DNA from: Candidatus Methylomirabilota bacterium
Lineage (GTDB): Bacteria > Methylomirabilota > Methylomirabilia > Rokubacteriales > DASRDR01
Length of the DNA stretch: 64,000 nt
Direction of reading: 5' to 3'
Assembly (NCBI GenBank): GCA_035550795.1
Contig: DASZOL010000017.1
Location: 5,113-69,112, forward strand
Shown here in pieces: positions 1 through 64,000 of this stretch (the first letter of the stretch is position 1; each line of letters starts with the position of its first letter). Under the pieces are notes generated by a model. The model was not told where the DNA came from, searched no databases, and worked only from the letters and a program-made list of their open reading frames with translations. The position numbers were made by a program, and so were the translations under genes.

Positions 1-117
1 GAGATCGTCCCGCTTGACGGCGAGCTCGAGCCCTAGGGCCTCTCCGAGCCGTGGCAAAGGCTGGACCGGCGTGGGCGAGGCGGCGAGCCGGATCCGGCCG
101 GGCAGCGCGGCAGTCAT
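1..117 (-). CDS. PLP-dependent D-cysteine desulfhydrase / ACC-deaminase family protein, first 39 codons only (gene runs off the left edge)
   Basis: Hand translation of the minus strand from ATG at 117 gives MTAALPGRIRLAASPTPVQPLPRLGEALGLELAVKRDDL, open through position 1. It resembles the N-terminal PTPL..LPR(L/F)S..LG..I.IKRDD block of DcyD/ACC-deaminase family enzymes. Absent from the ORF track because it is short and partial. Confidence 0.5.
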   Translation of the reverse strand, partial: MTAALPGRIRLAASPTPVQPLPRLGEALGLELAVKRDDL

Positions 118-152
118 CGATGTCAGCCTACCGGACCATGGGCGCCGTCACC

Positions 153-185
153 AAAAAAGACCGGCCCGGGTTCGTGACCCGGGCC
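153..185 (-). terminator. Rho-independent terminator downstream of the 211..567 gene
   Basis: Perfect 9-bp GC stem ggcccgggt (163-171) / acccgggcc (177-185) with a 5-nt loop. On the minus strand it is followed by a T6 run (plus-strand A-run 153-158). Lies 26 nt after the TAA stop at 211-213. Confidence 0.75.
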
Positions 186-210
186 CGGCGTCAGCAGGTG
201 GTCAGGGGGG

Positions 211-567
211 TTACCGGCAGGCCTGCGCCCAGTAGCCCGGCACCCACTGGTATCCGTTCCAGTAGGTGCTGACCCAGTAGCTCGAGCACACGGGGGCGGG
301 CTGATAGACCACCGGAGGAGGCACCGGCTGGTACACGACCGGGGGCGCGGCGTAGACGCGGGGCGCAAAGATGCTGCCCACGACGATCCCGGTCACGGCG
401 CCCACCGCAAGCCCGGGCCAGAAGTAGCTATGCCCGGAGTGGTGATACCCGTGTCCACCGCGATTCCAGTGGCGACCGCCTGCCTCCGCCACCTGGGGGA
501 TTACCACGACGGTGGCCAGCAAACCGGCAATGAGAACTGCCGCGATCACCGTCCTCATGAGCGTCAT
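211..567 (-). CDS. small secreted/envelope protein, His/Gly-rich with PPVVYQP tandem repeat and Trp/Tyr-rich C-terminus (function unknown)
   Basis: ORF track 118 aa. SD GAGGAGG sits 6 nt upstream of the ATG. Signal peptide MTLMRTVIAAVLIAGLLATVVVIPQVAEA, His-rich GGRHWNRGGHGYHHSGHSY, glycine-zipper-like GLAVGAVTGIVVGS, repeat PPVVYQPVP/PPVVYQPAP, and C-terminus CSSYWVSTYWNGYQWVPGYWAQAC. An intrinsic terminator follows. Confidence 0.6.
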   Translation of the reverse strand: MTLMRTVIAAVLIAGLLATVVVIPQVAEAGGRHWNRGGHGYHHSGHSYFWPGLAVGAVTGIVVGSIFAPRVYAAPPVVYQPVPPPVVYQPAPVCSSYWVSTYWNGYQWVPGYWAQACR

Positions 568-654
568 CTTGGTCCTCCTCTGTTGCCGCGTTCGACGGAC
601 GCCCGGGAAACCATATTCCGGGGGACCGAGGAGGGAGTGTCCGCTGGTTGACAG

Positions 655-1068
655 TCAGGAGGCGCCGAGGACCTTCGCGGTTCGGTTCACGTCCCGGGCC
701 TTCACCCACAGGATCGCCCCGAATCGCCCCGCGCCGCCGATGACGGCGTCGCTCGCGGTGATGTTGATCCGGGCCGCGGCCAGCTTCTCGTAGAGGTCGG
801 CCATCACCCCGGTACGGTCGTCTCCCTCGATGAGGAAGCCCACCTTGGGTCCCGTGACCTTCCACTTGGCCTGCCGGGCGGCCGCCCGGAAGGCGGCCGG
901 GTCCTCCGGGACGAAGTCGAGCTGGGCCCGCTTGCCGGCCGGGAACCCGGAGAAGGCCAGGAGGTTGACCCCCGCGCGCTGGAGCGTCCGGAGAGCGCCG
1001 GCCCCTTCCCCGGGCTTGTCGGGCGCCATCACGTAGAAGTACTGCACCCGCCGGATGCGCTCAGCCAT
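655..1068 (-). CDS. ACT-domain-like small-molecule-binding protein (function unknown)
   Basis: ORF track 655..1101. Start moved to the internal ATG (MAERIRRVQYFYV...), giving 137 aa. The two beta-alpha-beta-beta-alpha-beta-like halves (YFYVMAPDKPGEGAGALRTLQRAGVNL ; FLIEGDDRTGVMADLYEKLAAARINI) are typical of tandem ACT-like domains. The assignment rests on pattern only. Confidence 0.5.
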   Translation of the reverse strand: MAERIRRVQYFYVMAPDKPGEGAGALRTLQRAGVNLLAFSGFPAGKRAQLDFVPEDPAAFRAAARQAKWKVTGPKVGFLIEGDDRTGVMADLYEKLAAARINITASDAVIGGAGRFGAILWVKARDVNRTAKVLGAS

Positions 1069-1205
1069 TGGGCACCTCCCTGCCGCCTTCGGCGACGCCA
1101 TGCTTGACTGGAACCGCGAATCGCGACGCCACGGTACGCGACCCTCCGCGGCGCCGTCAAGGCGCGGAGCCGCCGCGGGCGAGCGCCCATGCTACGCTCG
1201 CGTCC

Positions 1206-1886
1206 ATGCGTCTGCTCCTGATCAGCAACTCGGGTCGCCCGTACCTCCGCCACTGTCGAGCCGAGCTGCTCGACTTCCTCGGGTCCGCGCGACGCGTGGG
1301 CTTCGTCACGGCGGCGTCCCTCGGCGACGAGCGCGCTTACTACGAGACGGCGCGCGAGGCCCTCGGGCCCGAGATCGCCCTCGAGCACTTCCGCTGGGAC
1401 GGAGACCCTCTCTCCGGCCTGGCCCGGGTCGATGCCGTGCTCGTCGGCGGCGGGAACACCTACGCCCTTCTGGAGCGCCTGCGCCAGTCCGCGCTGCTCG
1501 ACGCGATCCGGGAGCGCGTTCGCGAAGGCCTTCCCTACGTCGGCGTGAGCGCGGGCTCGAACGTGGCGGGGCCCAGCATCCTCACGACGAACGACTGGAA
1601 CGGGGTGGGGCTGACGGCGTTCGCGGCGCTGGATCTCGTTCCGTTCAACGTGAACCCGCACTATCTTGAGACGGATCCCGTCATGGCCCCCGGGAGCGAG
1701 ACCCGGGACATGCGCATCGCCGAGTACCACGTCGTGCGGGCCAATCCGGTCGTCGGGATCGAGGAGGGAACGGTTGTCCGGGTCGAGGTGGGCCTCGCCA
1801 CCATGCGAGGAGCCGGTCGGGTCAAGCTGTTCCGGCGCGGCCCGGCGCCTGCCTGGGTGCCATCAGGCGCCACCCTCCCGGGCTAG
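1206..1886 (+). CDS. pepE: dipeptidase E (peptidase family S51)
   Basis: Within ORF 1068..1886; start set at MRLLLISNSG (ATG 1206). PepE hallmarks: LLLISNS, VLVGGGNTYALL, GVSAGSNVAGPSI (Ser nucleophile), NPHY, ETRDMRIAEY. Confidence 0.8.
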   Translation: MRLLLISNSGRPYLRHCRAELLDFLGSARRVGFVTAASLGDERAYYETAREALGPEIALEHFRWDGDPLSGLARVDAVLVGGGNTYALLERLRQSALLDAIRERVREGLPYVGVSAGSNVAGPSILTTNDWNGVGLTAFAALDLVPFNVNPHYLETDPVMAPGSETRDMRIAEYHVVRANPVVGIEEGTVVRVEVGLATMRGAGRVKLFRRGPAPAWVPSGATLPG

Positions 1887-2005
1887 GCCGTCCGTCGGAG
1901 GTGGGCGTCCAGCGGCCAGGGTTGAACGCCCGGCCGCCTTCCCCCGTCCAACCGCCAGCGATCGAGACACGCGAGCGGGCGATCCCGCTCAGGGAGGTCG
2001 GGAAA

Positions 2006-2470
2006 ATGGCGAAGCGGCACGTGAAGTGGCCGTTGGCGAGCGTTCTGAGCGGCCTGGTCATGCTGGTCGGCGGCGCCACGCCGAGCGAGGCGCACGTGGC
2101 CCGCCGGATCACGCCGATCGAGAGGCCGGCGCTCCGCGAGCAGCTCGGACTGAGCGAGGACCAGGTCCAGGCGATCCGCGAGATCCATGCGCGTCACTGG
2201 CAGTCGATGCGCGAGACGGCGCGGACGCTCCGCGAGGCCCGGCGCGCGCTCCGTGAGATGGCCCTCGCCGAGGCGGACGACGCCGCCTTCACGGCCAAGG
2301 CCGCCGAGGTCCGCGAGCTGACGGGGCAGGTCCTCGAGGCGCGCGTCCGCACCCTGCAGGAGGTGGCCCGCATCCTCACGCCGGAGCAGCGGGAGAAGCT
2401 GCGGGAGCTCCGGCCTCTCCGTCCGCACCGGCAGCATCGCCCGCACCGGCCGGCGCCGCTCGCCGGCTAA
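2006..2470 (+). CDS. periplasmic Spy/CpxP-family (LTXXQ-motif) protein
   Basis: Within ORF 1901..2470; start at MAKRHVKW (ATG 2006) preceded by GGGAGG. Signal peptide ending SEA. All-helical, with LSEDQ and LTPEQREKL (LTXXQ) motifs. Confidence 0.7.
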   Translation: MAKRHVKWPLASVLSGLVMLVGGATPSEAHVARRITPIERPALREQLGLSEDQVQAIREIHARHWQSMRETARTLREARRALREMALAEADDAAFTAKAAEVRELTGQVLEARVRTLQEVARILTPEQREKLRELRPLRPHRQHRPHRPAPLAG

Positions 2471-2478
2471 GTTCCCAC

Positions 2479-2517
2479 GACTCGCCCGGGGACGGCGCCA
2501 CGCTCCCCGGGCGAGTC
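2479..2517. terminator. bidirectional GC hairpin between convergent genes (Spy-like / helicase)
   Basis: 14-bp perfect stem gactcgcccgggga (2479-2492) / tccccgggcgagtc (2504-2517) with an 11-nt loop. It sits between stop codons at 2468-2470 (+) and 2529-2531 (-). No U-tract. Confidence 0.6.
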
Positions 2518-2528
2518 CGACGCCGGGC

Positions 2529-5500
2529 TCAGACGTCGCGGCTCGCCGTGTACGGACAGATCTGGTTGTAGGCGCAGTAGCGGCAGGCCCGGTAGGACGG
2601 CGTGGCGGTGAACCGCCGCGCCCGGATCCCGGCCGCCGCGGTGCGCACGGCCTCGAGCGCCGTGGCCGCGTCGGCGTCCGTGGGCTCGTGCGCCCCGACC
2701 ACGCCCGACTCGAGGAACCGCAGCTCGACCCGCGCGGGAAGCCGCCCGAACATCTCGCGCCAGACGAGCGCGTAGATCTGCAGCTGGAGGCTGTCGGCCG
2801 CACGGTCGGCGGCACGCTCCGGCTCCCGCACGTCGGATGACTTATAGTCGACGATGACGGGGCCGGTCTCCGTCTCGTCGACCCGGTCCCACCGTCCGCG
2901 GATGCGGGTCGGCGCCTCGGCACCGGCGAGGCTCGCGCTGAACTCCCGCTCGACGAAGGTCGGGCGCGTCCCGGAGGCCTCCTCCGCGTGCCAGAAGCGC
3001 CGGATCGCCTCCCGGCCCGCCAGCTGTCGCGCCGCCTCGTGCGCCCAGGTGAGGAAGCCCTCGTTCCGCCACTCGCGCTCGTAAGTCTCGAGCAGTGCCT
3101 CGAGAGGCGTGTACAGGCCGGCGGCGCGCCGGCGCAGGTAGTGCTCGACGACCCGGTGGAGCGTTTCCCCGTACACGACCGTGTGGTGGCGGCGGATCGG
3201 GACCCGCAGGACGTGGACGTACCGGTACTTGAGCGGGCAGGTCTGATAGTCGTCGACCTGGCGGTGGCTGACCTCGAGGACGGCATCCGGGGCGAGGGCG
3301 GGCTCTCCCTCGCCCCCGCGCTCGGCCGGAGCGGCGAAGCCCCGGAGGTCCTCCAGCACCGTCGCCTTCGCGGGGCGGACGGCGTCCCGCGGAAGGTCGA
3401 GGGCCTCGAGCACGAACTGGCTCACCTTGCGTGTGCTGCGCCCTCCGTAGTCGCGCGCCGACGTGAGGTGGAGCGCCTCCTTCGCGCGGGTCATGGCCAC
3501 GTAGAAGAGCCGCCGCTCCTCCTGGAGGCGGAAGTCCGCCGACGAGGGACGGTCCCGCAGGAGCGCGTCCGGCAGCTCGAGGACCTCACCGCGGCTCGGC
3601 CAGGGGAACCGTCCCTGGACGAGGCCAACCACGAACACGACCGGGAACTCGAGCCCCTTGGCCTTGTGCACGGTGAGGACGCGCACGGCCGGCGCGTCGA
3701 CGTCCGCCTCGGCGACGGCCGGGTCCTCGCCCGCCTGCATCAGCGCGTCCAGGTGGCTGACGAACTCGCGGACGTGGTCCCGCGGCAGGACCCGGGTGGC
3801 GTCCTGGATCCGGCGGAAGAAGCGCGCAACGTTCTGGACCTCCGCTTCCTCGCGCGGCGTGCTCGCACGCGACATCCGGCCGAGCCAGCCGCTGTCCGTG
3901 AGGAACTGGTAGAGAAGCTCGCCGGTCCCGAGCTCCGCCCCGAGGCCGAGATACCGCTCCAGCTCCTTCACCAGGCGGCCGATCGCCTCCGCACCTTCGG
4001 CAGAGAGGGCCGCGCGAAGCTCGGGCGTCTGGTCCAGCCCGCGCAGCACGTCGAAGAGCCACCGGTTCCGGCGGTCCGCGTGGGCCCCGCAGCGCGCGAG
4101 ATCGACGGGAGGCACCGAGAAGAGCGGCGAGGCCGCCAGCGCGTAGAGACTTACCGAGTCATCCGGCTGAGCGAGGACCCGGAGGAACGCGATGCAGAGA
4201 CGCACTTCGGGGCGCGTGTAGAGACCCTGGTTGCCGGAGAAGGTCCAGGGGATGCCGCGCAGGTTGAGGGACCGTAGGAACGGATCGGCGTCGGCGTTGG
4301 CGCGGACGAGGATCGCGAAATCCCGGTAGGCGCGCCGGCCGGCTTCGACCTCCTCCTCGATCGTCCGCGCGACCGCATCGGCCTCCTGGGTGACGGTCTC
4401 GTACGAGTGGTGGAGCGCCTCCGGCCCCGGACCGCCCTCCGCCACGAGCCGCTTGCCGATTCCGCGGGCGGTCTCGAGGCGGTCCGGGTCGTTGTGGCGG
4501 ATCAGCCGGTAGGCCGCATCGAGCAGGCGCTGCCCCGAGCGGTAGTTCCGGACCAACACCACGCGGCGGGCATCGGGATACGCCGCGTCGAACCCGAGAA
4601 TGTTGCTCATCGACGCGCCGCGGAACCGGAAGATCGCCTGATCGTCGTCGCCCACGACCGTCACGTTCCGGTGCAGGGCGGCGAGGAGCTTCACCAGCTC
4701 GAACTGCGCGTGGTTCGTGTCCTGGAACTCATCGACCAGGATGTAGCGGAAGCGGCGCTGATACTTGGCGAGAACGTACGGCCGATCCCGCAGGAGGCGC
4801 AGCGCCAGGAAGATCTGGTCGCCGAAGTCGACGAAGCCCGCCCGGGCCATGAGATCGCGGTACGCCGCGTAGACGAGGGCCAGCTCGCGGGTCCGGATCG
4901 CGAGATCCCGCCGCTCGGCGTCGTCCGGATCGGCCGCCGCCTCGGCTGCGAGGGCATCCGCATGGGCCAGGTAGGCTTCCGGCGTGACATCCTCGTCCTT
5001 GGCACGCCCGAACAGCCCGGCGAGGGCCTGGAGGTGGCGCGTCGGGTCACCGAGCGGGCGGAAGTGGTCGAGCGGCAGCTCGAAGAGGCGCGTGCGGAGG
5101 AAGAGGACCTGCTCCGCGCGGTTGAGCACCCGGAAGGCCGGCGTGAGCCCGACCTCGAGGGCGTGCTCGCGCAGGAGCCAGTCGCCGAAGGCGTGGAACG
5201 TGGCGATGCGCACATCGGCATACCCGTAGGGGACGAGCACGTCGACGCGCTCCTCCATCTCCAGCGCAGCCTTGTCGGTGAAAGTGAGCGCGAGGATCTC
5301 CTCCGGTCGGGCCCGGCGCGACGCGATGAGATGGGCGATGCGGCGCGTGAGGACGGTGGTCTTGCCGGTCCCGGCGCCCGCCACGATCAGGAGCGGCCCT
5401 CGATCGTGGGTGACGGCGTCCGCCTGCGCCGGGTTCAGCCCGTCGAGGATTCGGGCGGCCGCGTCGCCCGTCGGGCCCGGGGGCGCGGTTCCGTCAGGCG

Positions 5501-5576
5501 TGCTGGGGCGGGACACGCCTGATCTTAGCCCCCGGGAGCGCCCCGGACAAGAGAACCGGAGGTAACCCTGGGCCAT
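2529..5576 (-). CDS. UvrD/PcrA-type superfamily-1 helicase fused to a C-terminal Fe-S PD-(D/E)XK (AddB/Cas4-like) nuclease domain
   Basis: ORF track 1015 aa. Helicase motifs: Walker A AGAGTGKTTV, ILVDEFQDTN, VGDDDQAIFRFRGA, TVHKAKGLEF, YVAMTRAK. The C-terminal domain has QTCPLKY...GRWDRVD...IVDYKSS...QLQIYAL...CRYCAYNQICP (C-Xn-CxxCx5C cluster ligands plus D/DxK/QxxxY nuclease motifs). The N-terminal ~40 aa are uncertain. Confidence 0.85.
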   Translation of the reverse strand: MAQGYLRFSCPGRSRGLRSGVSRPSTPDGTAPPGPTGDAAARILDGLNPAQADAVTHDRGPLLIVAGAGTGKTTVLTRRIAHLIASRRARPEEILALTFTDKAALEMEERVDVLVPYGYADVRIATFHAFGDWLLREHALEVGLTPAFRVLNRAEQVLFLRTRLFELPLDHFRPLGDPTRHLQALAGLFGRAKDEDVTPEAYLAHADALAAEAAADPDDAERRDLAIRTRELALVYAAYRDLMARAGFVDFGDQIFLALRLLRDRPYVLAKYQRRFRYILVDEFQDTNHAQFELVKLLAALHRNVTVVGDDDQAIFRFRGASMSNILGFDAAYPDARRVVLVRNYRSGQRLLDAAYRLIRHNDPDRLETARGIGKRLVAEGGPGPEALHHSYETVTQEADAVARTIEEEVEAGRRAYRDFAILVRANADADPFLRSLNLRGIPWTFSGNQGLYTRPEVRLCIAFLRVLAQPDDSVSLYALAASPLFSVPPVDLARCGAHADRRNRWLFDVLRGLDQTPELRAALSAEGAEAIGRLVKELERYLGLGAELGTGELLYQFLTDSGWLGRMSRASTPREEAEVQNVARFFRRIQDATRVLPRDHVREFVSHLDALMQAGEDPAVAEADVDAPAVRVLTVHKAKGLEFPVVFVVGLVQGRFPWPSRGEVLELPDALLRDRPSSADFRLQEERRLFYVAMTRAKEALHLTSARDYGGRSTRKVSQFVLEALDLPRDAVRPAKATVLEDLRGFAAPAERGGEGEPALAPDAVLEVSHRQVDDYQTCPLKYRYVHVLRVPIRRHHTVVYGETLHRVVEHYLRRRAAGLYTPLEALLETYEREWRNEGFLTWAHEAARQLAGREAIRRFWHAEEASGTRPTFVEREFSASLAGAEAPTRIRGRWDRVDETETGPVIVDYKSSDVREPERAADRAADSLQLQIYALVWREMFGRLPARVELRFLESGVVGAHEPTDADAATALEAVRTAAAGIRARRFTATPSYRACRYCAYNQICPYTASRDV

Positions 5577-5744
5577 GAGCTACGACGGAGACCGAGCACT
5601 GCCGGCAATCGGCGGGCGTACGGCCGTCATGCCGGATAGGTGGCGAGGCCGACGGCTCGGGCCGCGCCTCCCCGCCGCACATGCTGTCAATCCGACGAAT
5701 TCGGACGCCCGCTCATTTCGGTCGCCACAGGTACCGGCAGCCAC

Positions 5745-6461
5745 TCACAGCGCCACGTCGCCGAGGAAGATCCGCTTGACCTCGGGAGACTGGAGCAGGT
5801 CCGCCGCGCTGCCCTCGAGGAGGGTCCGGCCCGACTCGAGGATGTAACCGCGGTTGGCCAGCTTCAGGGCGAGCTCCACGTTCTGCTCGATGAAGACCAC
5901 CGCGATACCCTCCTCGTCGCGGATCCGCCGGATGACGCCGCCGATCTCCTGCACCACCCGGGGCGCCAGGCCGAGGAACGGCTCGTCGATCATGAGGAGT
6001 CGCGGGCGGGCCATCAGCCCGCGCGCGATCGCGACCATCTGCTGCTCTCCACCCGACAGGGTGTGGGCGAGCTGCGCGCGCCGGTGGCGCACGACCGGGA
6101 ATACGGCCTCGACCCGCGCCAGCGTCTCGGCCCGGCGCGTCCGCGCCCGGGCGTTGTGGGCGCCCAGCAGGACATTGTCGAGCACCGTGAGGAAGGGAAA
6201 CAGCCGCCGGCGCTCCAGCACGTGCGCGAGGCCCTCGGCGACCGTCCGGTGGGGTGGCAGGCCGTCGATGCGCCGGTCGAGGAACGTGATCCGGCCCCGG
6301 CGGGGCCGCAAGAGCCCCGAGATCGTGTTCATGAGCGTCGACTTGCCCGCGCCGTTCGGCCCGAGGAGGCAGACGATCTCGGCCTGCTCTACGTGGATGG
6401 CGACCTCCCAAAGGACCTGGAAGTCCCCGTAGGCCACGTCGAGCCCCTCGACCCTCAGCAC
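5745..6461 (-). CDS. livF: branched-chain amino acid ABC transporter ATP-binding protein
   Basis: ORF track 238 aa. Walker A GPNGAGKST, signature LSGGEQQM, Walker B LLMIDEP. Last gene of the liv-type operon. Confidence 0.9.
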   Translation of the reverse strand: MLRVEGLDVAYGDFQVLWEVAIHVEQAEIVCLLGPNGAGKSTLMNTISGLLRPRRGRITFLDRRIDGLPPHRTVAEGLAHVLERRRLFPFLTVLDNVLLGAHNARARTRRAETLARVEAVFPVVRHRRAQLAHTLSGGEQQMVAIARGLMARPRLLMIDEPFLGLAPRVVQEIGGVIRRIRDEEGIAVVFIEQNVELALKLANRGYILESGRTLLEGSAADLLQSPEVKRIFLGDVAL

Positions 6462-6471
6462 GGCCCCGCTC

Positions 6472-7194
6472 TCATTGCGCGTACGTCTGCCCGAGGTAGG
6501 CCTCGACCACCCGCCGATCGCGGGCGACGATCTCGGGCGGACCGTCCGCGATGACCTCGCCCAGGTAGAGCGCGAGGATGCGCTGAGCCACCGCGGTGAT
6601 CACGCGCATGTTGTGCTCGATGACGAGCACGGTGAGCCCGCCCTGGTGCAGCTCACGGATCAGCCGCACGAGTCCCGGGATGCTGCCCTGGTCGACGCCG
6701 CCGGTGACCTCGTCGAGGAGCAAGAGCCGCGGGCGCGTGGCCAGCGCGCGCGCGAGCTCGAGGCGCTTGCGCTGCCCGGTCGAGAGCGCGCGCGCGTGGG
6801 CGTCGGCCTTGTCGCCGAGTCCGACCCGCCCGAGGATCTCGCGTGCCTGCTCGCGCGCGTGGCGGACGTCCGGCGTCCGCGTCAGCGCGCCGACGACCAC
6901 GTTCTCGAGGACGCTCAGGCCCGGAAAGGGCCGGAGCTTCTGGAAGGTCCGGGCCACGCCGAGTCGGCAAACCCGGTCCGGGGTCAGACCGGTCAGGCGG
7001 GTGCCGTCGAGGTGCACCTCGCCGGAGTCCGGACGGTAGAAGCCGGTGATGATCTCGAAGAGGGTCGACTTCCCCGCGCCGTTCGGCCCGATGACGCCGA
7101 CCAGCTCCCCCGGCGTCACCTCGAACGACACGTCGCGATTGGCGACGACGCCGCCGAACCGCTTGGTGACGCCACGGACGGAGAGCAAGCTCAC
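6472..7194 (-). CDS. livG: branched-chain amino acid ABC transporter ATP-binding protein
   Basis: C-terminal 240 aa of track ORF 6472..8190; GTG start at 7194 (VSLLSVRGVTKRFGG). GPNGAGKSTLF, LSTGQRKRLE, LLLLDE. The start overlaps the livM stop by 4 nt. Confidence 0.9.
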   Translation of the reverse strand: MSLLSVRGVTKRFGGVVANRDVSFEVTPGELVGVIGPNGAGKSTLFEIITGFYRPDSGEVHLDGTRLTGLTPDRVCRLGVARTFQKLRPFPGLSVLENVVVGALTRTPDVRHAREQAREILGRVGLGDKADAHARALSTGQRKRLELARALATRPRLLLLDEVTGGVDQGSIPGLVRLIRELHQGGLTVLVIEHNMRVITAVAQRILALYLGEVIADGPPEIVARDRRVVEAYLGQTYAQ

Positions 7195-8165
7195 GACCGG
7201 GCCTCCGCGACGCCGCGGCGGCGGAGCCGCTCGCCAAGCCAGCCGACCAGCCCTTGCGGGACGAAACGGACCACGAGGACCAGGGCGCAGCCATAGATGA
7301 TGAGGTAGATCCCGACAAGGCCGGCGCCCGCCCCGCCGAAGCGTGCGCGCAGATACGTCTCGAGCGTGGTGATCAGGAGCGAGCCCAGGAAGGGGCCAAG
7401 GGCGGTGCCGATCCCCCCGATGATGGAGGCGAGGGCGAAGCGGACCGAGAGATCCACCGAGAAGACGTAGAACGGATCCACGAAGCCGACGTACTGCGCC
7501 CACAGCGTTCCGCAGGCCGCAGTGAGCGCAGCGCTCGCCGCGATCGCCAGGACCTTGAGCCGTCGCGCGGGGACGCCGAGGGAAAGCGCGGCGTCCTCGT
7601 CCTCCCGCACGGCCGCCAGCTGATAGCCCCAGCGCGAGCGCTCGAGGTACTGCCCGACGAGGTAGAGGAGCACTGCGAGCCCCAGGATCAGGTACACCCA
7701 GGCTGCCTTCCCGGCGATGCCCAGCGTCCAGAAGCCCGGCCGGAACGGCACCGGGATGCCCTCCGAGCCCTGGGTGAAGCCCCGCCAGCGGCTGGCGACG
7801 ATGAGCAGCACCTGCGTGAACGCGATGGTCGCGAGCACGAAGTAGGGACCGCGGAGCCGATTGCTCAGGTAGCCGATCACGAGTCCGGCCACGGTGGAGA
7901 GGAGAGCGCCGACGAGGAGCGCGATCCAGGGGGAGACGCCCCAGCGGGTCCCGAGCAGCGCCGCCGAGTAGGCGCCGAGGCCAAAGAACGCCGCGTGGCC
8001 GAGCGAGATCTGGCCCGCGTAGCCGCCGGCAATGTTCCACCCGGCCGACGTCGACCCCCACAGGAGAATGAGGATCAGGGCGTCCAGCAGGAATGCGTCG
8101 CGCACCCCGAGGGGAACCAGGGCGGCAAGGCCGAAGAAGCCGGCGGCGGCCGCCCAGCGCCCCAT
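7191..8165 (-). CDS. livM: branched-chain amino acid ABC transporter permease
   Basis: Within track ORF 7191..8567; ATG at 8165 (MGRWAAAAGFFGL) overlaps the livH TGA (ATGA). A polytopic membrane protein of the LivM type. Confidence 0.85.
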   Translation of the reverse strand: MGRWAAAAGFFGLAALVPLGVRDAFLLDALILILLWGSTSAGWNIAGGYAGQISLGHAAFFGLGAYSAALLGTRWGVSPWIALLVGALLSTVAGLVIGYLSNRLRGPYFVLATIAFTQVLLIVASRWRGFTQGSEGIPVPFRPGFWTLGIAGKAAWVYLILGLAVLLYLVGQYLERSRWGYQLAAVREDEDAALSLGVPARRLKVLAIAASAALTAACGTLWAQYVGFVDPFYVFSVDLSVRFALASIIGGIGTALGPFLGSLLITTLETYLRARFGGAGAGLVGIYLIIYGCALVLVVRFVPQGLVGWLGERLRRRGVAEARS

Positions 8166-9046
8166 CAGGTCCCGAGCTGCTCGGCGCCACGCTGGCCGAA
8201 GAGGCCGGCCGGGCGCACCAGCAGGATCCCGATGAACAGGAGGAGGTAGAGCACCTCCTTCCAGGCCGTGCCGATGACGTACGAGCCCCCGACCTCGACA
8301 GCCGCGACCATCAGGCTGCCGAGCAGCGCTCCCACCATGTCGCCGAGCCCGCCGAGCACCACCACCACGTACGCGATCAGCACGAACTGGAGCCCGGCCG
8401 TCGGGTACACCGGATAAAGCGGCGCCAGGAGCACGCCGGCGACTCCCACGCACACGATCCCGATCGTCCACGTGAGAGCGTAAACGCGGTCGGTGTCGAT
8501 GCCCATGAGCGCCGCCGCCTGCCGGTCCTGAGCGGTGGCGCGCATCACCTTGCCGGTGTACGACCACCGCATGAATGCGAAGAGCGCGGCCGTGAAGGCG
8601 ACCGACGCGGCGAAGGCGATGACCTGGGCGAGGTTGAAGGCGGTGCCGCCCAGCCGCACCGCCACCGACGCGGCCTCGCTCCGGACGAACCGGAAGTCAC
8701 CCGTCCAGAGGACGAGGGCCAGGTTCTGAAGTGCGATCGAGAGCCCGACGGTCGTGAAGATCTGGACGTAGTGCGACTCGCGAACGACCGGCCGCATGAC
8801 GAGCCGGTAGCTGGCGAGGCCCGTGACGAAGAACACCGGGAGCGCTGCCGCCAGGACCACGTAGGGGTTGAGGGCGAGCAACGCGAAGGCCCAGAACGCC
8901 AGGTACATTCCGAGCATCACGAACTCGCCGTGGGCGAAGTTGACCACGCGCATCACGCCGAAGATGAGCGTGAGCCCGACCGCGATCAGAGCGTAGATCC
9001 CCCCGAGGAGGATCGTGGAGATCGCGAGCTGGGGGATCGCCTCCAT
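8165..9046 (-). CDS. livH: branched-chain amino acid ABC transporter permease
   Basis: ORF track 293 aa, MEAIPQLAISTILLGGIYALIAVGLTLIFGVMRVVNFAHGE, a typical LivH N-terminus. Confidence 0.9.
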   Translation of the reverse strand: MEAIPQLAISTILLGGIYALIAVGLTLIFGVMRVVNFAHGEFVMLGMYLAFWAFALLALNPYVVLAAALPVFFVTGLASYRLVMRPVVRESHYVQIFTTVGLSIALQNLALVLWTGDFRFVRSEAASVAVRLGGTAFNLAQVIAFAASVAFTAALFAFMRWSYTGKVMRATAQDRQAAALMGIDTDRVYALTWTIGIVCVGVAGVLLAPLYPVYPTAGLQFVLIAYVVVVLGGLGDMVGALLGSLMVAAVEVGGSYVIGTAWKEVLYLLLFIGILLVRPAGLFGQRGAEQLGT

Positions 9047-9109
9047 GCTAGGAGGGCGAGCGCCCCGGGGGCGTCCCGGGGCGCCGGCCGAGCGGGCGGC
9101 GGGAGGCGG

Positions 9110-10387
9110 CTACTTCCGCTGATCCCACGCGCCGAGGGGGATCCACTTGGCGCGCTTGTCCGTGAACTCCTCCGGCCACACGGTGACCTGCTGCCCGTCC
9201 TGCCACTGGAGCATGTAGTGCTGGACGCGCTCGTTCGAGTTCTGGCCGCTCTCTGCGAACTTCACGCCCCAGCCGTTCAAGGCCGACCCCACCGGCACAT
9301 CCATCGCCATGACCACCGCCCGGAACTGGTCGAGGTCGTCCGTCTTGGCCTGGTCGAGCACGAGCTTCAGGACCCACAGGCCGCCCGCGGCGAGCTGGTG
9401 GCCGCCGGCCGGGCTCGCGAGCCCGGTCTTCTGCTGGACGTAGTCGCGGAAGGCCCGCTCGATCCGCTGGCCCTCGGGGCGAAGCTTGTCGACCAGGAAG
9501 CCCGCGCTCGGCTCCAGCAGCGCGAAGGGCCCGTTGCCGTCGGCGCCGAGCGCCTTGCCGAAGTCCGGCGAGCCGTAGCCGGTGGCCCCGGCGTGCACCA
9601 GCGCCTTGAACTGGAAGTTCTGCTCGCGCGCCGCGCGCCAGAACAGGACCGAATCCTGACCACGGGCGATGTGGTGGACGATATCGGGGTTGAGCCCCTT
9701 GAGCTTGAGGACGATCGGGGTGAAGTCGTTGGTGGTCGCGAACGCGTAGTACTCCATCGCGACCTCGGTCATCCCGAACTCCTGCTTCGCCCGCTGGCGC
9801 GCGGCCTCGGTCACGCCCTGGCCGTACGAGGAATCCTCGGACAGGAAGGCGACGCGCAGCTCGTTCGGCTTCTTCCCGAAGCGGTGGGCGAGGTGCTTGG
9901 CGATGAACTCGACGTTGTACCAGCCGAACCCGGTGCCGTCGATCTCGGTGCGGAAGACGTTCTTGAGGCCGCGTCGGGTGAACCGGGGGTCGACGCAGGA
10001 GGTCTCCCAGTAGATGACGTTGTGGCGGGCCGCCGCCTCGCTCGCCGCGCCGCAGAGCGTGGAGGAGTAGGTGCCGGTCAGGATCTTCACGCCCTCCCGC
10101 GTGATCAGGCGCGTGGCCTCGGACGCCGCCGCCGTGGGATCGACCGCGTCACCGGCGACGAGCACGAGCTTCTTGCCCATTACGCCGCCGAAGCGCTCAT
10201 TGATGAGGTCGCGCATCAGCTCATAGCCCTCGAGGTGCCGCTTGCCCTCGAACGCGAGGGGACCCGTCAGGGGCTCGAGGATCCCGATCTTGTACTCACC
10301 GCTGAGCGACTGCCCCTCGACGGTGCCGATGCCGACCGCCAGAGCGACGAGCCCGAGAGTCATCACCGCTGCCTTGACGTAACGCAT
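9110..10387 (-). CDS. livK: ABC transporter substrate-binding protein, LivK/Leu-Ile-Val-binding family
   Basis: Within ORF 9110..10438; start at MRYVKAAVMTLGLVALAV (ATG 10387), with a signal peptide and SD GGAAGGGAGAG upstream. Periplasmic-binding-protein type I fold motifs (IGILEPLTGPLAFEG...). Confidence 0.85.
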   Translation of the reverse strand: MRYVKAAVMTLGLVALAVGIGTVEGQSLSGEYKIGILEPLTGPLAFEGKRHLEGYELMRDLINERFGGVMGKKLVLVAGDAVDPTAAASEATRLITREGVKILTGTYSSTLCGAASEAAARHNVIYWETSCVDPRFTRRGLKNVFRTEIDGTGFGWYNVEFIAKHLAHRFGKKPNELRVAFLSEDSSYGQGVTEAARQRAKQEFGMTEVAMEYYAFATTNDFTPIVLKLKGLNPDIVHHIARGQDSVLFWRAAREQNFQFKALVHAGATGYGSPDFGKALGADGNGPFALLEPSAGFLVDKLRPEGQRIERAFRDYVQQKTGLASPAGGHQLAAGGLWVLKLVLDQAKTDDLDQFRAVVMAMDVPVGSALNGWGVKFAESGQNSNERVQHYMLQWQDGQQVTVWPEEFTDKRAKWIPLGAWDQRK

Positions 10388-10484
10388 GCCCTGGTCTCTC
10401 CCTTCCGGCGTCGGCTGCCCCGAATGGGCACCACGCATGCAAGGACGATGGTCGTCCCCTCGTCGAGGGTATGTGAGGGCTCGG

Positions 10485-10514
10485 ATTCTAGGGTGGCGAT
10501 CCCTCGGGGGTCAA
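10485..10514 (-). promoter_or_regulatory. candidate sigma70-type promoter for the liv operon
   Basis: Minus strand reads TTGACC (10514-10509), 18-nt spacer, TAGAAT (10490-10485). It lies ~95 nt upstream of the livK ATG. Confidence 0.45.
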
Positions 10515-10547
10515 GCCGCCCCCCTCCACCCGCCGATTGTCTTGAAG

Positions 10548-10588
10548 CGCTGAGGGTGCCCGGCCGCTGGGCGCCAGCACCCTCAGCG
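10548..10588 (-). other. strong stem-loop between ilvE and the liv promoter (terminator or regulatory hairpin)
   Basis: 11-bp perfect stem cgctgagggtg (10548-10558) / caccctcagcg (10578-10588) with a 19-nt loop and no U-tract. Lies ~30 nt downstream of a 19-codon SD-preceded ORF. Confidence 0.4.
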
Positions 10589-10801
10589 GTAGGCCGGCAC
10601 AGTGCGCGATACCGCCCATCAGACGTCGGCGCGCAATGAGTCGCTTTCGCTAATCACCTTCGCGCGGCTCGACCTCATAACTCCTTCTCCAATCCGTGGG
10701 GAGGCCTGTAAGGGAGGGGGCGCGCTCTGGAAGCCCTGCCCGCCACATCGACGCAAGCGTGCCCGTCTCCCTGACCCTGCGTGAGGACCAGGACGGTGAG
10801 C

Positions 10802-10836
10802 GGCCCGCCGGGCGATTCCATACCACCCCGCGGGCC
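10802..10836 (-). terminator. candidate GC hairpin terminator after ilvE
   Basis: Stem ggcccgc (10802-10808) / gcgggcc (10830-10836) plus an inner ggg/ccc with one bulge. Lies 28 nt downstream of the ilvE stop; no U-tract. Confidence 0.3.
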
Positions 10837-10863
10837 GCCTCGCGGATCGGGCTGCAGCAGGCG

Positions 10864-11781
10864 TCAGCGGCCGTAGACCGGCGTCAGCCAGCGGCGGTAG
10901 GCCGGCTTCTCGCCCCGGACCACGGCGAAGTAGCACGCCTGGATCGCGCGCGTCACCGGGCCCGGCTGGACGCCGTCGCCGAGGGGCAAGCGGTCGATCG
11001 ACACGACCGGCGTGATCTCCCAGCCGCTCCCGCAGAGGAAGACCTCGTCCGCGAGGTAGAGCTCGGTGCGGTCGACCTCCCGCTCGAGCGCCGGCTGGCC
11101 GAGCTCGGTCCGGAACAGCTCGATGAGCGTGGCGCGGGTCACCGACTCCAGGATGTCCGCCGTCACCGGCGGGGTGATCGGCACGCCGCCGCGCAGGAGG
11201 AAGCAGCACGCGCCCGGCGCCTCGGCGAGCTTGCCGCGGCCGTTCAGGAGGAGCGCGCCGTCGTAGCCGTTCGCCTTCGCCTCCAGGGTGGCGAGGCGCC
11301 CGTTCTGGTAGTTCGCCGAGCACTTGATGCGGGGCGGCATCGCCCCGTCGGCGATCCGCGTCCACGACGACACGCCGACGGCGATCCCCGGCTTCTGCGT
11401 CGCCTTCCGCGGCCGTGCGTCGACGGCGAGGCCCACGGGCCCGGCGTCGTCCATGTCGCCGTCCGACGAGAGGTAGGCGGTCTGCCTGATGTGCACGTCC
11501 TCGCGCGCCTGGTTCTTGCGGAGGACGTCCAGGATCGACCGCCCGATCTCCTCGCGCGTCAGCGAGTGCTGCATCCGCATGAGCCGCATCGACGCGAAGA
11601 GCCGGTCGATGTGCTCCTGGAGCCGGAACACGTAGAGCTCCTCCTGGGCCGGATTCCAGTAGGCTCGGAGACCTTCGAACACCGATCCCCCGTACTTCAC
11701 CGCCGTCGACTGGACGTGGATCCGCGCGTCCGCGTAGGGAACAAGCTCGCCGTTGAGATAGACGTACCGGCCCGTCGTCAC
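10864..11781 (-). CDS. ilvE: branched-chain amino acid aminotransferase (PLP fold type IV)
   Basis: Within ORF 10864..11892; GTG start at 11781 preceded by GAGGAGG at 6 nt (VTTGRYVYLNGELVPYADARIHV). Class IV aminotransferase blocks: GGSVFEGLRAY, IKCSANYQNG, EAPGACCFLL. Confidence 0.85.
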   Translation of the reverse strand: MTTGRYVYLNGELVPYADARIHVQSTAVKYGGSVFEGLRAYWNPAQEELYVFRLQEHIDRLFASMRLMRMQHSLTREEIGRSILDVLRKNQAREDVHIRQTAYLSSDGDMDDAGPVGLAVDARPRKATQKPGIAVGVSSWTRIADGAMPPRIKCSANYQNGRLATLEAKANGYDGALLLNGRGKLAEAPGACCFLLRGGVPITPPVTADILESVTRATLIELFRTELGQPALEREVDRTELYLADEVFLCGSGWEITPVVSIDRLPLGDGVQPGPVTRAIQACYFAVVRGEKPAYRRWLTPVYGR

Positions 11782-11818
11782 CAGGGTCCTCCTCTTTCCG
11801 CCCGCCGCGGAGCGGGCC

Positions 11819-12790
11819 TCACCGCCGGATGCGCGGATCCGGCTGCGCCAGGAGCTCCTCGAGCTCGCCGGGCCGGACGACCGCGATGTCACCCCACATC
11901 GTACACTTCAGCGCCGCCAGGGCCGTTCCGAAGTCCTGGGCCCGCTGGGCATCCCCCGAGATCAGCCAGCCGTGCAGGAAGCCCGCCGCGAACGCATCGC
12001 CGGCGCCGACGCGATCCGCCACGAGATCGAGGCTGTAGAGCCGGGTCGGGCGGCGTGGACGGTCGCTCAGGACCACTGAGCCCTGGTCGCCGAGCGTCAA
12101 CGCGACGATCGCCCCGTGCGCAAGCTGGCGCAGCCGCGCCGCGACGGCCTCGGGCTCGCCGTCGATCCCGAAGATACGCCGCGCGTCCTCTATGCCCACG
12201 AACAGGAGCCCCACCCGGGGCAGCAGCGGCTCGAGATAGGCCCGCGCCGCCTCGTGCGTCCAGAGAGCGGTCCGGTGGTTCACGTCGAGCGACAGGAGCG
12301 CCCCGGTCGCGCGGGCCGACTCGACCGCGCGCTCGAACAGGCGTCTCGGACGGGGGCCGAGCGCCGCCGTGATACCGGTGACGTGGACGACGCGGGTGCG
12401 GGAGACCGTCGCCCAGTCCACCTCCGACTCGTCGAGCGACGCAAAGGCGGAGTCCTTCCGGTCATAGACCACCCGAATCGGGCGGGGCGCCACGCCGTAC
12501 TCGATGAAGTAGGTCCCGATCCGGCCGCCGTCGCGCCAGCCGACGTGCGCGACGTCCACCCCGTGGCCGCGGAGCTCGCGGGCGAGGCGGTCCCCCCAGA
12601 CGTTCGTGGGCAGCGCTGAGATCCACGCGGTGCGGTGGCCGAGGCGCGCCAGCGCGCACAGGACGTTGGCCTCCGTCCCGCCGTAGGAGACGTCAAGCTC
12701 CCTCGCCTGCTCGAGCCGGGTAGGCGGCCGCGACGCCAGGCGCAGCATGACCTCGCCCGGAGCAACGACGTCGAAGAGGGGCTCGGGCAC
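11819..12790 (-). CDS. PfkB-family sugar kinase (2-dehydro-3-deoxygluconokinase-like)
   Basis: ORF track 323 aa. N-terminal GEVMLRL...GGTEANV and C-terminal DRVGAGDAFAAGFLHG (PfkB signature 2). Confidence 0.8.
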   Translation of the reverse strand: MPEPLFDVVAPGEVMLRLASRPPTRLEQARELDVSYGGTEANVLCALARLGHRTAWISALPTNVWGDRLARELRGHGVDVAHVGWRDGGRIGTYFIEYGVAPRPIRVVYDRKDSAFASLDESEVDWATVSRTRVVHVTGITAALGPRPRRLFERAVESARATGALLSLDVNHRTALWTHEAARAYLEPLLPRVGLLFVGIEDARRIFGIDGEPEAVAARLRQLAHGAIVALTLGDQGSVVLSDRPRRPTRLYSLDLVADRVGAGDAFAAGFLHGWLISGDAQRAQDFGTALAALKCTMWGDIAVVRPGELEELLAQPDPRIRR

Positions 12791-12795
12791 GGCCC

Positions 12796-13803
12796 TCAGC
12801 CGCCGGCGGCCGGCGGCCGGCGCAGACGCCCCAGCACGTCCGGATTGACGCAGTGCCGCGGCCGCTCGCCCCGGAGCACCCGGACGGCTTCCTCGGCCGC
12901 GCGTCGCTTCAGGTCCGAGCGTCCCTCCTCCGAGTACCAGGCCGCGTGCGGGGTCACGATCACCTGCTCCATCCGGAGCAGCGGACTGGCCGGATCAAGG
13001 GGCTCCTGCTCGAGCACGTCGAGCCCCGCGCCCGCCAGGAGCCCCTCCTGGAGGGCCTTGACGAGCGCGCCGGTATCGACGATCCCTCCTCGCGCCGTGT
13101 TGATGAGCACGGCGGTCGGTCGCATCCACCCGAGGGACTCCGCGTCGAAGGCGTGCCGGGTCTCGTCCGTCAGGGGACAGTGGACCGTCACGTAGTCCGA
13201 TTCGGCCAGGAGCCGCTCGAAGGCGACCGGCTGCACACCGGCAGGGAAGGTGTTGACGTACGGGTCGCAGCCGAGCAGCCGGACGTCGAACCCGCCCAGC
13301 TTCCGCGCGACGGCCGACCCGATGCGGCCGCACCCGAGGATGCCCACGGTCTGCCCGGCGAGGCGCGTCACGGGCCCGACGCGGAACACGTCCCAGCCGC
13401 CGCTCCGGGTCTGCCGGTCGAGCCGCGCGATCTTGCGGGCCAGCGCGAGGAGGAGCGCCACCGCGTGGTTCGCCACCTCGTCGGTCCCGTAGTCCGGCAC
13501 GTTCACGACCGGCACGCCGTGCTCGGTCGCAGCCGTCACGTCGATACCGTCCACGCCGACGCCATACCGCACCAGCACGCGGACGCGAGGGAGTCCCTCG
13601 ATCACGCGGCGCGTGACGGCGCCGTACTGGATCAGGAGCGCGTCGGCCTCGCCGCACCGCTCCAGGTACTCGGTCTCGGTGCGCGCGACGACCGTCTGCA
13701 GCCGCACACCCGCCCGTGCGAGGACGTCCTGCTCCTCCGTGAGGTTGGCGTGATCGAGACCGCACACGACGACGAGCGGCCCGCCAGGCGCGGTCGGCGT
13801 CAT
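12796..13803 (-). CDS. D-isomer-specific 2-hydroxyacid dehydrogenase (CtBP/PGDH-like)
   Basis: ORF track 335 aa. NAD-binding GILGCGRIGSAVARKL, catalytic region LINTARGGIVD and VTPHAAWYS. Confidence 0.85.
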   Translation of the reverse strand: MTPTAPGGPLVVVCGLDHANLTEEQDVLARAGVRLQTVVARTETEYLERCGEADALLIQYGAVTRRVIEGLPRVRVLVRYGVGVDGIDVTAATEHGVPVVNVPDYGTDEVANHAVALLLALARKIARLDRQTRSGGWDVFRVGPVTRLAGQTVGILGCGRIGSAVARKLGGFDVRLLGCDPYVNTFPAGVQPVAFERLLAESDYVTVHCPLTDETRHAFDAESLGWMRPTAVLINTARGGIVDTGALVKALQEGLLAGAGLDVLEQEPLDPASPLLRMEQVIVTPHAAWYSEEGRSDLKRRAAEEAVRVLRGERPRHCVNPDVLGRLRRPPAAGG

Positions 13804-13866
13804 CGAACCGGAAAGCTCAAGCGGGGGGACGCGGGCTGGCCGTCGCGCGCCGGATCGGAGCCCGCG

Positions 13867-13950
13867 CTAGCCGCGCTTCATCGGCCGACCGCAGCACACC
13901 TTCTGCACGGGGGCCGTCTTGAGGCACTTCGGACAGTAGTATCCCGGCAT
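13867..13950 (-). CDS. candidate 27-aa Cys-rich micro-protein (CxxC...CC)
   Basis: Hand-found, below the ORF-track cutoff. GGGGAG SD lies ~5 nt upstream of the ATG at 13950. Peptide MPGYYCPKCLKTAPVQKVCCGRPMKRG, TAG stop at 13867-13869. 24 of 27 codons end in G/C, like neighbouring genes. Fills the 156-bp gap between the thiolase and the dehydrogenase. Confidence 0.4.
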   Translation of the reverse strand: MPGYYCPKCLKTAPVQKVCCGRPMKRG

Positions 13951-13959
13951 CGGTCTCCC

Positions 13960-15105
13960 CTAGAGCCGCTCGACGATCGTCGCGATCCCCTGTCCGAATC
14001 CGATGCACATCGTCGACAGCCCGAACCGCCCGCCGGAGCGCTCAAGCTCGTGAAGGAGCGTAACGAGGAGCCGGGCGCCCGAGCAGCCGAGCGGGTGGCC
14101 GAGCGCGATGGCCCCACCGTTGACGTTCACGCGACTCATGTCCGGCTGGAGCTCCCGCTCCCAGGCCAGCACGACCGAGGCGAAGGCCTCGTTCACCTCG
14201 AAGCGGTCGATGTCACCGAGCCCCAAACCTGCCTTGGCGAGGACCCGCCGGGTCGCCGGGATCGGGCCCGTGAGCATGATCGTCGGGTCGACGCCCGCGA
14301 GCGCGGTTGCCACGAACCGCGCCCGGGGCCGGAGGCCGAGCGTGCGCGCCTTGTCCTGCGACATGATCAGCAGGGCCGCCGCACCGTCCGAGATCTGGCT
14401 CGAGTTGGCCGCGGTCACGGCCCCCTCCGGCTTGAACGAGGGCGCGAGCGCGGCGATCCGACCCCGGTCGACGGGAACGCGGACGCCCTCATCGACGGCG
14501 AACGTCGATCCGTCCGCCAGCGACACCGGCACGATCTCACGGGCGAAGCGCCCCCCGGCGATCGCGCGCCCGGCCTTCTCGTGGCTCTGCGCCGAGAACT
14601 CGTCGAGGTCCGCGCGCGTAAGCCCCCACTTCTCGACGAGAAGCTCGGCCGAGGTGCCCTGGGGCACGATCTCGTACCGCTCGGCAAGCCGCGGGCTGAT
14701 TGGGCCGTCTCCGGGTCCGCTGGCGCTCGAGCCCATCGGCACGCGAGTCATGCTCTCGACGCCGCCGACGATCAGGCACTCGTGCTGCCCGGAGGCGATC
14801 ATGCCGAAGCCGAAGTTCGCCGCCTGCTGGCCGGACCCGCACATCCGATCGAGGGTCACCCCGCAGACGTCGAGGGGAAGGCCGGCGATGAGCGCCGCGT
14901 TCCGCGCGATGTTGAACGCCTGCTCGCCGACCTGGTCCACACAGCCCAGGATCACGTCCTCGGCCACCGCGGGATCGACGCCCGCACGCCGGACGACCGC
15001 GCCGAGCACGTGGGCCGCGAGGTCGTCGGGGCGGACCCCGGCAAGCTTCCCGTTTCGCCGGCCGATGGGCGAGCGGACAGCTTCGACGATCACGGTCTGG
15101 TGCAT
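13960..15105 (-). CDS. acetyl-CoA C-acetyltransferase (thiolase II family)
   Basis: ORF track 381 aa. Active-site region LDRMCGSGQQA (Cys nucleophile), NVNGGAIALGHPLGCSG, and C-terminal CIGFGQG. Confidence 0.9.
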   Translation of the reverse strand: MHQTVIVEAVRSPIGRRNGKLAGVRPDDLAAHVLGAVVRRAGVDPAVAEDVILGCVDQVGEQAFNIARNAALIAGLPLDVCGVTLDRMCGSGQQAANFGFGMIASGQHECLIVGGVESMTRVPMGSSASGPGDGPISPRLAERYEIVPQGTSAELLVEKWGLTRADLDEFSAQSHEKAGRAIAGGRFAREIVPVSLADGSTFAVDEGVRVPVDRGRIAALAPSFKPEGAVTAANSSQISDGAAALLIMSQDKARTLGLRPRARFVATALAGVDPTIMLTGPIPATRRVLAKAGLGLGDIDRFEVNEAFASVVLAWERELQPDMSRVNVNGGAIALGHPLGCSGARLLVTLLHELERSGGRFGLSTMCIGFGQGIATIVERL

Positions 15106-15186
15106 GGGCGCCTCCTCGACACGCGGGTGTCCCCGCGCGGAGCCATCATACCGGCGCCCCTGGCGGCCCGCAACGGCCGGACGGCC

Positions 15187-18100
15187 TCAGGTCGGACCGG
15201 CTGCCGCGAGGGCGTCGCCGACGCGGTGGAGAACCTCGGCGGCCTCGAACGGCTTGGCGACGACGAACCGGATGCCGTGGCGCGTGAGCTGGGCGGGATC
15301 AAGCCGATCACCCCATCCCGTGATGAGACCCACCGGGATATCCGGGAACCGGGCATGGCATGCCTCCGCCACTTCCCAGCCTGACATCGCCGGCATCGAC
15401 ACGTCGCTCAGGACGAGATCGACCGGCTCCGTCTCCCAGAGCGCGAGCCCCGCGGGGCCGTCGGACGCCGCGACGACCGTGTAGCCCTCGCCGCCCAGAA
15501 GCTCCCGGAGGACCTCACGCACACCCGCCTCATCGTCGATCACGAGAATTCGGGCCGGGCGCGCGGGACGAGCGTGGTCGGGTCCCGGCGGCGGCTCGGG
15601 CAGCGAGCGGGCCACCGGCAGTCGCACCGTGAACGTGGTCCCCTCCCCGGGCTGGCTGATCACCTCCACGGTGCCGCCGTGTCGGTTCACGATACCCCAC
15701 ACGACGGACAGCCCGAGTCCACTGCCCTGGGGCCCCTTCGTCGTGAAGAAGGGCTCGAAGACCCGTCGCGCGGTCTCGGGCGCCATGCCGCGGCCGGTGT
15801 CGCGCACGGTCGCCACCACGGTGCCGTCCTGCACCCCCAGCCCGAACACGAGACGTCCTCCCGCGGACATCGCCTCGAGCGCATTGGTGAGGAGGTTGGT
15901 GAAGACCTCGCGCAGCTCCTCGGGCCGCCCGGCGACCCAGGGGATCGGCCCGCCCTCGATCCACACCTCGTAGGAGATCCCCCGGCTCTGCGCCTCGTCC
16001 TTCCAGCGCGGCCGCGTCATCTCGACGACTTCACGGACGACGTCCAGGAGATCGACGTGGCGGAACGGCCGGGTCCGGCGCGTCCGCGTGAACTCCTGAA
16101 TGCGCCGCACCGTCTGCGCACCGTCGAGGGCGGCCTGGCGGATCGTCTCGAGCCCGCGGGACAGCTCCGTTCCCTGTGCGCGACGCAGGAGCAGCTCGGC
16201 ACGGCCCACGATGACGGCCAGGAGGTTGTTGAAGTCGTGGGCCACGCCGGCCGCCATCTCGCCGAGCGCCCGGAGCTTCTCGGTCCGGACCATGTGGTCC
16301 TGAGCCACGGCGAGCTCACGGTACGCCGCCGAGCGCTCCTCGTAGAGCCGCGCGCTCCGGAGCGCCAGCGCCGTGAGGCTGGCGATGTTGGTCAGGAGCC
16401 GCTCGTCGGCCTCCGTGAACGGCCGCGCGGCGGCCGCCAGGGTCAAGACGCCCAGCACGTCGTCCCCGACGACCATCGGCACTCCCAGCCAGTGCGGCAG
16501 GGCAACGGACTCCGGGACCGGCTCGACGCCCTCCCGGACGCAGGCCACCGCGTATTCCGCGGTGCGCAGCGGGACCCGCCGGGTCACCACGGCGCTCGCC
16601 AGGCCCACCCCGAGCGGGCGGCGCCGCGGAAGGTCCGGCTCCGGGGCCCCGTCCCGCTCCCGCAGGGCGATCTCCAGCTCGCGCCGGGCCGGATCGTAGA
16701 GGAAGATGGCCAGGTTGCGCACGTCAAGCACGCGCGCCACCTCGCGGTGGACGGCCGCGACGAGCTGGGCCGTGTCGAGCTGGCCCGTCACCGCGCGGGA
16801 GAGCTCGTACAGCGCGGAGAGCTCCGCCAGCTTCCGCCGGTCGTCCTCGAACAGGCGCGCGTGTTCCAGGGCGATCCCCGCCTGGCTGGCCATCGCCTGC
16901 ACGAGGCCGAGCTCCCGCTGCCCACAGACGAGCTCACGCTCCCACCAGGCGGCGATGATCCCGCCAACCAGGCGCTCGTTGGCGACGATGGGCGCGAAGA
17001 TCTGGGCACGGTGCGGCGCGAGCGTCACGAACTCCCGGGGGAGCCGCTCATCGCGCGCCGCGTCCGTGGACACCGCGACCGCGCGCCGGGCGATCGCCTC
17101 CGTGTAGAGGGCGCTTCGGCTCGGATCGATGCGGAACCCGCGCAGTCGCTCGACGACGGCGGGCGTGACGTGGTAGCCGGCGAAGGGCTCGAGCTCGCCC
17201 GTGACGGGGTCCGCGAGCCACACGCCCGCGGAGTCGGCCCCCACGGTCCGGGTAACCTGCTGGAGCAGGACCCGCAGCAAGGGGTCGAGCTCGATCGTCG
17301 ACGACAGAGTGCGGCTAACACCCAGCAACCGCTCCATCTCCTCGAGCTTCTCGCCCGTCTGCCGGGCGAGCTCCGCGTTCTCCGCAGCCAGTCCCACCTG
17401 GGACGCCACTCCCTCGATCAGACGGATCTCCGCCGGACCGACGGGACGCCCCGGCGTCCCCCACACGAGCAAGAGGGCCCCCCCGACCTCGCCCCGGACA
17501 AGAGTCGGCGCGAGGAGGGCCGACTTCGGCGGGGCAGCGGCCGGGAACGTGAAGCCGAACCGCGGATCGGCCAGGCAGTCCGACGTCCAGATGGGCTGGT
17601 ACCCGGCGAAGGCTTCCCGGAGACGCTCCAGGGGAATGGGCGCCTCGGGGAGGGGCGGCACCCGCGTATCCGGCACGTGGTAGCCCGCGACGGGCAGGAG
17701 CGCCTTCCGGGGGCCGTCGAGGACGTAGACGCCCACCCGGTCGGCGCCGAAGGAACGGGCCACCTCCCGCGCCACGCGCCGCATGCTCTCCTTGATCGGA
17801 AGTAGCTGGGAGAGCACCCCGGCGACGGTCAGGAGCGTTTCGCTCTCCGTCAGGCGACCTCGGGTCTCGGCGAACAGCCGGGCGTTCTCGAGAGCCAGCG
17901 CGATCTGGTCCGCGAAGGCCTCCGCCAGGCGGACCTCGTCGTCGCGGAGAACCCGTCCGACCGGGTAGAGGCAGCTGAGGACTCCCAGGACGACTCCCCG
18001 GACCTCGAGGGGCACCGCGAGGATCGCGCGATTTGGCGTGCTCCCGTAGAGCCGGCGCAGGTCCGGCGTGAGCCTGATCTCCGGATCGGTCAGGACGTCC

Positions 18101-18465
18101 GGGGTCCACACCGGCTCCCTCAGCGCCACCGCCCGCGCCACCACACCCACGCCGGGGGGAGACACGTGGCCCCGCTCGAAGGTGGGCGTTCCCGAGCCGC
18201 CGGCCCGGGCCAGGGCGACGAGGGATCCGTCCGGCTCGAGGTGCCGGATGCTGGCCGAGGCGGCGCCGAAGAGCTGGACGATGCTCCCGACGATGCGCTC
18301 GACCAGGTCTTCGACGGTGAGGCTCGCCCCCGCCAGGCGTGCCGCCTCGGCCATCGCGGCCGCCTCGCGCTGGCGCCGGACCACCTCCTCCTCGAGCGCG
18401 AGAACCCGCGCGCGGAGGGTGGCGAGGTCGTCGTGGTGCGATGGGTCCGGCAGCTTGGACGGCAT
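15187..18465 (-). CDS. hybrid sensor histidine kinase: coiled-coil + multiple GAF domains + HisKA/HATPase + C-terminal receiver
   Basis: Within ORF 15187..18891; start at MPSKLPDPSHH (ATG 18465), 1092 aa. Contains about four GAF-like repeats. H-box MAAGVAHDFNNLL, N/G boxes NLLTNALEA, DTGRGM, GSGLGLS. REC domain ILVIDDE...DLVLSDVSMP...VAKPF. Confidence 0.85.
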   Translation of the reverse strand: MPSKLPDPSHHDDLATLRARVLALEEEVVRRQREAAAMAEAARLAGASLTVEDLVERIVGSIVQLFGAASASIRHLEPDGSLVALARAGGSGTPTFERGHVSPPGVGVVARAVALREPVWTPDVLTDPEIRLTPDLRRLYGSTPNRAILAVPLEVRGVVLGVLSCLYPVGRVLRDDEVRLAEAFADQIALALENARLFAETRGRLTESETLLTVAGVLSQLLPIKESMRRVAREVARSFGADRVGVYVLDGPRKALLPVAGYHVPDTRVPPLPEAPIPLERLREAFAGYQPIWTSDCLADPRFGFTFPAAAPPKSALLAPTLVRGEVGGALLLVWGTPGRPVGPAEIRLIEGVASQVGLAAENAELARQTGEKLEEMERLLGVSRTLSSTIELDPLLRVLLQQVTRTVGADSAGVWLADPVTGELEPFAGYHVTPAVVERLRGFRIDPSRSALYTEAIARRAVAVSTDAARDERLPREFVTLAPHRAQIFAPIVANERLVGGIIAAWWERELVCGQRELGLVQAMASQAGIALEHARLFEDDRRKLAELSALYELSRAVTGQLDTAQLVAAVHREVARVLDVRNLAIFLYDPARRELEIALRERDGAPEPDLPRRRPLGVGLASAVVTRRVPLRTAEYAVACVREGVEPVPESVALPHWLGVPMVVGDDVLGVLTLAAAARPFTEADERLLTNIASLTALALRSARLYEERSAAYRELAVAQDHMVRTEKLRALGEMAAGVAHDFNNLLAVIVGRAELLLRRAQGTELSRGLETIRQAALDGAQTVRRIQEFTRTRRTRPFRHVDLLDVVREVVEMTRPRWKDEAQSRGISYEVWIEGGPIPWVAGRPEELREVFTNLLTNALEAMSAGGRLVFGLGVQDGTVVATVRDTGRGMAPETARRVFEPFFTTKGPQGSGLGLSVVWGIVNRHGGTVEVISQPGEGTTFTVRLPVARSLPEPPPGPDHARPARPARILVIDDEAGVREVLRELLGGEGYTVVAASDGPAGLALWETEPVDLVLSDVSMPAMSGWEVAEACHARFPDIPVGLITGWGDRLDPAQLTRHGIRFVVAKPFEAAEVLHRVGDALAAAGPT

Positions 18466-18541
18466 GGCTCCTGTCGCGCGGCCCCCGGTGGCGCGCAGCC
18501 GTGCTTGACCTCGGCAACGTTGCGGGCTAGCGTACCGCGTC

Positions 18542-19189
18542 GTGCGTGCCCGGGCCAAAGCTTCCCTGACGCCCGCCCCGCCCATTGGCGGGGTCATTTT
18601 CGACTTTGGCGGCGTCCTCATAGACATGCGGTGGGACGTGTCGGCCGGGCTCGAGGAGGCCCACGGGCTGCCCCGGCACGCCCTTCTCGAGACCCTGTAC
18701 CGAACCCCGACCTGGCGCGAGATCGAGCGGGGGCGGGGGGACCTCCTCGCCTGGCGCGTGGAGGCCCATCGGCTGCTCGAGGAGCGGGCCGGCCGGCCCC
18801 TCCCGAAGCTCCACGACGCCTGGGTCGCCGGCCGGGACCTCATCCGGGCCAACCTCGCCCTCGCGCGGCGGCTCCGCCCCGGGTACCGCACCGCGATCCT
18901 CTCGAACGCCGATCAGAGCTTGCGGGGACGCCTGCATGAGCTCGGGATTCACGACCTTTTCGACACGGTGGTCTCGTCGGCGGAGGAAGGCGTGGCCAAG
19001 CCGGAGCCCGAGATCTACCTCCGAGCGGCGCAGCGGCTCGGACTGCCTCCCGAGGCATGCGTCTTCGTGGACGACTACGACACGAACGTCCGCGCGGCCG
19101 AAGCGCTCGGCATGCGGGGGATCGTCTACCGATCCGACCGCGGGGAGGACCTCGCGACGCTCCTGGCAAACCTTGGCGTCGTGCCCTGA
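18542..19189 (+). CDS. HAD-superfamily hydrolase (subfamily IA)
   Basis: ORF track 215 aa (GTG start). Motif I VIFDFGGVL, motif II ILSNA, motif III/IV KPEPEIY...VFVDD. Confidence 0.8.
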   Translation: MRARAKASLTPAPPIGGVIFDFGGVLIDMRWDVSAGLEEAHGLPRHALLETLYRTPTWREIERGRGDLLAWRVEAHRLLEERAGRPLPKLHDAWVAGRDLIRANLALARRLRPGYRTAILSNADQSLRGRLHELGIHDLFDTVVSSAEEGVAKPEPEIYLRAAQRLGLPPEACVFVDDYDTNVRAAEALGMRGIVYRSDRGEDLATLLANLGVVP

Positions 19190-19229
19190 CGGAGCGGGGC
19201 CGCCGGCTCCGCGCAACTGCGTGCGCACC

Positions 19230-19410
19230 CTATCCTTCGTCGCTCATCGCGTACTCGATGGCCTGATCGAGCGTCATCGCGGCGCCCCGCCCGTGGGCGC
19301 TCTCGTACCGCTCGCCCCCCAGCGCGCCGCGAACCGCCGCCGCCACCGCGCGATCGTGGGCCGCACGCTCGGCGGATGGAAAGGTCCAGCCGACCAGAAG
19401 GCGCTCATGC
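19230..19410 (-). pseudogene. probable remnant of the C-terminus of a large TPR/ATPase-type regulator
   Basis: The tail of track ORF 19230..19610 reads ERLLVGWTFPSAERAAHDRAVAAAVRGALGGERYESAHGRGAAMTLDQAIEYAMSDEG. This resembles the conserved C-terminal end (..P..ER..ER.VAA.RAALGEE.F..AW..GRAMTL(D/E)QA(I/V).YAL) of long LuxR/AfsR/adenylate-cyclase-TPR regulators. There is no plausible start or SD, and the 5' part overlaps the promoter/start of the plus-strand gene. Confidence 0.35.
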
Positions 19411-19599
19411 GAACGCTTCCGGACGACACCCTCGCCGACCTTGCGGTGTACCACTCGAGTCTCCGGTAGACCCGTCCGGCTCGAGGGGCCCGGGCACGGC
19501 GGCGCCCGGGGCTTCGGGGTATCATGGCCAAGGGTTCCGCCGGGCGGGGCGCCCCGATGGCGCCCCGCGACCGCCCCCGGCGAGCCGGAGAGGATAGTC

Positions 19600-21063
19600 A
19601 TGATCTTCACCCAGTACTACCTGGGCTGCCTGTCGCAGGCGTCCTACTTGATTGGCGACGAGAGCACGCGAACCGCGGTGGTGGTCGATCCGCGGCGCGA
19701 CGTGGACGAGTACGTTGACGACGCCGCCGGGCGCGGGCTCAAGATCGCGCACGTCATCCTGACGCACTTCCACGCGGACTTCGTGGCCGGGCACCTCGAG
19801 CTGCGTGACCGCGTGGGCGCCCGCATCCACCTGGGCGCCCGGGCGCAGGCCGACTACGACTTCTCGCCGCTCCGCGACGGCGACACCCTGGAGCTCGGGC
19901 GCGTCCGGCTCCGGGTCCTCGAGACGCCCGGCCATACGCCCGAGGCCATCTCACTCCTGCTCTACGACCTCGCCGTGAGCGACCGTGAGCCCCACGCCGT
20001 GCTGACCGGCGACACACTCTTCATCGGCGACGTCGGACGACCGGATCTCATGGCGTCGGTCGGGCTCAGCGCGCCGGAGCTGGCAGGGATGCTGTACGAC
20101 TCGCTGCACGAGAAGCTTCTGACCCTTCCGGACGCGACGCTCGTCTACCCCGGGCACGGTGCCGGGTCCGCGTGCGGGAAGCACCTGGGCCAGGAGCGGA
20201 TGTCCACCATCGGCGTCCAGCGCCAGCACAACTACGCGCTCCAGCCGATGTCGAAGCAGCGGTTCGTCGAGACGATCACGGCCGAGCTGCCGGCGGCACC
20301 GCCCTATTTCGCCCACGACGCCGATCTGAACCGTCGCGAGCGCCCGACGCTCGACACCGTTCTCGCGCGCGAGCTGCACCGGCTCCCGCTGGAGGCAGTG
20401 CTCGCCGCCCAGCGCGACGGTGCGCAGCTGCTCGACGTCCGCGATCCGGCCGATTTCGCGGCGGGCCACCTCGCGAGCAGCCTGAACATCGGTCTCGGCG
20501 GCCGCTTCGCCGAGTGGGCGGGGATCCTGCTCTCGCCCGCCCGCCCGATCGTCCTGGTATCCACGCCGGGCCGGGAGAGCGAGGCGGCCATCCGGCTCGC
20601 GCGCGTCGGGTTCGATGCCGTCGTGGGCTATCTCGATGGAGGCATCGAGGCCGCCAAGGACCGACCCGACCTGGTGAAGCGCGTGGAGCGCGTGACGGCA
20701 GCGGCGCTCAGGGAGATCCGCCAGTCCGACCGCATCCCGATCCTCGACGTCCGCACGGAGGCGGAGTGGCGGAACGACCCGATCCCGGGCAGCGTCAACG
20801 TGCCGCTCAATCAGCTCCGGGCGCGCCTGGCCGACGTGCCCCCCGGGCCGCGGATCGTCGTCCACTGCCAGACGGGGCTCCGCTCGTCCACCGCGGCGAG
20901 CCTTCTCGAGCAGGTCGGACGCACCGGCGTGGTCGACCTGGTGGGCGGGATCGTCGCGTGGAAGCTGGCCGCCGAGCAGGAGACCGCCATGGCCGGCCGG
21001 CCGGCGGAGCCGGCGCGCCGGGTGCCGGCCGGGTCGGGCGGCCCGCCGGACCCGTCTCGCTGA
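19600..21063 (+). CDS. MBL-fold persulfide dioxygenase (ETHE1-like) fused to two rhodanese domains
   Basis: Within ORF 19441..21063; ATG 19600 preceded by GGAGAGGA. MBL motif LTHFHADFVAGH, TPGHTPE. Rhodanese 1 lacks a catalytic Cys (IVLVSTPGRESEAA). Rhodanese 2 has the active-site loop VHCQTGLRSS. Confidence 0.85.
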   Translation: MIFTQYYLGCLSQASYLIGDESTRTAVVVDPRRDVDEYVDDAAGRGLKIAHVILTHFHADFVAGHLELRDRVGARIHLGARAQADYDFSPLRDGDTLELGRVRLRVLETPGHTPEAISLLLYDLAVSDREPHAVLTGDTLFIGDVGRPDLMASVGLSAPELAGMLYDSLHEKLLTLPDATLVYPGHGAGSACGKHLGQERMSTIGVQRQHNYALQPMSKQRFVETITAELPAAPPYFAHDADLNRRERPTLDTVLARELHRLPLEAVLAAQRDGAQLLDVRDPADFAAGHLASSLNIGLGGRFAEWAGILLSPARPIVLVSTPGRESEAAIRLARVGFDAVVGYLDGGIEAAKDRPDLVKRVERVTAAALREIRQSDRIPILDVRTEAEWRNDPIPGSVNVPLNQLRARLADVPPGPRIVVHCQTGLRSSTAASLLEQVGRTGVVDLVGGIVAWKLAAEQETAMAGRPAEPARRVPAGSGGPPDPSR

Positions 21064-21103
21064 GCCCGGAGCCTCGACCGGCCGGAGCCGGCCGCGCGGG
21101 CGC

Positions 21104-21907
21104 TCAGCCGCCCAGCTCCGCCTCGAGATCGAGCCGCCAGCGGTCGCGGGCTGCCAGCACCCGCACCCCGGTTTCGCCCGAGAGCGTCTCGGCCAGCTGC
21201 CAGGGGCGCGCCCTCAGCATGGTCAGCCCGAAGTGCGTGATGACCGCCAGGCGGGGGCGCATGGCCGCGATAAGGCGGCGCGCATCGGGAACGGCCAGGT
21301 GGATCTCGTCCCTCGGCTCGCGATACACCACGTTGAGGATGAGGAGGTCCGCGGACAGGGCCGTCTCGATCTCCGGCAGGTACCCCGTGCAGGCGACGAG
21401 CCCCACCGTCCACCGGCGTCCAACGAAGCGGAGGCCGTAGGTCTCGACCGGGTGCTTGAGCTGGAGGGGAGTCTCGATGACAGGGCTGCCGTCGCCGCCG
21501 ATCGGATACCGGCCGCCCGGGACGAGGACGTCGGTCGCCGCGGGATAGCTCCGGACATAGCGCAGGATCACCGGATCCTCGTCGTAGGCATCCCGCGGGG
21601 CCAGGACGAGGCCCCGCTTCTTGGTCCCGCCCTGCGTCATCGACTCGATCATGGCGTTGATGTCGCCCGAATGATCGAGGTGCTTGTGGGTGAGCACGAT
21701 GGCGTCGAGGACGCTCGGGTCGAGGCCGAGGGCACGCCCCCGCGCGTGCGCAAGGGCGCCGGGCCCGGGATCGACGCAGACCCAGGTCCCGTCGAGGCAC
21801 ACCCAGAGGCCGCCGGTCGCCCGGGCCTGGAATGCGGTCGTCATCCGCCCCCCGCCCGTGCCCACGAACACGACCTGGTCGGCGTCGAGGCGGGGCGACG
21901 GAGGCAC
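21104..21907 (-). CDS. MBL-fold metallo-hydrolase (function unknown)
   Basis: ORF track 267 aa. HxHxDH motif LTHKHLDHSGD and distal His ITHFG. Lies 15 nt downstream of ttuA on the same strand. Confidence 0.75.
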   Translation of the reverse strand: MPPSPRLDADQVVFVGTGGGRMTTAFQARATGGLWVCLDGTWVCVDPGPGALAHARGRALGLDPSVLDAIVLTHKHLDHSGDINAMIESMTQGGTKKRGLVLAPRDAYDEDPVILRYVRSYPAATDVLVPGGRYPIGGDGSPVIETPLQLKHPVETYGLRFVGRRWTVGLVACTGYLPEIETALSADLLILNVVYREPRDEIHLAVPDARRLIAAMRPRLAVITHFGLTMLRARPWQLAETLSGETGVRVLAARDRWRLDLEAELGG

Positions 21908-21922
21908 GATGCGCGCGCCCCG

Positions 21923-22924
21923 TCAGGACGCGTGAATCTCGGAAGCGGCGTGAAGGTCCGAAATCAGCCCGCGCACGATCGGTGGATCTGCGGGCTCGGC
22001 GTCCGGCGTGCGGTCCGCCGGCCGCACCGCCCGCTGCACCTGGTCGCGGAGCTTGCAGAATGCGCAGACCTCGCCGGTCGTGGTCTGGCCGCACCGGACG
22101 CACTCCACGAGGGTAACGGTCTCCCGCTGCTGGAAGAGCCCGCGCGCCCGATCGAGGAAGCCCTGCAGGAACATCGCCTTCGAGCCTGGTGACGTGTCCT
22201 CGAGACGGTTCAGCAGCTCCTTGTGCGTGATCGACGTCGCGCCCCGCGAGAACGGGCACTCCTCGACGATGTAGTCGATGCCCCGCAGGAACGCGTAGGC
22301 GGCGGTCTCGCGCTCGCTCATCCGGAAGAGCGGCTTCACCCGGCGCGCGAGCTTCGGGTGCGTGGCCTCGAGGACGGGCGTCTGCCGCGCCAGCGACGAC
22401 TCGTCCCAGCGCAGCGTGGAGCCGAGCAGCGTCGCGGCCTCGTCGTCGAGGTTGTGGCCCGTCGCAACCACCGGGAACCCGCCGTCGAGCGCCGCGCGGT
22501 TCAGGAGGTAGCGCTTGGACAGGCCGCAGGCGGAGCAGGTCGGCCGCCGCGTCGCGTCCCTCACGGCCGGGATCGGCGCGCCCGCCTCATCGGCGACGGC
22601 GACGATGCGGAGGGCGAGCCCGCGCGCCGCAGCGAACGCCTCGCACCGGGCCTTCGAGGCGCGCGAGTAGTCGAAGATCCCGAGATCGAGGTAGAGCCCC
22701 GTGGTGCGGTAGCCGGCGTCGTGAAGCACGTCCCAGAGCGCGAGCGAGTCCTTCCCGCCCGACACCGCCACCAGCACGGGCTCGTCCCGCGTGAGCATCC
22801 GCCAGTGGCGCACCGTCTCCAGCACGTGACGCCGGAAGAAGTCGAGAAAGTCAGGCGCGCAGAAGGCCGTGTTGTGGCGCCGGAGCTCCAGCACCGCTCG
22901 GCCGCCGCACTTCCGGCACTTCAC
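21923..22924 (-). CDS. ttuA: PP-loop ATPase, TtuA/Ncs6-family tRNA 2-thiolation protein
   Basis: ORF track 333 aa (GTG start overlapping the upstream stop, GTGA). N-terminal Zn finger CRKCGG...FC, PP-loop SGGKDS, central CSACG, GHNLDDE, C-terminal Zn finger CVRCG...CAFC. Confidence 0.8.
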   Translation of the reverse strand: MKCRKCGGRAVLELRRHNTAFCAPDFLDFFRRHVLETVRHWRMLTRDEPVLVAVSGGKDSLALWDVLHDAGYRTTGLYLDLGIFDYSRASKARCEAFAAARGLALRIVAVADEAGAPIPAVRDATRRPTCSACGLSKRYLLNRAALDGGFPVVATGHNLDDEAATLLGSTLRWDESSLARQTPVLEATHPKLARRVKPLFRMSERETAAYAFLRGIDYIVEECPFSRGATSITHKELLNRLEDTSPGSKAMFLQGFLDRARGLFQQRETVTLVECVRCGQTTTGEVCAFCKLRDQVQRAVRPADRTPDAEPADPPIVRGLISDLHAASEIHAS

Positions 22925-23121
22925 GGGCGCCCGCCGGAGATGACCGGGCGCAACTCCACGACGTCGTCCTCCGCCACGACCTCGTCGATCGTGAGCAGGT
23001 CACTGCCGCGGATCACGAGCACGGTCTCCGGCAGAACGCCCAGCTCGGCCAGCAGCTCCCGCACCCTCCGGCGACCGCTCACTTCGACCTCACGCCCCTG
23101 GTTGCGAAGGAGGACCTTCAT
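22921..23121 (-). CDS. ThiS/MoaD-family ubiquitin-like sulfur-carrier protein with a C-terminal GG-RP extension
   Basis: Track ORF 22921..23133; I prefer the ATG at 23121 (MKVLLRNQGREVEV...DDVVELRPVISGGRP, 66 aa). The ThiS-like pattern is a beta-grasp length plus (D/E)GDxVEhhxxVxGG near the C-terminus. It is translationally coupled to ttuA. Confidence 0.7.
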   Translation of the reverse strand: MKVLLRNQGREVEVSGRRRVRELLAELGVLPETVLVIRGSDLLTIDEVVAEDDVVELRPVISGGRP

Positions 23122-23328
23122 CGCGGAACTCACTATACACCCGGCCCCAGAGTCGGCCCCGGCGAGGCTTCAGCCTATGCAGGCCGCTCGACCCCGTGGC
23201 GGGTTCGGTGGACGTGGAGGACGCCTGGTCGACATCGATCGGCCGCCCAAGAAGCCTCGGGAGTCGCGCCAGACGCGCACCGGCGAGGAAGGCCGATGGG
23301 ACGACCGGCATTCTTGCGGGCGAACTGG

Positions 23329-24339
23329 TCAGGCCGAGAGTCGGCGGCGCGTTCGGGCCGCCGCTGACGCCTCAGGGTTCAGGAGGAGCGCCGCCGGAGG
23401 CGCCGCGCCGCGCGCGACGGCCAGGATCGACTGGGCGCAGCAGTCGCCTACCCCGGCCTCCCCAGCGAGGTCTGATCCCGCGGCGTGGGGGGTCACGACC
23501 ACGTTCTCGAGGCCGAGGAGCGGCGAGCCGCTCGGCGGCTCGCGCCGGAACACGTCGAGCCCAGCGCCGGCGATCCGGCGGGCCGAGAGGGCCTCGTAGA
23601 GCGCCGCCTCGTCGACCAACCCGCCGCGCGCGGTATTGATCAGGAATGCCGTCGGCTTCATGAGCCGGAGCCGCGCCGCGTTGATCAGGCCATCGGTCTC
23701 CGGCGAGTGGGGGGCGTGCAGGGTGACGAAGTCCGACTCCCGGAGCAGCGTCTCGAGCGTCACCAGCTCGATCCCGTGGGCGCGCGCGTAGTCGGCGTCG
23801 GGCACCGTGTCGTGGGCGAGGATGCGCATCTCGTAGCCGCGACATCGTCGCGCCACGGCCCGGCCGATCCGCCCGAGCCCCACGATTCCGACCGTGGTGC
23901 GCCAGAGTCCAGGACGGAACTCCCAGCCCCAGCCCCCGGCCGTCACGCGCTGGTGGTAGACGACGACGTTTCGGGCGACGGCGCCCATCAGGGCCACGGC
24001 GAGATCCGCGACGCTCTCGTGGTTCCCGCCAAAGGCCATGGCCACGTAGACGCCGTGGCGCGTCGCGGCCGGAACGTCCACCTGGTCGTAGCCGACTCCG
24101 AACCGCGCGATCACCTCGAGGTCGGCCGCTTCCCGGAGGACGCGTTCCGTGTACGGCTCCACGCCGGCGATCGTCGCGAAGACGCCCCGGAGCCCCTCGA
24201 CCAGCTCCGCCTCGCCGTACGGGCGGCCCAGGGGGCTGCGCAGCACCTCGATGCCGGCGGCCTCCAGCCGGGCGAGATACGCGGACGGCCGGCTCGCCAG
24301 GAGCGACGGCACGACGAGAACTTTGAGCGACGCGGGCAT
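23329..24339 (-). CDS. D-isomer-specific 2-hydroxyacid dehydrogenase (phosphoglycerate/glyoxylate-reductase-like)
   Basis: ORF track 336 aa. GIVGLGRIGRAVARR NAD site, INTARGGLVDE, VTPHAAG. Confidence 0.85.
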   Translation of the reverse strand: MPASLKVLVVPSLLASRPSAYLARLEAAGIEVLRSPLGRPYGEAELVEGLRGVFATIAGVEPYTERVLREAADLEVIARFGVGYDQVDVPAATRHGVYVAMAFGGNHESVADLAVALMGAVARNVVVYHQRVTAGGWGWEFRPGLWRTTVGIVGLGRIGRAVARRCRGYEMRILAHDTVPDADYARAHGIELVTLETLLRESDFVTLHAPHSPETDGLINAARLRLMKPTAFLINTARGGLVDEAALYEALSARRIAGAGLDVFRREPPSGSPLLGLENVVVTPHAAGSDLAGEAGVGDCCAQSILAVARGAAPPAALLLNPEASAAARTRRRLSA

Positions 24340-24405
24340 TCTAGGTCTCCTTACGGTCTCTTGGCCGGTCTCCTGGCCGCTCCCATGGCTCGGCTCGCGC
24401 CGGCG

Positions 24406-25752
24406 TCAGGGCGCGGCGTCATCGCGCCGGACGACGCGACGCGCTTTCAACTCGTAGCGCGGCAGGGTCCGGGCGGGCACCGCCGTCACCTCGATCCGGA
24501 TCCCGAGATCGCGCCGGACGGCCTGGCCGACCCCGTCCACCGTCTGTCGGACCCTCTCGGCTGGCCCCGCGCTCCCGTCGATCTCGATCAGCAGCCGCAC
24601 CTCGTCCAGCACCCCTCGACGAAACACCTCGATCTGGAACTCGTCCACGGCGGCGAAGCGGCGCACGATCCCCTCGAGCGCCGACGGGAACACGTTGACG
24701 CCGCGAACGACCAGCATGTCGTCCACCCGGCCCAGGATGCCCCCCTCGAGGCGCGCGAACGTGCGGCCGCATGCGCACGCGTTCGGGGCCAGCCGCACCC
24801 GGTCGCCCGAGCGGTAGCGCAGGACCGGCGCCCCCCAGCGTCCCAGGTTCGTGAGCGTCAGCTCGCCGACTTCCCCCGGCGCCACTGGCCGGCCCCTCTC
24901 GGGATCGAGCACCTCGGCGACGAACTCGAGCTCGTTGACGTGGAGGCCCGCCTGCGCGATGCACTCGAACGCGTAGGCCCCCACCTCGGTCATGCCGGCG
25001 TGGTCATACGCCCGGGCGCCCCAGAGCAGCTCCAGGCGCTGGCGCACGGCGGGGATGCCGGCCCCCGGCTCGCCCGCGTGGACCGTCCTGCGGACGCCGA
25101 GCGCGGCCGGGTCAGCGCCCTGGGCGCGCGCGACTTCGGCGAGGTGAAGCCCGTACGACGGAGTGCAGACGAGCGCCGTGGCCCCGAGCTCCCGGATCGC
25201 GTGGAGTCGCGTCGCCGAGTCCTGACCGCCCCCCGGGATGGCCATCGCGCCGAGAACCCGCGCGCCCTCCAGCCCCGCCCAGAACCCGACAAAGAGCCCG
25301 AAGGAGAACGGGAAGAAGAGACGGTCGGGGGCAGCCAGCCCCGCCCCCCGGAACACGAAGGCCCAGCAGCGGGCCCACCAGGCCCAGGACGCCTCGGTCT
25401 CGAGCCACCGGAGCGGCGGACCCGTTGTGCCCGAGGTCTGGAACACGCGCACGTAGCGGTCGAGCGGATGCGTGAGGTTCGTGCCGAACGGCGGGTGAGC
25501 CGCCTGATCGGCGGACAGCTCCGCCTTCGTGAGCCGCGGGAGCCTGGCGAAGTCCGCCCACGAGGCGACGTCGCGCGGATCCCTCACACCGGCGGCCCGG
25601 AGGCGCTCCCGCCAGAAGATGTTGGAGTCCCAGACGTCACCCAGCCCGGCGATGAGGCGTTGCCACTGCCACTCTCGGAGGGTCTCGGGGGGCGCCGTCT
25701 CGCGCGCGCGGTCGAGAAACGGAACGTCGCTCGGCGCATCCGGGCGGGTCAT
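24406..25752 (-). CDS. PaaK-type aryl/phenylacetate-CoA ligase family protein
   Basis: Within ORF 24406..25860; ATG at 25752 (MTRPDAPSDVPFLDR), 448 aa. Adenylation motif QTSGTTGPPLRW, YRSGDRV, and a C-terminal ACT-like PaaK tail. Confidence 0.85.
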   Translation of the reverse strand: MTRPDAPSDVPFLDRARETAPPETLREWQWQRLIAGLGDVWDSNIFWRERLRAAGVRDPRDVASWADFARLPRLTKAELSADQAAHPPFGTNLTHPLDRYVRVFQTSGTTGPPLRWLETEASWAWWARCWAFVFRGAGLAAPDRLFFPFSFGLFVGFWAGLEGARVLGAMAIPGGGQDSATRLHAIRELGATALVCTPSYGLHLAEVARAQGADPAALGVRRTVHAGEPGAGIPAVRQRLELLWGARAYDHAGMTEVGAYAFECIAQAGLHVNELEFVAEVLDPERGRPVAPGEVGELTLTNLGRWGAPVLRYRSGDRVRLAPNACACGRTFARLEGGILGRVDDMLVVRGVNVFPSALEGIVRRFAAVDEFQIEVFRRGVLDEVRLLIEIDGSAGPAERVRQTVDGVGQAVRRDLGIRIEVTAVPARTLPRYELKARRVVRRDDAAP

Positions 25753-25780
25753 GGCTCGGCGACTGCTGGCGCGGCACCCC

Positions 25781-26674
25781 TCACGGCAGGGAGAGCCGGC
25801 CCGTGAGCACGATGACTGCCTGGCCGCCGACCCGGACACGGGTGGCGCGGCCAGGGACACCGTGCACCTCGACGGCGATCCGCCCGGGCCGGCCCTGGAA
25901 GTCGCCCTGCTCGCCCCGGAACCGCGCCACCCCGTCGGCGGCCCCGAGACCGCCCGTCTCCCAGAGCCACACGCCGATGGCCGCGTGCGAGGACCCGGTC
26001 GCGGGATCCTCCGGGATCCCGACGTGCGGGATGAAGTTCCGGGTGTGGGTGAGAGCGCCCGGCTCGCGCGACTCGCGCGCCGTGAGAACGACCCCGCGAA
26101 CCCCGCGCTCTCGAGCGAGCCGCCCGAGGGATGCCAGGTCGGGCGCGAGCAGACGGAGCGCCTCGAGCCCGGCCACCGGGATCAGCAGGTCCTGCTCGGA
26201 CGTGCGCGCGGGCGGGGCCCACCGGGCGACGGCGCTCGCGGGCAGCCCGAGAACGTCCAGAAACGGCGCGAGGTCGCCAGCCTCCGGCGCCCAGCGCGGG
26301 CAGTCCGGCTCGAACCACGCGGTCCGTGACGCGGGCGCCCCCTCGATCGCGATCGCGAGACGGTGGCGCGGGTGGACGAAGGTGAGCTCGCCTCGCGGGG
26401 CCTCACCGCGCGCCGCAAGCACGTGGGCCGCCGCCACCGTGCCGTGTCCGCAGAGCGTCAGCTCGACTCCGGCCGGCGAGAACCAGCGGAGCCCGCGCTC
26501 GCCGCCGCACACGGGCGGCTGGAGGAAGGCGGTGGCCGGCCGCGCCATCTCCACGGCGACGCCTCGCATCGCGACCTCGTCGAGGCCGCTCGCATCGGGC
26601 ACGACCGCGGCCGGGTTGCCGGTGAACGGGGTGGACGTGAAGACGTCAACGAGGACGACCTCGACCGCTCTCAC
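25781..26674 (-). CDS. PhzF-family isomerase/epimerase-like protein
   Basis: ORF track 297 aa. VDVFTSTPFTGNPAAVV N-terminus, TAFL, LCGHGTVAAAHV, EDPATGSSHAA (PhzF/DapF-like double domain). Confidence 0.85.
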   Translation of the reverse strand: MRAVEVVLVDVFTSTPFTGNPAAVVPDASGLDEVAMRGVAVEMARPATAFLQPPVCGGERGLRWFSPAGVELTLCGHGTVAAAHVLAARGEAPRGELTFVHPRHRLAIAIEGAPASRTAWFEPDCPRWAPEAGDLAPFLDVLGLPASAVARWAPPARTSEQDLLIPVAGLEALRLLAPDLASLGRLARERGVRGVVLTARESREPGALTHTRNFIPHVGIPEDPATGSSHAAIGVWLWETGGLGAADGVARFRGEQGDFQGRPGRIAVEVHGVPGRATRVRVGGQAVIVLTGRLSLP

Positions 26675-26756
26675 CTCGCTACCCTCGCGCCGCCCTCGTT
26701 GATCGGATGGCCTTCGGCCTTTGGCGGCTTGCGACAGGCCTGCGGCCGGCTGGCGA

Positions 26757-27311
26757 TCACGCGTCCTTGCCCGTGATCACCCAGAGCGTCCGCGCCGTGC
26801 CCGAGCCGACGTTCTCCCACGTGTGTGGAACGCCCCCGTCCAGAAACGCCGAGTCGCCCGTCTCAAGGAGGTGGCGCTCGCCGTTGTACTGGAGGGCGAT
26901 CTTCCCCTCGATGACGTACATGAGCTTCATCTGACCCGGCTCGATCAGGACGCGCTCGGGGGGCACGCTCGCGCCCCGCCGGCCGAGCGTCGAGACGACC
27001 GCGCGCACCTTGCCCCGGAAGAGGCCGGCCGCCAGGACCTCCCAGCGCTCGGTCGACCCGTCGAAGCTGACGACCGCGTAGTCCTTCCGCCGCCCGAGGT
27101 GCAGTTGGCCGTTCGGGGCCTGCTCGAAGAAGGCCCCGATCGGAACACCGAGGGCGCTCGCCAGCCGCCCCAGGGTGTGAAGGGACGGCGTCAGCTTGTC
27201 GGACTCGATCTGGGACACCAGGCTCGGCGTGAGCCCGGCGGTCCCCGCCAGCGCCTTCTGCCGGATGCCGCGATCCGTCCGCAGCCCACGGATCCGCGCC
27301 CCGAGGGACAC
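26757..27311 (-). CDS. XRE-family HTH transcriptional regulator with C-terminal cupin sensor domain
   Basis: ORF track 184 aa. HTH IRGLRTDRGIRQKALAGTAGLTPSLVSQIESDK, and cupin GKIALQYNGERHLLETGDSAFLDGGVPHTWEN. The start is 3 nt after the boxB stop. Confidence 0.85.
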   Translation of the reverse strand: MSLGARIRGLRTDRGIRQKALAGTAGLTPSLVSQIESDKLTPSLHTLGRLASALGVPIGAFFEQAPNGQLHLGRRKDYAVVSFDGSTERWEVLAAGLFRGKVRAVVSTLGRRGASVPPERVLIEPGQMKLMYVIEGKIALQYNGERHLLETGDSAFLDGGVPHTWENVGSGTARTLWVITGKDA

Positions 27312-27314
27312 CGG

Positions 27315-28727
27315 TCAGCTCCGGACGTACTCGAAGTCGACGGGATTCCCGTTGATCCCGCGGGCGGGCGGCGCGATCCAGCTGGCGAACTTGCCGCGCT
27401 CGACGACCGGGGCCATCAGGCTCTGCACGAACGCCTTGTCGTTCTCCGTTGGCAGCCACTCCCCGTGTCGCGCGTCCCACTCCGCCTGGCTGACCACCCG
27501 GCCGTCGGGCGACACGCGCGCCTCCGCGAATGCCCCGATCGCCCGGTGGAAGCCGCGATGGGGTAGCCGGAGCTCCAAATCGACCCCGTGCTTCCGGATC
27601 GTCTCGTTCCAGCGGTCGACGCCGCGCTGGCAGTCCGCGACGTAATCGTCCCGAAGGCGCTCGTTGAGCGCGGTCAGCGCCGCCTCCTCCCGCGTCACGA
27701 CACGCTCGCCGTCGAGCTGGGTCACCGGGTACGTCGCGTCCGCGAGCACGTGGTCGTCGGTCTTCTTGCCCTCCTCGAACCGGCCCTTGAGGCCCGCGGT
27801 GTAGAAGTTGGCGGCGTTGGTCGAGATCTCGCCCCCGAACAGGTCGATCGAGACGGAGAAGTGAAAGTTCAGGTAGCGCTGGATCGTGGCCAGGTCGATG
27901 ACCCCGTGCTTCCGGACGTCGTCCGTGCGATGCTCCCGCATCGCCTCGCAGGTGCGCTGGACGACCCGTCCCAGGCCTGCCTCGCCGACGAACATGTGGT
28001 GCGCTTCCTCGGTCAGCATGAAGCGGCAGGTGCGGGATAGCGGATCGAACCCGCTCTCGGCGAGGCTCGCGAGCTGATACTTGCCGTCCCGGTCGGTGAA
28101 GTAGGTGAACATGAAGAACGAGAGCCAATCGGGCGTCTTCTCGTTGAACGCGCCAAGGATGCGCGGCTTGTCCTGGTCCCCCGAATGACGCTGGAGCAGC
28201 GCCTCCGCCTCCTCCCGGCCGTCGCGGCCGAAGTGCGCGTGAAGGAGGTACACCATCGCCCAGAGGTGCCGGCCCTCCTCCACGTTGACCTGGAAGAGGT
28301 TGCGCAGGTCGTAGAGCGACGGGCACGTTCGCCCGAGTTGGCGCTGCTGCTCCACCGACGCGGGCTCGGTGTCGCCCTGCGTGACGATCAGCCGCCGCAG
28401 CGTGCCGCGGTGCTCCCCCGGGACGTCCTGCCACGCCGCCTGGCCACGGTGGGCTCCGAAGCCGATCGTGCGCCCCGGCTCGGGCTCGGCGAGGAAGATG
28501 CCCCACCGGTACTCAGGCATCCGCACGTAGTCGAAGTGCGCCCATCCCTGCGCATCCACGCTGATCGCCGTGCGGAGGTAGACGTCCCTCGCCTGGAACC
28601 CCTCGGGCCCCATCTCGTGCCACCACTGGAGGAACCGCGGCTGCCACTCCTCGAGCGCCCGCAGGAGGCGCCGGTCCTCGTGGAGGCGGACGTTGTTCGG
28701 GATGCGCTCCTGGTAGTCGACCGCCAT
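27315..28727 (-). CDS. boxB: benzoyl-CoA 2,3-epoxidase (benzoyl-CoA oxygenase) component B, di-iron
   Basis: ORF track 470 aa. N-terminus MAVDYQERIPNNVRLHEDRRLLRALEEWQP is characteristic of BoxB. Two EExH di-iron motifs (NVEEGRHLW, LTEEAHHMF). The start shares 1 nt with the boxC stop. Confidence 0.9.
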   Translation of the reverse strand: MAVDYQERIPNNVRLHEDRRLLRALEEWQPRFLQWWHEMGPEGFQARDVYLRTAISVDAQGWAHFDYVRMPEYRWGIFLAEPEPGRTIGFGAHRGQAAWQDVPGEHRGTLRRLIVTQGDTEPASVEQQRQLGRTCPSLYDLRNLFQVNVEEGRHLWAMVYLLHAHFGRDGREEAEALLQRHSGDQDKPRILGAFNEKTPDWLSFFMFTYFTDRDGKYQLASLAESGFDPLSRTCRFMLTEEAHHMFVGEAGLGRVVQRTCEAMREHRTDDVRKHGVIDLATIQRYLNFHFSVSIDLFGGEISTNAANFYTAGLKGRFEEGKKTDDHVLADATYPVTQLDGERVVTREEAALTALNERLRDDYVADCQRGVDRWNETIRKHGVDLELRLPHRGFHRAIGAFAEARVSPDGRVVSQAEWDARHGEWLPTENDKAFVQSLMAPVVERGKFASWIAPPARGINGNPVDFEYVRS

Positions 28728-30409
28728 CAGGCTCTCCTCCGATCGAACTCCGGGCGCTGGCCCGTCCCGTAGACCCGGAGCGCTCCCCGCTCCCCCACCG
28801 CGTTCGGGCGCTGGAAGATCCAGTTCTGCCAGGCCGACAGCCGCGCGAAGACCTTGCTCTCGATGGTCTCCGGCCCCCCGAAGCGCAGCGAGGCCTCCAT
28901 GCCGGTCAGGGCGTCCGGCGAGAACGCCGCCCGCTCCTCGATGGCGATTCGCACCTCGTCGTCCCAGTCGATGTCGTCGGGTGTGAACGTGACCAGCCCG
29001 GCCTCCGTCGCGGCCCGCGCGTCCAGATCCTCGCCGATCCGGCGCTTCAGCTCGTCGATCCGGGCGCGCTCGCCGAGGAACCGACTCTCAAGGCGCGTGA
29101 GCCCGTTGACCATCGGGTGGGCTCCGAAGCTCGGCTCGCCCAGCCGGACGGTCGCCGCCGGGCCGGCGGCGCCCTCGCGCGTCCCCTCGAGCATGTACGA
29201 GCGGTCGGCGGCGAGGACCAGCTCGAAGAGGGTGCCCGCGAAGCACGAGCCAGGCTCGATCAGCGCGAACACGGACCGTGAGGAGACGTCGATGCGCTTC
29301 AGCACGCGCTTCCAGAAGAGCCGGATCTCCCGTACGAGCCAGTCGGCCTGGTGGTCGGCCAGCAGCCGGTCGTACGCCGCCACACCGTCGGCGCTTCCCG
29401 ACGTCCGCAGCACCCACACCCCCACCTCCTCCTCGTTGGTGCGGAGGTGCAGGATCAGATCGTCGAGCTCCCGCGCGAGGGCCAGCGGCCAGAAGGCGGC
29501 GCCCTGGGCATGAAGCCCGGCTAGATCGCCCGGCGGCGCGCCGTCCGGACCCGCCACGCCGATCTCCGCCACGCCCCGCGCCCGGTCGATCGCGCAGGTC
29601 AGGTGGTGGTAGGCGATCCGGTCCCCCTCGATCGTCCGGCCGAGCGGCGAGAGCTCGATCCCCCTGGCGGACGCGGGCCGGTCGCTCCGCTCCGCGAGCT
29701 GGACCGCACGCTCCCGGGCCCCCTCGGCGAGCCGGGAGCGCGGGACGACCTCGTCGACCAGTCCCCACTCCACCGCCCGGCGGCCCTTGATGCCTTCCTC
29801 CAGCGTGCAGAAGACGTCCGCGCGGTCCCGCCGGACGTGGCGCTTGTCGACCAGACGCGTGAGCCCTCCCGTGCCGGGCAGCACTGCCAGGAGCGGCACC
29901 TCCGGAAGGGACACGGCCGTGTTCCCGTCGTCCGCCATGAGGATCCAGTCGGTCGCCAGGGCCAGCTCGTAGCCCCCGCCGGCGCAGGGCCCGTTCACCA
30001 CGGTGAGATAGCGCTGGCCGGATGACGCGCTCGCCTCCTCCATCGCGTTCCTCGTCTCGTTCGTGAACTTGCAGAAGTTCACCTTCCAGCCATGTCCAGA
30101 CTGGCTCAGCATGCGAATGTTGGCCCCGGCGCAGAACACCCGCTCCTTGAGCGAGGTGATCATCACGGCGCCGACCTCGGGATGCTCGAAACGGAGCCGC
30201 TGGATCGCGTCGGCCAGCTCGATGTCGACGCCGAGGTCGTAGGAGTTGAGCTTCAGCTCGTAGCCGGACCGGAGCCCGCCGTCCTCCCGGACGTCCATCG
30301 CGAGCGTCGCCACGCGACCCTCGACGCTGAGCTTCCAGTGCCGGTAGCGCGACGGATCCGTCCGGAAGTCCACCGGAGTCGTCGGCTGGCTCGCAGCGCG
30401 TTCCGCCAT
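28727..30409 (-). CDS. boxC: 2,3-epoxybenzoyl-CoA dihydrolase (benzoyl-CoA-dihydrodiol lyase), crotonase superfamily
   Basis: ORF track 560 aa. YRHWKLSVEGRVATLAMDVREDGGLRSGYELKLNSYDLGVDIEL and FCAGANI blocks; size is typical of BoxC. Confidence 0.9.
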   Translation of the reverse strand: MAERAASQPTTPVDFRTDPSRYRHWKLSVEGRVATLAMDVREDGGLRSGYELKLNSYDLGVDIELADAIQRLRFEHPEVGAVMITSLKERVFCAGANIRMLSQSGHGWKVNFCKFTNETRNAMEEASASSGQRYLTVVNGPCAGGGYELALATDWILMADDGNTAVSLPEVPLLAVLPGTGGLTRLVDKRHVRRDRADVFCTLEEGIKGRRAVEWGLVDEVVPRSRLAEGARERAVQLAERSDRPASARGIELSPLGRTIEGDRIAYHHLTCAIDRARGVAEIGVAGPDGAPPGDLAGLHAQGAAFWPLALARELDDLILHLRTNEEEVGVWVLRTSGSADGVAAYDRLLADHQADWLVREIRLFWKRVLKRIDVSSRSVFALIEPGSCFAGTLFELVLAADRSYMLEGTREGAAGPAATVRLGEPSFGAHPMVNGLTRLESRFLGERARIDELKRRIGEDLDARAATEAGLVTFTPDDIDWDDEVRIAIEERAAFSPDALTGMEASLRFGGPETIESKVFARLSAWQNWIFQRPNAVGERGALRVYGTGQRPEFDRRRA

Positions 30410-30419
30410 GGGACCCTCG

Positions 30420-31184
30420 TCAGTCGACCCGCGACTCGTCGCGGTACATGACCTTGTGGCGCGTCGTCTTGATCCACGCGTCGATGTCGGCGTCGGTCAT
30501 GAACGCCTCGGGGTCGAAGCGGCCCCAGCTCATGATCTGCGCGAGCGACTTCTTCCACCGCTTGTAGGACGGCTTGGCCGGCGGCCCGAAGCACATGATG
30601 TCGATCACGTCGAGCGCGTCCGGAACCCCCAGCAGGGGCTTGACCTGCCGCTGGATCTCCTCCTGCCCGATCGCGGTGATCCACCACACGGCGTACCCGA
30701 GCGCCGCAGCCGCCAGGTGGGCCGACATCGTGGAGGCGGCCACGCTCTGGAGCAGGATCCGCTCGGCGTTCCTCTTGTAGAGCCGGTCGAGCTCCGAGTC
30801 GTCGTTCAGGACGGGAAACGCCCGGATGAAGCGGAAGTCGGCGACGATCACGACCAGGCCGGGAGCGGTCTTGACGCCGTTGTAGTTGGGCGTCGGGAAC
30901 CCCATTCGGAGCTTCGCCCGGTGCTGCTGCTCCGCGACGAACAGCTCCCCGATCCGCCGCTTGACCCCGGGGTCGGTCACCACGACGTAGTGCCAGGGCT
31001 GGGCGTTCGCGCCGGAGGGAGCGTGGCGGGCGGCCTCCAGGATCATCCCGAAGTGCTCGCGCGGGACCTCGTACGGGGCGAAGGCCCGGTTGGTCATCCT
31101 CGCGCGCACCACCTCCATCAGCACCTCGTAGCGCGCGAGGTTGTTGAACGGGGCGGCTGGAACCGCGGCGGCCTGCCCGAACAT
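30420..31184 (-). CDS. nitroreductase-family flavoprotein (FMN-dependent oxidoreductase fold)
   Basis: Within ORF 30420..31268; ATG at 31184 (MFGQAAAVPAAP...), 254 aa. R(A/S)xRxF-type N-terminal motif RMTNRAF and HAPSGANAQPWHYVVV. Lies 10 nt upstream of boxC and 38 nt downstream of hcrB. Confidence 0.8.
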   Translation of the reverse strand: MFGQAAAVPAAPFNNLARYEVLMEVVRARMTNRAFAPYEVPREHFGMILEAARHAPSGANAQPWHYVVVTDPGVKRRIGELFVAEQQHRAKLRMGFPTPNYNGVKTAPGLVVIVADFRFIRAFPVLNDDSELDRLYKRNAERILLQSVAASTMSAHLAAAALGYAVWWITAIGQEEIQRQVKPLLGVPDALDVIDIMCFGPPAKPSYKRWKKSLAQIMSWGRFDPEAFMTDADIDAWIKTTRHKVMYRDESRVD

Positions 31185-31222
31185 GGCTCCCTCCTGTGTC
31201 ACTCGCCGACCTCGCCTCGGGG

Positions 31223-32263
31223 CTACCGGGCCTCTTCCACCGCTCGCGCCGCCATCCCGGAGGGCCACAGCCCCTCGATGGGCAACCCGGCCAGCTCCCG
31301 GAGCGCGCGGGCCACGTAGACCCGCGTCATCCGCTTCCGATAGTGATAGACGAGGTCGGTGTTGTCGAGCGGCTTCGCCGGGCGGGCGGCGGCCTCGGCC
31401 GCCCGCGCGATGACCTCCGGATCAAGGCGCTGGCCGACGAGCGCGCGCGCGGCCTCCGGCACCTCGCGCGGCGTCGAGGCCACCGCCCCGAGCACGATCC
31501 GGGCCTCCCGGCACACGCCGGTCTCGAGGCGCACGGCGACCGCGACGCCGAGCACGGGGAAGTCGAACGCCCCGCGCCGCCGGAGCTTCCAGTACGTCGC
31601 GCGCCAGCCGTCGACGGGGGGAAGATGGAGCTCGGTCAGGATCTCGTCCGGCGCCTTGCCGAGATACTCGATGCCGTCGTCCCGGAAGAGCCCGGCGACC
31701 GGGATCCGGCGCTCGCCCGCCGGGCCGGCGAGGGTCACCTCGGCACCCAGCGCCCAGAGCACCGGCGCGGTGTCCGAGGACGACACGGCCCAGCAGCGCG
31801 GGCTGCCCGGCGCCACCAGGCAGATGTCGCCGTCCCTCTTCATGCAGAAGCCGATGGCCCGGCGCCACTCGTAGGACTGGTTGTAGTAGTTGCAGCGCGT
31901 GTCGACGCAGACGTTGCCGCCGAGCGTCCCCATGTTGCGGAGCTGGGGCGTCGAGACCACGCCGGCCGCCCGCGCGAGCGCGGGGTAGTGCGCGGCGATC
32001 TCCGGGTGCCCCGAGACCCGCGTGAGCGTCGCGGCGGCCCCCACGACCATGCCATCCCGCCCGCTGCCGTGGATCCTCGTAAGCTCCCGGATGCCGCGCA
32101 GGCCGACCAGCACCCGCGGCTCCATCTGGAGGCGTTTCATGTTGGGGTAGAGATCGGTCCCGCCCGCCACCACCGCGGCCTCGCGGCCATGCTCGCTCAG
32201 GAGCCGGACCGCTTCGTCGGTCCGCCGCGGGGCGAGGTACGTGAAGGGCGGCAGCCGCATCAT
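31223..32263 (-). CDS. hcrB: 4-hydroxybenzoyl-CoA reductase beta (FAD + [4Fe-4S]) subunit
   Basis: ORF track 346 aa. CoxM/XdhB-type FAD domain (AGGTDLYPNMK, MGTLGGN). It also carries the Cys-rich insertion CVDTRCNYYNQSYEWRRAIGFCMKRDGDICLVAPGSPRCWA. This matches the pattern (CxDTRCx(F/Y)YNQS..W....G(Y/F)C.K..GD.C.V....S.RC) I recall for the extra [4Fe-4S] loop of Thauera HcrB. Confidence 0.8.
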   Translation of the reverse strand: MMRLPPFTYLAPRRTDEAVRLLSEHGREAAVVAGGTDLYPNMKRLQMEPRVLVGLRGIRELTRIHGSGRDGMVVGAAATLTRVSGHPEIAAHYPALARAAGVVSTPQLRNMGTLGGNVCVDTRCNYYNQSYEWRRAIGFCMKRDGDICLVAPGSPRCWAVSSSDTAPVLWALGAEVTLAGPAGERRIPVAGLFRDDGIEYLGKAPDEILTELHLPPVDGWRATYWKLRRRGAFDFPVLGVAVAVRLETGVCREARIVLGAVASTPREVPEAARALVGQRLDPEVIARAAEAAARPAKPLDNTDLVYHYRKRMTRVYVARALRELAGLPIEGLWPSGMAARAVEEAR

Positions 32264-34695
32264 CGGCGGATGGGCTCCTTCCCGTGGACGGCCCCGGCCG
32301 CGCGGCCTTCAGGATCGACCCAGGGCGGCGGGACGCGGATCGGGTCCGGGAAGCTGACGTGGGGCAGCCGCTCCGGCCCGACGCGCGGCGGCTTCCCCTG
32401 AGTCTTCAGGTCGAGCGCCTTCAGGATCTTCTCAGGGGTGATCGGCACCTCGTCGATCCGCACGCCAATCGCGTCGTAGACCGCGTTCGCCACCGCCGGG
32501 ATGACCGGCAGGAGCGGGCCCTGGCCGGCTTCCTTGGCGCCGAACGGCCCCTCGGGGTCCCGCGTCTCGACGAGGAGTGTCGTGATCTCCGGCGTCTCGA
32601 GGGTCGTGGGGCTCTTGTACTCGAGGAGGGATGGGATCTTGTGGAGACCGTGGGCGCGGAAGGCCGACTCCTCCATGAGGGCCTCCCCGAGCCCCATGTA
32701 GATGGAGCCCTCGACCTGGCCCTCCACGAGGAGCGGGTTGATGGCCGTGCCCCCGTCGTGGGCGATCCAGACCCGCTCCACGCGGACATCGCCGGTTTCC
32801 CGATCGACCTCCAGCTCGACGGCGCAGGCGGAGTACGAGTACGCGGGGGTCGGGCCCACGCCCGAGCCCTTGAACTTGGCGGCGCGGCGCGGCGGCGTGT
32901 AGGAGCCCGCGGCGACGAGCGTCCCGTGCGCCGACTCCGCCAGCCGCGCCGCCTCATCGAAGGCGAGCGCCCGGCCCGGGTCGTCCCGCACGAAGATCCG
33001 CCGGTCGCGCGCATCGAGGTCGTCGGGCGACGCCTCGAGCTTCTTCGCCGCCGCGGCGAACAGGGTGCCCCGGACCTTCTCGGCGGCTTCACGGGCGGCG
33101 TTGCCTGTCATGAGCGTGACGCGCGAGGAGTACGAGCCCAGGTCCACCGGGGTCAGGTCCGTGTCGGCGGTGACAACCCGCACGTCTTCCGGCCGGACGC
33201 CGAGGACCTCGGCGACGACGTAGGCAAGGACCGAGTCGGATCCCTGGCCGATGTCGATCGAGCCGCAGAACGCCGCGACGCCGCCGCCACGGTCGACCTT
33301 CAGCATGACGCCGGAGTGCGGCATGTCGTTCCAGTAGATCGGGAGCCCGGCCCCGGACAGGTACGCGGAGGCCGCGAAGCCGATCCCGCGGCCCGGGGGC
33401 AGCTTCCGGAACTTGTCGCGCCATCCGGACGCGTCCACCACGCGGTCGATGCAGTCGGAAAGGCCGCATGTCGTCACGGTCAGGTGGTTGACCGTTTTCT
33501 CGTGCTCGGGCACGACGGCGCGCCGCCGCATCGCCGCCGGGTCCAGGCCGAGCTCCGCGGCGATCTTGTCGAGGTGGACCTCCAGAGCAAAGCGGGGCTG
33601 CGGCGTTCCGTGACCGCGCTTGGGACCGCACGGAGGCTTGTTCGTGAAGACGCGGCACCCTTCGAACTTGTATCGCGCGATCCGGTACGTGACGGTCTGG
33701 AGCGCGCCGGTGTAGAACGTGGACGCGACGCCATATGAACCGTACGCTCCGCCGTCGAGCCACGTCCGGAAGTGCAGCGCGAGGATCTCGCCGTCCTTCC
33801 GGACACCAGACCGGACCCACATGAGGACCGGGTGGCGGCCCCGGTGCGTGTAGAAGACCTCCTCGCGGGTGAGAGTCGTCTTGACCGGCCGGCCCGTGAG
33901 CTGAGCCAGCCGCGCGACGACCATCTCGTGGCTGAAGGGGTCGGACTTGCCTCCGAAGCCGCCGCCGTTCGGCGTCGCGATCACGCGCACGTGACTCATG
34001 GGCACGCCGAGGACCTTCCCGAGCGCGCGGTGAACATAGTGCGGCGTCTGGGTCGAAGACCAGAGGGTGAGCTTCCCGTCCGGGGTCCACTGGGCGACGG
34101 CGGCGTGCTGCTCCATCGGGAGGTGCGTGTTTCCCTCGAAGAAGAAGACGTCCTCGCGGACCAGGTCGGCCTCGCGGAACCCCTCCTCGACGTCGCCGAA
34201 CTCGAGAGAGACGAGCTTGTGGATGTTGTGCCCGTCGCCGTACTCGTGGATCCGGTGGGACCCCTCCCGGAGCGCGGCCTCGATCGACATCAGCGAATCC
34301 AGCGGCGCGTACTCCACCTCGATCAGCCGGGCGGCCGCCTCCGCGGTCTCCTCGTCCACGGCGGCGACGGCCGCCACGGGGTCCCCCACGAACCGGACCT
34401 TCTCCACGCAGAGCGGCTCCTCGTCCTGGCTCACGGGCATGATCCCGAACCGGACGGGCCGGAAATCCCGCCCCGTGATGACCGCGTAGACTCCGGACAG
34501 GGCCGCCGCCCGCGCCGTGTCGATCCGGCGGATGAGGGCGTGCGGATGCTGGGCTCGCAGGAGCTTCGCGTACGCCATGCGCGGGAGGGCGAGGTCGTCC
34601 GCGAAGCGCGTCTCGCCGGTCACCTTCGCCCAGGCGTCGACCTTCGGAAGCCGATGCCCGACGACGGACAGGGGCCGCCCGGACGGGTTACTCAC
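32260..34695 (-). CDS. hcrA: 4-hydroxybenzoyl-CoA reductase alpha (molybdopterin) subunit, xanthine-dehydrogenase family
   Basis: Within ORF 32260..35052; GTG at 34695 overlaps the hcrC TGA (VSNPSGRPLSVVGHRLPKVDAWAKVTGETRFADD), 811 aa. Aldehyde-oxidase/XDH a/b-hammerhead and Mo-binding blocks (GGGFGGK, ECGQG-like GAKEAGQG). Confidence 0.8.
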   Translation of the reverse strand: MSNPSGRPLSVVGHRLPKVDAWAKVTGETRFADDLALPRMAYAKLLRAQHPHALIRRIDTARAAALSGVYAVITGRDFRPVRFGIMPVSQDEEPLCVEKVRFVGDPVAAVAAVDEETAEAAARLIEVEYAPLDSLMSIEAALREGSHRIHEYGDGHNIHKLVSLEFGDVEEGFREADLVREDVFFFEGNTHLPMEQHAAVAQWTPDGKLTLWSSTQTPHYVHRALGKVLGVPMSHVRVIATPNGGGFGGKSDPFSHEMVVARLAQLTGRPVKTTLTREEVFYTHRGRHPVLMWVRSGVRKDGEILALHFRTWLDGGAYGSYGVASTFYTGALQTVTYRIARYKFEGCRVFTNKPPCGPKRGHGTPQPRFALEVHLDKIAAELGLDPAAMRRRAVVPEHEKTVNHLTVTTCGLSDCIDRVVDASGWRDKFRKLPPGRGIGFAASAYLSGAGLPIYWNDMPHSGVMLKVDRGGGVAAFCGSIDIGQGSDSVLAYVVAEVLGVRPEDVRVVTADTDLTPVDLGSYSSRVTLMTGNAAREAAEKVRGTLFAAAAKKLEASPDDLDARDRRIFVRDDPGRALAFDEAARLAESAHGTLVAAGSYTPPRRAAKFKGSGVGPTPAYSYSACAVELEVDRETGDVRVERVWIAHDGGTAINPLLVEGQVEGSIYMGLGEALMEESAFRAHGLHKIPSLLEYKSPTTLETPEITTLLVETRDPEGPFGAKEAGQGPLLPVIPAVANAVYDAIGVRIDEVPITPEKILKALDLKTQGKPPRVGPERLPHVSFPDPIRVPPPWVDPEGRAAGAVHGKEPIRR

Positions 34696-35186
34696 GGGCG
34701 CGGCTCCCCGGCGCTCTCGGCGACCATCCGAGCGGCGGCGAGCTCGACGGCGTCGAGGATCTTCGTGTACCCCGTGCAGCGGCAGAGATTCCCGGCCAGC
34801 GCGGCCCGGATGGCATCGCGGTCGGGCCGGGGGTCCGCGCCGAGCAGCGCCTTGGCGGTGAGAAGGATCCCCGGCGTGCAGTACCCGCACTGCGCGGCCC
34901 CGAGCTCCGCGAAGGCCTGCTGCAGCGGGTCGAGGCGTCCCCCCTCGGCCAGGCCCTCCACCGTCAGGATGTCGGAGGCCTGGCATTCGACCGCGAGGGC
35001 CAGGCACGAGAGTATCGGCTGGCCGTCCACGAGCACGGTGCAGGTCCCGCACTCACCCAGCTCGCAGCCGTGCTTGGTCCCCGGGAGTCCGAGGTCCTCG
35101 CGCAGCACCTCGAGGAGGGTCCGGTGGACGGGCGCCGCGACCTCGCGACGGTCCCCGTTCACGGTCAGGGTCATGAGGGTTCGCAT
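34692..35186 (-). CDS. hcrC: 4-hydroxybenzoyl-CoA reductase gamma (2x[2Fe-2S]) subunit
   Basis: Within ORF 34692..35432; ATG at 35186 (MRTLMTLTVNGD), 164 aa. Plant-type CELGECGTC...C and second cluster QCGYCTPG...CRCTGY. Confidence 0.85.
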   Translation of the reverse strand: MRTLMTLTVNGDRREVAAPVHRTLLEVLREDLGLPGTKHGCELGECGTCTVLVDGQPILSCLALAVECQASDILTVEGLAEGGRLDPLQQAFAELGAAQCGYCTPGILLTAKALLGADPRPDRDAIRAALAGNLCRCTGYTKILDAVELAAARMVAESAGEPRP

Positions 35187-35206
35187 GGCGCTCCGCCAGG
35201 GTGGAT

Positions 35207-35261
35207 GTTCAGGGTCAATGAAACCACTTAATGAATACTGAACCTGGAATCCGCCTGTCAA
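35207..35261 (-). promoter_or_regulatory. candidate promoter/operator of the hcr-box operon in an AT-rich patch
   Basis: Minus strand reads TTGACA (35261-35256), 18 nt, TATTCA (35237-35232). An inverted repeat GTTCAG-N25-CTGAAC (35243-35238 / 35212-35207 on the minus strand) brackets the -10 and the presumptive TSS. Direct repeat AATGAA occurs twice (plus 35217-35222 and 35230-35235). GGAG lies 4 nt before the hcrC ATG. Confidence 0.35.
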
Positions 35262-35470
35262 CCCCGACCTGCCGCCTCTCTCGGAGCCGGCCTCGCCGTG
35301 TGCCCAAGACGCCGGCCCGATCCGGCCGAGGACGTGCGCCAACGAGCCAGGCTGCGCGCCGGGCCGGGTCCGCTCCGGGGGTCGCCCTCCCAGCGGGCCC
35401 CCTCGCGACCTCGACGGCGCCCGGCGCGCCATCGGGGGTCGATCCGGATCCGAGAGCCGAGCCGCGTAGA

Positions 35471-35905
35471 CTAGGCGGAGGGCACCTGGTAGAGGTACTC
35501 GTGAAGGTAACGGAGCTCCTCACCCTGGTCGTCGATGTGGACCCGCATCAGGTCCCGGATCGAGAGCATGGAAAGGAGCCTGCCGTCGCTCACGACCGGC
35601 AGGTGCCGGATGTTCGCCTGGTCCATCTTGGACATGGCCGACTGGTAGTCCTCGTCCGCATCGGCGACGACGAGATCCGTCGTCATGACGTCGGCGACCC
35701 GCACCCCGCCCGGATCCAGCCCCCGGGCCACCACCCGTCGCGTCACGTCGCGCTCGGAGAAGACACCGACCAGTCGGTCCCCGTCAACGACGGACACGAT
35801 CCCGACGTTCTCGGCCGCCATCAACCGCGTGGCCTCGGCGACGGTCGCGTGACGCGGCAGCGCGAACACGAATCCCGGCCGCATGATGTCGCGCAGCTTC
35901 TTCAT
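35471..35905 (-). CDS. CBS-domain pair protein
   Basis: Within ORF 35471..35944; ATG at 35905 (MKKLRDIMRP). Two CBS repeats (GIVSVVDGDRLVGVFSERDV ; HLPVVSDGRLLSMLSIRDL). Confidence 0.8.
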   Translation of the reverse strand: MKKLRDIMRPGFVFALPRHATVAEATRLMAAENVGIVSVVDGDRLVGVFSERDVTRRVVARGLDPGGVRVADVMTTDLVVADADEDYQSAMSKMDQANIRHLPVVSDGRLLSMLSIRDLMRVHIDDQGEELRYLHEYLYQVPSA

Positions 35906-36205
35906 CCCGGCACCTCGGGCCGGCCCGCGATCCTCCGCAGACACGAACGCCCCCGACGGTCATCACCTTGACCAGCGGGGGCGCTAGACTCCCGTCCGGG
36001 AAACCGCGTCAGGAACATTCTCTGTCCCCTCAGCCGGACTGTCTCTTCGTCGATGGTATGACGAGGGCGCCTGCAGGGTCAACGTCTCGCTCGTGTCTCG
36101 CTCGTGTCCACGCAGGTCTCGCCGGCCTCCCGCCGGTCGCGCCGGGACAGCCCAGCCGGCGCTCCCACCGCGCAGGAAGCGCTCACCCGCGTCAGCCTCC
36201 AAACA

Positions 36206-37141
36206 TCAGTCCAGCGTCAGCACGGCCTTCCCCGAAAAACGCCGCGCGATCAACTCTTCGGCCGCCTGGGCGACCTCGGTCCAGGGCCGCGCCACGCGGA
36301 TGTGCGGCGCCAGCTGCCCCGTGGCGACCAGGTCCGCCAGACGCCTGAGACCCGCCGATGCCGGCTCCTTCTCCAGCTCGGCGAAGAGGTAGAAGCCGTA
36401 CAGGGTCGCGCGACCGCCCAGGAAGAACTGCCGGGCGTCGAACGTGACCTCGGCGGACGCCGAGACGCCGAGGGACACGCAGGTGCCGCCGGGCTCGAGC
36501 GCCCCGAGGGCCGTACCGAGGGTGCGCCCCCCGACGGACTCGACGATCAGGGCATACTTGGGCGCGGCCGGAACCTCCTCGCCGACGACGACCTCGTGAG
36601 CACCCAGGTGGCGGAGAACCGGCGCCTGGTCGTCCCGCCGGGCGCTCGCGGTGACGTGGGCCTGCGCCAGTCGGGCGAGCTGGACCGCGAAGTCGCCGAC
36701 CCCTCCGGTCGCGCCCGTGACGAGCACGCGCCGTCCCAGGAGGAGGCCGCCCCTTCCAAGCGCACGGAGCGCGGTCAGTCCGGCCACGGGCAGCGTCGCC
36801 GCCTGGCCAAACGCCACCCTGGCCGGAAGCTCGGCGAGCGCGTGCGTCGGGACCGCGACGTGCTCGGCCCATGCACCCTCCGGGAGGATGCCCACGACAC
36901 GCGCGCCCACCCGTGGACCCGAGCCGTCGGCCGCGGCGCGCGCCACCTCGCCGGCCAGGTCCCAGCCCGGGCGCCAGCCCGCAGGGGCCATGCTGGCGCG
37001 GCGGACCTCACCCCGGTTGAGCGAGATCGCCCGGACGCGGACGATGGCCTCCGCTCGGCCGGGAGCGGGGTCGCCCACCGGGCGAAGCACGAGCCTCCCC
37101 GGGGCCTCGGGATCCACCACAACGGCGCGATTCGCGCTCAT
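36206..37141 (-). CDS. NADPH:quinone oxidoreductase / zeta-crystallin-like MDR-family dehydrogenase
   Basis: ORF track 311 aa. MDR GroES-like N-domain and Rossmann VLVTGATGGVG. No structural-zinc Cys motif. Confidence 0.85.
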   Translation of the reverse strand: MSANRAVVVDPEAPGRLVLRPVGDPAPGRAEAIVRVRAISLNRGEVRRASMAPAGWRPGWDLAGEVARAAADGSGPRVGARVVGILPEGAWAEHVAVPTHALAELPARVAFGQAATLPVAGLTALRALGRGGLLLGRRVLVTGATGGVGDFAVQLARLAQAHVTASARRDDQAPVLRHLGAHEVVVGEEVPAAPKYALIVESVGGRTLGTALGALEPGGTCVSLGVSASAEVTFDARQFFLGGRATLYGFYLFAELEKEPASAGLRRLADLVATGQLAPHIRVARPWTEVAQAAEELIARRFSGKAVLTLD

Positions 37142-37986
37142 CGGCTTTCCCCCTCGTCTCCCGACGTGAAGATCGCCCCGAGCGCCCGGCTCGCGATGGT
37201 ATCGCGCAGCCAGGTGAACCCGCCCGCGTCCCTCGTCTCGCGCGCCCCCTGGAGGAACGCGCCAAGCGCGAGCCGTGACAGCGAGCCGCCCACGCTGATG
37301 CGCTTGACACCCGCCTCGGCCAGCAGCGTGACCGTGATCGAGGGATCGAGGGTGCTCACCACGACGTTGACGGGGCGGGTCACCGACGCGACGACGGTCC
37401 GGATCGTGGCCAGGTCCCGGAGCCCCGGCGCGTAGAGGACGTCGGCCCCGACCCGCTCGAACGCCTGGAGCCGCCGGATCGTGTCAGCGAGATCGTGGCG
37501 TCCGTGCAGGAGGTTCTCCGCCCGCGCCGTCAGCATGAACGGGAACGACAGCGCACGCGCCACCTCGACGGCGGCGTGCACCCGCTCGACCGCCAGCGCG
37601 AACTCGTAGATCGGGCTCCTCCGATCCCCTGTCGCGTCCTCGATCGAGCCCCCGACGACGCCCGCCTCCGCGGCCATCCGGATCATCTCGGCCGCACCTC
37701 GCGGCGCGTGGGCGTAGCCGTTCTCGAGGTCGGCGTTGACGGGTAGATCAGTCGCCCGAGCGATTGCCCGGCAGTTGTCCAGGACCTCGTCCCGGCCCAC
37801 CGCCCCCGCCCCGTCCGGGCGGCCGAGGCTGTTCGCGAGCCCCAGGCTGGTCGTGGCCAGGGCTTCGAAGCCAAGCGACGCCAGCACCCTGGCCGTGCCG
37901 GCGTCCCACGGGTTCGGCATGACGAACGCCCCCGGACGTTCATGAAGGGCGCGGAACGCTGCCGCCTTCTCCGCCTGTGTGACCAT
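37138..37986 (-). CDS. isocitrate lyase / PEP mutase superfamily protein (2-methylisocitrate-lyase or carboxyvinyl-carboxyphosphonate-phosphorylmutase-like)
   Basis: Within ORF 37138..38214; ATG at 37986 (MVTQAEKAAAFRALHERPGAFVMPNPWDAGTA), 282 aa. Family blocks: PVNADLENGY, GGSIED. The stop overlaps the next gene's start (ATGA). Confidence 0.8.
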   Translation of the reverse strand: MVTQAEKAAAFRALHERPGAFVMPNPWDAGTARVLASLGFEALATTSLGLANSLGRPDGAGAVGRDEVLDNCRAIARATDLPVNADLENGYAHAPRGAAEMIRMAAEAGVVGGSIEDATGDRRSPIYEFALAVERVHAAVEVARALSFPFMLTARAENLLHGRHDLADTIRRLQAFERVGADVLYAPGLRDLATIRTVVASVTRPVNVVVSTLDPSITVTLLAEAGVKRISVGGSLSRLALGAFLQGARETRDAGGFTWLRDTIASRALGAIFTSGDEGESR

Positions 37987-38872
37987 GGGCTCCCCCCGCC
38001 GCCCCCGGCGCCATAGGAGTGGAAGTGCCAGTATTCCCAGGCCGCCGCCCGACGCAGGCGCGCCTCGTCGCGCCACTCCGGACCGAAGCGGGCGACAGGA
38101 CCGGCGCCAGGATGTAGCCTCGTCGCCAGGCACCGGGCCCCGCCCCAGTGTAGGCGCGCATGACGCCCCGATCGAGGTGCTCGAGGGCCACGGCGAGGGC
38201 ACACAGCAGCGCATCCCAGCCGTCCTCGATCGCCTTGAGGGCGCGTCCCTGAGCGTCGGCGCGTGGCCGGCGGCGCACCAGCGCCTGCCAGGCCGGATCG
38301 CGCGCGACGTAGCGACGCTCCTCGATCACCCGGATGCACTGCTCGATGAACGGCCCAAGTCCGCGCGCCACCCACTCGCCCTTGGAGCCGAAGCGGTGAC
38401 GCTTGTAGGCGTGCTTCGTCCGCCCGGGAGTGCGATCGAGGTCGAAGAGGTGCACCTGGAGCGCGGTGGGATAGACCTCGCGGATGACGGCCGGCCCCGG
38501 ACCGGCGGGGCTCTCCGGGCACAGGTCCGCGCCCGCGCACCGCGCGTCCAGCTGTCCGGCGAAGCACTGCAGCATGTCCCGGAAGGCCGAGAGGCTGTGG
38601 ACGGACGCGGCAAACCGGCCGAAGAGCCGCGACACCTCGTCGTCGCAATCACGGCGGCCGCGGGCGCAGTCGAGACCGAGGAGGGGCGCGTCGATGCCGA
38701 TGGCGGTGGCCGGTCGCGGGCCGGCGGAAGCCAGCCAGTCGAGCACCGCGGCGTGGGTCGGGAGCGTCCGGGGCCCGTCGATCAGGCGGAGCGGAAACCG
38801 CGTCCCCTCGAGCGCGACCACCCCGGAGGGGTTGCGGGGCTTCCACGCAAGGTCGACGCCGAGGAATCGCAC
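37940..38872 (-). CDS. DUF429-family protein (predicted RNase H-fold nuclease)
   Basis: ORF track 310 aa. N-terminus MRFLGVDLAWKPRNPSGVVAL and IGIDAPL are, from memory, typical of DUF429/COG4328. The last ~50 aa are low-complexity and overlap the next gene's start by 47 nt, so the true C-terminus is uncertain. Confidence 0.6.
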   Translation of the reverse strand: MRFLGVDLAWKPRNPSGVVALEGTRFPLRLIDGPRTLPTHAAVLDWLASAGPRPATAIGIDAPLLGLDCARGRRDCDDEVSRLFGRFAASVHSLSAFRDMLQCFAGQLDARCAGADLCPESPAGPGPAVIREVYPTALQVHLFDLDRTPGRTKHAYKRHRFGSKGEWVARGLGPFIEQCIRVIEERRYVARDPAWQALVRRRPRADAQGRALKAIEDGWDALLCALAVALEHLDRGVMRAYTGAGPGAWRRGYILAPVLSPASVRSGATRRACVGRRPGNTGTSTPMAPGAAGGAHGHTGGEGGSVPRPS

Positions 38873-38876
38873 CCGC

Positions 38877-39647
38877 TCACCGCCGCGCGCCCGTCCAGAA
38901 GCCCTCGGGGTCGAAGGTCCGGATCATGGCGAGCTCCTGCTCGGTGGGAGGCGCCGTCTCGCCGAGGTCGGGCGCCACGCTGAGCGGCCAGCCCGTCTGC
39001 GCTCGGATCTCCCCCACGGTGACCCCGGGGTGCGCGCTGGCCAGGACCATCTCGCGGCTCACGGGATCGAAGCGGAAGAGCCCGAGGGTGGTGATGACGG
39101 CCGACGGACCGCCGCCGGGCAGGCCCGTTCGCGCGCGCCAATCGCCGCCGCCACCGTGGCCAGGGGACGTGACGTAGTCGACCCGCTCCACGAAGCGTCG
39201 GCGCTCGTGCGTCATGATGACGACGTGGCGGCGGGCGAGCGAGGCGATGTCCGACCCGCCGCCGGACCCCGGGAGCCGGAGGGCCCCGCCCCGCGGCCCG
39301 ACGTAGGTGGTGTTGAGATTGCCGAAGCGGTCCACCTGGGCGCCCCCGATGAAGCCGAGCGTGACGCGCCCTGCCTGCATCAGGCCCATGACCTCGCGCA
39401 TCTCCGTGCACCAGAGGGCGCCGGTCACGTTGGGTCCGTCCGACATGGTCACCAGGAAGGCCTGCGCCGGCGAGTCGCGGACCACGCCATTCTCGAAGAG
39501 ACCCACCGCCCCCGGCGCGTGCATCGACCGGGCCAGGCAGAAGGCGAGGAGGGGGAGCCGCATGCCGACGAACACCACCTCGTCATCCTGGATCTCCCGC
39601 GCGGCGGCGGCCACCATGAGCTCCGCCGGGGTGTAGGGCCGCGTCAC
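38877..39647 (-). CDS. CoA-transferase subunit B (glutaconate/3-oxoacid CoA-transferase family)
   Basis: ORF track 256 aa. YTPAELMVAAAAREI...GFIGGAQVDRFGNLN; size and order match beta subunits. Confidence 0.8.
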   Translation of the reverse strand: MTRPYTPAELMVAAAAREIQDDEVVFVGMRLPLLAFCLARSMHAPGAVGLFENGVVRDSPAQAFLVTMSDGPNVTGALWCTEMREVMGLMQAGRVTLGFIGGAQVDRFGNLNTTYVGPRGGALRLPGSGGGSDIASLARRHVVIMTHERRRFVERVDYVTSPGHGGGGDWRARTGLPGGGPSAVITTLGLFRFDPVSREMVLASAHPGVTVGEIRAQTGWPLSVAPDLGETAPPTEQELAMIRTFDPEGFWTGARR

Positions 39648-39656
39648 GGGTAGCCC

Positions 39657-40571
39657 TCAGCAGGCGTAGTCGACCGGCTCGGCGAGCTTGGCCGCGCCAG
39701 GCCGGAGCCGGTCCAGGCGCGCCTGGCCAAGCTTCGCGAGGTAGGCCGAGTGATCGCGAGGTCCTCGCACCCACTCATCCAGCCACGCCACCGCCCCCTC
39801 CGCGCTGGCGGATCGCGCGTGCCAGTCCGCGTAGACGGGATGGTCCCGGTTGTAGTGCCCCTGGACCGGCGACGGGTGCGCTCCCCATGGCTGGTGGACG
39901 ACCGCGGTCACGAGGAATCCCGGCAGGAGCGTCCGGTTGGGGTCGCTCCGGATCACCGCGGGATCGACGAGCTCCTCCGTCACGACGATCACCGCGCGGC
40001 TCGCTTTGCCCGCCGCCGCGCTGACGCCCGTCGGTCCCCACGCGTGGCAGTTCCCGGCCGCGTCCGCCCGCTGGACATGAAGGATCGCCACGTCCGGAGC
40101 CAGCGCCGGCACGAGGACCAGCGGCACGCCGGTGAAGGGACACGGGGCCACCCGTGCGCGCGAGCCCGTGGAGAGGAGGTCCGAGCCGAGGAGGCTCCGG
40201 GTCGGCAGGTACGGAACCCCCTGCGCCGCGGCCTCGAGGGCCAGCGCGATCGAGAAGTTCGAGTGGTCCTCGATCTCGAGCGGGCACGGGATACCCTGCT
40301 CCAGTGCCCGGCGGAAAGCATAGGCCGCCCCGTGCTGGACGTTGCCGACCCACGCCGCGACGATGCGCCGGACGCAGCCGGCGGCGATCAGCTGCTCGAA
40401 GCAGATGTCCGATATCGGGCCGACCAGCGTGAGCTCCCGCCGGCGCTGGCGGATCAGCTCGTGCGCCGCGGCGAAGGGGATCAGGCATTCCAGGGCCGTG
40501 CCGAGGACCACGGTGGCGCCGTCGGGGACGTGGCGGCGGAGCGCCTCGGCCAGCGTGAGGACCTTGCTCAC
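39657..40571 (-). CDS. CoA-transferase subunit A (glutaconate CoA-transferase-like)
   Basis: Within ORF 39657..40634; GTG at 40571 (VSKVLTLAEALRRHVPDGATVVLG), 304 aa. The start is uncertain by about 20 codons. Confidence 0.75.
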   Translation of the reverse strand: MSKVLTLAEALRRHVPDGATVVLGTALECLIPFAAAHELIRQRRRELTLVGPISDICFEQLIAAGCVRRIVAAWVGNVQHGAAYAFRRALEQGIPCPLEIEDHSNFSIALALEAAAQGVPYLPTRSLLGSDLLSTGSRARVAPCPFTGVPLVLVPALAPDVAILHVQRADAAGNCHAWGPTGVSAAAGKASRAVIVVTEELVDPAVIRSDPNRTLLPGFLVTAVVHQPWGAHPSPVQGHYNRDHPVYADWHARSASAEGAVAWLDEWVRGPRDHSAYLAKLGQARLDRLRPGAAKLAEPVDYAC

Positions 40572-40752
40572 CGGCCGGCTCAGTCCACCTGGGGGGGAGC
40601 GGCGGCGCTCCGCCCCCAGACCCCCCCACCGCATTGATCAGTCGCGTGGCGCCGAAGAGATTGGTTCACGGCCTCTCAGTCGGTGAGCCCGGTGCCGGCC
40701 GGGGCCGCCACCGAGAACGGCAAGGCCCGACTCACGCCGCTGAGCCGGCGGC

Positions 40753-41943
40753 TCAGCCCTCGAGCCCGGCGCAGGCGGCCTCGATCCGCGCCAGGCCCTC
40801 TCGAATCTGCTCGAGGCCGCACGCGTACGAGATGCGGAGGTGTCGGTCGGAGCCGAAGTCCGCCCCGGGCACGACCGCCACCCGGGCCGCGTCCAGCAGG
40901 AAGGCGGTGACGTCGGCCGAGCCGCGCAGCACCTGCCCGTCGAAGCGACGGCCGAACAGGCCCGAGACGTCCGGAAAGGCGTAGAAGGCGCCCGGCGGCA
41001 TCGGACATCTCCAGCCAGGGATACGGTTCAGCCCGGCGACGATCACGCGCCGGCGCTGGTCGAACTCCCCGGCCATCTTCGCCACCTCGTCCTGCGGCCC
41101 GCCGAGCGCCTCGACCGCCGCCCACTGGGCGATCGAGGTCGGATTCGACGTGCATTGCCCCTGGAGATCGGTCATGGCCTTGACGATCTCGCGCGGCCCT
41201 GCCGCGAAGCCGAGACGCCAGCCGGTCATCGCATACGTCTTCGAGCAGGTGTTGACGACGATCGTCCGCGCCTTGATCTCCGGACCCAGGGCGGCGATGC
41301 TCGCCACGCGTCCCTCGTAGGACAAGGCGTCGTAGCACTCGTCCGAGACGACGTAGAACCCGTGCTCCAGCGCCAGCGCCGCGACGCGCTCGAGATCCGC
41401 CCGCGGGTACACGGCGCCGGTCGGGTTGTTCGGGGTGTTGAGGAGCAGGAGCTTCGTCCTGGGCGTCACCGCGCCTCGAAGGGCGGCCAGATCGAGCTGG
41501 AACCCTCGGGGCTCATCGCACCCCACCACGACGGGCACGCCCTCGCACAGGCGGACTTGCTCCGTGTAGCTCACCCAGTACGGCGCGGGCACGATGACCT
41601 CATCACCCGGGTCCACGAGCACCGCGCAGACGTTGTAGAGGGTGTGCTTGGCGCCGACCGAGGCAATGACCTCGGACGACTCGTAGGCGAGCCCGCTGTC
41701 CCGCTTGAGCTTCGCGCAGATCGCGGACTTGAGCTCCGGGATCCCTCCCGCGTCCGTGTACTTGGTCTGTCCATCCCGGATGGCTCGGACGGCGGCCTCC
41801 TTGACCCGCTCGGGCGTGTCGAAGTCCGGCTCACCCGCGGTGAACGAGAGGACGTCGATGCCCTGGGCTCGCAGGGCGCGGGCGCGGGCGGAGAGGACCA
41901 GGGTGGGGGACGGCGTCAGGCGGCGGGCACGCTCGGCCAGCAT
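40753..41943 (-). CDS. class-I PLP-dependent (aspartate/aromatic) aminotransferase
   Basis: ORF track 396 aa. GEPDFDTP, NPNNPTG-like NTPNNPTGAVY, SKTYAMTGWRLG (PLP Lys). Confidence 0.9.
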   Translation of the reverse strand: MLAERARRLTPSPTLVLSARARALRAQGIDVLSFTAGEPDFDTPERVKEAAVRAIRDGQTKYTDAGGIPELKSAICAKLKRDSGLAYESSEVIASVGAKHTLYNVCAVLVDPGDEVIVPAPYWVSYTEQVRLCEGVPVVVGCDEPRGFQLDLAALRGAVTPRTKLLLLNTPNNPTGAVYPRADLERVAALALEHGFYVVSDECYDALSYEGRVASIAALGPEIKARTIVVNTCSKTYAMTGWRLGFAAGPREIVKAMTDLQGQCTSNPTSIAQWAAVEALGGPQDEVAKMAGEFDQRRRVIVAGLNRIPGWRCPMPPGAFYAFPDVSGLFGRRFDGQVLRGSADVTAFLLDAARVAVVPGADFGSDRHLRISYACGLEQIREGLARIEAACAGLEG

Positions 41944-41982
41944 GGTTCAGCTCACTCCTCTTCGGGTTCTCGCGTCCCGGGA

Positions 41983-42468
41983 TCAGCCGCGGCGCAGCCT
42001 CTCCCGGAGCCGCTGCTCGACGCCGGCGGGGACGAGGCCCTTCACGGAGCCTCCGTGACCGGCGACTTCCTTGATCAGGCGCGACGAAATGTACGAGTAC
42101 GCCTCGTGAGGCATGAGGAAAACGGTCTCGACCTCCTCGCGCAGTTTCCGGTTCATCAGGGCCATCTGGAACTCGTACTCGAAGTCCGACACGGCCCGGA
42201 GTCCGCGGATGATCGCCTGGGCGCCCAGCCGGGCGGTCAGGTCGACGAGGAGCCCGTCGAACACCACGACCTCGATCTCGCGCAGGTGCCGCGTCGACTC
42301 CCGGATCATGTTCACGCGCTCGCTGGCCGTGAACATCGCAGTCTTGGCCGGATTCGTGACGACCGCCACCACGAGCTCGTCGAAGAGGCGGAGGCTCCGC
42401 TCGATGAGATCGAGGTGCCCGTTGGTCAGCGGGTCGAACGAGCCCGGGTAGACGGCGCGAACGCCCAC
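41983..42468 (-). CDS. coaD: pantetheine-phosphate adenylyltransferase
   Basis: ORF track 161 aa. AVYPGSFDPLTNGHLDLI (T/HxGH), ISSRLIKE. Confidence 0.9.
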   Translation of the reverse strand: MGVRAVYPGSFDPLTNGHLDLIERSLRLFDELVVAVVTNPAKTAMFTASERVNMIRESTRHLREIEVVVFDGLLVDLTARLGAQAIIRGLRAVSDFEYEFQMALMNRKLREEVETVFLMPHEAYSYISSRLIKEVAGHGGSVKGLVPAGVEQRLRERLRRG

Positions 42469-42562
42469 GAATCGCTCCTGCTGTCTCGGCGCTAGATGAG
42501 GCGACCGCCGCGGCTCACGACGGAAGGCGGGATCGCCGGGCGGCGACGAAGATGTGGCGCAC

Positions 42563-43144
42563 TCAGGGCCTCGAGCCGTCGGGAGTGTACTCCTCGGCTC
42601 GAAAGAAAGTCAAGGCGCTGTCGCCGAAACGCCGCGGCCGGCGGTGCGCCACGAGGTCCGGCACCGCCGGAAGCTCAATCCGCGTGGAGTGCTGCACGAC
42701 CACTTCCGTCCCGTTCCGGCAGACGCCGGTGGCACCGAGCGCCTGGAGGGTGCGCGCGGCGAGGGTGGTCGCATACGGAGGGTCGAGGAAGACGAGGTCG
42801 AACGGGCCCTCCTGGGCGCCCAGGTCGGCGAGCACGCGGAGCACGTCGCCCGCCAGCACGCGGGCGGCGGCGCGGGACGCACCGAGCGCCGTCAGATTCG
42901 CCCGCAGCGCGCGCAGGGCCGACGGGTCTCGCTCCACCAGCACCACGCGGGCCGCGCCGCGGGACAGCGCTTCGATCCCGACCGCTCCCGTGCCGGCGAA
43001 GAGATCCAGGACGCGCGCCCCCGCGACGGCCGGCCCGAGCACGTCGAACAGGGCTTCGCGCACCCGGTCGGCCGTCGGGCGCGTCCGGAGTCCCCGGGGC
43101 GCCCGGAGACGCCGCCCGCGGTCGTGGCCGCCGATGATGCGCAC
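42563..43144 (-). CDS. rsmD: 16S rRNA (guanine966-N2)-methyltransferase
   Basis: ORF track 193 aa. RPTADRVREALFD, LDLFAGTGAVGIEALSRGA, DPPY. Confidence 0.85.
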   Translation of the reverse strand: MRIIGGHDRGRRLRAPRGLRTRPTADRVREALFDVLGPAVAGARVLDLFAGTGAVGIEALSRGAARVVLVERDPSALRALRANLTALGASRAAARVLAGDVLRVLADLGAQEGPFDLVFLDPPYATTLAARTLQALGATGVCRNGTEVVVQHSTRIELPAVPDLVAHRRPRRFGDSALTFFRAEEYTPDGSRP

Positions 43145-43150
43145 GTCGGC

Positions 43151-45244
43151 CTATCCGATCGACGCGAGCTCGAGACGCTCGCGCCATCGGGCGAGAAGCG
43201 CCTCGCGCAGGGCGCGGTGCTCCGGGGAAGCGAGCCCCGGATCCCGCGCCACCAGCTGCGCGGCCTCGTCTCGCGCCTGCTCGAGAAGCCGGGCGTGGGT
43301 CACCAGGCCGGCCGTGCGGAACTCGGGGAGCCCGGACTGGCGCGTCCCGAAGAACTCGCCCGGTCCGCGGATCTCGAGATCGGCCTCGGCGAGACGGAAC
43401 CCATCCTGGGTCTCGGCCATGGCGTCGAGCCGCTGGCGGGCGTCGTCGGACAGGGGCTCGTTCGCGATGAGCACACAGAAGGACCGCGCCGCCCCGCGCC
43501 CAACCCGCCCCCGGAGCTGGTGGAGCTGGGCCAGCCCGAAGCGCTCGGCGTGCTCGATCAGCATCACGGAGGCGTTGGGCACGTCGATGCCGACCTCGAC
43601 CACGGTCGTCGCCACCAGGACGTCGACGTCCCCCGCCTTGAACGCCCGCATCACCGCGTCCTTCGCCTCGAACGCGAGCCGCCCGTGGATGAGGCCCACG
43701 CGGAAGTCCCGGAAGGCACCCGCCTGGAGCCGCTCGGCCATCTCGGTCGCCGCCTTGAGGTCGCTCGCCTCCGTTTCCTCCACCAGCGGGCAGACAACAT
43801 ACGCCTGCCGCCCCGCCCGGAGCTCGCTCCTGACGAACTCGTAGATCCTGGCCCGGGCCGGCTCGCGCCGCACCTCGGTCCGGATGGGCGTCCGGCCCGG
43901 AGGCAGCTGGTCCAGCACCGAGACGTCGAGGTCGCCGTACAGGGTGAGCGCCAGCGTGCGGGGGATGGGCGTGGCGGTCATCACGAGCACGTGCGGATGC
44001 TCGCCCTTGCCGCGAATGGATGCGCGCTGGAGCACGCCGAACCGGTGCTGCTCGTCCACTACCGCGAGCCCGAGGCGTTGGAGCTCGACCGTCTCCTGGA
44101 TCAGCGCGTGCGTACCCACGCCGATGGCGGCCGCGCCGCCCCGCAGCGCCTCTAGGGCCGCCTGGCGGTCGCGCGCGCGCTGGCCGGCGGCGAGCCAGGC
44201 GACCGAGAGGCCCAGCGGCTCGACGAGGGCCCGCACCGTCCGGAGGTGCTGCTCCGCCAGGATCTCGGTCGGCGCCATCAGGAGGGCCTGGCACCCCGCC
44301 TCCACGGCGGTCAGGAGCGCCATGACCGCGACGATCGTCTTGCCCGAGCCGACGTCGCCCTGGAGGAGCCGGTTCATCGGCACCGGGCGCGCGAGGTCCG
44401 ACCGGATCTCAGCCCACACCCGCTCCTGAGCGCTCGTGAGCGCGAACGGCAATCCGCGGAGGAGACGCGCCACGAGCGCTCCGGGGGGCGCGAGCGGTCG
44501 CCCATGCTCCCGGGCCTGCCGCCGGCGCCGGAGGGTGAGACCGACCTGTAACACGAAGAAGTCCTCGAAGGCGAAGCGCCGACGGGCCGCCTCGATGTCG
44601 TCCAGCCGGTCGGGAAAATGAACGGCGCGGTACGCCGCGGCGACCGGGACGAGGTCCCGGCGCCGGCGGAGCTCGTCGGGAAGGATGTCGGGGACCTGCT
44701 CCGCGTGGGCCTCGACGACCTGGTACAGGAGCGTCCGCATCGGACGCTGGAAGAGCCCCTCGGTGAGCGAGTAAACGGGCACCACGCGGCCCATGTGGAT
44801 CGAGGCCAGCTCGTCCTCCTCCACGATCTCGAAGTCGGGGCTTTCCAGGACGACGCGCCGGTCCTTGGCGAGGGCCTTCTTCCCGTAGAGAACGACCCGC
44901 TGGTCGCGCTTGAAGACCTGGGCGAGGAACCCCCGCCCGAACCAGAGGGCGGTGAAGTAGCCGGTCTGGTCTCGGAACGTCACCTGCACAGGAGCCCGCG
45001 ATCCGCGGGGCGGAGGCGCCACCCCGAACACGGTCCCCTGCACGACGCCTGTCTCCCCCAGGGGAAGCTTGTGGAAGGGCACGAACTCCCGGCGATCCTG
45101 GTAGTCCCGGGGGAAGTGATTCAGCGCGTCCCGCACGGTCGCGAGCCCCAGACGCTCGAGCAGTCGGGCGCGCTGGGGGCCCACGCCCTTGAGGTACTGG
45201 AGGGAGGTGTCGAGGCCGGCGGGGGCCTTAGCAGCCGGATTCAC
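43151..45244 (-). CDS. recG: ATP-dependent DNA helicase RecG
   Basis: ORF track 697 aa (GTG start). Wedge domain; GDVGSGKT, DEQHRFG, TATPIPRT, QLRGRVGRG. Confidence 0.9.
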   Translation of the reverse strand: MNPAAKAPAGLDTSLQYLKGVGPQRARLLERLGLATVRDALNHFPRDYQDRREFVPFHKLPLGETGVVQGTVFGVAPPPRGSRAPVQVTFRDQTGYFTALWFGRGFLAQVFKRDQRVVLYGKKALAKDRRVVLESPDFEIVEEDELASIHMGRVVPVYSLTEGLFQRPMRTLLYQVVEAHAEQVPDILPDELRRRRDLVPVAAAYRAVHFPDRLDDIEAARRRFAFEDFFVLQVGLTLRRRRQAREHGRPLAPPGALVARLLRGLPFALTSAQERVWAEIRSDLARPVPMNRLLQGDVGSGKTIVAVMALLTAVEAGCQALLMAPTEILAEQHLRTVRALVEPLGLSVAWLAAGQRARDRQAALEALRGGAAAIGVGTHALIQETVELQRLGLAVVDEQHRFGVLQRASIRGKGEHPHVLVMTATPIPRTLALTLYGDLDVSVLDQLPPGRTPIRTEVRREPARARIYEFVRSELRAGRQAYVVCPLVEETEASDLKAATEMAERLQAGAFRDFRVGLIHGRLAFEAKDAVMRAFKAGDVDVLVATTVVEVGIDVPNASVMLIEHAERFGLAQLHQLRGRVGRGAARSFCVLIANEPLSDDARQRLDAMAETQDGFRLAEADLEIRGPGEFFGTRQSGLPEFRTAGLVTHARLLEQARDEAAQLVARDPGLASPEHRALREALLARWRERLELASIG

Positions 45245-45281
45245 GGGACAGACAACCCCGCAGGCGAGCGAGGCGCCAGGC

Positions 45282-45310
45282 TTGTCTCACCTCGGGCTCC
45301 ATGGTATAGA
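45282..45310 (+). promoter_or_regulatory. candidate sigma70-type promoter of rpmB
   Basis: TTGTCT (45282-45287), 17 nt, TATAGA (45305-45310), ~80 nt upstream of the rpmB ATG in the recG-rpmB divergent region. Confidence 0.45.
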
Positions 45311-45392
45311 AGTGCGTCGCCCGGCGGCAAGCCTGGTCCTCCCGGGGCCGGCCCGGCCGCTGGAACCCATCTCTCCCGAGGAGTCCAGGAGC

Positions 45393-45584
45393 ATGGCCCA
45401 GCGCTGCGATGTCTGTGGAAAGGGCCCCGTCGTGGGCAACCGTATCAGTCACGCGCACAACGTCTCCTCGCGCCGATGGCTGCCGAATCTGGTCTCGATG
45501 CGGGCGGTCGTGAAGGGCCAGGCCAAGCGGGTACGCGTCTGCACGCGGTGCCTTCGCGGAGGCAAGGTCGTCAAGGCCGTCTGA
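45393..45584 (+). CDS. rpmB: 50S ribosomal protein L28
   Basis: Within ORF 45189..45584; ATG 45393 after AGGAG. Peptide MAQRCDVCGKGPVVGNRISHAHNVSSRRWLPNL..., 63 aa, a canonical bL28. Confidence 0.9.
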   Translation: MAQRCDVCGKGPVVGNRISHAHNVSSRRWLPNLVSMRAVVKGQAKRVRVCTRCLRGGKVVKAV

Positions 45585-45589
45585 GGACC

Positions 45590-45622
45590 GGCCGCCGGGG
45601 GTGCCAGTCCCCCCCGGCGGCC
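45590..45622 (+). terminator. GC hairpin terminator after rpmB
   Basis: 12-bp stem (45590-45601 / 45611-45622; core ccgccggggg/cccccggcgg) with a 9-nt loop. It starts 6 nt after the rpmB stop; no U-tract. Confidence 0.55.
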
Positions 45623-45679
45623 TGCGCTGACAGGAGAACGAGGGCCGGGGCTGGCTTGACCCCCGACCCGTCTCACGCA

Positions 45680-45718
45680 CTACTTCTTCTTCTTCTTCGC
45701 AGCCTTCTTCTTCGCCAC
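45680..45718 (-). CDS. candidate micro-ORF B: 12-aa poly-Lys/Ala peptide (M)AKKKAAKKKKK
   Basis: Hand-found. GGGAGGTG (45733-45726), 7 nt, GTG at 45718 (or TTG at 45721), then GCG AAG AAG AAG GCT GCG (AAG)x5 TAG. An imperfect hairpin (45642-45669) lies downstream. A near-duplicate of micro-ORF A. Confidence 0.4.
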   Translation of the reverse strand: MAKKKAAKKKKK

Positions 45719-45753
45719 CAACGATCACCTCCCTTCCTTTCGTCTTGGTCCCG

Positions 45754-45775
45754 CGAAGGGGCTGCACCCCCTTCG
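45754..45775 (-). other. stem-loop separating the two micro-ORFs
   Basis: 8-bp perfect stem cgaagggg (45754-45761) / ccccttcg (45768-45775) with a 6-nt loop. Lies 17 nt downstream of the micro-ORF A stop. Confidence 0.45.
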
Positions 45776-45791
45776 AGCGACACCACCGACG

Positions 45792-45827
45792 TTACTTCTT
45801 CTTCTTCGCGGCCTTCTTCTTCGCCAT
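45792..45827 (-). CDS. candidate micro-ORF A: 11-aa poly-Lys/Ala peptide MAKKKAAKKKK
   Basis: Seen as the C-terminal tail of track ORF 45792..45998. GGAGGTG (45840-45834), 6 nt, ATG at 45827, then GCG AAG AAG AAG GCC GCG (AAG)x4 TAA. Confidence 0.45.
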   Translation of the reverse strand: MAKKKAAKKKK

Positions 45828-45861
45828 CGTGCTCACCTCCTTCCGTCGCTCGTGAGCGAGG

Positions 45862-46914
45862 CTAGAACCCCATCGCGTCGCGACGGAGCTTCTCGGCCTG
45901 CTCTCGCCCGCGCCGCTCGTGGCCATGGAGATCCACGTAGAGCTGCGGGAGGCTGACCACCCGGAATCCGCCCTTGACGACGGGCGCATAGAAGACACCC
46001 GGGTCGTACGGGGTCATCAGGTACACCGACCCGTCGCCGTCCACCGGCTGAAGCCCCAGGGCTCGCACCAGCGCCTCGGGGTCCCCGCTCACGTAGCAGT
46101 GGACCGTCGAGACCCGCGTGTGAGGCCCAATCAGGGACGCCCCTGCGTGGAGCGTGAAGGCGTAGCTCATCCCGAGCTCGGTCGCGTGGCGGGCCAGGGC
46201 CTCCATGACCCGACGCTTGTCCCCCGCGGGAGAGACGAACGCGCTGAGGCCGTTCACGCGGTAGCTGTACGCGTCGCGCCAGGCGTCGAGCAGCTCCCCG
46301 GGACGGGCCAGGCGATACAGCCCGTCGCGGCCCCGCTCGACCCAGTCGAGCTCCTCCAGCCGATTGACGACGTTGTGGGCATGGCCGAGGCTCACGCCGA
46401 CGGCTCGGCCCAGCTCGTCCAGGCGCCACGCCCGCTCCCGTTCCACCAGGAGCGCTCGCACGACCCGCGTTGCCCGGGGCGCGAACAGGGTCTTGAGCGG
46501 GCGCCGGGTCAACCCGGCGTTGGGCCGACCTTCCTTGTGGATCAGGACGTTGTCGAAGGCCAGGTAGCAGTTGCCCGAAAGGTCCAAATAGCCGCAGCCG
46601 TTCCGTCGGACGAGCGCCGCCGACTGGGCCGTCACGTAGGGGGCGGCGACGATCGGATAGGCCCCGGGAAGGTGCGGCCGGATCTCACGAAGGCGGGTGA
46701 TCGCTTCCCGCAGGTACCGGGGCTCGCCCCGGGATCGGGTCTCGCAGATCAGGGTCTTGGTCTCCTGCCCGGGCCCCATCCGGAACCTGACGAGCACATC
46801 CACCGTCTGGTCCCCGACAGTAGCATCTAGCGACTCCTGCCATTCCGCGACTTGCGGAAAGAGCCCGCGGAGCCGCTCCGCGGCTTCCTTCTTGAATTCG
46901 ACGATCCGGACCAT
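45862..46914 (-). CDS. uncharacterised protein with central winged-helix DNA-binding domain (possible nuclease-like N-domain and AbiEi-like C-domain)
   Basis: Track ORF 45862..46932 (GTG); the ATG at 46914 (MVRIVEFKKE) is equally possible. The central segment WRLDELGRAVGVSLGHAHNVVNRLEELDWVER looks like a wHTH. N-domain has D-x(n)-E-x-(K/R)-like DVLVRF...LICETRSRG. C-terminal SLPQLYVDLHGHERRGREQAEKL resembles AbiEi-type antitoxin C-domains (from memory, weak). Confidence 0.6.
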   Translation of the reverse strand: MVRIVEFKKEAAERLRGLFPQVAEWQESLDATVGDQTVDVLVRFRMGPGQETKTLICETRSRGEPRYLREAITRLREIRPHLPGAYPIVAAPYVTAQSAALVRRNGCGYLDLSGNCYLAFDNVLIHKEGRPNAGLTRRPLKTLFAPRATRVVRALLVERERAWRLDELGRAVGVSLGHAHNVVNRLEELDWVERGRDGLYRLARPGELLDAWRDAYSYRVNGLSAFVSPAGDKRRVMEALARHATELGMSYAFTLHAGASLIGPHTRVSTVHCYVSGDPEALVRALGLQPVDGDGSVYLMTPYDPGVFYAPVVKGGFRVVSLPQLYVDLHGHERRGREQAEKLRRDAMGF

Positions 46915-46915
46915 A

Positions 46916-46981
46916 CTTTCACTTGTCCGCACATTTTCAGCGTGCGTTGAAAGCCTAGCGCGCAGTGAAAGCCCCTGTCAA
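46916..46981 (-). promoter_or_regulatory. candidate promoter with three copies of a GGCTTTCA(C/A)-type operator motif
   Basis: Minus strand reads TTGACA (46981-46976), 18 nt, TAGGCT (46957-46952). The motif occurs on the minus strand as GGCTTTCAC (46973-46965) and GGCTTTCAA (46955-46947, overlapping the -10). It occurs inverted as GTGAAAG (46922-46916), just upstream of the ATG at 46914. This is the most AT-rich patch in the local region. Confidence 0.4.
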
Positions 46982-47055
46982 GCGTAAAAACGGGGAGCAA
47001 CCACGAATAGCCGACGGCCGGGAGTCGTCGGCTCGCGGACGCTGTCCGGGGTAGG

Positions 47056-47439
47056 TCAGTCGGGCCCGTCCTCCAGCTCGTGAAGCCGGTCGTCGTCCAG
47101 GCCGAAGTAGTGCCCCACCTCGTGGACGACAGTGTCCCGGACCATCTCCTCCATCTCGTCGACAGACTCGCAGTCCTCCTGGATCGGCCCCTGGTAGATC
47201 GTGATCACGTCGGGCAGGACGTTCCCGTAGTGGGTGTCGCGGCGCGTGAGGTCTGTCCCCCGGTAGAGGCCGTAGAGCGTGTCCGGGGGCTCGATGCCCA
47301 TCTCGCCGAGGGTGTCGTCATCGGCCCAGTCCTCGACGACGACGGCGATGTTCTCGAGGCGCTGGCGGAAGCGCCGGGGCAGTCGCCTCAGCGCCCGCCC
47401 CACGAGCTGCTCGAACTCCTTGCGGCTGATCTCGACCAT
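47056..47439 (-). CDS. zincin-like metallopeptidase family protein (DUF1025-type)
   Basis: ORF track 127 aa. HEVGHYFG (HExxH) near the C-terminus, and an acidic tail. Confidence 0.75.
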   Translation of the reverse strand: MVEISRKEFEQLVGRALRRLPRRFRQRLENIAVVVEDWADDDTLGEMGIEPPDTLYGLYRGTDLTRRDTHYGNVLPDVITIYQGPIQEDCESVDEMEEMVRDTVVHEVGHYFGLDDDRLHELEDGPD

Positions 47440-47463
47440 GAGGCGGATGGCCGGGCGGACCGA

Positions 47464-49608
47464 CTACAGCCCGCGGACGCGCTCGACGCCGATCACATCC
47501 TTGATGGCCAGGATCGCGGCCATCACACCCTGGAGCTGGTCGAGGTCCCTGACCTCCACGGTGAAGTGGTTCAGCCCCTTGCGGTCCTCGGTCACCGTGA
47601 CCTCGGCCTTCACGATGTTGGCCTGGCGCGAGGAGATCGCCGTCGAGATGTCAGCGAGCAGACCGGGGCGGTCGCGCCCGATGTGCACGGCGATCTTCAC
47701 GGGAAGAGCCTGCTGGTCGACGGCCGCCCACTCCACCGTCACGGTCCGCTCACTGTCCACGGCACCCGCGGCGAGGTTCGGGCAATCCCGGGCGTGTACG
47801 GTGATCCCGCGGCCCCGGGTGATGAAGCCCACGATCGCGTCACCGGGCACGGGGCCACAGCACTTGGCGAACCGCACGAGCACGTCGTCGACGCCCTTGA
47901 CCGTGACGCCGCCCGTCTCCACCCGGGGGCGGGCCGGCTTCGGAGGCTTCGGCTCGGTCCGGGGCTCGGCCGGCGCGTCCGCCGGGAGGAACCGCGCGAC
48001 CACGGTGGAGGCCGCCAGCTTGCCGTACCCCAGCCCGGCGAGCAGATCGTCGGTGGTGGTGTACCCATGCTCGACGGCGAGCTTCCGCAGCTCCTCGGCT
48101 TCGAGGATCGTGGCCAGCGACACGCGGTGCTTCCTGGCTTCGCGTTCCAGAAGCTCGCGGCCGAGCGAGAGCGAGCGGGCGCGCTCCTCGGTGCGAAGCC
48201 ACTGCTTAACCTTCGATCGGGCCCGCGTCGACTTGATCGTCTTGAGCCAGTCACGCGATGGCTTCTGGGTCGGCGACGTGATGACCTCGACGATGTCGCC
48301 CTGCCTGAGCACGTGACGGAGGGGAACGAGCTTCCCGTTCACGCGGGCCCCGGCGCAGTGGTTGCCGACCGCGGTGTGGACCGCGTACGCGAAGTCGATA
48401 GGCGTCGAGCCCTCGGGGAGGGCCTTCACGTCGCCCTTCGGCGTGAAGACGTAGACCTCGTCCGGGAACAGGTCGACCTTGACGGTCTCCATGAACTCCC
48501 GGGGGTCCTTCATCTCCTTTTGCCACTCCAGCAGCTGACGCAGCCAGACGAAGGCCTGGTCGAGGCCGGAACGGTCCTTCTTCTCCTTGTAAAGCCAGTG
48601 CGCGGCGATCCCCTCCTCGGCGATCCGGTGCATGTCGGGCGTGCGGATCTGGATCTCCACGGGATCACCCTTCGGCCCGATGACCGTCGTGTGCAGAGAC
48701 TGGTACATGTTCGACTTCGGGATGGCGATGAAGTCCTTGAAGCGCCCGGGCACCGGCTTCCAGAGTGAATGGACCATGCCCAGCGCGCCGTAGCATTCCC
48801 GCACGGTCGGCGCGAGAATGCGGACGGCGGTGAGGTCGTAGATCTCGTCGAACTCCCGCCCCGCCTGCATCTTCTTGTAGATCGAGTAGAAGTGCTTGGG
48901 CCGGCCGGTGATCTGCACCGAGATCCCGACCTCGGACAGCTTCGTCGAGAGAATGGTGATGACCTGGTTGATCTCCGCCTCGCGCTCAAGACGCCGCTTG
49001 GCCACCCGTCGCTGGAGGTCGTCGTAGACGTCGGCATGGAGGGCCTTCAGCGCCAGGTCCTCGAGCTCCCCCTTGACCTTCGCCATCCCGAGCCGGTGGG
49101 CCAGCGGCGCGTAGATGTCCAGGGTCTCCCGGCCGATCGCCCGCTGCTTCTCGGGCGGGAGGTAGTGGAGGGTTCGCATGTTGTGGAGGCGGTCGGCCAG
49201 CTTGATCATCAGCACCCGGATGTCCCGGGCCATGGCGACCAGCATCTTGCGGAAGTTCTCCGCCTGCCGCTCCTCGCGGTTCGCGAAGGCGAGCTTGCCG
49301 ATCTTGGTGACCCCGTCGACCAGCTCGGCGATGTCGCCCCCGAAGCGCTCCACGAGAACGGCCTTGCTGGTCGCGGTGTCCTCGAGGACGTCGTGGAGGA
49401 GCCCGGCCGCCACGGTCGTGGCGTCCATCTTGAACTCGACGAGGAGCCCCGCCACCGCCAGGGGATGGATGTCGTAGGGCTCGCCGGAGACCCGGCGCTG
49501 CCCCCGGTGGACCTCCTGGGTGAACTCGTAGGCACGGCGCACGAGGTCGACATCCCCGCCTGCCTGGTAGCGGGGTATCTCGGTGAGGAGGTCGCTCAGC
49601 GTCCGCAT
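47464..49608 (-). CDS. rel: bifunctional (p)ppGpp synthetase/hydrolase Rel/SpoT
   Basis: ORF track 714 aa. HD hydrolase (HPLAVA...LHDVLEDT), synthetase (YKMQ..REF-like YKKMQAGREFDEIYDL, YQSLHT), TGS and C-terminal ACT. Confidence 0.9.
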   Translation of the reverse strand: MRTLSDLLTEIPRYQAGGDVDLVRRAYEFTQEVHRGQRRVSGEPYDIHPLAVAGLLVEFKMDATTVAAGLLHDVLEDTATSKAVLVERFGGDIAELVDGVTKIGKLAFANREERQAENFRKMLVAMARDIRVLMIKLADRLHNMRTLHYLPPEKQRAIGRETLDIYAPLAHRLGMAKVKGELEDLALKALHADVYDDLQRRVAKRRLEREAEINQVITILSTKLSEVGISVQITGRPKHFYSIYKKMQAGREFDEIYDLTAVRILAPTVRECYGALGMVHSLWKPVPGRFKDFIAIPKSNMYQSLHTTVIGPKGDPVEIQIRTPDMHRIAEEGIAAHWLYKEKKDRSGLDQAFVWLRQLLEWQKEMKDPREFMETVKVDLFPDEVYVFTPKGDVKALPEGSTPIDFAYAVHTAVGNHCAGARVNGKLVPLRHVLRQGDIVEVITSPTQKPSRDWLKTIKSTRARSKVKQWLRTEERARSLSLGRELLEREARKHRVSLATILEAEELRKLAVEHGYTTTDDLLAGLGYGKLAASTVVARFLPADAPAEPRTEPKPPKPARPRVETGGVTVKGVDDVLVRFAKCCGPVPGDAIVGFITRGRGITVHARDCPNLAAGAVDSERTVTVEWAAVDQQALPVKIAVHIGRDRPGLLADISTAISSRQANIVKAEVTVTEDRKGLNHFTVEVRDLDQLQGVMAAILAIKDVIGVERVRGL

Positions 49609-49701
49609 GTGCGCGCGTCCCGGCTGGTCCGCGGGCGCCCGCCGGGGCTTCGCCGGCCCCGGCCTGGGAGCGGCTCGACGGCCGCCGGGTAGCCCTGTAG
49701 T

Positions 49702-50649
49702 TTACCGCCCGGCCCCCGCCTTCACCACGGTCTTCTTGCCTCCCCGCTGACCCGCCTGGCTCCAGTTCTCCCAGTCCAGGATGATCGGAGCGGCCACGAA
49801 GATCGTCGAGTACGTGCCGGCGATCACTCCGACCAGGAGCACGAACGCGAAGTCGCGCAGCACCTCGCCGCCGAAAATGAAGAGCACCACCACCACGAGG
49901 AACACCGTCAGCGAGGTCAGGATCGTCCGGGAGAGCGTCTGGTTGATCGCAGCGTTGATCACGTCGCCCAGCGTCTCGCCCCGCCGGAGCCCGCGCCCCC
50001 GGTTCTCCCGGATCCGGTCGAACGTCACGATCGTATCGTTGATCGAGAAGCCGACGATCGTCAGGAGGGCCGCGAGCACCGGCAGGGACATCTCGCGGTG
50101 CGCGATCGACATCGCGCCGAGTGCGATGACCACGTCGTGGAGGAGGGCGAGGATGGCCGCCACCCCGCCCTTGAAGTCGAACCGCATCGCGGTGTAGATG
50201 AGGATGCCCACCATCCCCCACAGCACGGCCTGGACCGCGTCCCACTGGAGATCCCGCCCGACCTGCGGTCCCACGAACTCGAGGCGCCGCACCTCGAAGC
50301 CCGGGAGGCCCGCTTGCCGGAGGCCGCCGTCGATCCGCTTGGAGATCTCCTCGAGCGTGTGGCTGCCGACCGGCACCCTTATCAGGTATTCCTGGGCGTC
50401 GCCGAACCCCTGGATGATGCTCTCCCCCGCCTGGACCCGCGCCAGCGCGGCGCGGACATCGTCCACCGTCGTGGGCCGCTCGAACCGCACCTGGAGCAGA
50501 GTGCCGCCGGAGAAGTCGATGCCGTACCGGAGTCCCCCGCTGTAGGTGATGTGGGCGAGACCTATGAGGATGGCGACGGCCGAGATGACGTAGGCCCACC
50601 GGCGCCACCGGACGAAGTCAAACTGCGGGTTGACCAGGATCTGGAGCAT
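49702..50649 (-). CDS. secF: protein translocase subunit SecF
   Basis: ORF track 315 aa. GIDFSGG, and typical SecF TM topology and motifs (HDVVIALG, FSINDTIVTFDRIRE). Confidence 0.9.
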   Translation of the reverse strand: MLQILVNPQFDFVRWRRWAYVISAVAILIGLAHITYSGGLRYGIDFSGGTLLQVRFERPTTVDDVRAALARVQAGESIIQGFGDAQEYLIRVPVGSHTLEEISKRIDGGLRQAGLPGFEVRRLEFVGPQVGRDLQWDAVQAVLWGMVGILIYTAMRFDFKGGVAAILALLHDVVIALGAMSIAHREMSLPVLAALLTIVGFSINDTIVTFDRIRENRGRGLRRGETLGDVINAAINQTLSRTILTSLTVFLVVVVLFIFGGEVLRDFAFVLLVGVIAGTYSTIFVAAPIILDWENWSQAGQRGGKKTVVKAGAGR

Positions 50650-50670
50650 CTTCCTCCCGCCCCGGCAGCC

Positions 50671-52236
50671 TCAGATCGAGAGGGTCTGCAGCCGCCGGCG
50701 GCCCATGTAGATCAGATCGAAGACGAGCCGGGTGAAGAACACCGCCGTGAAGAGACTCGCCACGATGCCGATCATGAGCGAGATCGCGAAGCCCTTCACC
50801 GGCCCCGTGCCGAACTGGTAGAGGATGGCGCCCGACACCACGACGGTGACGTGCGTGTCAATGACGGTCGTGAACGCCCGGCGAAACCCCGCGTCGATGG
50901 CTGCGCGCACCGTCTTCCCCAGCCGGAACTCTTCCCGGATCCGCTCGAAAATGAGAATGTTCGTATCCACGGCCATGCCGATCGTCAGGACGATCCCGGC
51001 GATGCCGGGCAATGTCAGCGTCGCCTGGAACCAGACCATCGCCGCCAGGAGAATCACCAGGTTGAGCACCAGCGCCAGGTCCGCGATCACGCCGGCCAGC
51101 CGGTAGTAGATCACCATGAACAGGAACACCGCGAGCGCCCCCGCGACGGTCGAGATGACGCCCTTGCGGATCGAATCCGCGCCGAGCGACGGGCCGACCG
51201 TGCGCTCCTCCAGGACCTGGACCGGGGCCTGCAGCGCCCCAGTCCGCAGCACGATCGCGAGGTCACTGGCCTCCTCGAAGGTGAAGCCGCCCGAGATCTG
51301 CGCCTGTCCGGACGGAATCCGCTCACGGATCACCGGGGCCGAGTGCACGTTGCCGTCGAGGACGATCGCGAGGCCCTTGCCCACGTTTTTCTCGGTCACC
51401 TCGCCGAAGATGCGCGCCCCGACGCTGTCGAAGGTCACCGACACGTAGGGCTCGCCCACGTCGGAGACGCGAACCGTGGCGTCCGAGATGACGTCCCCGG
51501 TCAGAAGGATGTCCTTCTTCACGACGTAGGGCACCCGGACCTCCGCCTTCGTCGTGCGGTCCACGCGCCGACCGTAGAGGACCTCGTCGCCCGCGGGCGG
51601 CCCCTCCTGGACAGCCCGGGCGGGGTCCACTGCGTCGTCCACCAACTTGAACTCCAGCACGGCGGTCTTGCCGATGAGAGCCTTGGCGCGGGCCGGGTCC
51701 TGGACCCCGGGAAGCTGGACCAGGATGCGGTTCTCGCCCTGCTTCTGGATGGTGGGCTCGGCCACCCCGAACTGATCGACCCGGTTCCGGATGACCTTGA
51801 GCCCCTGATCCACGAACGAGTTCCGGCGCTCCGAGAGCACCCGTTCCTTCAGCACCAGGTCCACGCGGCCGGCGGCCGGGTCCTGTGATTGCGTGTCGAA
51901 CTCGGCGAAATCCGACAGCACGCGCTGCGCCTCTCCGAACGCCTGGGGCGAGGCGAGCTGGACCGTGACCCCGGTGCCCCCCTGCCGGACTACCTGGGCG
52001 CCGATCCCCTTCTTCTGGAGCGCGGTCCGGAGGTCTCCGGCCATCCGCTCCAGCACGTTCGCGATACCCTTCTCGAGGTCCACGCCGAGGACCAGGTGGA
52101 TCCCACCCTGGAGGTCGAGGCCCAGGTTGATCGGCTGTCGGGGCTGGCCTCGCCAGTCCCGGGGAGAGATCAGGATGGCCGATCCCACGATCACGGCCAC
52201 CACCAGGGCGATGCGAAGCGGGAGGTAGCGCGGCAT
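50671..52236 (-). CDS. secD: protein translocase subunit SecD
   Basis: ORF track 521 aa. LGLDLQGG, IVLDG, GMAVDTNILIFERIREE. Confidence 0.9.
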   Translation of the reverse strand: MPRYLPLRIALVVAVIVGSAILISPRDWRGQPRQPINLGLDLQGGIHLVLGVDLEKGIANVLERMAGDLRTALQKKGIGAQVVRQGGTGVTVQLASPQAFGEAQRVLSDFAEFDTQSQDPAAGRVDLVLKERVLSERRNSFVDQGLKVIRNRVDQFGVAEPTIQKQGENRILVQLPGVQDPARAKALIGKTAVLEFKLVDDAVDPARAVQEGPPAGDEVLYGRRVDRTTKAEVRVPYVVKKDILLTGDVISDATVRVSDVGEPYVSVTFDSVGARIFGEVTEKNVGKGLAIVLDGNVHSAPVIRERIPSGQAQISGGFTFEEASDLAIVLRTGALQAPVQVLEERTVGPSLGADSIRKGVISTVAGALAVFLFMVIYYRLAGVIADLALVLNLVILLAAMVWFQATLTLPGIAGIVLTIGMAVDTNILIFERIREEFRLGKTVRAAIDAGFRRAFTTVIDTHVTVVVSGAILYQFGTGPVKGFAISLMIGIVASLFTAVFFTRLVFDLIYMGRRRLQTLSI

Positions 52237-52248
52237 GGTTGCTCCCCG

Positions 52249-52587
52249 TCAGGCCGAGTTCGCGTCGGTCTTGCCGTCGGACTCGAGACCGGTGACCGCG
52301 CTCCGCAGGCACTCGACGCGGACGGAGTCGCCGAGCTTCAAGCTGACCCTCCGGTCCGTGACGCCGACGATCGTACCGATCAGCCCCCCGGACGTCACCA
52401 CCCGGTCGCCCTTCTTGAGGCTCTGCAGCATCTGCTCCCGCCTCCGACGCTCCCGCTGCTGGGGCCGGATCACCAGGAAGAAGAAGATGCCCAGGACCAG
52501 CGCGATCGGCACGAGCTGGACGAGCATGGATGCGGCACCTCCGCCCGACTGCGGCGGCGCCCCCATGGCGTAGGCGAGGTCGATCAC
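52249..52587 (-). CDS. yajC: preprotein translocase subunit YajC
   Basis: C-terminal part of track ORF 52249..53799. FFFLVIRPQQRER...KGDRVVTSGGLIGTIV is canonical YajC. GTG at 52587 overlaps the tgt TGA (GTGA); the alternative ATG at 52566 gives 105 aa. Confidence 0.8.
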   Translation of the reverse strand: MIDLAYAMGAPPQSGGGAASMLVQLVPIALVLGIFFFLVIRPQQRERRRREQMLQSLKKGDRVVTSGGLIGTIVGVTDRRVSLKLGDSVRVECLRSAVTGLESDGKTDANSA

Positions 52588-53774
52588 GATGCCTCCTCTT
52601 GCCCGGGTGGCTCGCCCCCCGGTGCAGTCACCGGCTCGGCGTCGTCCGAGCCGTAGGCCTCGAGCACGGCCCGTCGAAGCGTGGCGAAGGTGCCGGCTCC
52701 GATGGCGGCGCGCAGCTCGGCCATCAGACGGAGATAGTAAGTCAGGTTGTGGAGCGTGAGGAGCCGGTACACGGTGAGCTCCCGCGCCAGGAAGAGGTGC
52801 CGCAGGTACGCGCGGGAGAAATGCCGGCAGGTGTAGCAGGGACAGGAGGGATCCAGCGGCCCGGCGGCCCGCGAGTGCGCCGCATGGCGGATGACGAGCA
52901 ATCCCTCGCTCGTGAAGACCTGGCCCGTCCGGGCGTGCCGCGTCGGCAGCACGCAGTCGAACATGTCCACGCCGACCGCCACCGCGTCGACCAGGTCGCC
53001 CGGGCGACCCACCCCCATCAGATACCGCGGACGATCGGCCGGCAGGGCGGTCGCCGTGCGCGCGACCAGCTCCCGCATGAGTCCCCGGGGCTCGCCGACC
53101 GCGAACCCGCCCAGCGCGTGACCGTCGAACCCGAGCTCGCAGGTGTCCGCCACCGCCGCCTGCCGGAGGTCGGCGTACATCCCGCCCTGAACGATGCCGA
53201 AGCAGGCCTGGCCCGGCCGCCGACCGGTCACGTGCGCCGCGTGCGCTCGCCGGGCCCAACGGACCGTCCGCCGGAGAGACGTCTCGGCCGCATCGCGCGC
53301 GGCGGGGTGCGGCAGGCACTCGTCGAGGGGGAGGAGGATGTCCACGCCCAGGGCCTGCTGCACCTCGACGACGAGCTCGGGCGTAAGCAGATGCTCGGTG
53401 CCGCCGTCGAGGTGAGAGCGGAAGCGTACTCCCTCCTCGCGAATGGTGCGCAGGGCAGCCAGGCTCCACACCTGGAACCCACCCGAGTCCGTGAGGATGG
53501 GGCCGTCCCACGCCATGAAGCGGTGCAGGCCGCCCATCTCCCTGATCAGCGCGTGGCCCGGACGCAGGAAGAGGTGGTAGGTGTTGGCGAGCACGATCTC
53601 GGTGCCGATCTCGCGGAGGTCGGCCGGGGTCAGGCTCTTCACCGCGCCCAGGGTCCCGACCGGCATGAAGGCGGGCGTATCGACCGTGCCGTGCAGCGTC
53701 TGGAGCCGCCCCCGGCGCGCATCGCCGTCCCGCGCGAGCAGCTCGAACGACGGGATCACTTGCCGGCCCGGCAT
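52584..53774 (-). CDS. tgt: queuine tRNA-ribosyltransferase
   Basis: ORF track 396 aa. TPAFMPVGT, LTDSGGFQ, GFAVGE, Zn site CxCxxC (CPCYTC). Confidence 0.9.
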   Translation of the reverse strand: MPGRQVIPSFELLARDGDARRGRLQTLHGTVDTPAFMPVGTLGAVKSLTPADLREIGTEIVLANTYHLFLRPGHALIREMGGLHRFMAWDGPILTDSGGFQVWSLAALRTIREEGVRFRSHLDGGTEHLLTPELVVEVQQALGVDILLPLDECLPHPAARDAAETSLRRTVRWARRAHAAHVTGRRPGQACFGIVQGGMYADLRQAAVADTCELGFDGHALGGFAVGEPRGLMRELVARTATALPADRPRYLMGVGRPGDLVDAVAVGVDMFDCVLPTRHARTGQVFTSEGLLVIRHAAHSRAAGPLDPSCPCYTCRHFSRAYLRHLFLARELTVYRLLTLHNLTYYLRLMAELRAAIGAGTFATLRRAVLEAYGSDDAEPVTAPGGEPPGQEEAS

Positions 53775-53856
53775 TCCGCCCGTCCAGGAGCCAGCCCATC
53801 GCGGCGGAGAGGCCGCCTCGTGCCGGCTCGCCCGCCTGGCGCGCGCCGTCTGGCGG

Positions 53857-54939
53857 TCACGCGCCGACCCCGTCCTGAATCAGCATCGCGTCGCCGTAGC
53901 TGTAGAAGCGGTAGCCGGCCGCGACGGCGTGCGCGTAGGCATCGAGCACCCGCTCGCGCCCGGCGAAGGCCGACACGAGGAGCAGCAGCGATGAGCGCGG
54001 CAGGTGGAAGTTCGTGAGGAGCGCATCGACCCCGCGGAAGCCGTGGCCCGGGAGGATGGTGAGATCCGTCCAGCCGGCGCCCGGCGCGAGGCTGCCATCC
54101 GCACGGGCGACGGTCTCGAGCGCCCGGGCGGTCGTCGTTCCCACCGCCACGACCCGGCGCCCCTCGCGGCGGGCACGCGTGAGCGCGGCGGCCGTCGCTT
54201 CCGAGACCTCGAAGCGCTCGGCTTCCATGCGGTGCTCGGCGACCTGCCGCGCGCGCACCGGCCGGAAGGTGCCCGGACCGACGTGGAGGGTCACCCGATG
54301 GAGCTCGATCCCCCGGCCGGTCAGCTCGGCCAGCAACTCCATCGTGAAGTGCAGACCGGCCGTCGGCGCGGCGACGGCCCCGGGCCGGGACGCATAGACC
54401 GTCTGGTAGCGCGTCCAGTCCTCGCCGCCGGGCTTGCGGTATCGGCGGATGTACGGCGGCAGCGGTGGAAGTCCGTGCGCATCGAGAAGGGCCTCGACGG
54501 GCTCCGGTCCGTCGAAGCGGACGCGCGCCCGGCCGAGCTCCTCCCGCGCGGTCACGGTGGCTCGCACCGCCCCGTCGGCCAGGACGATCGTGGTCCCGAC
54601 GGCACAGCGACGGGCGGGGCGCAGCAGGGCGGCCCAATCCTCGCCGGTTGGGCCAGTGGCGTGGAGCAGGAGGACCTCGACGCCACGCTCGGTCCCGGCG
54701 ATTCGCCCGAGGAGCCGGGCGGGCAGGACCCGCGTGTCGTTCACGACGAGGCAGTCTCCCGGCCGGAGGTGGGCGCCGAGCGCGTGGAGCCGTGAGTCCC
54801 GGAACGCGCCGGAGCGCCGGTCGAGGACGAGGAGCCGCGCCGCGTCGCGGGGGTCCGCCGGCTCCTGCGCGATCCGGTCGGGCGGCAGGGCGTAGTGGAA
54901 CGGATCGAGACCGCTCGCGCCCCCGGCCTCGCTAGCCAA
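53857..54939 (-). CDS. queA: S-adenosylmethionine:tRNA ribosyltransferase-isomerase
   Basis: ORF track 360 aa. FHYALPPDRIAQEP, VVNDTRVLPARL, AAPTAGLHF, GTTTARALE, FYSYGDAM. Confidence 0.9.
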   Translation of the reverse strand: MASEAGGASGLDPFHYALPPDRIAQEPADPRDAARLLVLDRRSGAFRDSRLHALGAHLRPGDCLVVNDTRVLPARLLGRIAGTERGVEVLLLHATGPTGEDWAALLRPARRCAVGTTIVLADGAVRATVTAREELGRARVRFDGPEPVEALLDAHGLPPLPPYIRRYRKPGGEDWTRYQTVYASRPGAVAAPTAGLHFTMELLAELTGRGIELHRVTLHVGPGTFRPVRARQVAEHRMEAERFEVSEATAAALTRARREGRRVVAVGTTTARALETVARADGSLAPGAGWTDLTILPGHGFRGVDALLTNFHLPRSSLLLLVSAFAGRERVLDAYAHAVAAGYRFYSYGDAMLIQDGVGA

Positions 54940-55267
54940 TCCGGCTCCCCAGCACGACGTCCTGGTCTGGCCGAAGGAGGACGACCGTGTGACCGTCGAC
55001 GTAAGCGCCGAGCACCAGGACCTCGGAGACGAAGGGCCCGATCCGCTTCGGCGCGAAGTTGACCACGCACACGACCTGCCGTCCCGGCAGGTCTTCGGAA
55101 CGGTAGCGGTCCGTGATCTGCGCGCTTGACCGACGCTCGCCGAGCGGGCCCAGGTCGATCCAGAGCTTGTACGCCGGCTTCCGGGCCTCCGGGAAGGGCT
55201 CGGCCCGCACGATGGTGCCGACGCGCATGTCCACCCGCTCGAAGTCGCTCCAGCTGATGTCGCTCAT
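54932..55267 (-). CDS. csaA: tRNA-binding (CsaA/Trbp111-like, OB-fold) protein
   Basis: Within ORF 54932..55414; ATG at 55267 (MSDISWSDFERVDMRVGTIVRAE), 111 aa, a typical CsaA N-terminus. Confidence 0.8.
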   Translation of the reverse strand: MSDISWSDFERVDMRVGTIVRAEPFPEARKPAYKLWIDLGPLGERRSSAQITDRYRSEDLPGRQVVCVVNFAPKRIGPFVSEVLVLGAYVDGHTVVLLRPDQDVVLGSRIG

Positions 55268-55301
55268 GGAATCCCGGGCTCGTGGGCGCTCCCCGGCTCC
55301 C

Positions 55302-56474
55302 CTACCGGAGGGTAGCCAGGATGGCGCCCGGATAGTAGTGCTCGAGGATCTGAGGATACGCGTACCCGCGGTCGGCCATGCCCTTGGCGCCGAACTGGGA
55401 CAGGCCCACGCCATGCCCCCAGCCGCGCCCTTCGAACCGCACCACGCCGTCCTGGGCGACCGGGACGAAGAGCGTGCTCTTCAGCGCATCGTACCCGATC
55501 AGCCGCCGGAAATCGGCCCCCCGGAGCGTCGCCGTCCCGCGGGAGTGCTCGACGGCCAGTCGGGCGACGCGGAAGGACGGGCTGCGCTCGAGCACCCTGA
55601 GGCGGGCCACCTGGCCGACCTCGAGCCCGCCCCGGCGGAGCCGCTCGCCGATCAGCGCGAGCGGGAGGGTCACGGTCCACGTGTAGTTCGGCGATTCCAT
55701 CGAGAACTCGTCGCGGACCCCCACGATCGGCGGGACGCCGTCCCCCGAGAAGACGCTCTGAGCCGCCTCGGTGAAGCCCCCGGAGTCCGAGTGGTAGAAG
55801 GTCGGGAACACCCGGCCCTCCCAGGTCAGCACTTGCCCGGTCGTCGTCCGGGCGGCCTCGCGCGCCGGCGAGCCTTCGACCGCCCAGCCGGCGAAGTTCT
55901 GATCCTGGTTGCCCGCCACGACGTGGTACGCCTTCCCCGCGGCGCGGCCTTGCTGGAACACGCCGTAGGTGCGGGCCACGACCGCCAGCGCTCGGAGGGC
56001 CTCCGTCGGCCAGCGCTCGGAGGCCTCGCCGCGGACGGTCCCGGCGACGTAGTCCTCCATGGGCAGCTCGTTCACCAGGAGGAGGCCGTCCCCCTGGCGC
56101 CATATCTCGAGCGCCCCGATGTAGTCTCGGGTGCCCACGCGGAGGGGACCGCGCCGCACCTGGATGCGAACGCCGCGGAGGTCGAGGCGCCGGCCCCCGA
56201 CCACGTCCAGCCCCGGGCCCGACGGCACCACGCGCAGGATGCGTGGCCCCGGCAGGCCGAAGAGCGCCCGGCCGGTCGCCGGGTCGAGGACCGTGATGGC
56301 GTCGGCCGCACCGATCTCGACGTGGCGCACGCCGTCCGCCAGCGCGATCCGGACCGGTTCCAGCGCTCGCGCCGGGCCCGCCGGCCCGACCGCGCACGCG
56401 AGCCCCACGGCGGCGGCCCCGATCACCCGCCCGGCGGAAGGGCGGTGAGCCCTGCCCGTCACGCGCCCCGTCAT
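55302..56474 (-). CDS. SpoIID/LytB-domain protein (peptidoglycan remodelling)
   Basis: ORF track 390 aa. Signal peptide; EALRALAVVARTY, FHSDSGGFTE-like YHSDSGGFTE, GHGVGLSQFGA. Confidence 0.8.
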   Translation of the reverse strand: MTGRVTGRAHRPSAGRVIGAAAVGLACAVGPAGPARALEPVRIALADGVRHVEIGAADAITVLDPATGRALFGLPGPRILRVVPSGPGLDVVGGRRLDLRGVRIQVRRGPLRVGTRDYIGALEIWRQGDGLLLVNELPMEDYVAGTVRGEASERWPTEALRALAVVARTYGVFQQGRAAGKAYHVVAGNQDQNFAGWAVEGSPAREAARTTTGQVLTWEGRVFPTFYHSDSGGFTEAAQSVFSGDGVPPIVGVRDEFSMESPNYTWTVTLPLALIGERLRRGGLEVGQVARLRVLERSPSFRVARLAVEHSRGTATLRGADFRRLIGYDALKSTLFVPVAQDGVVRFEGRGWGHGVGLSQFGAKGMADRGYAYPQILEHYYPGAILATLR

Positions 56475-56698
56475 CGGCGTGAGAGCAGCGCCAGGATCAG
56501 CGTGAGCACGATGCTCAGGACGATCGAGGTGGTCAGCGGGAAGTAGAAGGACCAGTTACCGCGCTGGACGTGGATGTCGCCCGGCAACCTCCCGAGGAAC
56601 GGGACCTTTCCTCCGAGCGCGCTGCCCAGCCACAGCAGGCCGCCGACGACGACCAGCACGACCCCGAGCAGCACCAGCATCCGGCCCATGTCGGCCAT
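56471..56698 (-). CDS. DUF2905-family small membrane protein
   Basis: C-terminal 75 aa of track ORF 56471..57577. MADMGRMLVLLGVVLVVVGGLLWLG...LPGDIHVQRGNWSFYFPLTTSIVLSIVLT. The stop overlaps the spoIID-like start (ATGA). Confidence 0.7.
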   Translation of the reverse strand: MADMGRMLVLLGVVLVVVGGLLWLGSALGGKVPFLGRLPGDIHVQRGNWSFYFPLTTSIVLSIVLTLILALLSRR

Positions 56699-56706
56699 CG
56701 CCCCGG

Positions 56707-57729
56707 CTACCCGAGCGAGAGCTGAAGCGGCCCTTCGCCTTCGCGATGGCCGAGATGGCGGTAGGCGGCAGGGGTGGCGCGACGACCGCTCGGGGTCCGG
56801 ATCACCAGCCCGATCTTCAGGAGATAGGGCTCGACCAGCTCCGCCAGCGTCTCCGCGTCGTCGTTGATCGTCGCCGCGATCGCCTCCAGCCCGACCGGGC
56901 CGCCGCCGTAGTGCTCGACGATGGCCTGGAGAAACCGCCGGTCCAGCCGGTCCAGCCCGCGCGCGTCCACTCCTTCCATCGTGAGCGAGGCGTCGGCGAC
57001 GTCGAGGCTGATGCGGCCGTCGCCCTTGACCTGGGCGAAGTCCCGCACGCGTCGCAAGAGGCGATTGGCGATGCGCGGCGTGCCGCGGGCGCGCCGCGCG
57101 ATCTCGGCGGCCCCCTCCGCATGGATGGGCACGCCGAGGATGCCCGCGGAACGGACGACGATCCGGGCCAGCTCGTCGTCGGCGTAGAAGTCGAGGTGGT
57201 GGAAGATCCCGAACCGCTCGCGCAGCGGAGCGCTCAGCATGCCGGGCCGCGTCGTGGCGCCGACCAGCGTGAAGGGCTTGAGCGGAATCCGCATGGTCCG
57301 CGCGTGCATCCCGCGCTCGATCACGAAGTTGACCTCGAAATCCTCCATGGCCGGGTACAGCAGCTCCTCGACCACGTGCGGGAGCCGGTGGATCTCGTCC
57401 ACGAAGAGCACGTCGCGCGGCTCGAGGCTCGTGATGACCCCCATCAGATCGTCGCCGCGCTCGAGCGCCGGCCCCGATGTGCTCTTCAGCCCGCTGCCCA
57501 TCTCGTTGGCGAGGATGATGGAGAGCGTCGTTTTCCCGAGGCCCGGCGGCCCGTAGAGGAGCACGTGGTCCAGGCACTCCCCGCGCTGGCGTGCCGCCTC
57601 GACCGAGACGCGCAGGCTCTCGACCGCCTCGCGCTGGCCGATGTACTCGTCCAGGCGCTGCGGGCGCAGCGCGCGCTCGAACGGGGCCTCGTCGGCCAGG
57701 GGCATCCCGCTCAGCAGGTTCTCGCTCAT
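56707..57729 (-). CDS. ruvB: Holliday junction branch-migration helicase RuvB
   Basis: Track ORF 56707..57750; start probably MSENLL (57729). LRPQRLDEYIGQ, GPPGLGKTT, DEIHRL, GATTR. Confidence 0.9.
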   Translation of the reverse strand: MSENLLSGMPLADEAPFERALRPQRLDEYIGQREAVESLRVSVEAARQRGECLDHVLLYGPPGLGKTTLSIILANEMGSGLKSTSGPALERGDDLMGVITSLEPRDVLFVDEIHRLPHVVEELLYPAMEDFEVNFVIERGMHARTMRIPLKPFTLVGATTRPGMLSAPLRERFGIFHHLDFYADDELARIVVRSAGILGVPIHAEGAAEIARRARGTPRIANRLLRRVRDFAQVKGDGRISLDVADASLTMEGVDARGLDRLDRRFLQAIVEHYGGGPVGLEAIAATINDDAETLAELVEPYLLKIGLVIRTPSGRRATPAAYRHLGHREGEGPLQLSLG

Positions 57730-57784
57730 GCGGACCCGTCCCGGCCGCACGCGTGCGACCGAATCCGCGACGCTCCGCCCCCCG

Positions 57785-58429
57785 TCATGGCGTCCCCCGG
57801 CGAGCGCGGTAGATCTCCTCGAACAGCGCCTCCGGCGCGTCGATGTCCGGCCGCCGCGCCAGGGCCTCGCGAATCGCCTGGTCGGCCTCGGCGGGCCTGA
57901 GCCCCATCTGCCGGACCAGGATGTCGCGGACCAGCACGCGCACCTCGCCGGTCTCCTCGCGCGGCGGCGGCTCCGGGGTCTCCTCGCGCGGAAGCAGCGC
58001 GTACTTGGCCACCTTGCCTTCCAGCTGCGCCACGATGTTCCGACACTTCTGGGGTCCGATCCCGGGCAGCCGTCGCAGAAACCGCTCGTCCTTGCGGACG
58101 ATCGCCTCCGCGATGTCCGCGATCGACGCCACCAGCGCCCGCGCGGCGACCAGGGGTCCGACGTCCTTGACGGTGATGAGGCGCTCGAAGAACTCCCGCT
58201 CCACGTCTCGGGCGAACCCGATGAGGACGGGGCGGGGCTGGTCCCGGGTAGCGTGATAGTAGATCACCAGCTCCAGCTCGGTCGCCTCCGCGCCGTCGCC
58301 TGCGACCATGCCATCGAGCCCCCGGGCGACGACGGGCGGGAGCACGACCTCGTAGCCCACGCCGCCCGACTCCACGATCACGCGGTCGTCCAGGCGCCGG
58401 CGCAGCCGGCCGCGGAGCGACGCGATCAT
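57785..58429 (-). CDS. ruvA: Holliday junction DNA-binding protein RuvA
   Basis: C-terminal 214 aa of track ORF 57785..59080. MIASLRGRL...GGVGYEV...LPGIGPQK (HhH). The ATG overlaps the ruvC stop (ATGA). Confidence 0.9.
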   Translation of the reverse strand: MIASLRGRLRRRLDDRVIVESGGVGYEVVLPPVVARGLDGMVAGDGAEATELELVIYYHATRDQPRPVLIGFARDVEREFFERLITVKDVGPLVAARALVASIADIAEAIVRKDERFLRRLPGIGPQKCRNIVAQLEGKVAKYALLPREETPEPPPREETGEVRVLVRDILVRQMGLRPAEADQAIREALARRPDIDAPEALFEEIYRARRGTP

Positions 58430-58956
58430 CGGCCGCCGAGCGCCCGGGCTCGCGACAGCCCGGTGTACGCGAGCGCGAGCGCGTCGGCGACGTGGCTCGG
58501 CCGCGGCGGGGCCGACAGCGCCAGGAGCGCCTGCATGGCCCGCGCCACCTGCTCCTTCGGCGCCGCCCCCGAGGCCGTCACCGCGCGCTTGACCTCCGCC
58601 GGCGCAACCGAGACGAGGGCGATCCGTTGCCGCCGACCGGCCAGGCAGACCGCGGCACGGGCGTGTCCCATCAGGATCGCGGTGCGCGGAATCGCTGGCG
58701 CGCTGAAGATATCCTCGATGATCAGGACATCGGGTGCGAAGCGCGCGATCACGTCCCGCGCCCCCTCGAACAGCGCCTCGAGCCGCACCTCGAGCGGGTC
58801 CCGCGCGCTGGTCCGGATGACCCCGGTCCCGAGAACGCTCGGCACGCGGCGCCCCCCCTCGAGCGCCGCGTAGCCGGTGTCGGCCAGCCCCGGGTCGAAT
58901 CCGACCGCGCGGGGGCCGGAGCGCGCAGGAATGGTTACCTCGTCCGTCCCCCTCAA
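58426..58956 (-). CDS. ruvC: crossover junction endodeoxyribonuclease RuvC
   Basis: ORF track 176 aa. GFDPGLADTGYAAL, IIEDIF, VADALALA. The start overlaps the yebC stop. Confidence 0.9.
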   Translation of the reverse strand: MRGTDEVTIPARSGPRAVGFDPGLADTGYAALEGGRRVPSVLGTGVIRTSARDPLEVRLEALFEGARDVIARFAPDVLIIEDIFSAPAIPRTAILMGHARAAVCLAGRRQRIALVSVAPAEVKRAVTASGAAPKEQVARAMQALLALSAPPRPSHVADALALAYTGLSRARALGGR

Positions 58957-59702
58957 GCCGCTCCCTGCGCCTCCAGCACCTCGTCAGGGATGTCGAAGTT
59001 CGCGTACACGTGCTGGACATCGTCCAGCTCCTCGAGCCCCTCCACGAGCCGGAGCACCTGCTGGGCCTCCTTGCCGTCAAGACGGACCATCGACTGCGGG
59101 ATGTAGGTCACCTCCGCGGACTGGATCGGTACCCCACGTCCCTCCAGGGCCCGCCGGACCCCCTCGAAATCCTGTGGGCCCGTGGTGACCTCGAAGAGCG
59201 AGTCCGTTCGCCGGAGATCGGCCGCTCCGGCGTCAAGGGCGAGCGACAGGAGCTCGTCCTCGTCCACGCGGGCCGTCTCGATCTGGATGATGCCCTTGCG
59301 CTCGAACATCCAGCCGACCGAGCCGACCTCGCCGAGGTTGCCGCTGAACTTCGAGAAAGTGTGCCGGATCTCCGGCGCCGTGCGGTTCTTGTTGTCTGTC
59401 AGGACCTTGACCATGACGGCGACCCCGCCGGGTCCGTAGCCCTCGTAGGTGATCTCCTCGTAGGTCTCCCCCGGAAGCTCGCCCGTTCCCTTCTGGATGG
59501 CTCGCTTGAGGGTATCGGCGGGCATGTTGACCGCCTTCGCCTCCTCGATCGCCGTCTTGAGCCGATTGTTCAGCTTCGGGTCGCCCCCGGTCCGGGCCGC
59601 GGTCGTGATCTCTCGGACGAGCTTCGAGAAGACCTTCCCTCGAGCCTGGTCCGTCTTGGCCTTCTTGCGCTTGATCTGGGACCACTTTGAATGACCGGAC
59701 AT
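58953..59702 (-). CDS. yebC: YebC/PmpR-family DNA-binding transcriptional regulator
   Basis: ORF track 249 aa. MSGHSKWSQIKRKKA...YEGYGPGGVA, canonical. Confidence 0.9.
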   Translation of the reverse strand: MSGHSKWSQIKRKKAKTDQARGKVFSKLVREITTAARTGGDPKLNNRLKTAIEEAKAVNMPADTLKRAIQKGTGELPGETYEEITYEGYGPGGVAVMVKVLTDNKNRTAPEIRHTFSKFSGNLGEVGSVGWMFERKGIIQIETARVDEDELLSLALDAGAADLRRTDSLFEVTTGPQDFEGVRRALEGRGVPIQSAEVTYIPQSMVRLDGKEAQQVLRLVEGLEELDDVQHVYANFDIPDEVLEAQGAA

Positions 59703-59785
59703 CGCCCCTCACCCCTCCCCGTTCCCCCGGGGCCGCAGGGCCCCCCGGCACGACGCGCCCGCCCTCCTTCGGCTCGCTTCTCCAC

Positions 59786-60766
59786 TTACCACGCGGGCTC
59801 GCTCTCCAGGCTCTCCTTGAGCGCCTGGACGCGCGTCACGCGCGCCGCCTGACGCTTGTCCGCGGCGGCCCGCTCCCGTTGCTCGACTGCGGTCGACACC
59901 GCCAGCGGCGTCAGCGGACCGCCGGACCCGCGCAGCTTGACGAACGTCAGGTACGCCGTACAGGTGTGCCGGACGTCGTCCACAAACGGCGCCTCCGCCA
60001 GCACCTGGATCTCCACCTCCATCGACCGGGTCCCCACCCGCGTCAGCGCGCCCCGGAGCGTGAGCATCTCGCCCACGCGGATCGGCGCGTAGAACTCCAG
60101 CGCGTCCATCGACGCCGTCGCGAGCGGCGCCCGCGCATAGCGGACGGCCAGGATCCCCGCCGCCTCGTCCACCGTGAGGAGCAGGCGACCGGCGAACATC
60201 AAGGTCCCGTGCAGCGCGTCCTCCGGAAAGACGAACCGGCGCTGCTCGAATCGCCAGCGAAAGCCCTCCGTCTCGTCCGCCACGTCGCGCGCCCGCTCGA
60301 TCCGGGAGGCCAGCCGGGCGCGGCGCGCCTCCCGGCGGGCCTGCGCAGCCTGGACGACCCCCTCCTCCCCGGGGTCGGCGGGGGCGACGCGCGCCCCGAC
60401 CGCTCGCGGGTGCGCCATCTCGTCGATGGCGACGAATGCCATGTGCGACGAGAGGGTCACGTGACGCTCCCCGCTCGCCGCGTTCTCCGCATAGACGCGG
60501 ACCCCCACCTCGAGGGACGTGCGCCCCACGTACTCCACCCGCGCCCGGAGAATGGCGATCTCCCCGACCCGCACGGGGTGGAGAAAGTCGATCTCGTCCA
60601 TCGCGCCGACCGCCACCGGGCCCCGCGCCACGCGGGACGCGGCCAGGGTGCCCGCGGTGGCGATCCACTCCATCATCCGCCCACCGTAGATCTGGCCCGG
60701 TGCGCCCGCATACTGGGGGAAGACGTACTGGACCATCTCGGCGACGGTCTCACGGACCGTGGGCAC
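59786..60766 (-). CDS. acyl-CoA thioesterase with tandem hotdog domains
   Basis: Within ORF 59786..60880; GTG at 60766 preceded by GGAAGGAG at 6 nt. Two hotdog repeats (GGRMMEWIATAG...MDEIDFLHPVRVGE ; GRLLLTVDEAAG...MDALEFYAPIRVGE). Confidence 0.8.
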   Translation of the reverse strand: MPTVRETVAEMVQYVFPQYAGAPGQIYGGRMMEWIATAGTLAASRVARGPVAVGAMDEIDFLHPVRVGEIAILRARVEYVGRTSLEVGVRVYAENAASGERHVTLSSHMAFVAIDEMAHPRAVGARVAPADPGEEGVVQAAQARREARRARLASRIERARDVADETEGFRWRFEQRRFVFPEDALHGTLMFAGRLLLTVDEAAGILAVRYARAPLATASMDALEFYAPIRVGEMLTLRGALTRVGTRSMEVEIQVLAEAPFVDDVRHTCTAYLTFVKLRGSGGPLTPLAVSTAVEQRERAAADKRQAARVTRVQALKESLESEPAW

Positions 60767-60811
60767 CGTCGACTCCTTCCCTCTCTGGCCCGTGTCGCGG
60801 GAGGCCGACTC

Positions 60812-60840
60812 ATTGTAGCCGGGGCTCCACGCCCCGGCAA
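60812..60840 (-). promoter_or_regulatory. candidate sigma70-type promoter of the thioesterase gene
   Basis: Minus strand reads TTGCCG (60840-60835), 17 nt, TACAAT (60817-60812). The spacer is itself a 7-bp-stem hairpin (gccgggg/ccccggc) that could terminate the upstream SBP gene. Confidence 0.45.
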
Positions 60841-60971
60841 ACCCTGGGCCGCTCACGAAGGAAGGTTCCGGCGAGGGCACCGACTCTCACCCGGTACGGC
60901 GTCCGGACTCGCCGACGCGCCCGCGACACCGCGGCGCGGGCAACGGCGGGGCAGCCCGATGGCCGGCGGCG

Positions 60972-62606
60972 CTACGGTCGCTGTGGAGGCGGACCCGCAC
61001 CGGTGCTCCCCGGGGGCGGGCCTTCGGCCGAGGGAGGTGGCGACGCGGGCGGCACCTCGAGCCTCATGCGCTCGAGGTGGTGCAGTCCTCCAGGATCCAG
61101 GCGCATGCCGCGGACCTCGGGCCGCGCCACCATCCACTGGAGCCGGACGTAGAGCGGGACGTACGGCACCTCTTCCCCGAGCAGGCCCTGGAGCCGCTGG
61201 TAGAGCCGGAACCGCTCGGGCCGGAATCCGAGCTGACTCGCGCGCGCAAGCATGCCGTCGACGAGCGGGCTCCGGAAGAAGGCGACGTTGGTCGCGCCGC
61301 CGGGCGTGGCCGCCTCGGTGGCGAGGAGGCGGCGGAAAAAGACGTCCGGGTCGTTGACCTCAAGCGCTTCCTCGCGAAGGGTCAGCTCCGCCGTGCCCTG
61401 ACGCGCGGCGCTCTCGACCGTGTCCGGGGCTTCCAGCCGGACCTTCACCCGGAAGCCGACCGCCTCCAGCGACAGGCGGACGGCCTCGGCGATGCTCCCG
61501 GCCTCAGGCCCCGAGACGCGCTCGGAGGCCAGCAGCGTCAGCGTCGGGTCGATCGGCGCGACCTGAGCGAGCAGCCGTCGCGCCCGGGGGAGATCGAAGA
61601 GGAGGGCCCCCGCGTCCCGCGCCGCCCACGCGCCGGGCGGCAGCCAGCCAGCGTGCGGCGCCGCCCACTGGCCGAGGGCCGGCCGCATGAGGCCGGGATC
61701 GAGCCCCAGCGCCACCGCCTGTCGCAGCGCCTTGCGGCTGGTGAGTCCTTGGTCGGTCCGGAGGGCCATCAGGCCGAGCCGCCAGGTCGGGGCGGACGCC
61801 ACCTGCAGGCCCAGCGCGGCCCACGCCGGGGGGGCCGAGACCAGCGCCGCATGGAGAGGGCCGCCGGGCCCCAATCCCGCGAACGCGGCCGCGTCGTCGG
61901 GGACCGCATGGAGCGTCAGCCGCGCGCTCTGAGGGGCTTCCCCTCGCCACGCCGGCGCCGCCTCGAGCACGAGGCGATCGGGGGTCAGCTCGACGGCCCG
62001 GTAGGGCCCGGTTCCGATGCGGGGACCGCCCGCGCGCGCGACGGCGACCCCGAGGGCCGGATGAGCGAGGAGGGCGAGCACCGGGGAGTACGGCTGCCCG
62101 AGGACCACCTGGACCGAGGCGCCTTCGCCCCGGCGTACCTCCCGGACGACGCGGCCCGCACCACGGAACGGGCGAGCCCAGGGCGGCGCCCCCTCCGCTG
62201 CCTCGTCGAGCGAGATGCGCTCGCCGAGGGCCGCGACGATCTCGTCGGGCCCGAGCGACGTGCCATCGTGAAGCAGGATGTCCGGGCGAAGCCGGAACGT
62301 CCAGACGAGCCCGTCGCGGGATACCGCCCAGCTCGACGCCAGTGCGGGCTCGATGTCGCCTCGCTCCCCGAACGCGACGAGGCCCTCGTAGAGCAGCCGC
62401 ATCGCCATGAGTTGAGGCGGGGTCGACGCCTCGGCGGGATCCAGGCTCGCGGGAACCCGGGACACGCCCACGTGGAGCTCAGCGGTCGGTGCCGGAGTGG
62501 CGAGACGCGTGACAAACAGCGCCGCGAGGATGACAAACGCGGCAAGCGACGCCGGGCGCCACGCCTGCTGGGGCTGTCGGTGACCTCGAGCGGCCGCGCG
62601 GCGCAT
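60972..62606 (-). CDS. ABC transporter substrate-binding protein, family 5 (peptide/nickel/opine type)
   Basis: ORF track 544 aa. Signal/anchor LAAFVILAALFV, and SBP_bac_5-like blocks (LDPA, LLYEGLV, W.FRLRP.I..HDG). No cognate permease/ATPase genes are adjacent. Confidence 0.8.
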   Translation of the reverse strand: MRRAAARGHRQPQQAWRPASLAAFVILAALFVTRLATPAPTAELHVGVSRVPASLDPAEASTPPQLMAMRLLYEGLVAFGERGDIEPALASSWAVSRDGLVWTFRLRPDILLHDGTSLGPDEIVAALGERISLDEAAEGAPPWARPFRGAGRVVREVRRGEGASVQVVLGQPYSPVLALLAHPALGVAVARAGGPRIGTGPYRAVELTPDRLVLEAAPAWRGEAPQSARLTLHAVPDDAAAFAGLGPGGPLHAALVSAPPAWAALGLQVASAPTWRLGLMALRTDQGLTSRKALRQAVALGLDPGLMRPALGQWAAPHAGWLPPGAWAARDAGALLFDLPRARRLLAQVAPIDPTLTLLASERVSGPEAGSIAEAVRLSLEAVGFRVKVRLEAPDTVESAARQGTAELTLREEALEVNDPDVFFRRLLATEAATPGGATNVAFFRSPLVDGMLARASQLGFRPERFRLYQRLQGLLGEEVPYVPLYVRLQWMVARPEVRGMRLDPGGLHHLERMRLEVPPASPPPSAEGPPPGSTGAGPPPQRP

Positions 62607-62695
62607 AGGCGTCCATTATAGAGACCTCGATGGAGACCTCCCACCCCGCGGTTCGGCGCGTCGCCCAGCCCGCCGGCGGCCAACCTGCGAGCGCC

Positions 62696-62711
62696 TGGCA
62701 CTGACGTTGCA
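62696..62711 (+). promoter_or_regulatory. sigma54 (-24/-12) promoter motif upstream of mpa
   Basis: TGGCAC (62696-62701), N5 (tgacg), TTGCA (62707-62711). This is a full match to the TGGCAC-N5-TTGCW consensus on the mpa strand, ~190 nt upstream of the ATG. Confidence 0.45.
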
Positions 62712-62783
62712 CAATTCTCGGCTCAGGAGTGACACGGGGACGACAAGAACGCGTCACCAGACGTGTCCGGATGCCGCCACAAC

Positions 62784-62813
62784 TTGACTTTTTTTTCCGG
62801 CGCCGCCTATAGT
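62784..62813 (+). promoter_or_regulatory. sigma70-type promoter motif upstream of mpa
   Basis: TTGACT (62784-62789), an 18-nt spacer beginning with a T-run, TATAGT (62808-62813). It lies ~87 nt upstream of the mpa ATG, in an otherwise GC-rich region. Confidence 0.5.
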
Positions 62814-62899
62814 TGCTCAAGCTAACGGGGGCGGCTCGCCCACGTGGGGCCCGGCCGACGCGGCGCGGTCGCGGTGCTCGCCGAGAAGGACGGGAGGCC

Positions 62900-64000
62900 A
62901 TGAAAGAGTTCGAGAAGAAGGCGAATCCTCCCCGGGAACCCGAGGGCGTCAAGGGGCTGTCGAAGTTCCTGCCAATGAGTGAATCCGCCTACCGGCGCCG
63001 CCTGACGGAGTACGAGATCCAGATCCAGGACCTCCAGGCCCACGCCCGGGCCATGGAGACCGAGGTCGTGCACCTGCGGCGGAAGATCGAGGAGGTCCCG
63101 AAGGACCTCGTCGTCCTGGAGAACAAGCTCCGGGAGGCAAACCGCCAGCTGGTCCAGGCCTTCAACCAGAACGAGAAGCTGGTCAACACGCTGTACGAAG
63201 CGCGCGAGCAGATCTCCTCCCTGAAGGAAGAGGTCGACAAGCTCTGCGCGCCGCCTTCCAGCTATGGCGTCTTCCTGTCCCTGAACGACGACGGGACCGT
63301 GAACATCCTGTCCAGCGGGCGCAAGGTCAAGGTCAACCTCCACCCGTCGATCGGGAAGGAGTCGATCAAGCCCGGCCAGGAGCTCGTCCTTAACGAGGGT
63401 CTCAACGTCATCGAGACGGCGGGCTACGAGATCCAGGGCGAAGTCGTGATCATGAAGGAAGCCCTCGACGAGGCGCGCGCGGTGGTGACCGTCCGCGCGG
63501 ACGAGGAGAAGGTCGCGGTCATCGCCGATCCGCTCCGTCCGGTCAAGCTGAAGGTCGGCGACCACATCCTCATGGACTCGAAGTCGGGGTACCTCCTGGA
63601 GAAGCTCCCGAAGAGCGAGGTCGAGGACCTGGCCCTCGAGGAGGTTCCGGACATCCAGTACGAGGACATCGGGGGACTGTCCAGTCAGATCGAGGCGATC
63701 CGGGACGCCGTGGAGCTCCCGTATCTCTATGCCGACTACTACCGCGAGCACAAGCTCGCGCCCCCCAAGGGCGTGCTCCTCTACGGGCCCCCTGGCTGCG
63801 GCAAGACGATGATCGCCAAGGCGGTGGCGAACAACCTCGCCGAGAAGGTCTCGGAGAAGCGCGGAGAGAAGATCAAGGGCTTCTTCATGAACATCAAGGG
63901 CCCGGAGCTTCTCAACAAGTACGTCGGCGAGACCGAGCGGAAGATCCGCGAGATCTTCGTCAAGGCGAAGGAGAAGGCCGCCGAGGACGTGCCCGTCGTC
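62900..64000 (+). CDS. mpa: proteasome-associated AAA ATPase Mpa/ARC, N-terminal 367 codons (continues past the right edge)
   Basis: Hand translation from ATG 62900 (GGGAGG SD 3 nt upstream, counted from the end of the SD), open to 64000. Coiled coil (EYEIQIQDLQAHARAMETEVVHLRRKIEE...), OB domains (PPSSYGVFLSLNDDGTVNILSSGRKVKVNL). EVEDLALEEVPDIQYEDIGGLSSQIEAIRDAVELPY, PPKGVLLYGPPGCGKTMIAKAVANNLA and NIKGPELLNKYVGETER are near-identical by eye to the mycobacterial Mpa blocks. The track shows only a spurious antisense ORF (62822..63751) here. Confidence 0.9.
   Translation, partial: MKEFEKKANPPREPEGVKGLSKFLPMSESAYRRRLTEYEIQIQDLQAHARAMETEVVHLRRKIEEVPKDLVVLENKLREANRQLVQAFNQNEKLVNTLYEAREQISSLKEEVDKLCAPPSSYGVFLSLNDDGTVNILSSGRKVKVNLHPSIGKESIKPGQELVLNEGLNVIETAGYEIQGEVVIMKEALDEARAVVTVRADEEKVAVIADPLRPVKLKVGDHILMDSKSGYLLEKLPKSEVEDLALEEVPDIQYEDIGGLSSQIEAIRDAVELPYLYADYYREHKLAPPKGVLLYGPPGCGKTMIAKAVANNLAEKVSEKRGEKIKGFFMNIKGPELLNKYVGETERKIREIFVKAKEKAAEDVPVV

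Follow-up and report, generated by a model that had tools for sequence, protein, structure and literature searches.

An operon in Rokubacteria that joins a 4-hydroxybenzoyl-CoA reductase-like enzyme to BoxB and BoxC points to a mixed route for phenolic acids

The closest described systems are the 4-hydroxybenzoyl-CoA reductases (HBCRs) Thauera aromatica HcrCAB (PDB 1rm6/1sb3) and Rhodopseudomonas palustris HbaBCD, and the box pathway, BoxABC(D), of Aromatoleum evansii, Paraburkholderia xenovorans and Mycetohabitans. Characterised HBCR is reportedly O2-sensitive, as attributed to the 1993 work of Brackmann and Fuchs, and this counts against a route that combines the two systems, since BoxB needs O2. 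In an omics study of Aromatoleum aromaticum EbN1 with 3-(4-hydroxyphenyl)propanoate, a ‘presumptive reductive dehydroxylation’ of 4-hydroxybenzoyl-CoA to benzoyl-CoA was described for both aerobic and anaerobic growth (Becker et al. 2022, PMC9765128), the benzoyl-CoA then entering the aerobic (box) or the anaerobic route in what the authors termed ‘hybrid pathways’ (PMC9765128). Here we analysed a window of 64 kb (the whole stretch of DNA under study), in which an operon joins an Hcr-like reductase with the O2-requiring BoxB/BoxC, pointing to an undescribed, although not unprecedented, mixed phenolic-acid route. The first-pass annotation was not aware of such an arrangement having been described, and we likewise found no description of the fused hcr-box operon itself in the literature. 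The features of the cluster are as follows.

35208..35262, minus strand: conserved promoter/operator-like footprint upstream of hcrC
34692..35186, minus strand: hcrC-like gamma subunit, 164 aa, two [2Fe-2S] domains (Pfam Fer2, Fer2_2)
32260..34695, minus strand: hcrA-like alpha subunit, 811 aa, catalytic, molybdopterin-binding (Pfam Ald_Xan_dh_C, MoCoBD_1, MoCoBD_2)
31223..32263, minus strand: hcrB-like beta subunit, 346 aa, FAD, extra [4Fe-4S] loop (Pfam FAD_binding_5, CO_deh_flav_C)
30420..31184, minus strand: nitroreductase-family flavoprotein, 254 aa (Pfam Nitroreductase, 86 bits)
28727..30409, minus strand: boxC, 2,3-epoxybenzoyl-CoA dihydrolase, 560 aa (TIGR03222 equivalog)
27315..28727, minus strand: boxB, diiron subunit of benzoyl-CoA 2,3-epoxidase, 470 aa (TIGR03225 equivalog)
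26757..27311, minus strand: XRE-family HTH plus cupin regulator, 184 aa (Pfam HTH_3/HTH_31, Cupin_2)
25781..26674, minus strand: PhzF-family isomerase, 297 aa (Pfam PhzC-PhzF, 176.7 bits; TIGR00654, 138 bits)
24406..25752, minus strand: PaaK-type aryl-CoA ligase, 448 aa (Pfam AMP-binding, AMP-binding_C_2)
23329..24339, minus strand: D-isomer-specific 2-hydroxyacid dehydrogenase, 336 aa (Pfam 2-Hacid_dh, 2-Hacid_dh_C)

The first-pass annotation had described seven head-to-tail genes on the minus strand, and the ORF coordinates reproduced every junction that it gave. hcrC and hcrA overlap by GTGA (hcrA GTG start at 34695, hcrC stop at 34692) and hcrA and hcrB by ATGA (hcrB ATG at 32263, hcrA end at 32260); a gap of 38 nt separates the end of hcrB (31223) from the start of the nitroreductase-family gene (31184), and one of 10 nt separates the end of the latter (30420) from the start of boxC (30409). 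Position 28727 is both the end of boxC and the start of boxB, which thus have 1 nt in common, and 3 nt lie between the end of boxB (27315) and the start of the XRE-cupin gene (27311). This series of −4, −4, 38, 10, −1 and 3 nt, on one strand throughout, argues for an operon, as does a scan of the cluster in which no terminator-like sites were found on the minus strand. The proposed end point did not stand, as the genes for PhzF, the PaaK-type CoA ligase and the 2-hydroxyacid dehydrogenase continue the co-directional run, from 35186 to 23329; ten genes are more likely than seven. The operon is real, conserved and catabolic, spans ~12 kb with ten genes, and its host is an uncultured soil bacterium of the Methylomirabilota (Rokubacteria), known from a genome assembled from a metagenome.

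A single promoter upstream of hcrC would serve the operon, with co-transcription predicted from the sequence. The AT-rich promoter-like patch noticed earlier at this position proved to be conserved in four diverged relatives. Alignment with the leaders of L005, L006 and L007 (four diverged leaders in all) revealed the footprint as the sole conserved block of the leader, consisting of TTGACA (35261-35256), an 18-nt spacer, TATTCA (35237-35232) and a conserved TTAAnT..TTTCAT..CTGAA block, with conservation running ~25 bases downstream of TATTCA. The pattern was restricted to the region upstream of hcrC, in L004, L005, L006 and L007, and its core, TATYCATTAA, occurred once in the window compared with 0.08 occurrences expected by chance. 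A generic sigma-70 scan did not call the footprint because the −10 hexamer agrees at just 3/6 positions.

For all three Hcr-like subunits the HBCR models were the best NCBIfam matches, yet each score fell under the equivalog cut-off: 183.4 bits against 257.8 for the gamma subunit (TIGR03193, 4-hydroxybenzoyl-CoA reductase gamma), 878.8 against 994.55 for the alpha subunit (TIGR03194; next family XdhA, 544) and 293.2 against 404.55 for the beta subunit (TIGR03195). Among PDB entries, the alpha subunit matched 1rm6_A with 645 bits (next family CoxL, 292), its residues 10-764 aligning to residues 9-765 of Thauera HcrA. Since the alignment begins at residue 10, the GTG start giving 811 aa is backed, and an identical 811-aa alpha protein (NCBI HWC01881.1) is known from a Methylomirabilota metagenome-assembled genome. 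A 787-aa hcrA (JGI gene call) was rejected, as conserved residues would be lost. The Cys-rich loop previously noted in hcrB is present in the translation, and C124, C140, C148 and C157 align without gaps with the Thauera ligands, Cys 122, 138, 146 and 155 of 1rm6_B; all four were invariant in 74/74 fetched homologues.

Among characterised enzymes, HBCR is the one closest to the alpha subunit, which has 43% identity to Thauera HcrA, barely more than the 40% that it shares with an uncharacterised XDH-family protein of Sinorhizobium. In NJ analysis the alpha subunit and canonical HBCR fell into one superclade in 51/60 bootstraps, with no robust grouping with a non-HBCR clade, and the canonical HBCR clade was split from the window's alpha clade in 60/60. 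Superclade-specific residues are shared by the window alpha subunit (e.g. Thauera Y326, H220, H282, P458/H459 and M528), whereas ~20% of the canonical-HBCR-specific residues are present and ~80% absent. The HcrCAB identity claimed by the first-pass annotation thus holds at the family level (645 compared with 292 bits, and the superclade) but not for the canonical enzyme (scores below the cut-offs, 43% identity); judged by its sequence, the enzyme is a relative of HBCR rather than canonical HcrCAB. Given the sub-cut-off scores, the identity of 43% and the separate clade, 4-hydroxybenzoyl-CoA is a plausible, if unproven, substrate. The nearest outside relative, P0241 (57% identity), has BcrAD/BadFG-type genes and one for a 2-oxoacid:ferredoxin oxidoreductase as neighbours, a context classically associated with ferredoxin-linked reduction. 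Elsewhere the Hcr-like clade occurs without box genes, often adjoining a PaaK-type ligase, in several soil phyla and in Thermogemmatispora, a cultured genus. The clade as a whole is found mostly in this genus and in soil phyla usually considered aerobic. With such hosts, the label ‘anaerobic’ given to the enzyme earlier does not fit this clade.

We then compared related loci. The hcr genes were linked to boxC, lying downstream, in 15/15 informative Rokubacteria/Methylomirabilota genome loci, and boxB was also present in 14 of the 15, the contig of L026 ending before the boxB position; the hcr-box linkage was likewise seen in 4/4 informative metagenome contigs (BoxB identity at least 79%). This recurrence indicates that the arrangement is not due to chance, and its retention at HcrA identities of 66-93% across the linked Rokubacteria loci argues for a functional link. 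The Acidoferrales contig L161, ordered boxC-boxB-amidohydrolase-TetR-hcrCAB, unlike the Rokubacteria loci, is an independent linkage of the two sets. A large aldehyde dehydrogenase is found nearby in L161. One group of loci (layout B) adds a gene of the benzoate-CoA ligase family (TIGR02262, 668 bits), so that BCL-type and PaaK-type ligases are both present, and also holds a Rid-family protein. The two ligase types fit two entry substrates, as would be expected if the Hcr-like enzyme worked at very low O2 to feed a reductase encoded elsewhere and BoxBC degraded benzoate with O2, with no hybrid flux. The related contig L009, apparently hcrCAB-XRE followed by a BCL-type ligase with no boxCB match, is in line with this, as is the retention of both routes, with ligases in common, by facultative degraders (PMC10803450). 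However, very short or overlapping junctions together with the single conserved promoter would force the hcr and box modules into co-expression, the gene families conserved around the Rokubacteria loci include no benzoyl-CoA reductase, and the linkage persists across lineages with HcrA down to 66% identity. Thus we regard such separate use as unlikely.

BoxAB and BoxC had been invoked for the route, and two of these three proteins were recovered. BoxC scored 911.8 bits with TIGR03222 (cut-off 712.3) and BoxB 863 bits with TIGR03225 (cut-off 499.1), the BoxB translation carrying EEGRH and EEAHH motifs; the 64-kb window and all 16 boxB loci linked to hcr proved to lack a BoxA homologue. Of 43 boxB loci without hcr, 21 had BoxA and 22 did not. 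This distribution, together with the fact that none of the neighbours annotated in the Rokubacteria clusters was seen to be an aldehyde dehydrogenase, would suit an Hcr-like complex that works oxidatively, as is usual in the xanthine-oxidase family, for example on 3,4-dehydroadipyl-CoA semialdehyde, the aldehyde formed by ring cleavage (the job of BoxD), and passes the two electrons via its [4Fe-4S] cluster to BoxB (the job of BoxA), thereby closing an internal electron loop. Second in rank among the structural matches to the beta subunit was an aldehyde oxidase medium subunit, 5y6q_B (122 bits), whose alignment spans the same loop region and is also compatible with such a role. However, boxCB clusters lacking BoxA are found just as often where hcr is missing (the 22 loci above), so Hcr is not a general BoxA substitute; in many phyla the Hcr-like clade has no box genes beside it and the ligase as sole partner, P0241 lies in a reductive ferredoxin/Bcr-type context, and the linked locus L161 does have its aldehyde dehydrogenase. 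An oxidative role is therefore very improbable.

The remaining genes of the cluster are unequally conserved. The nitroreductase-family protein, with weak matches only, to BluB and generic nitroreductases, is encoded in the window, L005 and L008; the close relatives L006 and L007 lack it, as does every layout-B locus, and its gene is a lineage-specific insert. The PhzF gene is confined to layout A, that of the window, and is syntenic in L005, L006 and L007, and the 2-hydroxyacid dehydrogenase gene, with which the co-directional run of layout A ends, shows synteny in L001-L003 and L005-L007. The XRE-cupin gene is kept in 17 hcr-box loci, in layout B between hcrB and boxC. As the accessory genes differ between layouts, they are unable to define the core substrate. 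No partner of the Hcr-like genes is conserved more widely than the PaaK-type ligase, which is probably the activating enzyme of the pathway. It scored 224-234 bits with the PaaK equivalogs, far under their cut-offs of 646-700, and has just 35% identity to the PaaK-type ligase adjoining a canonical hcrCAB. Homologues outside the window's own lineage, with 51-68% identity, adjoin Hcr-like genes in Rokubacteria, Chloroflexota, Binatia, ‘Deltaproteobacteria’ and Thermogemmatispora.

The same architecture could serve another substrate, with a different para substituent removed, or another hydroxybenzoyl-CoA isomer used, to supply BoxBC with benzoyl-CoA; the group removed could, for instance, be the amino group of 4-aminobenzoyl-CoA, a compound that may derive from 4-nitrobenzoate via the nitroreductase-family protein. 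The distinctness of the Hcr-like clade from canonical HBCR is consistent with this, and HBCR-annotated proteins of Desulfatiglans anilini, induced by aniline or 4-aminobenzoate, have been proposed to be 4-aminobenzoyl-CoA reductases (PMC7500099). The 48-kDa Thauera ligase takes 4-aminobenzoate too (PMC8388817), and Ucdh, a second XO-family reductive dehydroxylase, shows that this chemistry extends to substrates other than 4-hydroxybenzoyl-CoA (bioRxiv 10.1101/2025.01.17.632430). Accessory genes linked to nitrogen chemistry are found in the clusters (nitroreductase family and PhzF in layout A, Rid family in layout B), but they are not kept between layouts. 4-Hydroxybenzoate is more abundant in soil than 4-aminobenzoate, which counts against a 4-amino substrate. 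A substrate of this kind is possible, although rather unlikely.

Built on the observed order of the genes and the junctions between them, their family assignments, the intact ligands of the cofactors, the Rokubacteria-wide linkage and the promoter footprint, our preferred reading, with a probability of roughly 0.55, is that a single co-expressed operon converts a para-substituted benzoate into its CoA ester, reduces this to benzoyl-CoA, and then epoxidises and cleaves the product. The PaaK-type ligase would turn the acid, most likely 4-hydroxybenzoate, into the CoA thioester, and the three-subunit Hcr-like enzyme, predicted to carry a molybdenum cofactor, two [2Fe-2S] clusters, FAD and the extra [4Fe-4S] cluster, would strip the para substituent reductively to give benzoyl-CoA. 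A low-potential donor whose gene lies elsewhere would deliver the electrons through the [4Fe-4S] loop. BoxB would epoxidise benzoyl-CoA with O2, BoxC would cleave the ring hydrolytically, and the XRE-cupin protein may regulate the unit. We infer the substrate, the reductive direction and the activity of the Hcr-like enzyme in the presence of O2, and also the electron donors for this enzyme and for BoxB, because the cluster has no BoxA, and no ferredoxin or ferredoxin-reducing enzyme was seen among the annotated genes of the window or the loci. The C-A-B subunit order, which is that of hcrCAB in PGAP-named canonical loci, favours the route, and so does the size of the window's 448-aa ligase, which is in the same class as the monomeric 4-hydroxybenzoate-CoA ligase of Thauera, with its 48 kDa (PMC8388817). 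The hybrid route suggested by the first-pass annotation is upheld by the family-level genes and their conserved linkage, but not as wholly new pathway logic, given the EbN1 precedent (PMC9765128).

Compared with the known systems, the reductase resembles Thauera HcrCAB and Rhodopseudomonas HbaBCD in its gamma-alpha-beta order and domain set, and the Thauera enzyme in the extra [4Fe-4S] loop of the FAD subunit with its four aligned Cys, and no characterised family scored higher for any of the three subunits. It differs from canonical HBCR in the separate branch, identity and residues of the alpha subunit given above. In the one canonical locus inspected in detail, from Aquabacterium (L086), the partners are benzoyl-CoA reductase and PadBCD-like proteins, whereas those in the window are BoxB and BoxC. 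The latter are clear equivalogs of the known Box proteins, with 67-68% identity of BoxB to annotated Mycetohabitans BoxB and the same boxC-boxB order as in Mycetohabitans. Unlike the box systems named at the outset, the window contains neither BoxA nor a benzoate-CoA ligase family gene, and an Hcr-like reductase lies upstream within the operon. Its regulator is XRE plus cupin rather than of the BoxR type, in which the C-terminal domain is shikimate-kinase-like. BoxR is itself an XRE-family protein (PMC10803450).

Ucdh, the urolithin C 9-dehydroxylase of Enterocloster, and the putative D. anilini 4-aminobenzoyl-CoA reductase are, like the enzyme proposed here, members of the XO family whose aromatic substrate has an electron-withdrawing carbonyl on the ring and loses a para substituent by reduction. 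However, Ucdh has 33% identity to HBCR and uses a free lactone rather than a CoA ester, and both enzymes come from strict anaerobes, a link to box genes being reported for neither. The pathway logic of EbN1 is that proposed for the window. In EbN1 it involves regulatory overlap of separately encoded modules with a canonical HBCR in a cultured facultative denitrifier, whereas in the window the modules are fused in one operon, the phylum is uncultured, the Hcr-like clade is divergent and BoxA is missing. The pathway logic had already been proposed for EbN1, and what appears to be new is the fused hcr-box operon itself.

ORF coordinates reproduced seven minus-strand genes between 35186 and 26757, in the order and with the junctions that the first-pass annotation had given for hcrC, hcrA, hcrB, a nitroreductase-family gene, boxC, boxB and an XRE-cupin gene. 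The same annotation had ended the cluster at the XRE-cupin regulator, but co-directional genes for a PhzF-family isomerase, a PaaK-type CoA ligase and a D-2-hydroxyacid dehydrogenase run on to 23329, and the boundary was moved to that position.

Junctions of the hcr-box cluster, in order of reading
hcrC/hcrA, minus strand: GTGA overlap
hcrA/hcrB, minus strand: ATGA overlap
hcrB to the nitroreductase-family gene, minus strand: 38-nt gap
nitroreductase-family gene to boxC, minus strand: 10-nt gap
boxC/boxB, minus strand: 1-nt overlap
boxB to the XRE-cupin gene, minus strand: 3-nt gap
XRE-cupin gene to the PhzF-family isomerase gene, minus strand: 82-nt gap
PhzF-family gene to the PaaK-type CoA ligase gene, minus strand: 28-nt gap
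PaaK-type ligase gene to the D-2-hydroxyacid dehydrogenase gene: 66-nt gap, with the cluster ending at 23329

A generic promoter/terminator scan found no minus-strand terminator-like site within the cluster, and we infer that the genes are co-transcribed. That scan called no promoter for hcrC; the promoter claim rests instead on a phylogenetic footprint. The AT-rich patch noticed earlier 5' of hcrC holds TTGACA, 18 nt, TATTCA and a further ~25 bases (35262-35208), and this block was the sole conserved stretch when the leader was aligned with those of three relatives, the rest being unalignable. Its core motif occurs once in the window, the G+C content of which is ~72%. Inverted repeats in the leader were just GC-rich chance pairs, all outside the conserved block, and an Rfam scan of the entire window gave no matches. 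We ruled out a chance or artefactual gene arrangement and a chimeric assembly, because five independent JGI contigs, identical in BoxB, and many metagenome-assembled genomes repeat the same order. The existence of the hcr-box cluster is confirmed.

The surrounding genes are of the housekeeping kind (TtuA-like tRNA thiolase, hybrid histidine kinase, thiolase, RecG, RelA/SpoT, SecDF and TGT). A hybrid sensor kinase of ~1240 aa, with several GAF domains, HisKA/HATPase_c and a receiver, is encoded 4.4 kb downstream of the cluster (15187-18912, minus strand). Upstream, 3.7 kb from hcrC and separated from it by CBS-domain, quinone-oxidoreductase-like and PEP-mutase-family genes, lies a CoA-transferase subunit gene pair (256 and 325 aa; 38877-40634, minus strand), which may represent a link to the lower pathway; a similar pair comes after the benzoate-CoA ligase (BCL) gene of L099, a box cluster that has no BoxA.

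The two Box proteins were identified with confidence as NCBIfam equivalogs, in agreement with the names first given to them: BoxC reached 911.8 bits (cut-off 712.3) and BoxB 863 bits (cut-off 499.1). Translation of boxB revealed both E..ExxH motifs (VEEGRHLW and LTEEAHHMF), which we take to be the diiron ligands from the structure of Rather et al. (2011). The cluster regulator, a protein of 184 aa, combines an XRE HTH with Cupin_2 and is not of the BoxR type, in which the C-terminal domain is shikimate-kinase-like. BoxR is likewise an XRE-family regulator (PMC10803450). The ligase resembles PaaK in architecture alone (AMP-binding plus AMP-binding_C_2), and its scores of 223.6 and 234.4 bits with the PaaK equivalogs TIGR02155 and NF041878 lie below the respective cut-offs of 646.3 and 700.

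The naming of the other three genes as hcrCAB held only in part. All three products contain the expected Pfam domains, and for each the top NCBIfam match was the model for 4-hydroxybenzoyl-CoA reductase (HBCR), but every score fell short of the curated equivalog cut-off: 878.8 bits against 994.55 for alpha (TIGR03194), 293.2 against 404.55 for beta (TIGR03195) and 183.4 against 257.8 for gamma (TIGR03193). PGAP names an identical alpha protein just 'molybdopterin cofactor-binding domain-containing protein'. Among solved structures, alpha matched Thauera HBCR with 645 bits and CoxL with 292, and beta matched Thauera HBCR with 196 bits and an aldehyde oxidase subunit with 122. The gene order hcrC-hcrA-hcrB, encoding the 2x[2Fe-2S], molybdopterin and FAD subunits, is also that of the canonical HBCR loci L086 and L087. 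As the first-pass annotation had proposed from a Cys-rich loop, beta residues C124, C140, C148 and C157 pair without gaps with Cys 122, 138, 146 and 155 of 1rm6_B (a Thauera HBCR structure), presumably the ligands of the extra [4Fe-4S] cluster (Unciuleac et al. 2004), and all four were invariant in 74 of 74 fetched homologues. Since loops like this insertion also occur in some aldehyde oxidoreductases (5y6q_B, PaoB), the loop is necessary but not sufficient for an HBCR. The hcrA reading frame starts with GTG and encodes 811 aa, residues 10-764 of which align with residues 9-765 of Thauera HcrA; NCBI entry HWC01881.1 is identical. The JGI call (787 aa; window 32260-34695 and L001/L004) begins 24 codons too late and drops Thauera-aligned residues, so homology supports the GTG that overlaps the hcrC stop as the correct start.

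We then placed the alpha subunit in a phylogeny. Searched by tblastn for canonical HBCR, PLSDB plasmids gave just XDH-family genes with 39-40% identity, and the Thauera HcrA query was therefore rebuilt from its PDB alignment and searched against a protein database. This recovered a tight canonical clade, named 4-hydroxybenzoyl-CoA reductase subunit alpha by PGAP and including Magnetospirillum, Burkholderiales and Sedimenticola, whose members share at least 71% identity with each other and 39-45% with the divergent clade that holds the window's HcrA (hereafter the window clade). The window's own protein is 43% identical with Thauera HcrA, a value little above its 40% identity with an uncharacterised Sinorhizobium XDH-family protein. 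In a neighbour-joining tree that included 50%-identity representatives from an exhaustive HMMER search (60 bootstrap replicates), the canonical clade excluded the window clade in 60/60 replicates, and the window clade itself was recovered in 45/60. A superclade of canonical, window and intermediate clades appeared in 51/60, and in 37/60 the window group together with the intermediates formed the direct sister of the canonical clade; kinship with HBCR therefore stood, and membership of the canonical clade did not. Of 78 alignment columns that do not vary in canonical HBCR and are rare outside it, ~20% are shared by the window clade; 11 are fully shared, several of which mark the entire superclade (e.g. 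Thauera Y326, H220, H282, P458/H459 and M528). Outside the window's cluster, the closest of the 50%-identity representatives, P0241 (57% identity; locus L089, 8001-10850, GCA_018335975.1), is a natural fusion of HcrC with HcrA (949 aa). Its neighbours include two BcrAD/BadFG-type genes, an acyl-CoA dehydrogenase and a 2-oxoacid:ferredoxin oxidoreductase, which make up a classical reductive, ferredoxin-linked context; a MocA-like cytidylyltransferase is also encoded there. Taken together, the scores, the tree, the signature columns and the P0241 context indicate, at the level of sequence, that the Hcr-like enzyme is related to HBCR and probably shares its reductive chemistry, while lying outside the characterised family in the strict sense.

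How widely hcr and box genes are linked was seen in a GTDB-wide scan centred on HcrA, from which the best 80 of at least 596 loci were kept. The names of its close homologues assign the window to Methylomirabilota/Rokubacteria, and in this set boxC follows hcr directly in all 15 informative Rokubacteria/Methylomirabilota loci, with HcrA identity of 66%-93%; boxB is also present in 14 of them, the contig of the remaining one (L026) stopping before boxB. Two differently labelled metagenome-assembled genomes among the best 80 carry the same arrangement. Two layouts were found. Layout A (the window, L005 and L008, the last a 7.3-kb contig that stops at boxB) reads hcrCAB, nitroreductase, boxCB, XRE, PhzF, ligase and 2-hydroxyacid dehydrogenase, and L006 and L007 have it minus the nitroreductase gene. 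Layout B reads hcrCAB, XRE, boxC, boxB, sometimes a Rid-family gene, then a gene of the benzoate-CoA ligase family (TIGR02262, 668 bits) and mostly a PaaK-type ligase. When metagenome contigs were scanned around BoxB, hcr was present in 4/4 of those with at least 79% BoxB identity and sufficient upstream sequence. A second, independent juxtaposition in another phylum and order is found in L161 (8279-17361, JACXTT010000110.1; Acidoferrales, from names in its BoxB cluster), which reads boxC, boxB, amidohydrolase_2, TetR, hcrC, hcrA, hcrB. An aldehyde dehydrogenase of 794 aa is encoded there on the opposite strand, ~3 kb upstream of boxC; a related Acidoferrales genome is without hcr at that position, which in the related genome L170 holds a Rieske oxygenase. 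Against a reading in sequence, we weighed the possibility that the hcr and box modules are merely co-located and are used alternatively.

The window clade also occurs without nearby box genes, at 62-67% identity, in Acidobacteriota (Pyrinomonadaceae, Blastocatellia), Gemmatimonadota, Dormibacterota, Binatia and Chloroflexota, and a PaaK-type ligase homologue adjoins the Hcr-like genes in a minority (11) of such box-less loci among the best 80 of at least 596. In Thermogemmatispora aurantia A1-2 (L080, 9299-15172; ~554-559 kb of NZ_BKZV01000001.1), hcrC-hcrA-hcrB and a PaaK-type ligase gene form an isolated unit with unrelated neighbours; HcrA is 62% identical with that of the window, and all four [4Fe-4S] Cys are kept. 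The same four-gene module is present in L083, and Thermogemmatispora is a cultured Chloroflexota genus, which we assume to be aerobic. In Acidobacteriota loci from Pyrinomonadaceae and Blastocatellia (L024, L025, L029, L030, L032-L035, L037, L039, L042, L063 and L072), hcrA and hcrB lie 0.1-3.7 kb apart, and the wider of these gaps contain other genes. They have in common a MocA-type molybdenum cofactor cytidylyltransferase, a PRK08258-type enoyl-CoA hydratase and a thioredoxin-like protein, and panB, panC and folK lie upstream in most. What is new is that Rokubacteria have fixed a member of this divergent HBCR-like clade, which is spread across soil phyla, to a BoxBC module lacking BoxA.

With an annotated Mycetohabitans BoxA as the tblastn query, neither the 64-kb window nor any one of 16 boxB loci linked to hcr gave a BoxA homologue. 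Among 43 boxB loci without hcr and with adequate flanks, BoxA was present in 21 and absent in 22. A published survey likewise reported box contexts without boxA or boxB, 13 of 148 (PMC10803450). Many boxC-boxB clusters of diverse lineages (G+C 41-69%) have no BoxA homologue within 8-10 kb; they include L099, L100, L102, L104, L114, L118, L127, L145, L164 and L170, with boxB at ~10001-11420 in each. In L099 and L118, both annotated, an Rrf2 regulator adjoins boxCB together with a BCL-type ligase, and L099 additionally has GNAT and a pair of CoA-transferase genes. No conserved substitute reductase was evident in the BoxA-less clusters, just Rrf2, GNAT, the BCL-type ligase, the CoA-transferase pair and transporters. 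The nitroreductase-family protein was rejected as a stand-in for BoxA, because it is missing in L006 and L007 (93% HcrA identity) and in all layout-B loci and has only generic nitroreductase similarity. We also weighed whether the Hcr-like complex is oxidative and passes electrons to BoxB. In its boldest form, the Mo/FAD/FeS complex would serve both as feeder enzyme and as the missing redox partner of BoxB: electrons from oxidation of the ring-cleavage aldehyde (replacing BoxD), or from a donor of its own, would be handed by the surface [4Fe-4S] cluster to the diiron epoxidase. Such a self-contained, NADPH-independent system for benzoyl-CoA dearomatization is very improbable in our estimation. 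Neither an aldehyde dehydrogenase nor a ferredoxin or ferredoxin-reducing enzyme was found among the annotated window genes, a subset of the ORFs in the 64 kb.

The best-supported model is a route in four steps, and the mixed reductive and oxygenative pathway first proposed is partly supported. A para-substituted benzoate would be activated by the PaaK-type ligase, the substituent would be removed reductively by the Hcr-like enzyme to give benzoyl-CoA, BoxB would epoxidize benzoyl-CoA with O2, and BoxC would open the ring. The context of an aryl-CoA ligase and a BoxBC pair that consumes benzoyl-CoA gives indirect support to a putative ferredoxin-dependent dehydroxylation of 4-hydroxybenzoyl-CoA to benzoyl-CoA. 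What the sequences show is the gene content, the cofactor ligands, the hcr-box linkage and the promoter footprint; the substrate, the direction, function under O2 and the electron donors of both enzymes are putative. Another para substituent, such as an amino group, was considered as the one removed, as HBCR-like proteins of Desulfatiglans anilini are proposed 4-aminobenzoyl-CoA reductases (PMC7500099). Thauera's 4-hydroxybenzoate-CoA ligase, a 48-kDa monomer similar in size to the window's 448-aa ligase, also accepts 4-aminobenzoate (PMC8388817). Much likelier than a role as redox partner, though still tentative at a probability of roughly one in three, is a reading in which the window clade acts as a reductive dehydroxylase compatible with O2 and is widespread among aerobic soil phyla.

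Lignin yields 4-hydroxybenzoate as a major monomer, and the textbook aerobic breakdown of this compound runs via protocatechuate. Rokubacteria, which are abundant in soil and uncultured, probably experience O2 that is low or fluctuates; in them the conserved HBCR-like/BoxBC operon suggests a CoA-dependent mixed route. If the clade is indeed an O2-compatible dehydroxylase, lignin-derived 4-hydroxybenzoate would have an aerobic, CoA-dependent route that avoids protocatechuate. HBCR-catalysed reductive dehydroxylation is taken as a marker for anaerobic metabolism, and soil metagenome studies have merely counted '4-hydroxybenzoyl-CoA reductase' genes. Because the Hcr-like clade spans many soil phyla, it is unsafe to deduce anaerobic aromatic degradation from 'hcrA/K04108' counts in metagenomes. 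Thermogemmatispora is a usable organism for testing the function of the clade and, like heterologous expression, offers a testable lead on whether a low-potential Mo/FeS dehydroxylase can function in aerobes.

The claim that the arrangement is undescribed stood for the operon, since we found no description of an hcr-box operon or of aromatic CoA pathways of Rokubacteria in the literature searched, but not for the pathway logic, which has a precedent in omics work on Aromatoleum aromaticum EbN1: there a presumptive reductive dehydroxylation of 4-hydroxybenzoyl-CoA, also in aerobic growth, gives benzoyl-CoA for the box pathway, in what the authors termed 'hybrid pathways' (PMC9765128). The characterised reductive dehydroxylases of the XO family are two only, HBCR and Ucdh (bioRxiv 10.1101/2025.01.17.632430). 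In Aquabacterium humicola (L086, 2778-13343), canonical hcrCAB is flanked on one side by a PadBCD-like molybdoenzyme and a PaaK-type ligase and on the other by a second AMP-binding ligase, with class I benzoyl-CoA reductase subunits ~5 kb further. The PaaK-type ligase of L086, just 35% identical with that of the window, is more likely to work with the PadBCD-like enzyme next to it, and the locus looks like a compact anaerobic module leading from 4-hydroxyphenylacetate or 4-hydroxybenzoate to benzoyl-CoA. Whereas canonical hcrCAB of Aquabacterium stands beside benzoyl-CoA reductase and PadBCD-like genes, the Hcr-like genes of the window stand beside those of BoxB and BoxC.

Follow-up and report, generated by a model that had tools for sequence, protein, structure and literature searches.

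Candidate oligolysine micro-genes conserved between an AbiEi-like gene and rpmB in Rokubacteria

Some of the smallest components of the ribosome were recognized late. The mycobacterial proteins bL37 and bS22 and Thx of Thermus are tiny, basic ribosomal proteins that had been overlooked by annotation. Another one, eL41, has 25 amino acids in eukaryotes and archaea and is encoded by duplicate genes in yeast. One paper calls it the smallest of the ribosomal proteins (PMC13485352), while bL37, with 24 amino acids, lies buried in an rRNA pocket and was discovered only by cryo-EM (PMC5876184). The literature held nothing relevant on the peptides described here or on oligolysine microproteins beyond these accounts of bL37 and eL41. 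Like such proteins, our two micro-ORFs are very short and extremely basic, have no intrinsic fold, escape gene callers and are equipped with strong translation signals, and their tandem arrangement recalls the duplicate eL41 genes of yeast. They differ in several respects. Peptides of the type found here have 10-13 residues, about half the size, and consist almost purely of Lys with two or three Ala. The micro-ORFs occur in one to three tandem copies plus a further locus, and their variants of 21-24 amino acids have no sequence match to the ribosomal families of Pfam or NCBIfam.

A second comparison is with the attenuator leaders of the hisL, pheL, thrL and trpL type. The micro-ORFs share with these a length of 11-25 codons, the dominance of one amino acid, an SD of their own and a stem-loop soon after the stop codon. 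In contrast to them, they have no regulated gene downstream on their strand, because rpmB converges on them in all 78 relatives whose loci are long enough to tell; no pairing between micro-ORF and hairpin forms an alternative structure; and Lys is exchanged for Arg, so that the charge is kept rather than the codon. Of three hallmarks of attenuator leaders, codon enrichment is thus present, whereas the other two, a same-strand regulated gene and mutually exclusive structures, were not found. The earlier note on this DNA had argued that the micro-ORFs are not leader peptides, and the comparison agrees. We know of no lysine-codon attenuator.

Two further systems share individual features. As in the AbiE type IV toxin-antitoxin system, the gene upstream encodes a wHTH and an AbiEi_2 domain and the micro-ORFs occupy the position of the partner gene, but no gene for an AbiEii (DUF1814) nucleotidyltransferase is present at the Rokubacteria locus, the chromosomal neighbourhood is fixed across the order, and micro-ORFs also occur without an AbiEi-like gene. 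The AKKKAAKKKK-type composition is shared with the Lys/Ala tails of histone H1-like proteins and of the C-termini of actinobacterial HU/Hlp. Unlike in these tails, the motif constitutes the entire product of the micro-ORF, with its own SD, stop codon and stem-loop and without a folded domain.

The locus and its two micro-ORFs

The window is the whole stretch of 64,000 nucleotides that was analysed; it comes from a bacterium of the Rokubacteria (Methylomirabilota). Within it, an AbiEi-like gene (45862..46914, minus strand) without a toxin partner lies upstream of the micro-ORFs and encodes a protein of 350 amino acids with wHTH and AbiEi_2 domains, matching PF09952 AbiEi_2 (E=3e-6, above cut-off) and HTH_IclR in Pfam. 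An exact-protein look-up returned no record for this protein; its close homologues with the label Rokubacteria or Methylomirabilota number in the hundreds, and its family comprises 3513 representative clusters. Upstream of this gene are a zincin-like gene and relA/spoT. On the other side, rpmB (bL28; 45393..45584, plus strand; Pfam Ribosomal_L28, E=7e-21) is convergent with the micro-ORFs and is followed by recG and an rsmD-like gene. A terminator-like hairpin with a perfect 12-bp stem, GGCCGCCGGGGG / CCCCCGGCGGCC, belongs to rpmB (45590..45622, plus strand) and is near-invariant in the close clade including its loop, with single-base differences only in two relatives (L001 and L008) and in the window.

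Reading of the minus strand of 45300-46300 gave micro-ORF A (45792..45827) as ATG GCG (AAG)3 GCC GCG (AAG)4 TAA, encoding MAKKKAAKKKK (11 amino acids), with the ATG at 45827-45825 and the TAA at 45794-45792. Micro-ORF B (45680..45718, minus strand) reads GTG GCG (AAG)3 GCT GCG (AAG)5 TAG and encodes MAKKKAAKKKKK (12 amino acids); its GTG at 45718-45716 is an ATG at the identical position in close relatives, and its TAG lies at 45682-45680. About 7-8 of the 11-12 codons of each are Lys codons, so that the products are 64-67% Lys. Micro-ORF A is preceded by the SD GGAGGTGA (45833..45840, minus strand), which ends 5 nt before the ATG and is conserved in all relatives; its core GGAGGTG (45840-45834) leaves a spacer of 6 nt. 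The SD of micro-ORF B, GGGAGGTGA (45725..45733, minus strand), ends 6 nt before the GTG and is also conserved in relatives, with the core GGGAGGTG (45733-45726) and a spacer of 7 nt.

Over 32 nt, the identity between the two copies is 97%. Exactly two instances of their 30-nt core GCGAAGAAGAAGGCNGCGAAGAAGAAGAAG are present in the 64-kb window, and 100 dinucleotide-preserving shuffles produced none; of only four sites for the 8-mer GGAGGTGA in 128 kb (both strands of the window), two are the SDs of the micro-ORFs. All coordinates given in the earlier note for the micro-ORFs, SDs, starts, stops and hairpins were correct on this re-reading, and its description of two tandem micro-ORFs, each with an SD and a hairpin of its own, was confirmed; both hairpins were recovered by a repeat finder and by RNA folding.

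Read-through of the TAG of the AbiEi-like gene into micro-ORF A was considered and rejected, because the gap of 34 nt between this stop codon and micro-ORF A places the latter out of frame. A 68-aa ORF (45792-45998) and a 415-aa plus-strand ORF (44618-45865) were also rejected: both overlap real genes and are artefacts of high GC content.

A stem-loop lies within 11-25 nt of the stop codon of every micro-ORF copy. In the window, stem-loop 1 follows micro-ORF A (45754..45775, minus strand; CGAAGGGG-GTGCAG-CCCCTTCG). Within the window's clade its loop GGTGCAGCC is invariant and its stem shows compensatory changes at three loci (L005, L008 and L011); it is probably a terminator or a stabiliser of the 3' end. 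The imperfect stem-loop 2 follows micro-ORF B (45642..45669, minus strand; GGGTCGGGG-GTCAAGCCAG-CCCCGGCCC). More distant Rokubacteria have in its place a hairpin of 24 nt, GGTGGGGGGTGGCGGCCTCCCACC, that hardly varies and was found in at least 56 of these loci, once per locus and 11-23 nt past the last ORF. Exchanges between G.U, A-U and G-C in this hairpin form pairs only on the micro-ORF strand, and its near-invariance across distant Rokubacteria includes the loop.

Both stem-loops of the window lack a U-tract, and an own promoter is not supported at this locus. A consensus promoter and terminator scan of 45200-46100 gave no match, and in a scan of all loci for sigma-70-like promoters upstream of and between the copies scores were no better than at control positions. 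Since no such promoter was found there, the micro-ORFs are probably distal cistrons of the AbiEi-like transcript; that is, the AbiEi-like gene probably supplies their mRNA. Folding of 45630-45850 on the minus strand gave, in both the MFE and the centroid structure, two self-contained hairpins with largely unpaired ORFs (z-score -0.79), and no alternative terminator/antiterminator pairing appeared in this fold. Searches of the window region against Rfam 15 at E<=10 returned chance-level matches only, and at gathering score the 39 related loci searched gave only tRNAs elsewhere.

Conservation and selection across Rokubacteria

Comparison with relatives allows us to separate what is conserved in the micro-ORFs from what is conserved around them. 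Scanning one genome per GTDB species yielded 80 loci, with AbiEi-like proteins 50-93% identical to that of the window. In every one of them, one to three Lys-rich micro-ORFs follow immediately after the AbiEi-like stop codon, at a distance of 25-40 nt, each behind a GGAGGTGA or GGGGGTGA site, and the arrangement of AbiEi-like wHTH gene, micro-ORFs and opposing rpmB is the same throughout (80/80). With a slightly looser definition of the SD, 72 loci carry two copies, seven carry one and two carry three. Elsewhere on either strand of these Rokubacteria loci, about 0.55 Mb in total, no further Lys-rich micro-ORF was found. The flanks of copies A and B differ from each other, and each is conserved with its own orthologue in the close clade; the duplication therefore predates this clade and both copies have been retained. 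Orthologues of micro-ORF A in relatives show synonymous drift only.

The neighbourhood is equally stable. The zincin-like gene, relA and recG hold their positions in 72-79 of 81 loci, and the block of relA, zincin, AbiEi-like gene, micro-ORFs, rpmB and recG is syntenic across the order. Because the entire block is conserved, the proximity of the micro-ORFs to rpmB or the wHTH gene says little about function, and we rejected it as evidence for a functional linkage to rpmB. A particular connection with rpmB, or with the wHTH gene as the earlier note had considered, is thus not supported.

Within this fixed frame, the micro-ORFs vary in a way that is informative about the level of selection. Frame, start and stop are intact in all 148 copies, with ATG (132) or GTG (16) as start and TAG (93), TAA (54) or TGA (1) as stop, and the start codon follows the SD core at a distance of 7-11 nt. 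Lengths cluster at 10-13 amino acids and all indels are whole codons. A second length class of about 15-25 amino acids occurs in the first copy, for example MPKRKKAVKKGGKKKATKKGKRK, and the longest of these (20-25 amino acids) contain G, V, T, S and P. Apart from such whole-codon length changes, differences among the Rokubacteria copies are synonymous or exchange Lys and Arg. Where copies share a peptide, its DNA comes in 7-14 distinct versions, which differ at third positions and stop codons only; the peptide MAKKKAAKKKKK has 14 such versions, differing at third positions of Ala and Lys codons, in ATG versus GTG and in TAA versus TAG. Where Arg replaces Lys, the codons are CGG (36), CGC (32) and AGG (28), which indicates that the charge is conserved rather than the sequence. 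Deviation from the column consensus amounts to 0.05-0.13 per site inside the ORFs, whereas it reaches 0.54-0.55 in the flanks, taken as the 6 nt that precede the start codon and the 12 nt that follow the stop codon.

For comparison of the stop codons, 419 long ORFs with high GC3 were taken from the same sequences as a crude background; these end in TAG in 217 cases (52%), TGA in 182 (43%) and TAA in 20 (5%). TGA, at 43% in this set, terminates only one of the 148 micro-ORFs, and TAA is about sevenfold enriched. Avoidance of TGA together with enrichment of TAA is the pattern expected of genes selected for efficient termination. We infer that the perfect 8-nt SD match and this stop bias are signs of strong and accurate expression.

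Taken at the level of the sequences, the pattern argues strongly for a translated peptide under selection. The earlier note had favoured selection on the peptide over a nucleotide repeat, which is what the up to 14 DNA versions per peptide, the CGN Arg codons in place of Lys and the variability of about 55% in the flanks versus 5-13% inside the ORFs bear out. Its proposed check on relatives found frame, SD, start and stop retained in 80 of 80 loci and did not refute the idea; nor did the length of the AAG tract ever vary out of frame among them. The behaviour expected of a simple-sequence (microsatellite) repeat was not seen, as all 148 copies are open and tract length is never out of frame.

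Copies in other genomic contexts

Metagenome contigs were scanned with the peptide-level DNA pattern ATGGCNAARAARAARN{0,3}GCNGCNAARAARAARAAR; at least 120 stretches matched, of which 80 loci were taken. Among the matches listed, about 35 loci have a Rokubacteria context, and about 35 others carry a near-identical ORF of 11-14 codons on contigs of 27-72% GC with neither an AbiEi-like gene nor rpmB nearby. The ORFs in these other contexts end 0-3 codons after the pattern. The scan also matched longer proteins that start with the motif, namely a GroES-like protein and Lys-rich proteins of 160-360 amino acids. Three matches on viral contigs were set aside, all being the N-terminus of one 149-aa protein and hence no micro-ORFs.

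A second high-GC locus has the order phosphoribosyltransferase, promoter, 5' UTR, GGGAGGGGGGTGA, MAKKKAAKKKKKK, two hairpins, EamA, nrdR and glyA, with the EamA gene beginning 12-90 nt downstream of the micro-ORF. Its consensus sigma-70 promoter, TTGACA-N17/18-TAnnGT upstream of MAKKKAAKKKKKK, is conserved in 12 of 12 loci among the matches listed. The SHMT encoded there is 96-97% identical to Methylomirabilota-labelled proteins (up to 100% to other labelled MAG proteins), so that this second locus probably belongs to Rokubacteria as well.

Other copies are found in distant lineages. In Patescibacteria the micro-ORF stands between murB and a canonical terminator, followed by secA 96-340 nt downstream; SecA at these loci is labelled Patescibacteria, Lloydbacteria or Paceibacterota, and MurB is 27-53% identical between them. 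Sampling of SecA homologues without use of the DNA pattern covered five contigs, of which one lacked such an ORF and one was too short to tell; upstream Lys/Ala-rich ORFs of 19, 22 and 31 amino acids were found in three of the four informative cases. On archaeal contigs the micro-ORF follows an M50 peptidase gene, with uL1 and a P0 protein with an RL10P insert nearby, and the flanking proteins are 35-51% identical between loci. A separate low-GC contig with a micro-ORF (L129) carries an intron-bearing tRNA. Contexts seen at single loci place the micro-ORF beside AspRS, FtsK, riboflavin synthase, DNA ligase or GlyRS, and several of these copies have clear promoters and terminators.

The peptide is spelled with AAA and GCA in contigs of 27-36% GC and with AAG and GCG in those of 70% GC, a switch that is also seen within the lineage-conserved syntenic sets. 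Since the contexts at other loci are unrelated and yet conserved within lineages, the micro-gene is independent of any particular neighbour. The link to the wHTH gene suggested in the earlier note is likewise not supported, given the copy with its own promoter at the second locus and the unrelated contexts in Patescibacteria and archaea. As the peptide is of low complexity and its recurrence was found with a peptide-defined pattern, the recurrence across phyla may reflect convergence rather than homology.

Possible functions of the peptides

Intact in every related genome examined and recurrent in distant bacteria and archaea, the micro-ORFs are probably real, very small and unannotated genes. 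Conservation of ORF, SD, start and stop, selection at the peptide level and independence from neighbours are all established by comparing the copies, and on these grounds we regard the micro-ORFs as selected, free-standing micro-genes for oligolysine peptides, neither leader peptides nor simple repeats. They would represent a class of genes for Lys/Ala peptides of 10-13 residues, 20-31 in some lineages, with apparent purifying selection across Rokubacteria. Beyond this, we infer actual translation, high expression and a binding partner of the peptides.

In the reading that we consider best supported, and to which we would give about an even chance, the peptides act as trans-acting polycations that bind nucleic acid. 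Each micro-ORF would be translated from its own full-consensus SD, the mRNA most likely being the 3' portion of the AbiEi-like transcript, and would be closed by its own stem-loop. Removal of the initial Met is expected when Ala is at position 2. For the resulting AKKKAAKKKK and AKKKAAKKKKK a net charge of roughly +7 to +9 is expected, and they could act in trans as small, diffusible polycations on polyanionic nucleic acid. The ribosome or rRNA would be the likeliest target, in the way that eL41, Thx, bL37 and bS22 fill rRNA pockets; alternatively, the peptides might serve as general, polyamine-like counter-ions for RNA or DNA. Against the ribosomal option stands that even the smallest ribosomal protein known to us is more than twice as long as 11 residues. 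Four variants of 21-24 amino acids gave no match to Pfam and NCBIfam, including the ribosomal families, at E<=10, the forms of 11-13 amino acids being below the minimum of the tool.

What an action in trans does not cover is the near-invariance of the 24-nt hairpin. A plain terminator needs no such conservation, and this hints at a function at the RNA level or in cis. It could be the act of translating a Lys-rich mini-ORF that matters and not the free peptide, with formation of the stem-loop depending on whether a ribosome occupies the ORF, on pausing caused by the polybasic nascent chain or on how much Lys-tRNA is available. The outputs would be termination, stability of the 3' end of the AbiEi-like mRNA or insulation from convergent rpmB transcription; where another gene follows, as the EamA transporter or secA does elsewhere, the output would be its expression. 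Such a cis element would explain why Lys codons dominate the micro-ORF (~7-9 of 11-12) as in classical leader peptides, why a stable stem-loop stands 11-25 nt after every copy, and why the hairpin, loop included, hardly changes and has G.U pairs that are valid only on the micro-ORF strand; the positions of EamA at the second locus and of secA in Patescibacteria would also fit. However, there is no same-strand gene downstream in the window or in the 78 relatives, the downstream genes at other loci vary by lineage, and the fold consists of two independent hairpins and unpaired ORFs with no alternative to switch to. Moreover, CGN Arg codons in place of Lys and the growth of first copies to 20-25 amino acids with G, V, T, S and P would break a sensor of Lys codons while the positive charge is retained. 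Overall, we judge a cis element to be the main alternative, but rather unlikely.

A different role would follow from the position behind the AbiEi-like gene, where the micro-ORFs might encode a new small polycationic toxin or co-factor under the control of the wHTH/AbiEi-like regulator. Two distant homologues of this regulator (38-39% identity) are each followed after 11-12 nt by a gene of about 287 amino acids, one of which has a weak match to AbiEii (E=0.045), while in none of the 80 loci is the space from the AbiEi-like gene to rpmB occupied by an AbiEii-like ORF. Because the distant homologues carry this partner gene and the Rokubacteria orthologues none, the Rokubacteria protein is, judging from its sequence relatives, an orphan antitoxin-like regulator whose partner's place is taken by the micro-ORFs, 25-40 nt downstream and with no promoter between. 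Yet the copy at the second locus has a promoter of its own, the copies in other phyla and in archaea lack an AbiEi-like gene, and the locus belongs to a syntenic housekeeping neighbourhood of fixed order (relA, recG, rpmB) and not to a mobile island. Known small toxins, furthermore, have a hydrophobic face, which a Lys/Ala peptide does not offer, and we therefore hold a partnership with the regulator to be quite improbable. Finally, the region might not be coding at all but be a purine-rich (AAG)n repeat, an RNA platform that binds proteins or ribosomes as an SD decoy, or a small RNA that is open by chance. The low complexity and the 97% identity of the two copies over 32 nt are in keeping with this, and the very strong SDs might by themselves hold 30S subunits. 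It is nonetheless very hard to reconcile with a frame, start and stop intact in 148 of 148 copies, with variation of third positions and stop codons beneath an unchanged peptide, and with the change from AAG/GCG at 70% GC to AAA/GCA at 27-36% GC, and no Rfam family matches; we give a non-coding element hardly any credence.

Returning to the polycation, a broader version of this reading is tentative and less likely than not: the micro-ORFs could belong to a widespread, unannotated class of free-standing oligolysine genes of 10-13 residues in Bacteria and Archaea, encoding an unseen component of the ribosome or rRNA or a substitute for polyamines. Its members would, as part of the same tentative reading, include those of Rokubacteria, Patescibacteria and others, with their own SD and terminator and often their own promoter. 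If this is true, few of the known protein-coding genes that are conserved and stand alone would be as short. A gene-encoded polycation, as opposed to the enzymes of polyamine synthesis, would be a new means of neutralising RNA, extending to the genome-reduced Patescibacteria and to small archaea, and would reopen the question of further unseen ribosomal or nucleoid components in uncultured phyla.

Should the peptides indeed be produced, conserved stand-alone genes would extend down to about 11 codons, and the peptides would represent a component that annotation pipelines and tryptic proteomics discard by design. In practical terms, the locus can be used as a positive control for the comparative detection of micro-genes by SD, start, whole-codon indels and stop-codon bias. 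The earlier note had expected that every standard gene caller would miss such genes. This holds in general, but some variants of 23-24 amino acids do appear in IMG as 'hypothetical protein'.

Conserved hairpins beside the micro-ORFs

Between 11 and 23 nt past the stop of the last micro-ORF, the Rokubacteria loci L019-L080 (one genome per GTDB species) carry a 24-nt hairpin, GGTGGGGGGTGGCGGCCTCCCACC, found for example at 4254-4277 in L025. It is present in one copy per locus and is often followed by GGGACTCAT. Sequence and loop are nearly unchanged in at least 56 species, while the adjoining proteins have diverged widely. Because this conservation far exceeds the needs of a terminator, the hairpin may be a specific binding site for a protein or an RNA.

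The convergent rpmB gene has a terminator-like hairpin as well (window 45590-45622, + strand), built on a perfect 12-bp GC stem. Together with its loop it is nearly unchanged across the close clade (13 sequences, from the window and its nearest Rokubacteria relatives), in otherwise variable intergenic surroundings; deviations, all of a single base, are limited to L001, L008 and the window.

The orphan AbiEi-like gene

Upstream of the micro-ORFs, the gene at window 45862-46914 (- strand) encodes an AbiEi_2/wHTH protein that is an orphan, without a toxin gene, and is fixed in this housekeeping neighbourhood throughout the order. Its first ~150 residues matched no Pfam family. The protein belongs to a large family of ~350-aa members (3513 representative clusters), and two distant members that were sampled each have an unannotated partner gene of ~287 aa.

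Related short ORFs elsewhere

A free-standing micro-ORF copy, MAKKKAAKKKKKK, lies at 8700-8850 (- strand) of L203, and the same second locus, probably also rokubacterial, was found in L088, L102, L106, L111, L134, L139, L142, L151 and L162. Here the copy has a consensus promoter (TTGACA-N17-TAGAGT), and its 5' UTR and two hairpins are conserved. Genes for a phosphoribosyltransferase and an EamA transporter flank it, with nrdR and glyA adjoining.

In Patescibacteria, the murB-secA intergenic region holds a Lys/Arg/Ala-rich ORF of 13-31 aa a short way 5' of secA, with a canonical terminator (L095, L096, L104, L112, L118, L161, L207, L208/L209 and L212). Most of these ORFs have no recognisable SD, and one is included in a 57-aa gene call by IMG.

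Background ORFs, stop codons and longer proteins

The long ORFs that overlap recG and rpmB on the opposite strand (window 42496-45865, both strands), such as one of 415 aa at 44618-45865 (+ strand), were rejected as high-GC artefacts. Stop usage in these ~70% GC genomes was estimated from a crude set of 419 long high-GC3 ORFs from the window and L001-L080, where TAG is commonest (52%), followed by TGA (43%); in the window by itself TGA leads TAG by 41 to 25. The MAKKKAAKKKK motif also begins longer proteins (L146, L121, L124, L155 and L156), among them a GroES-like co-chaperonin whose N-terminal extension is rich in Lys, and several proteins of 160-360 aa that are likewise Lys-rich.
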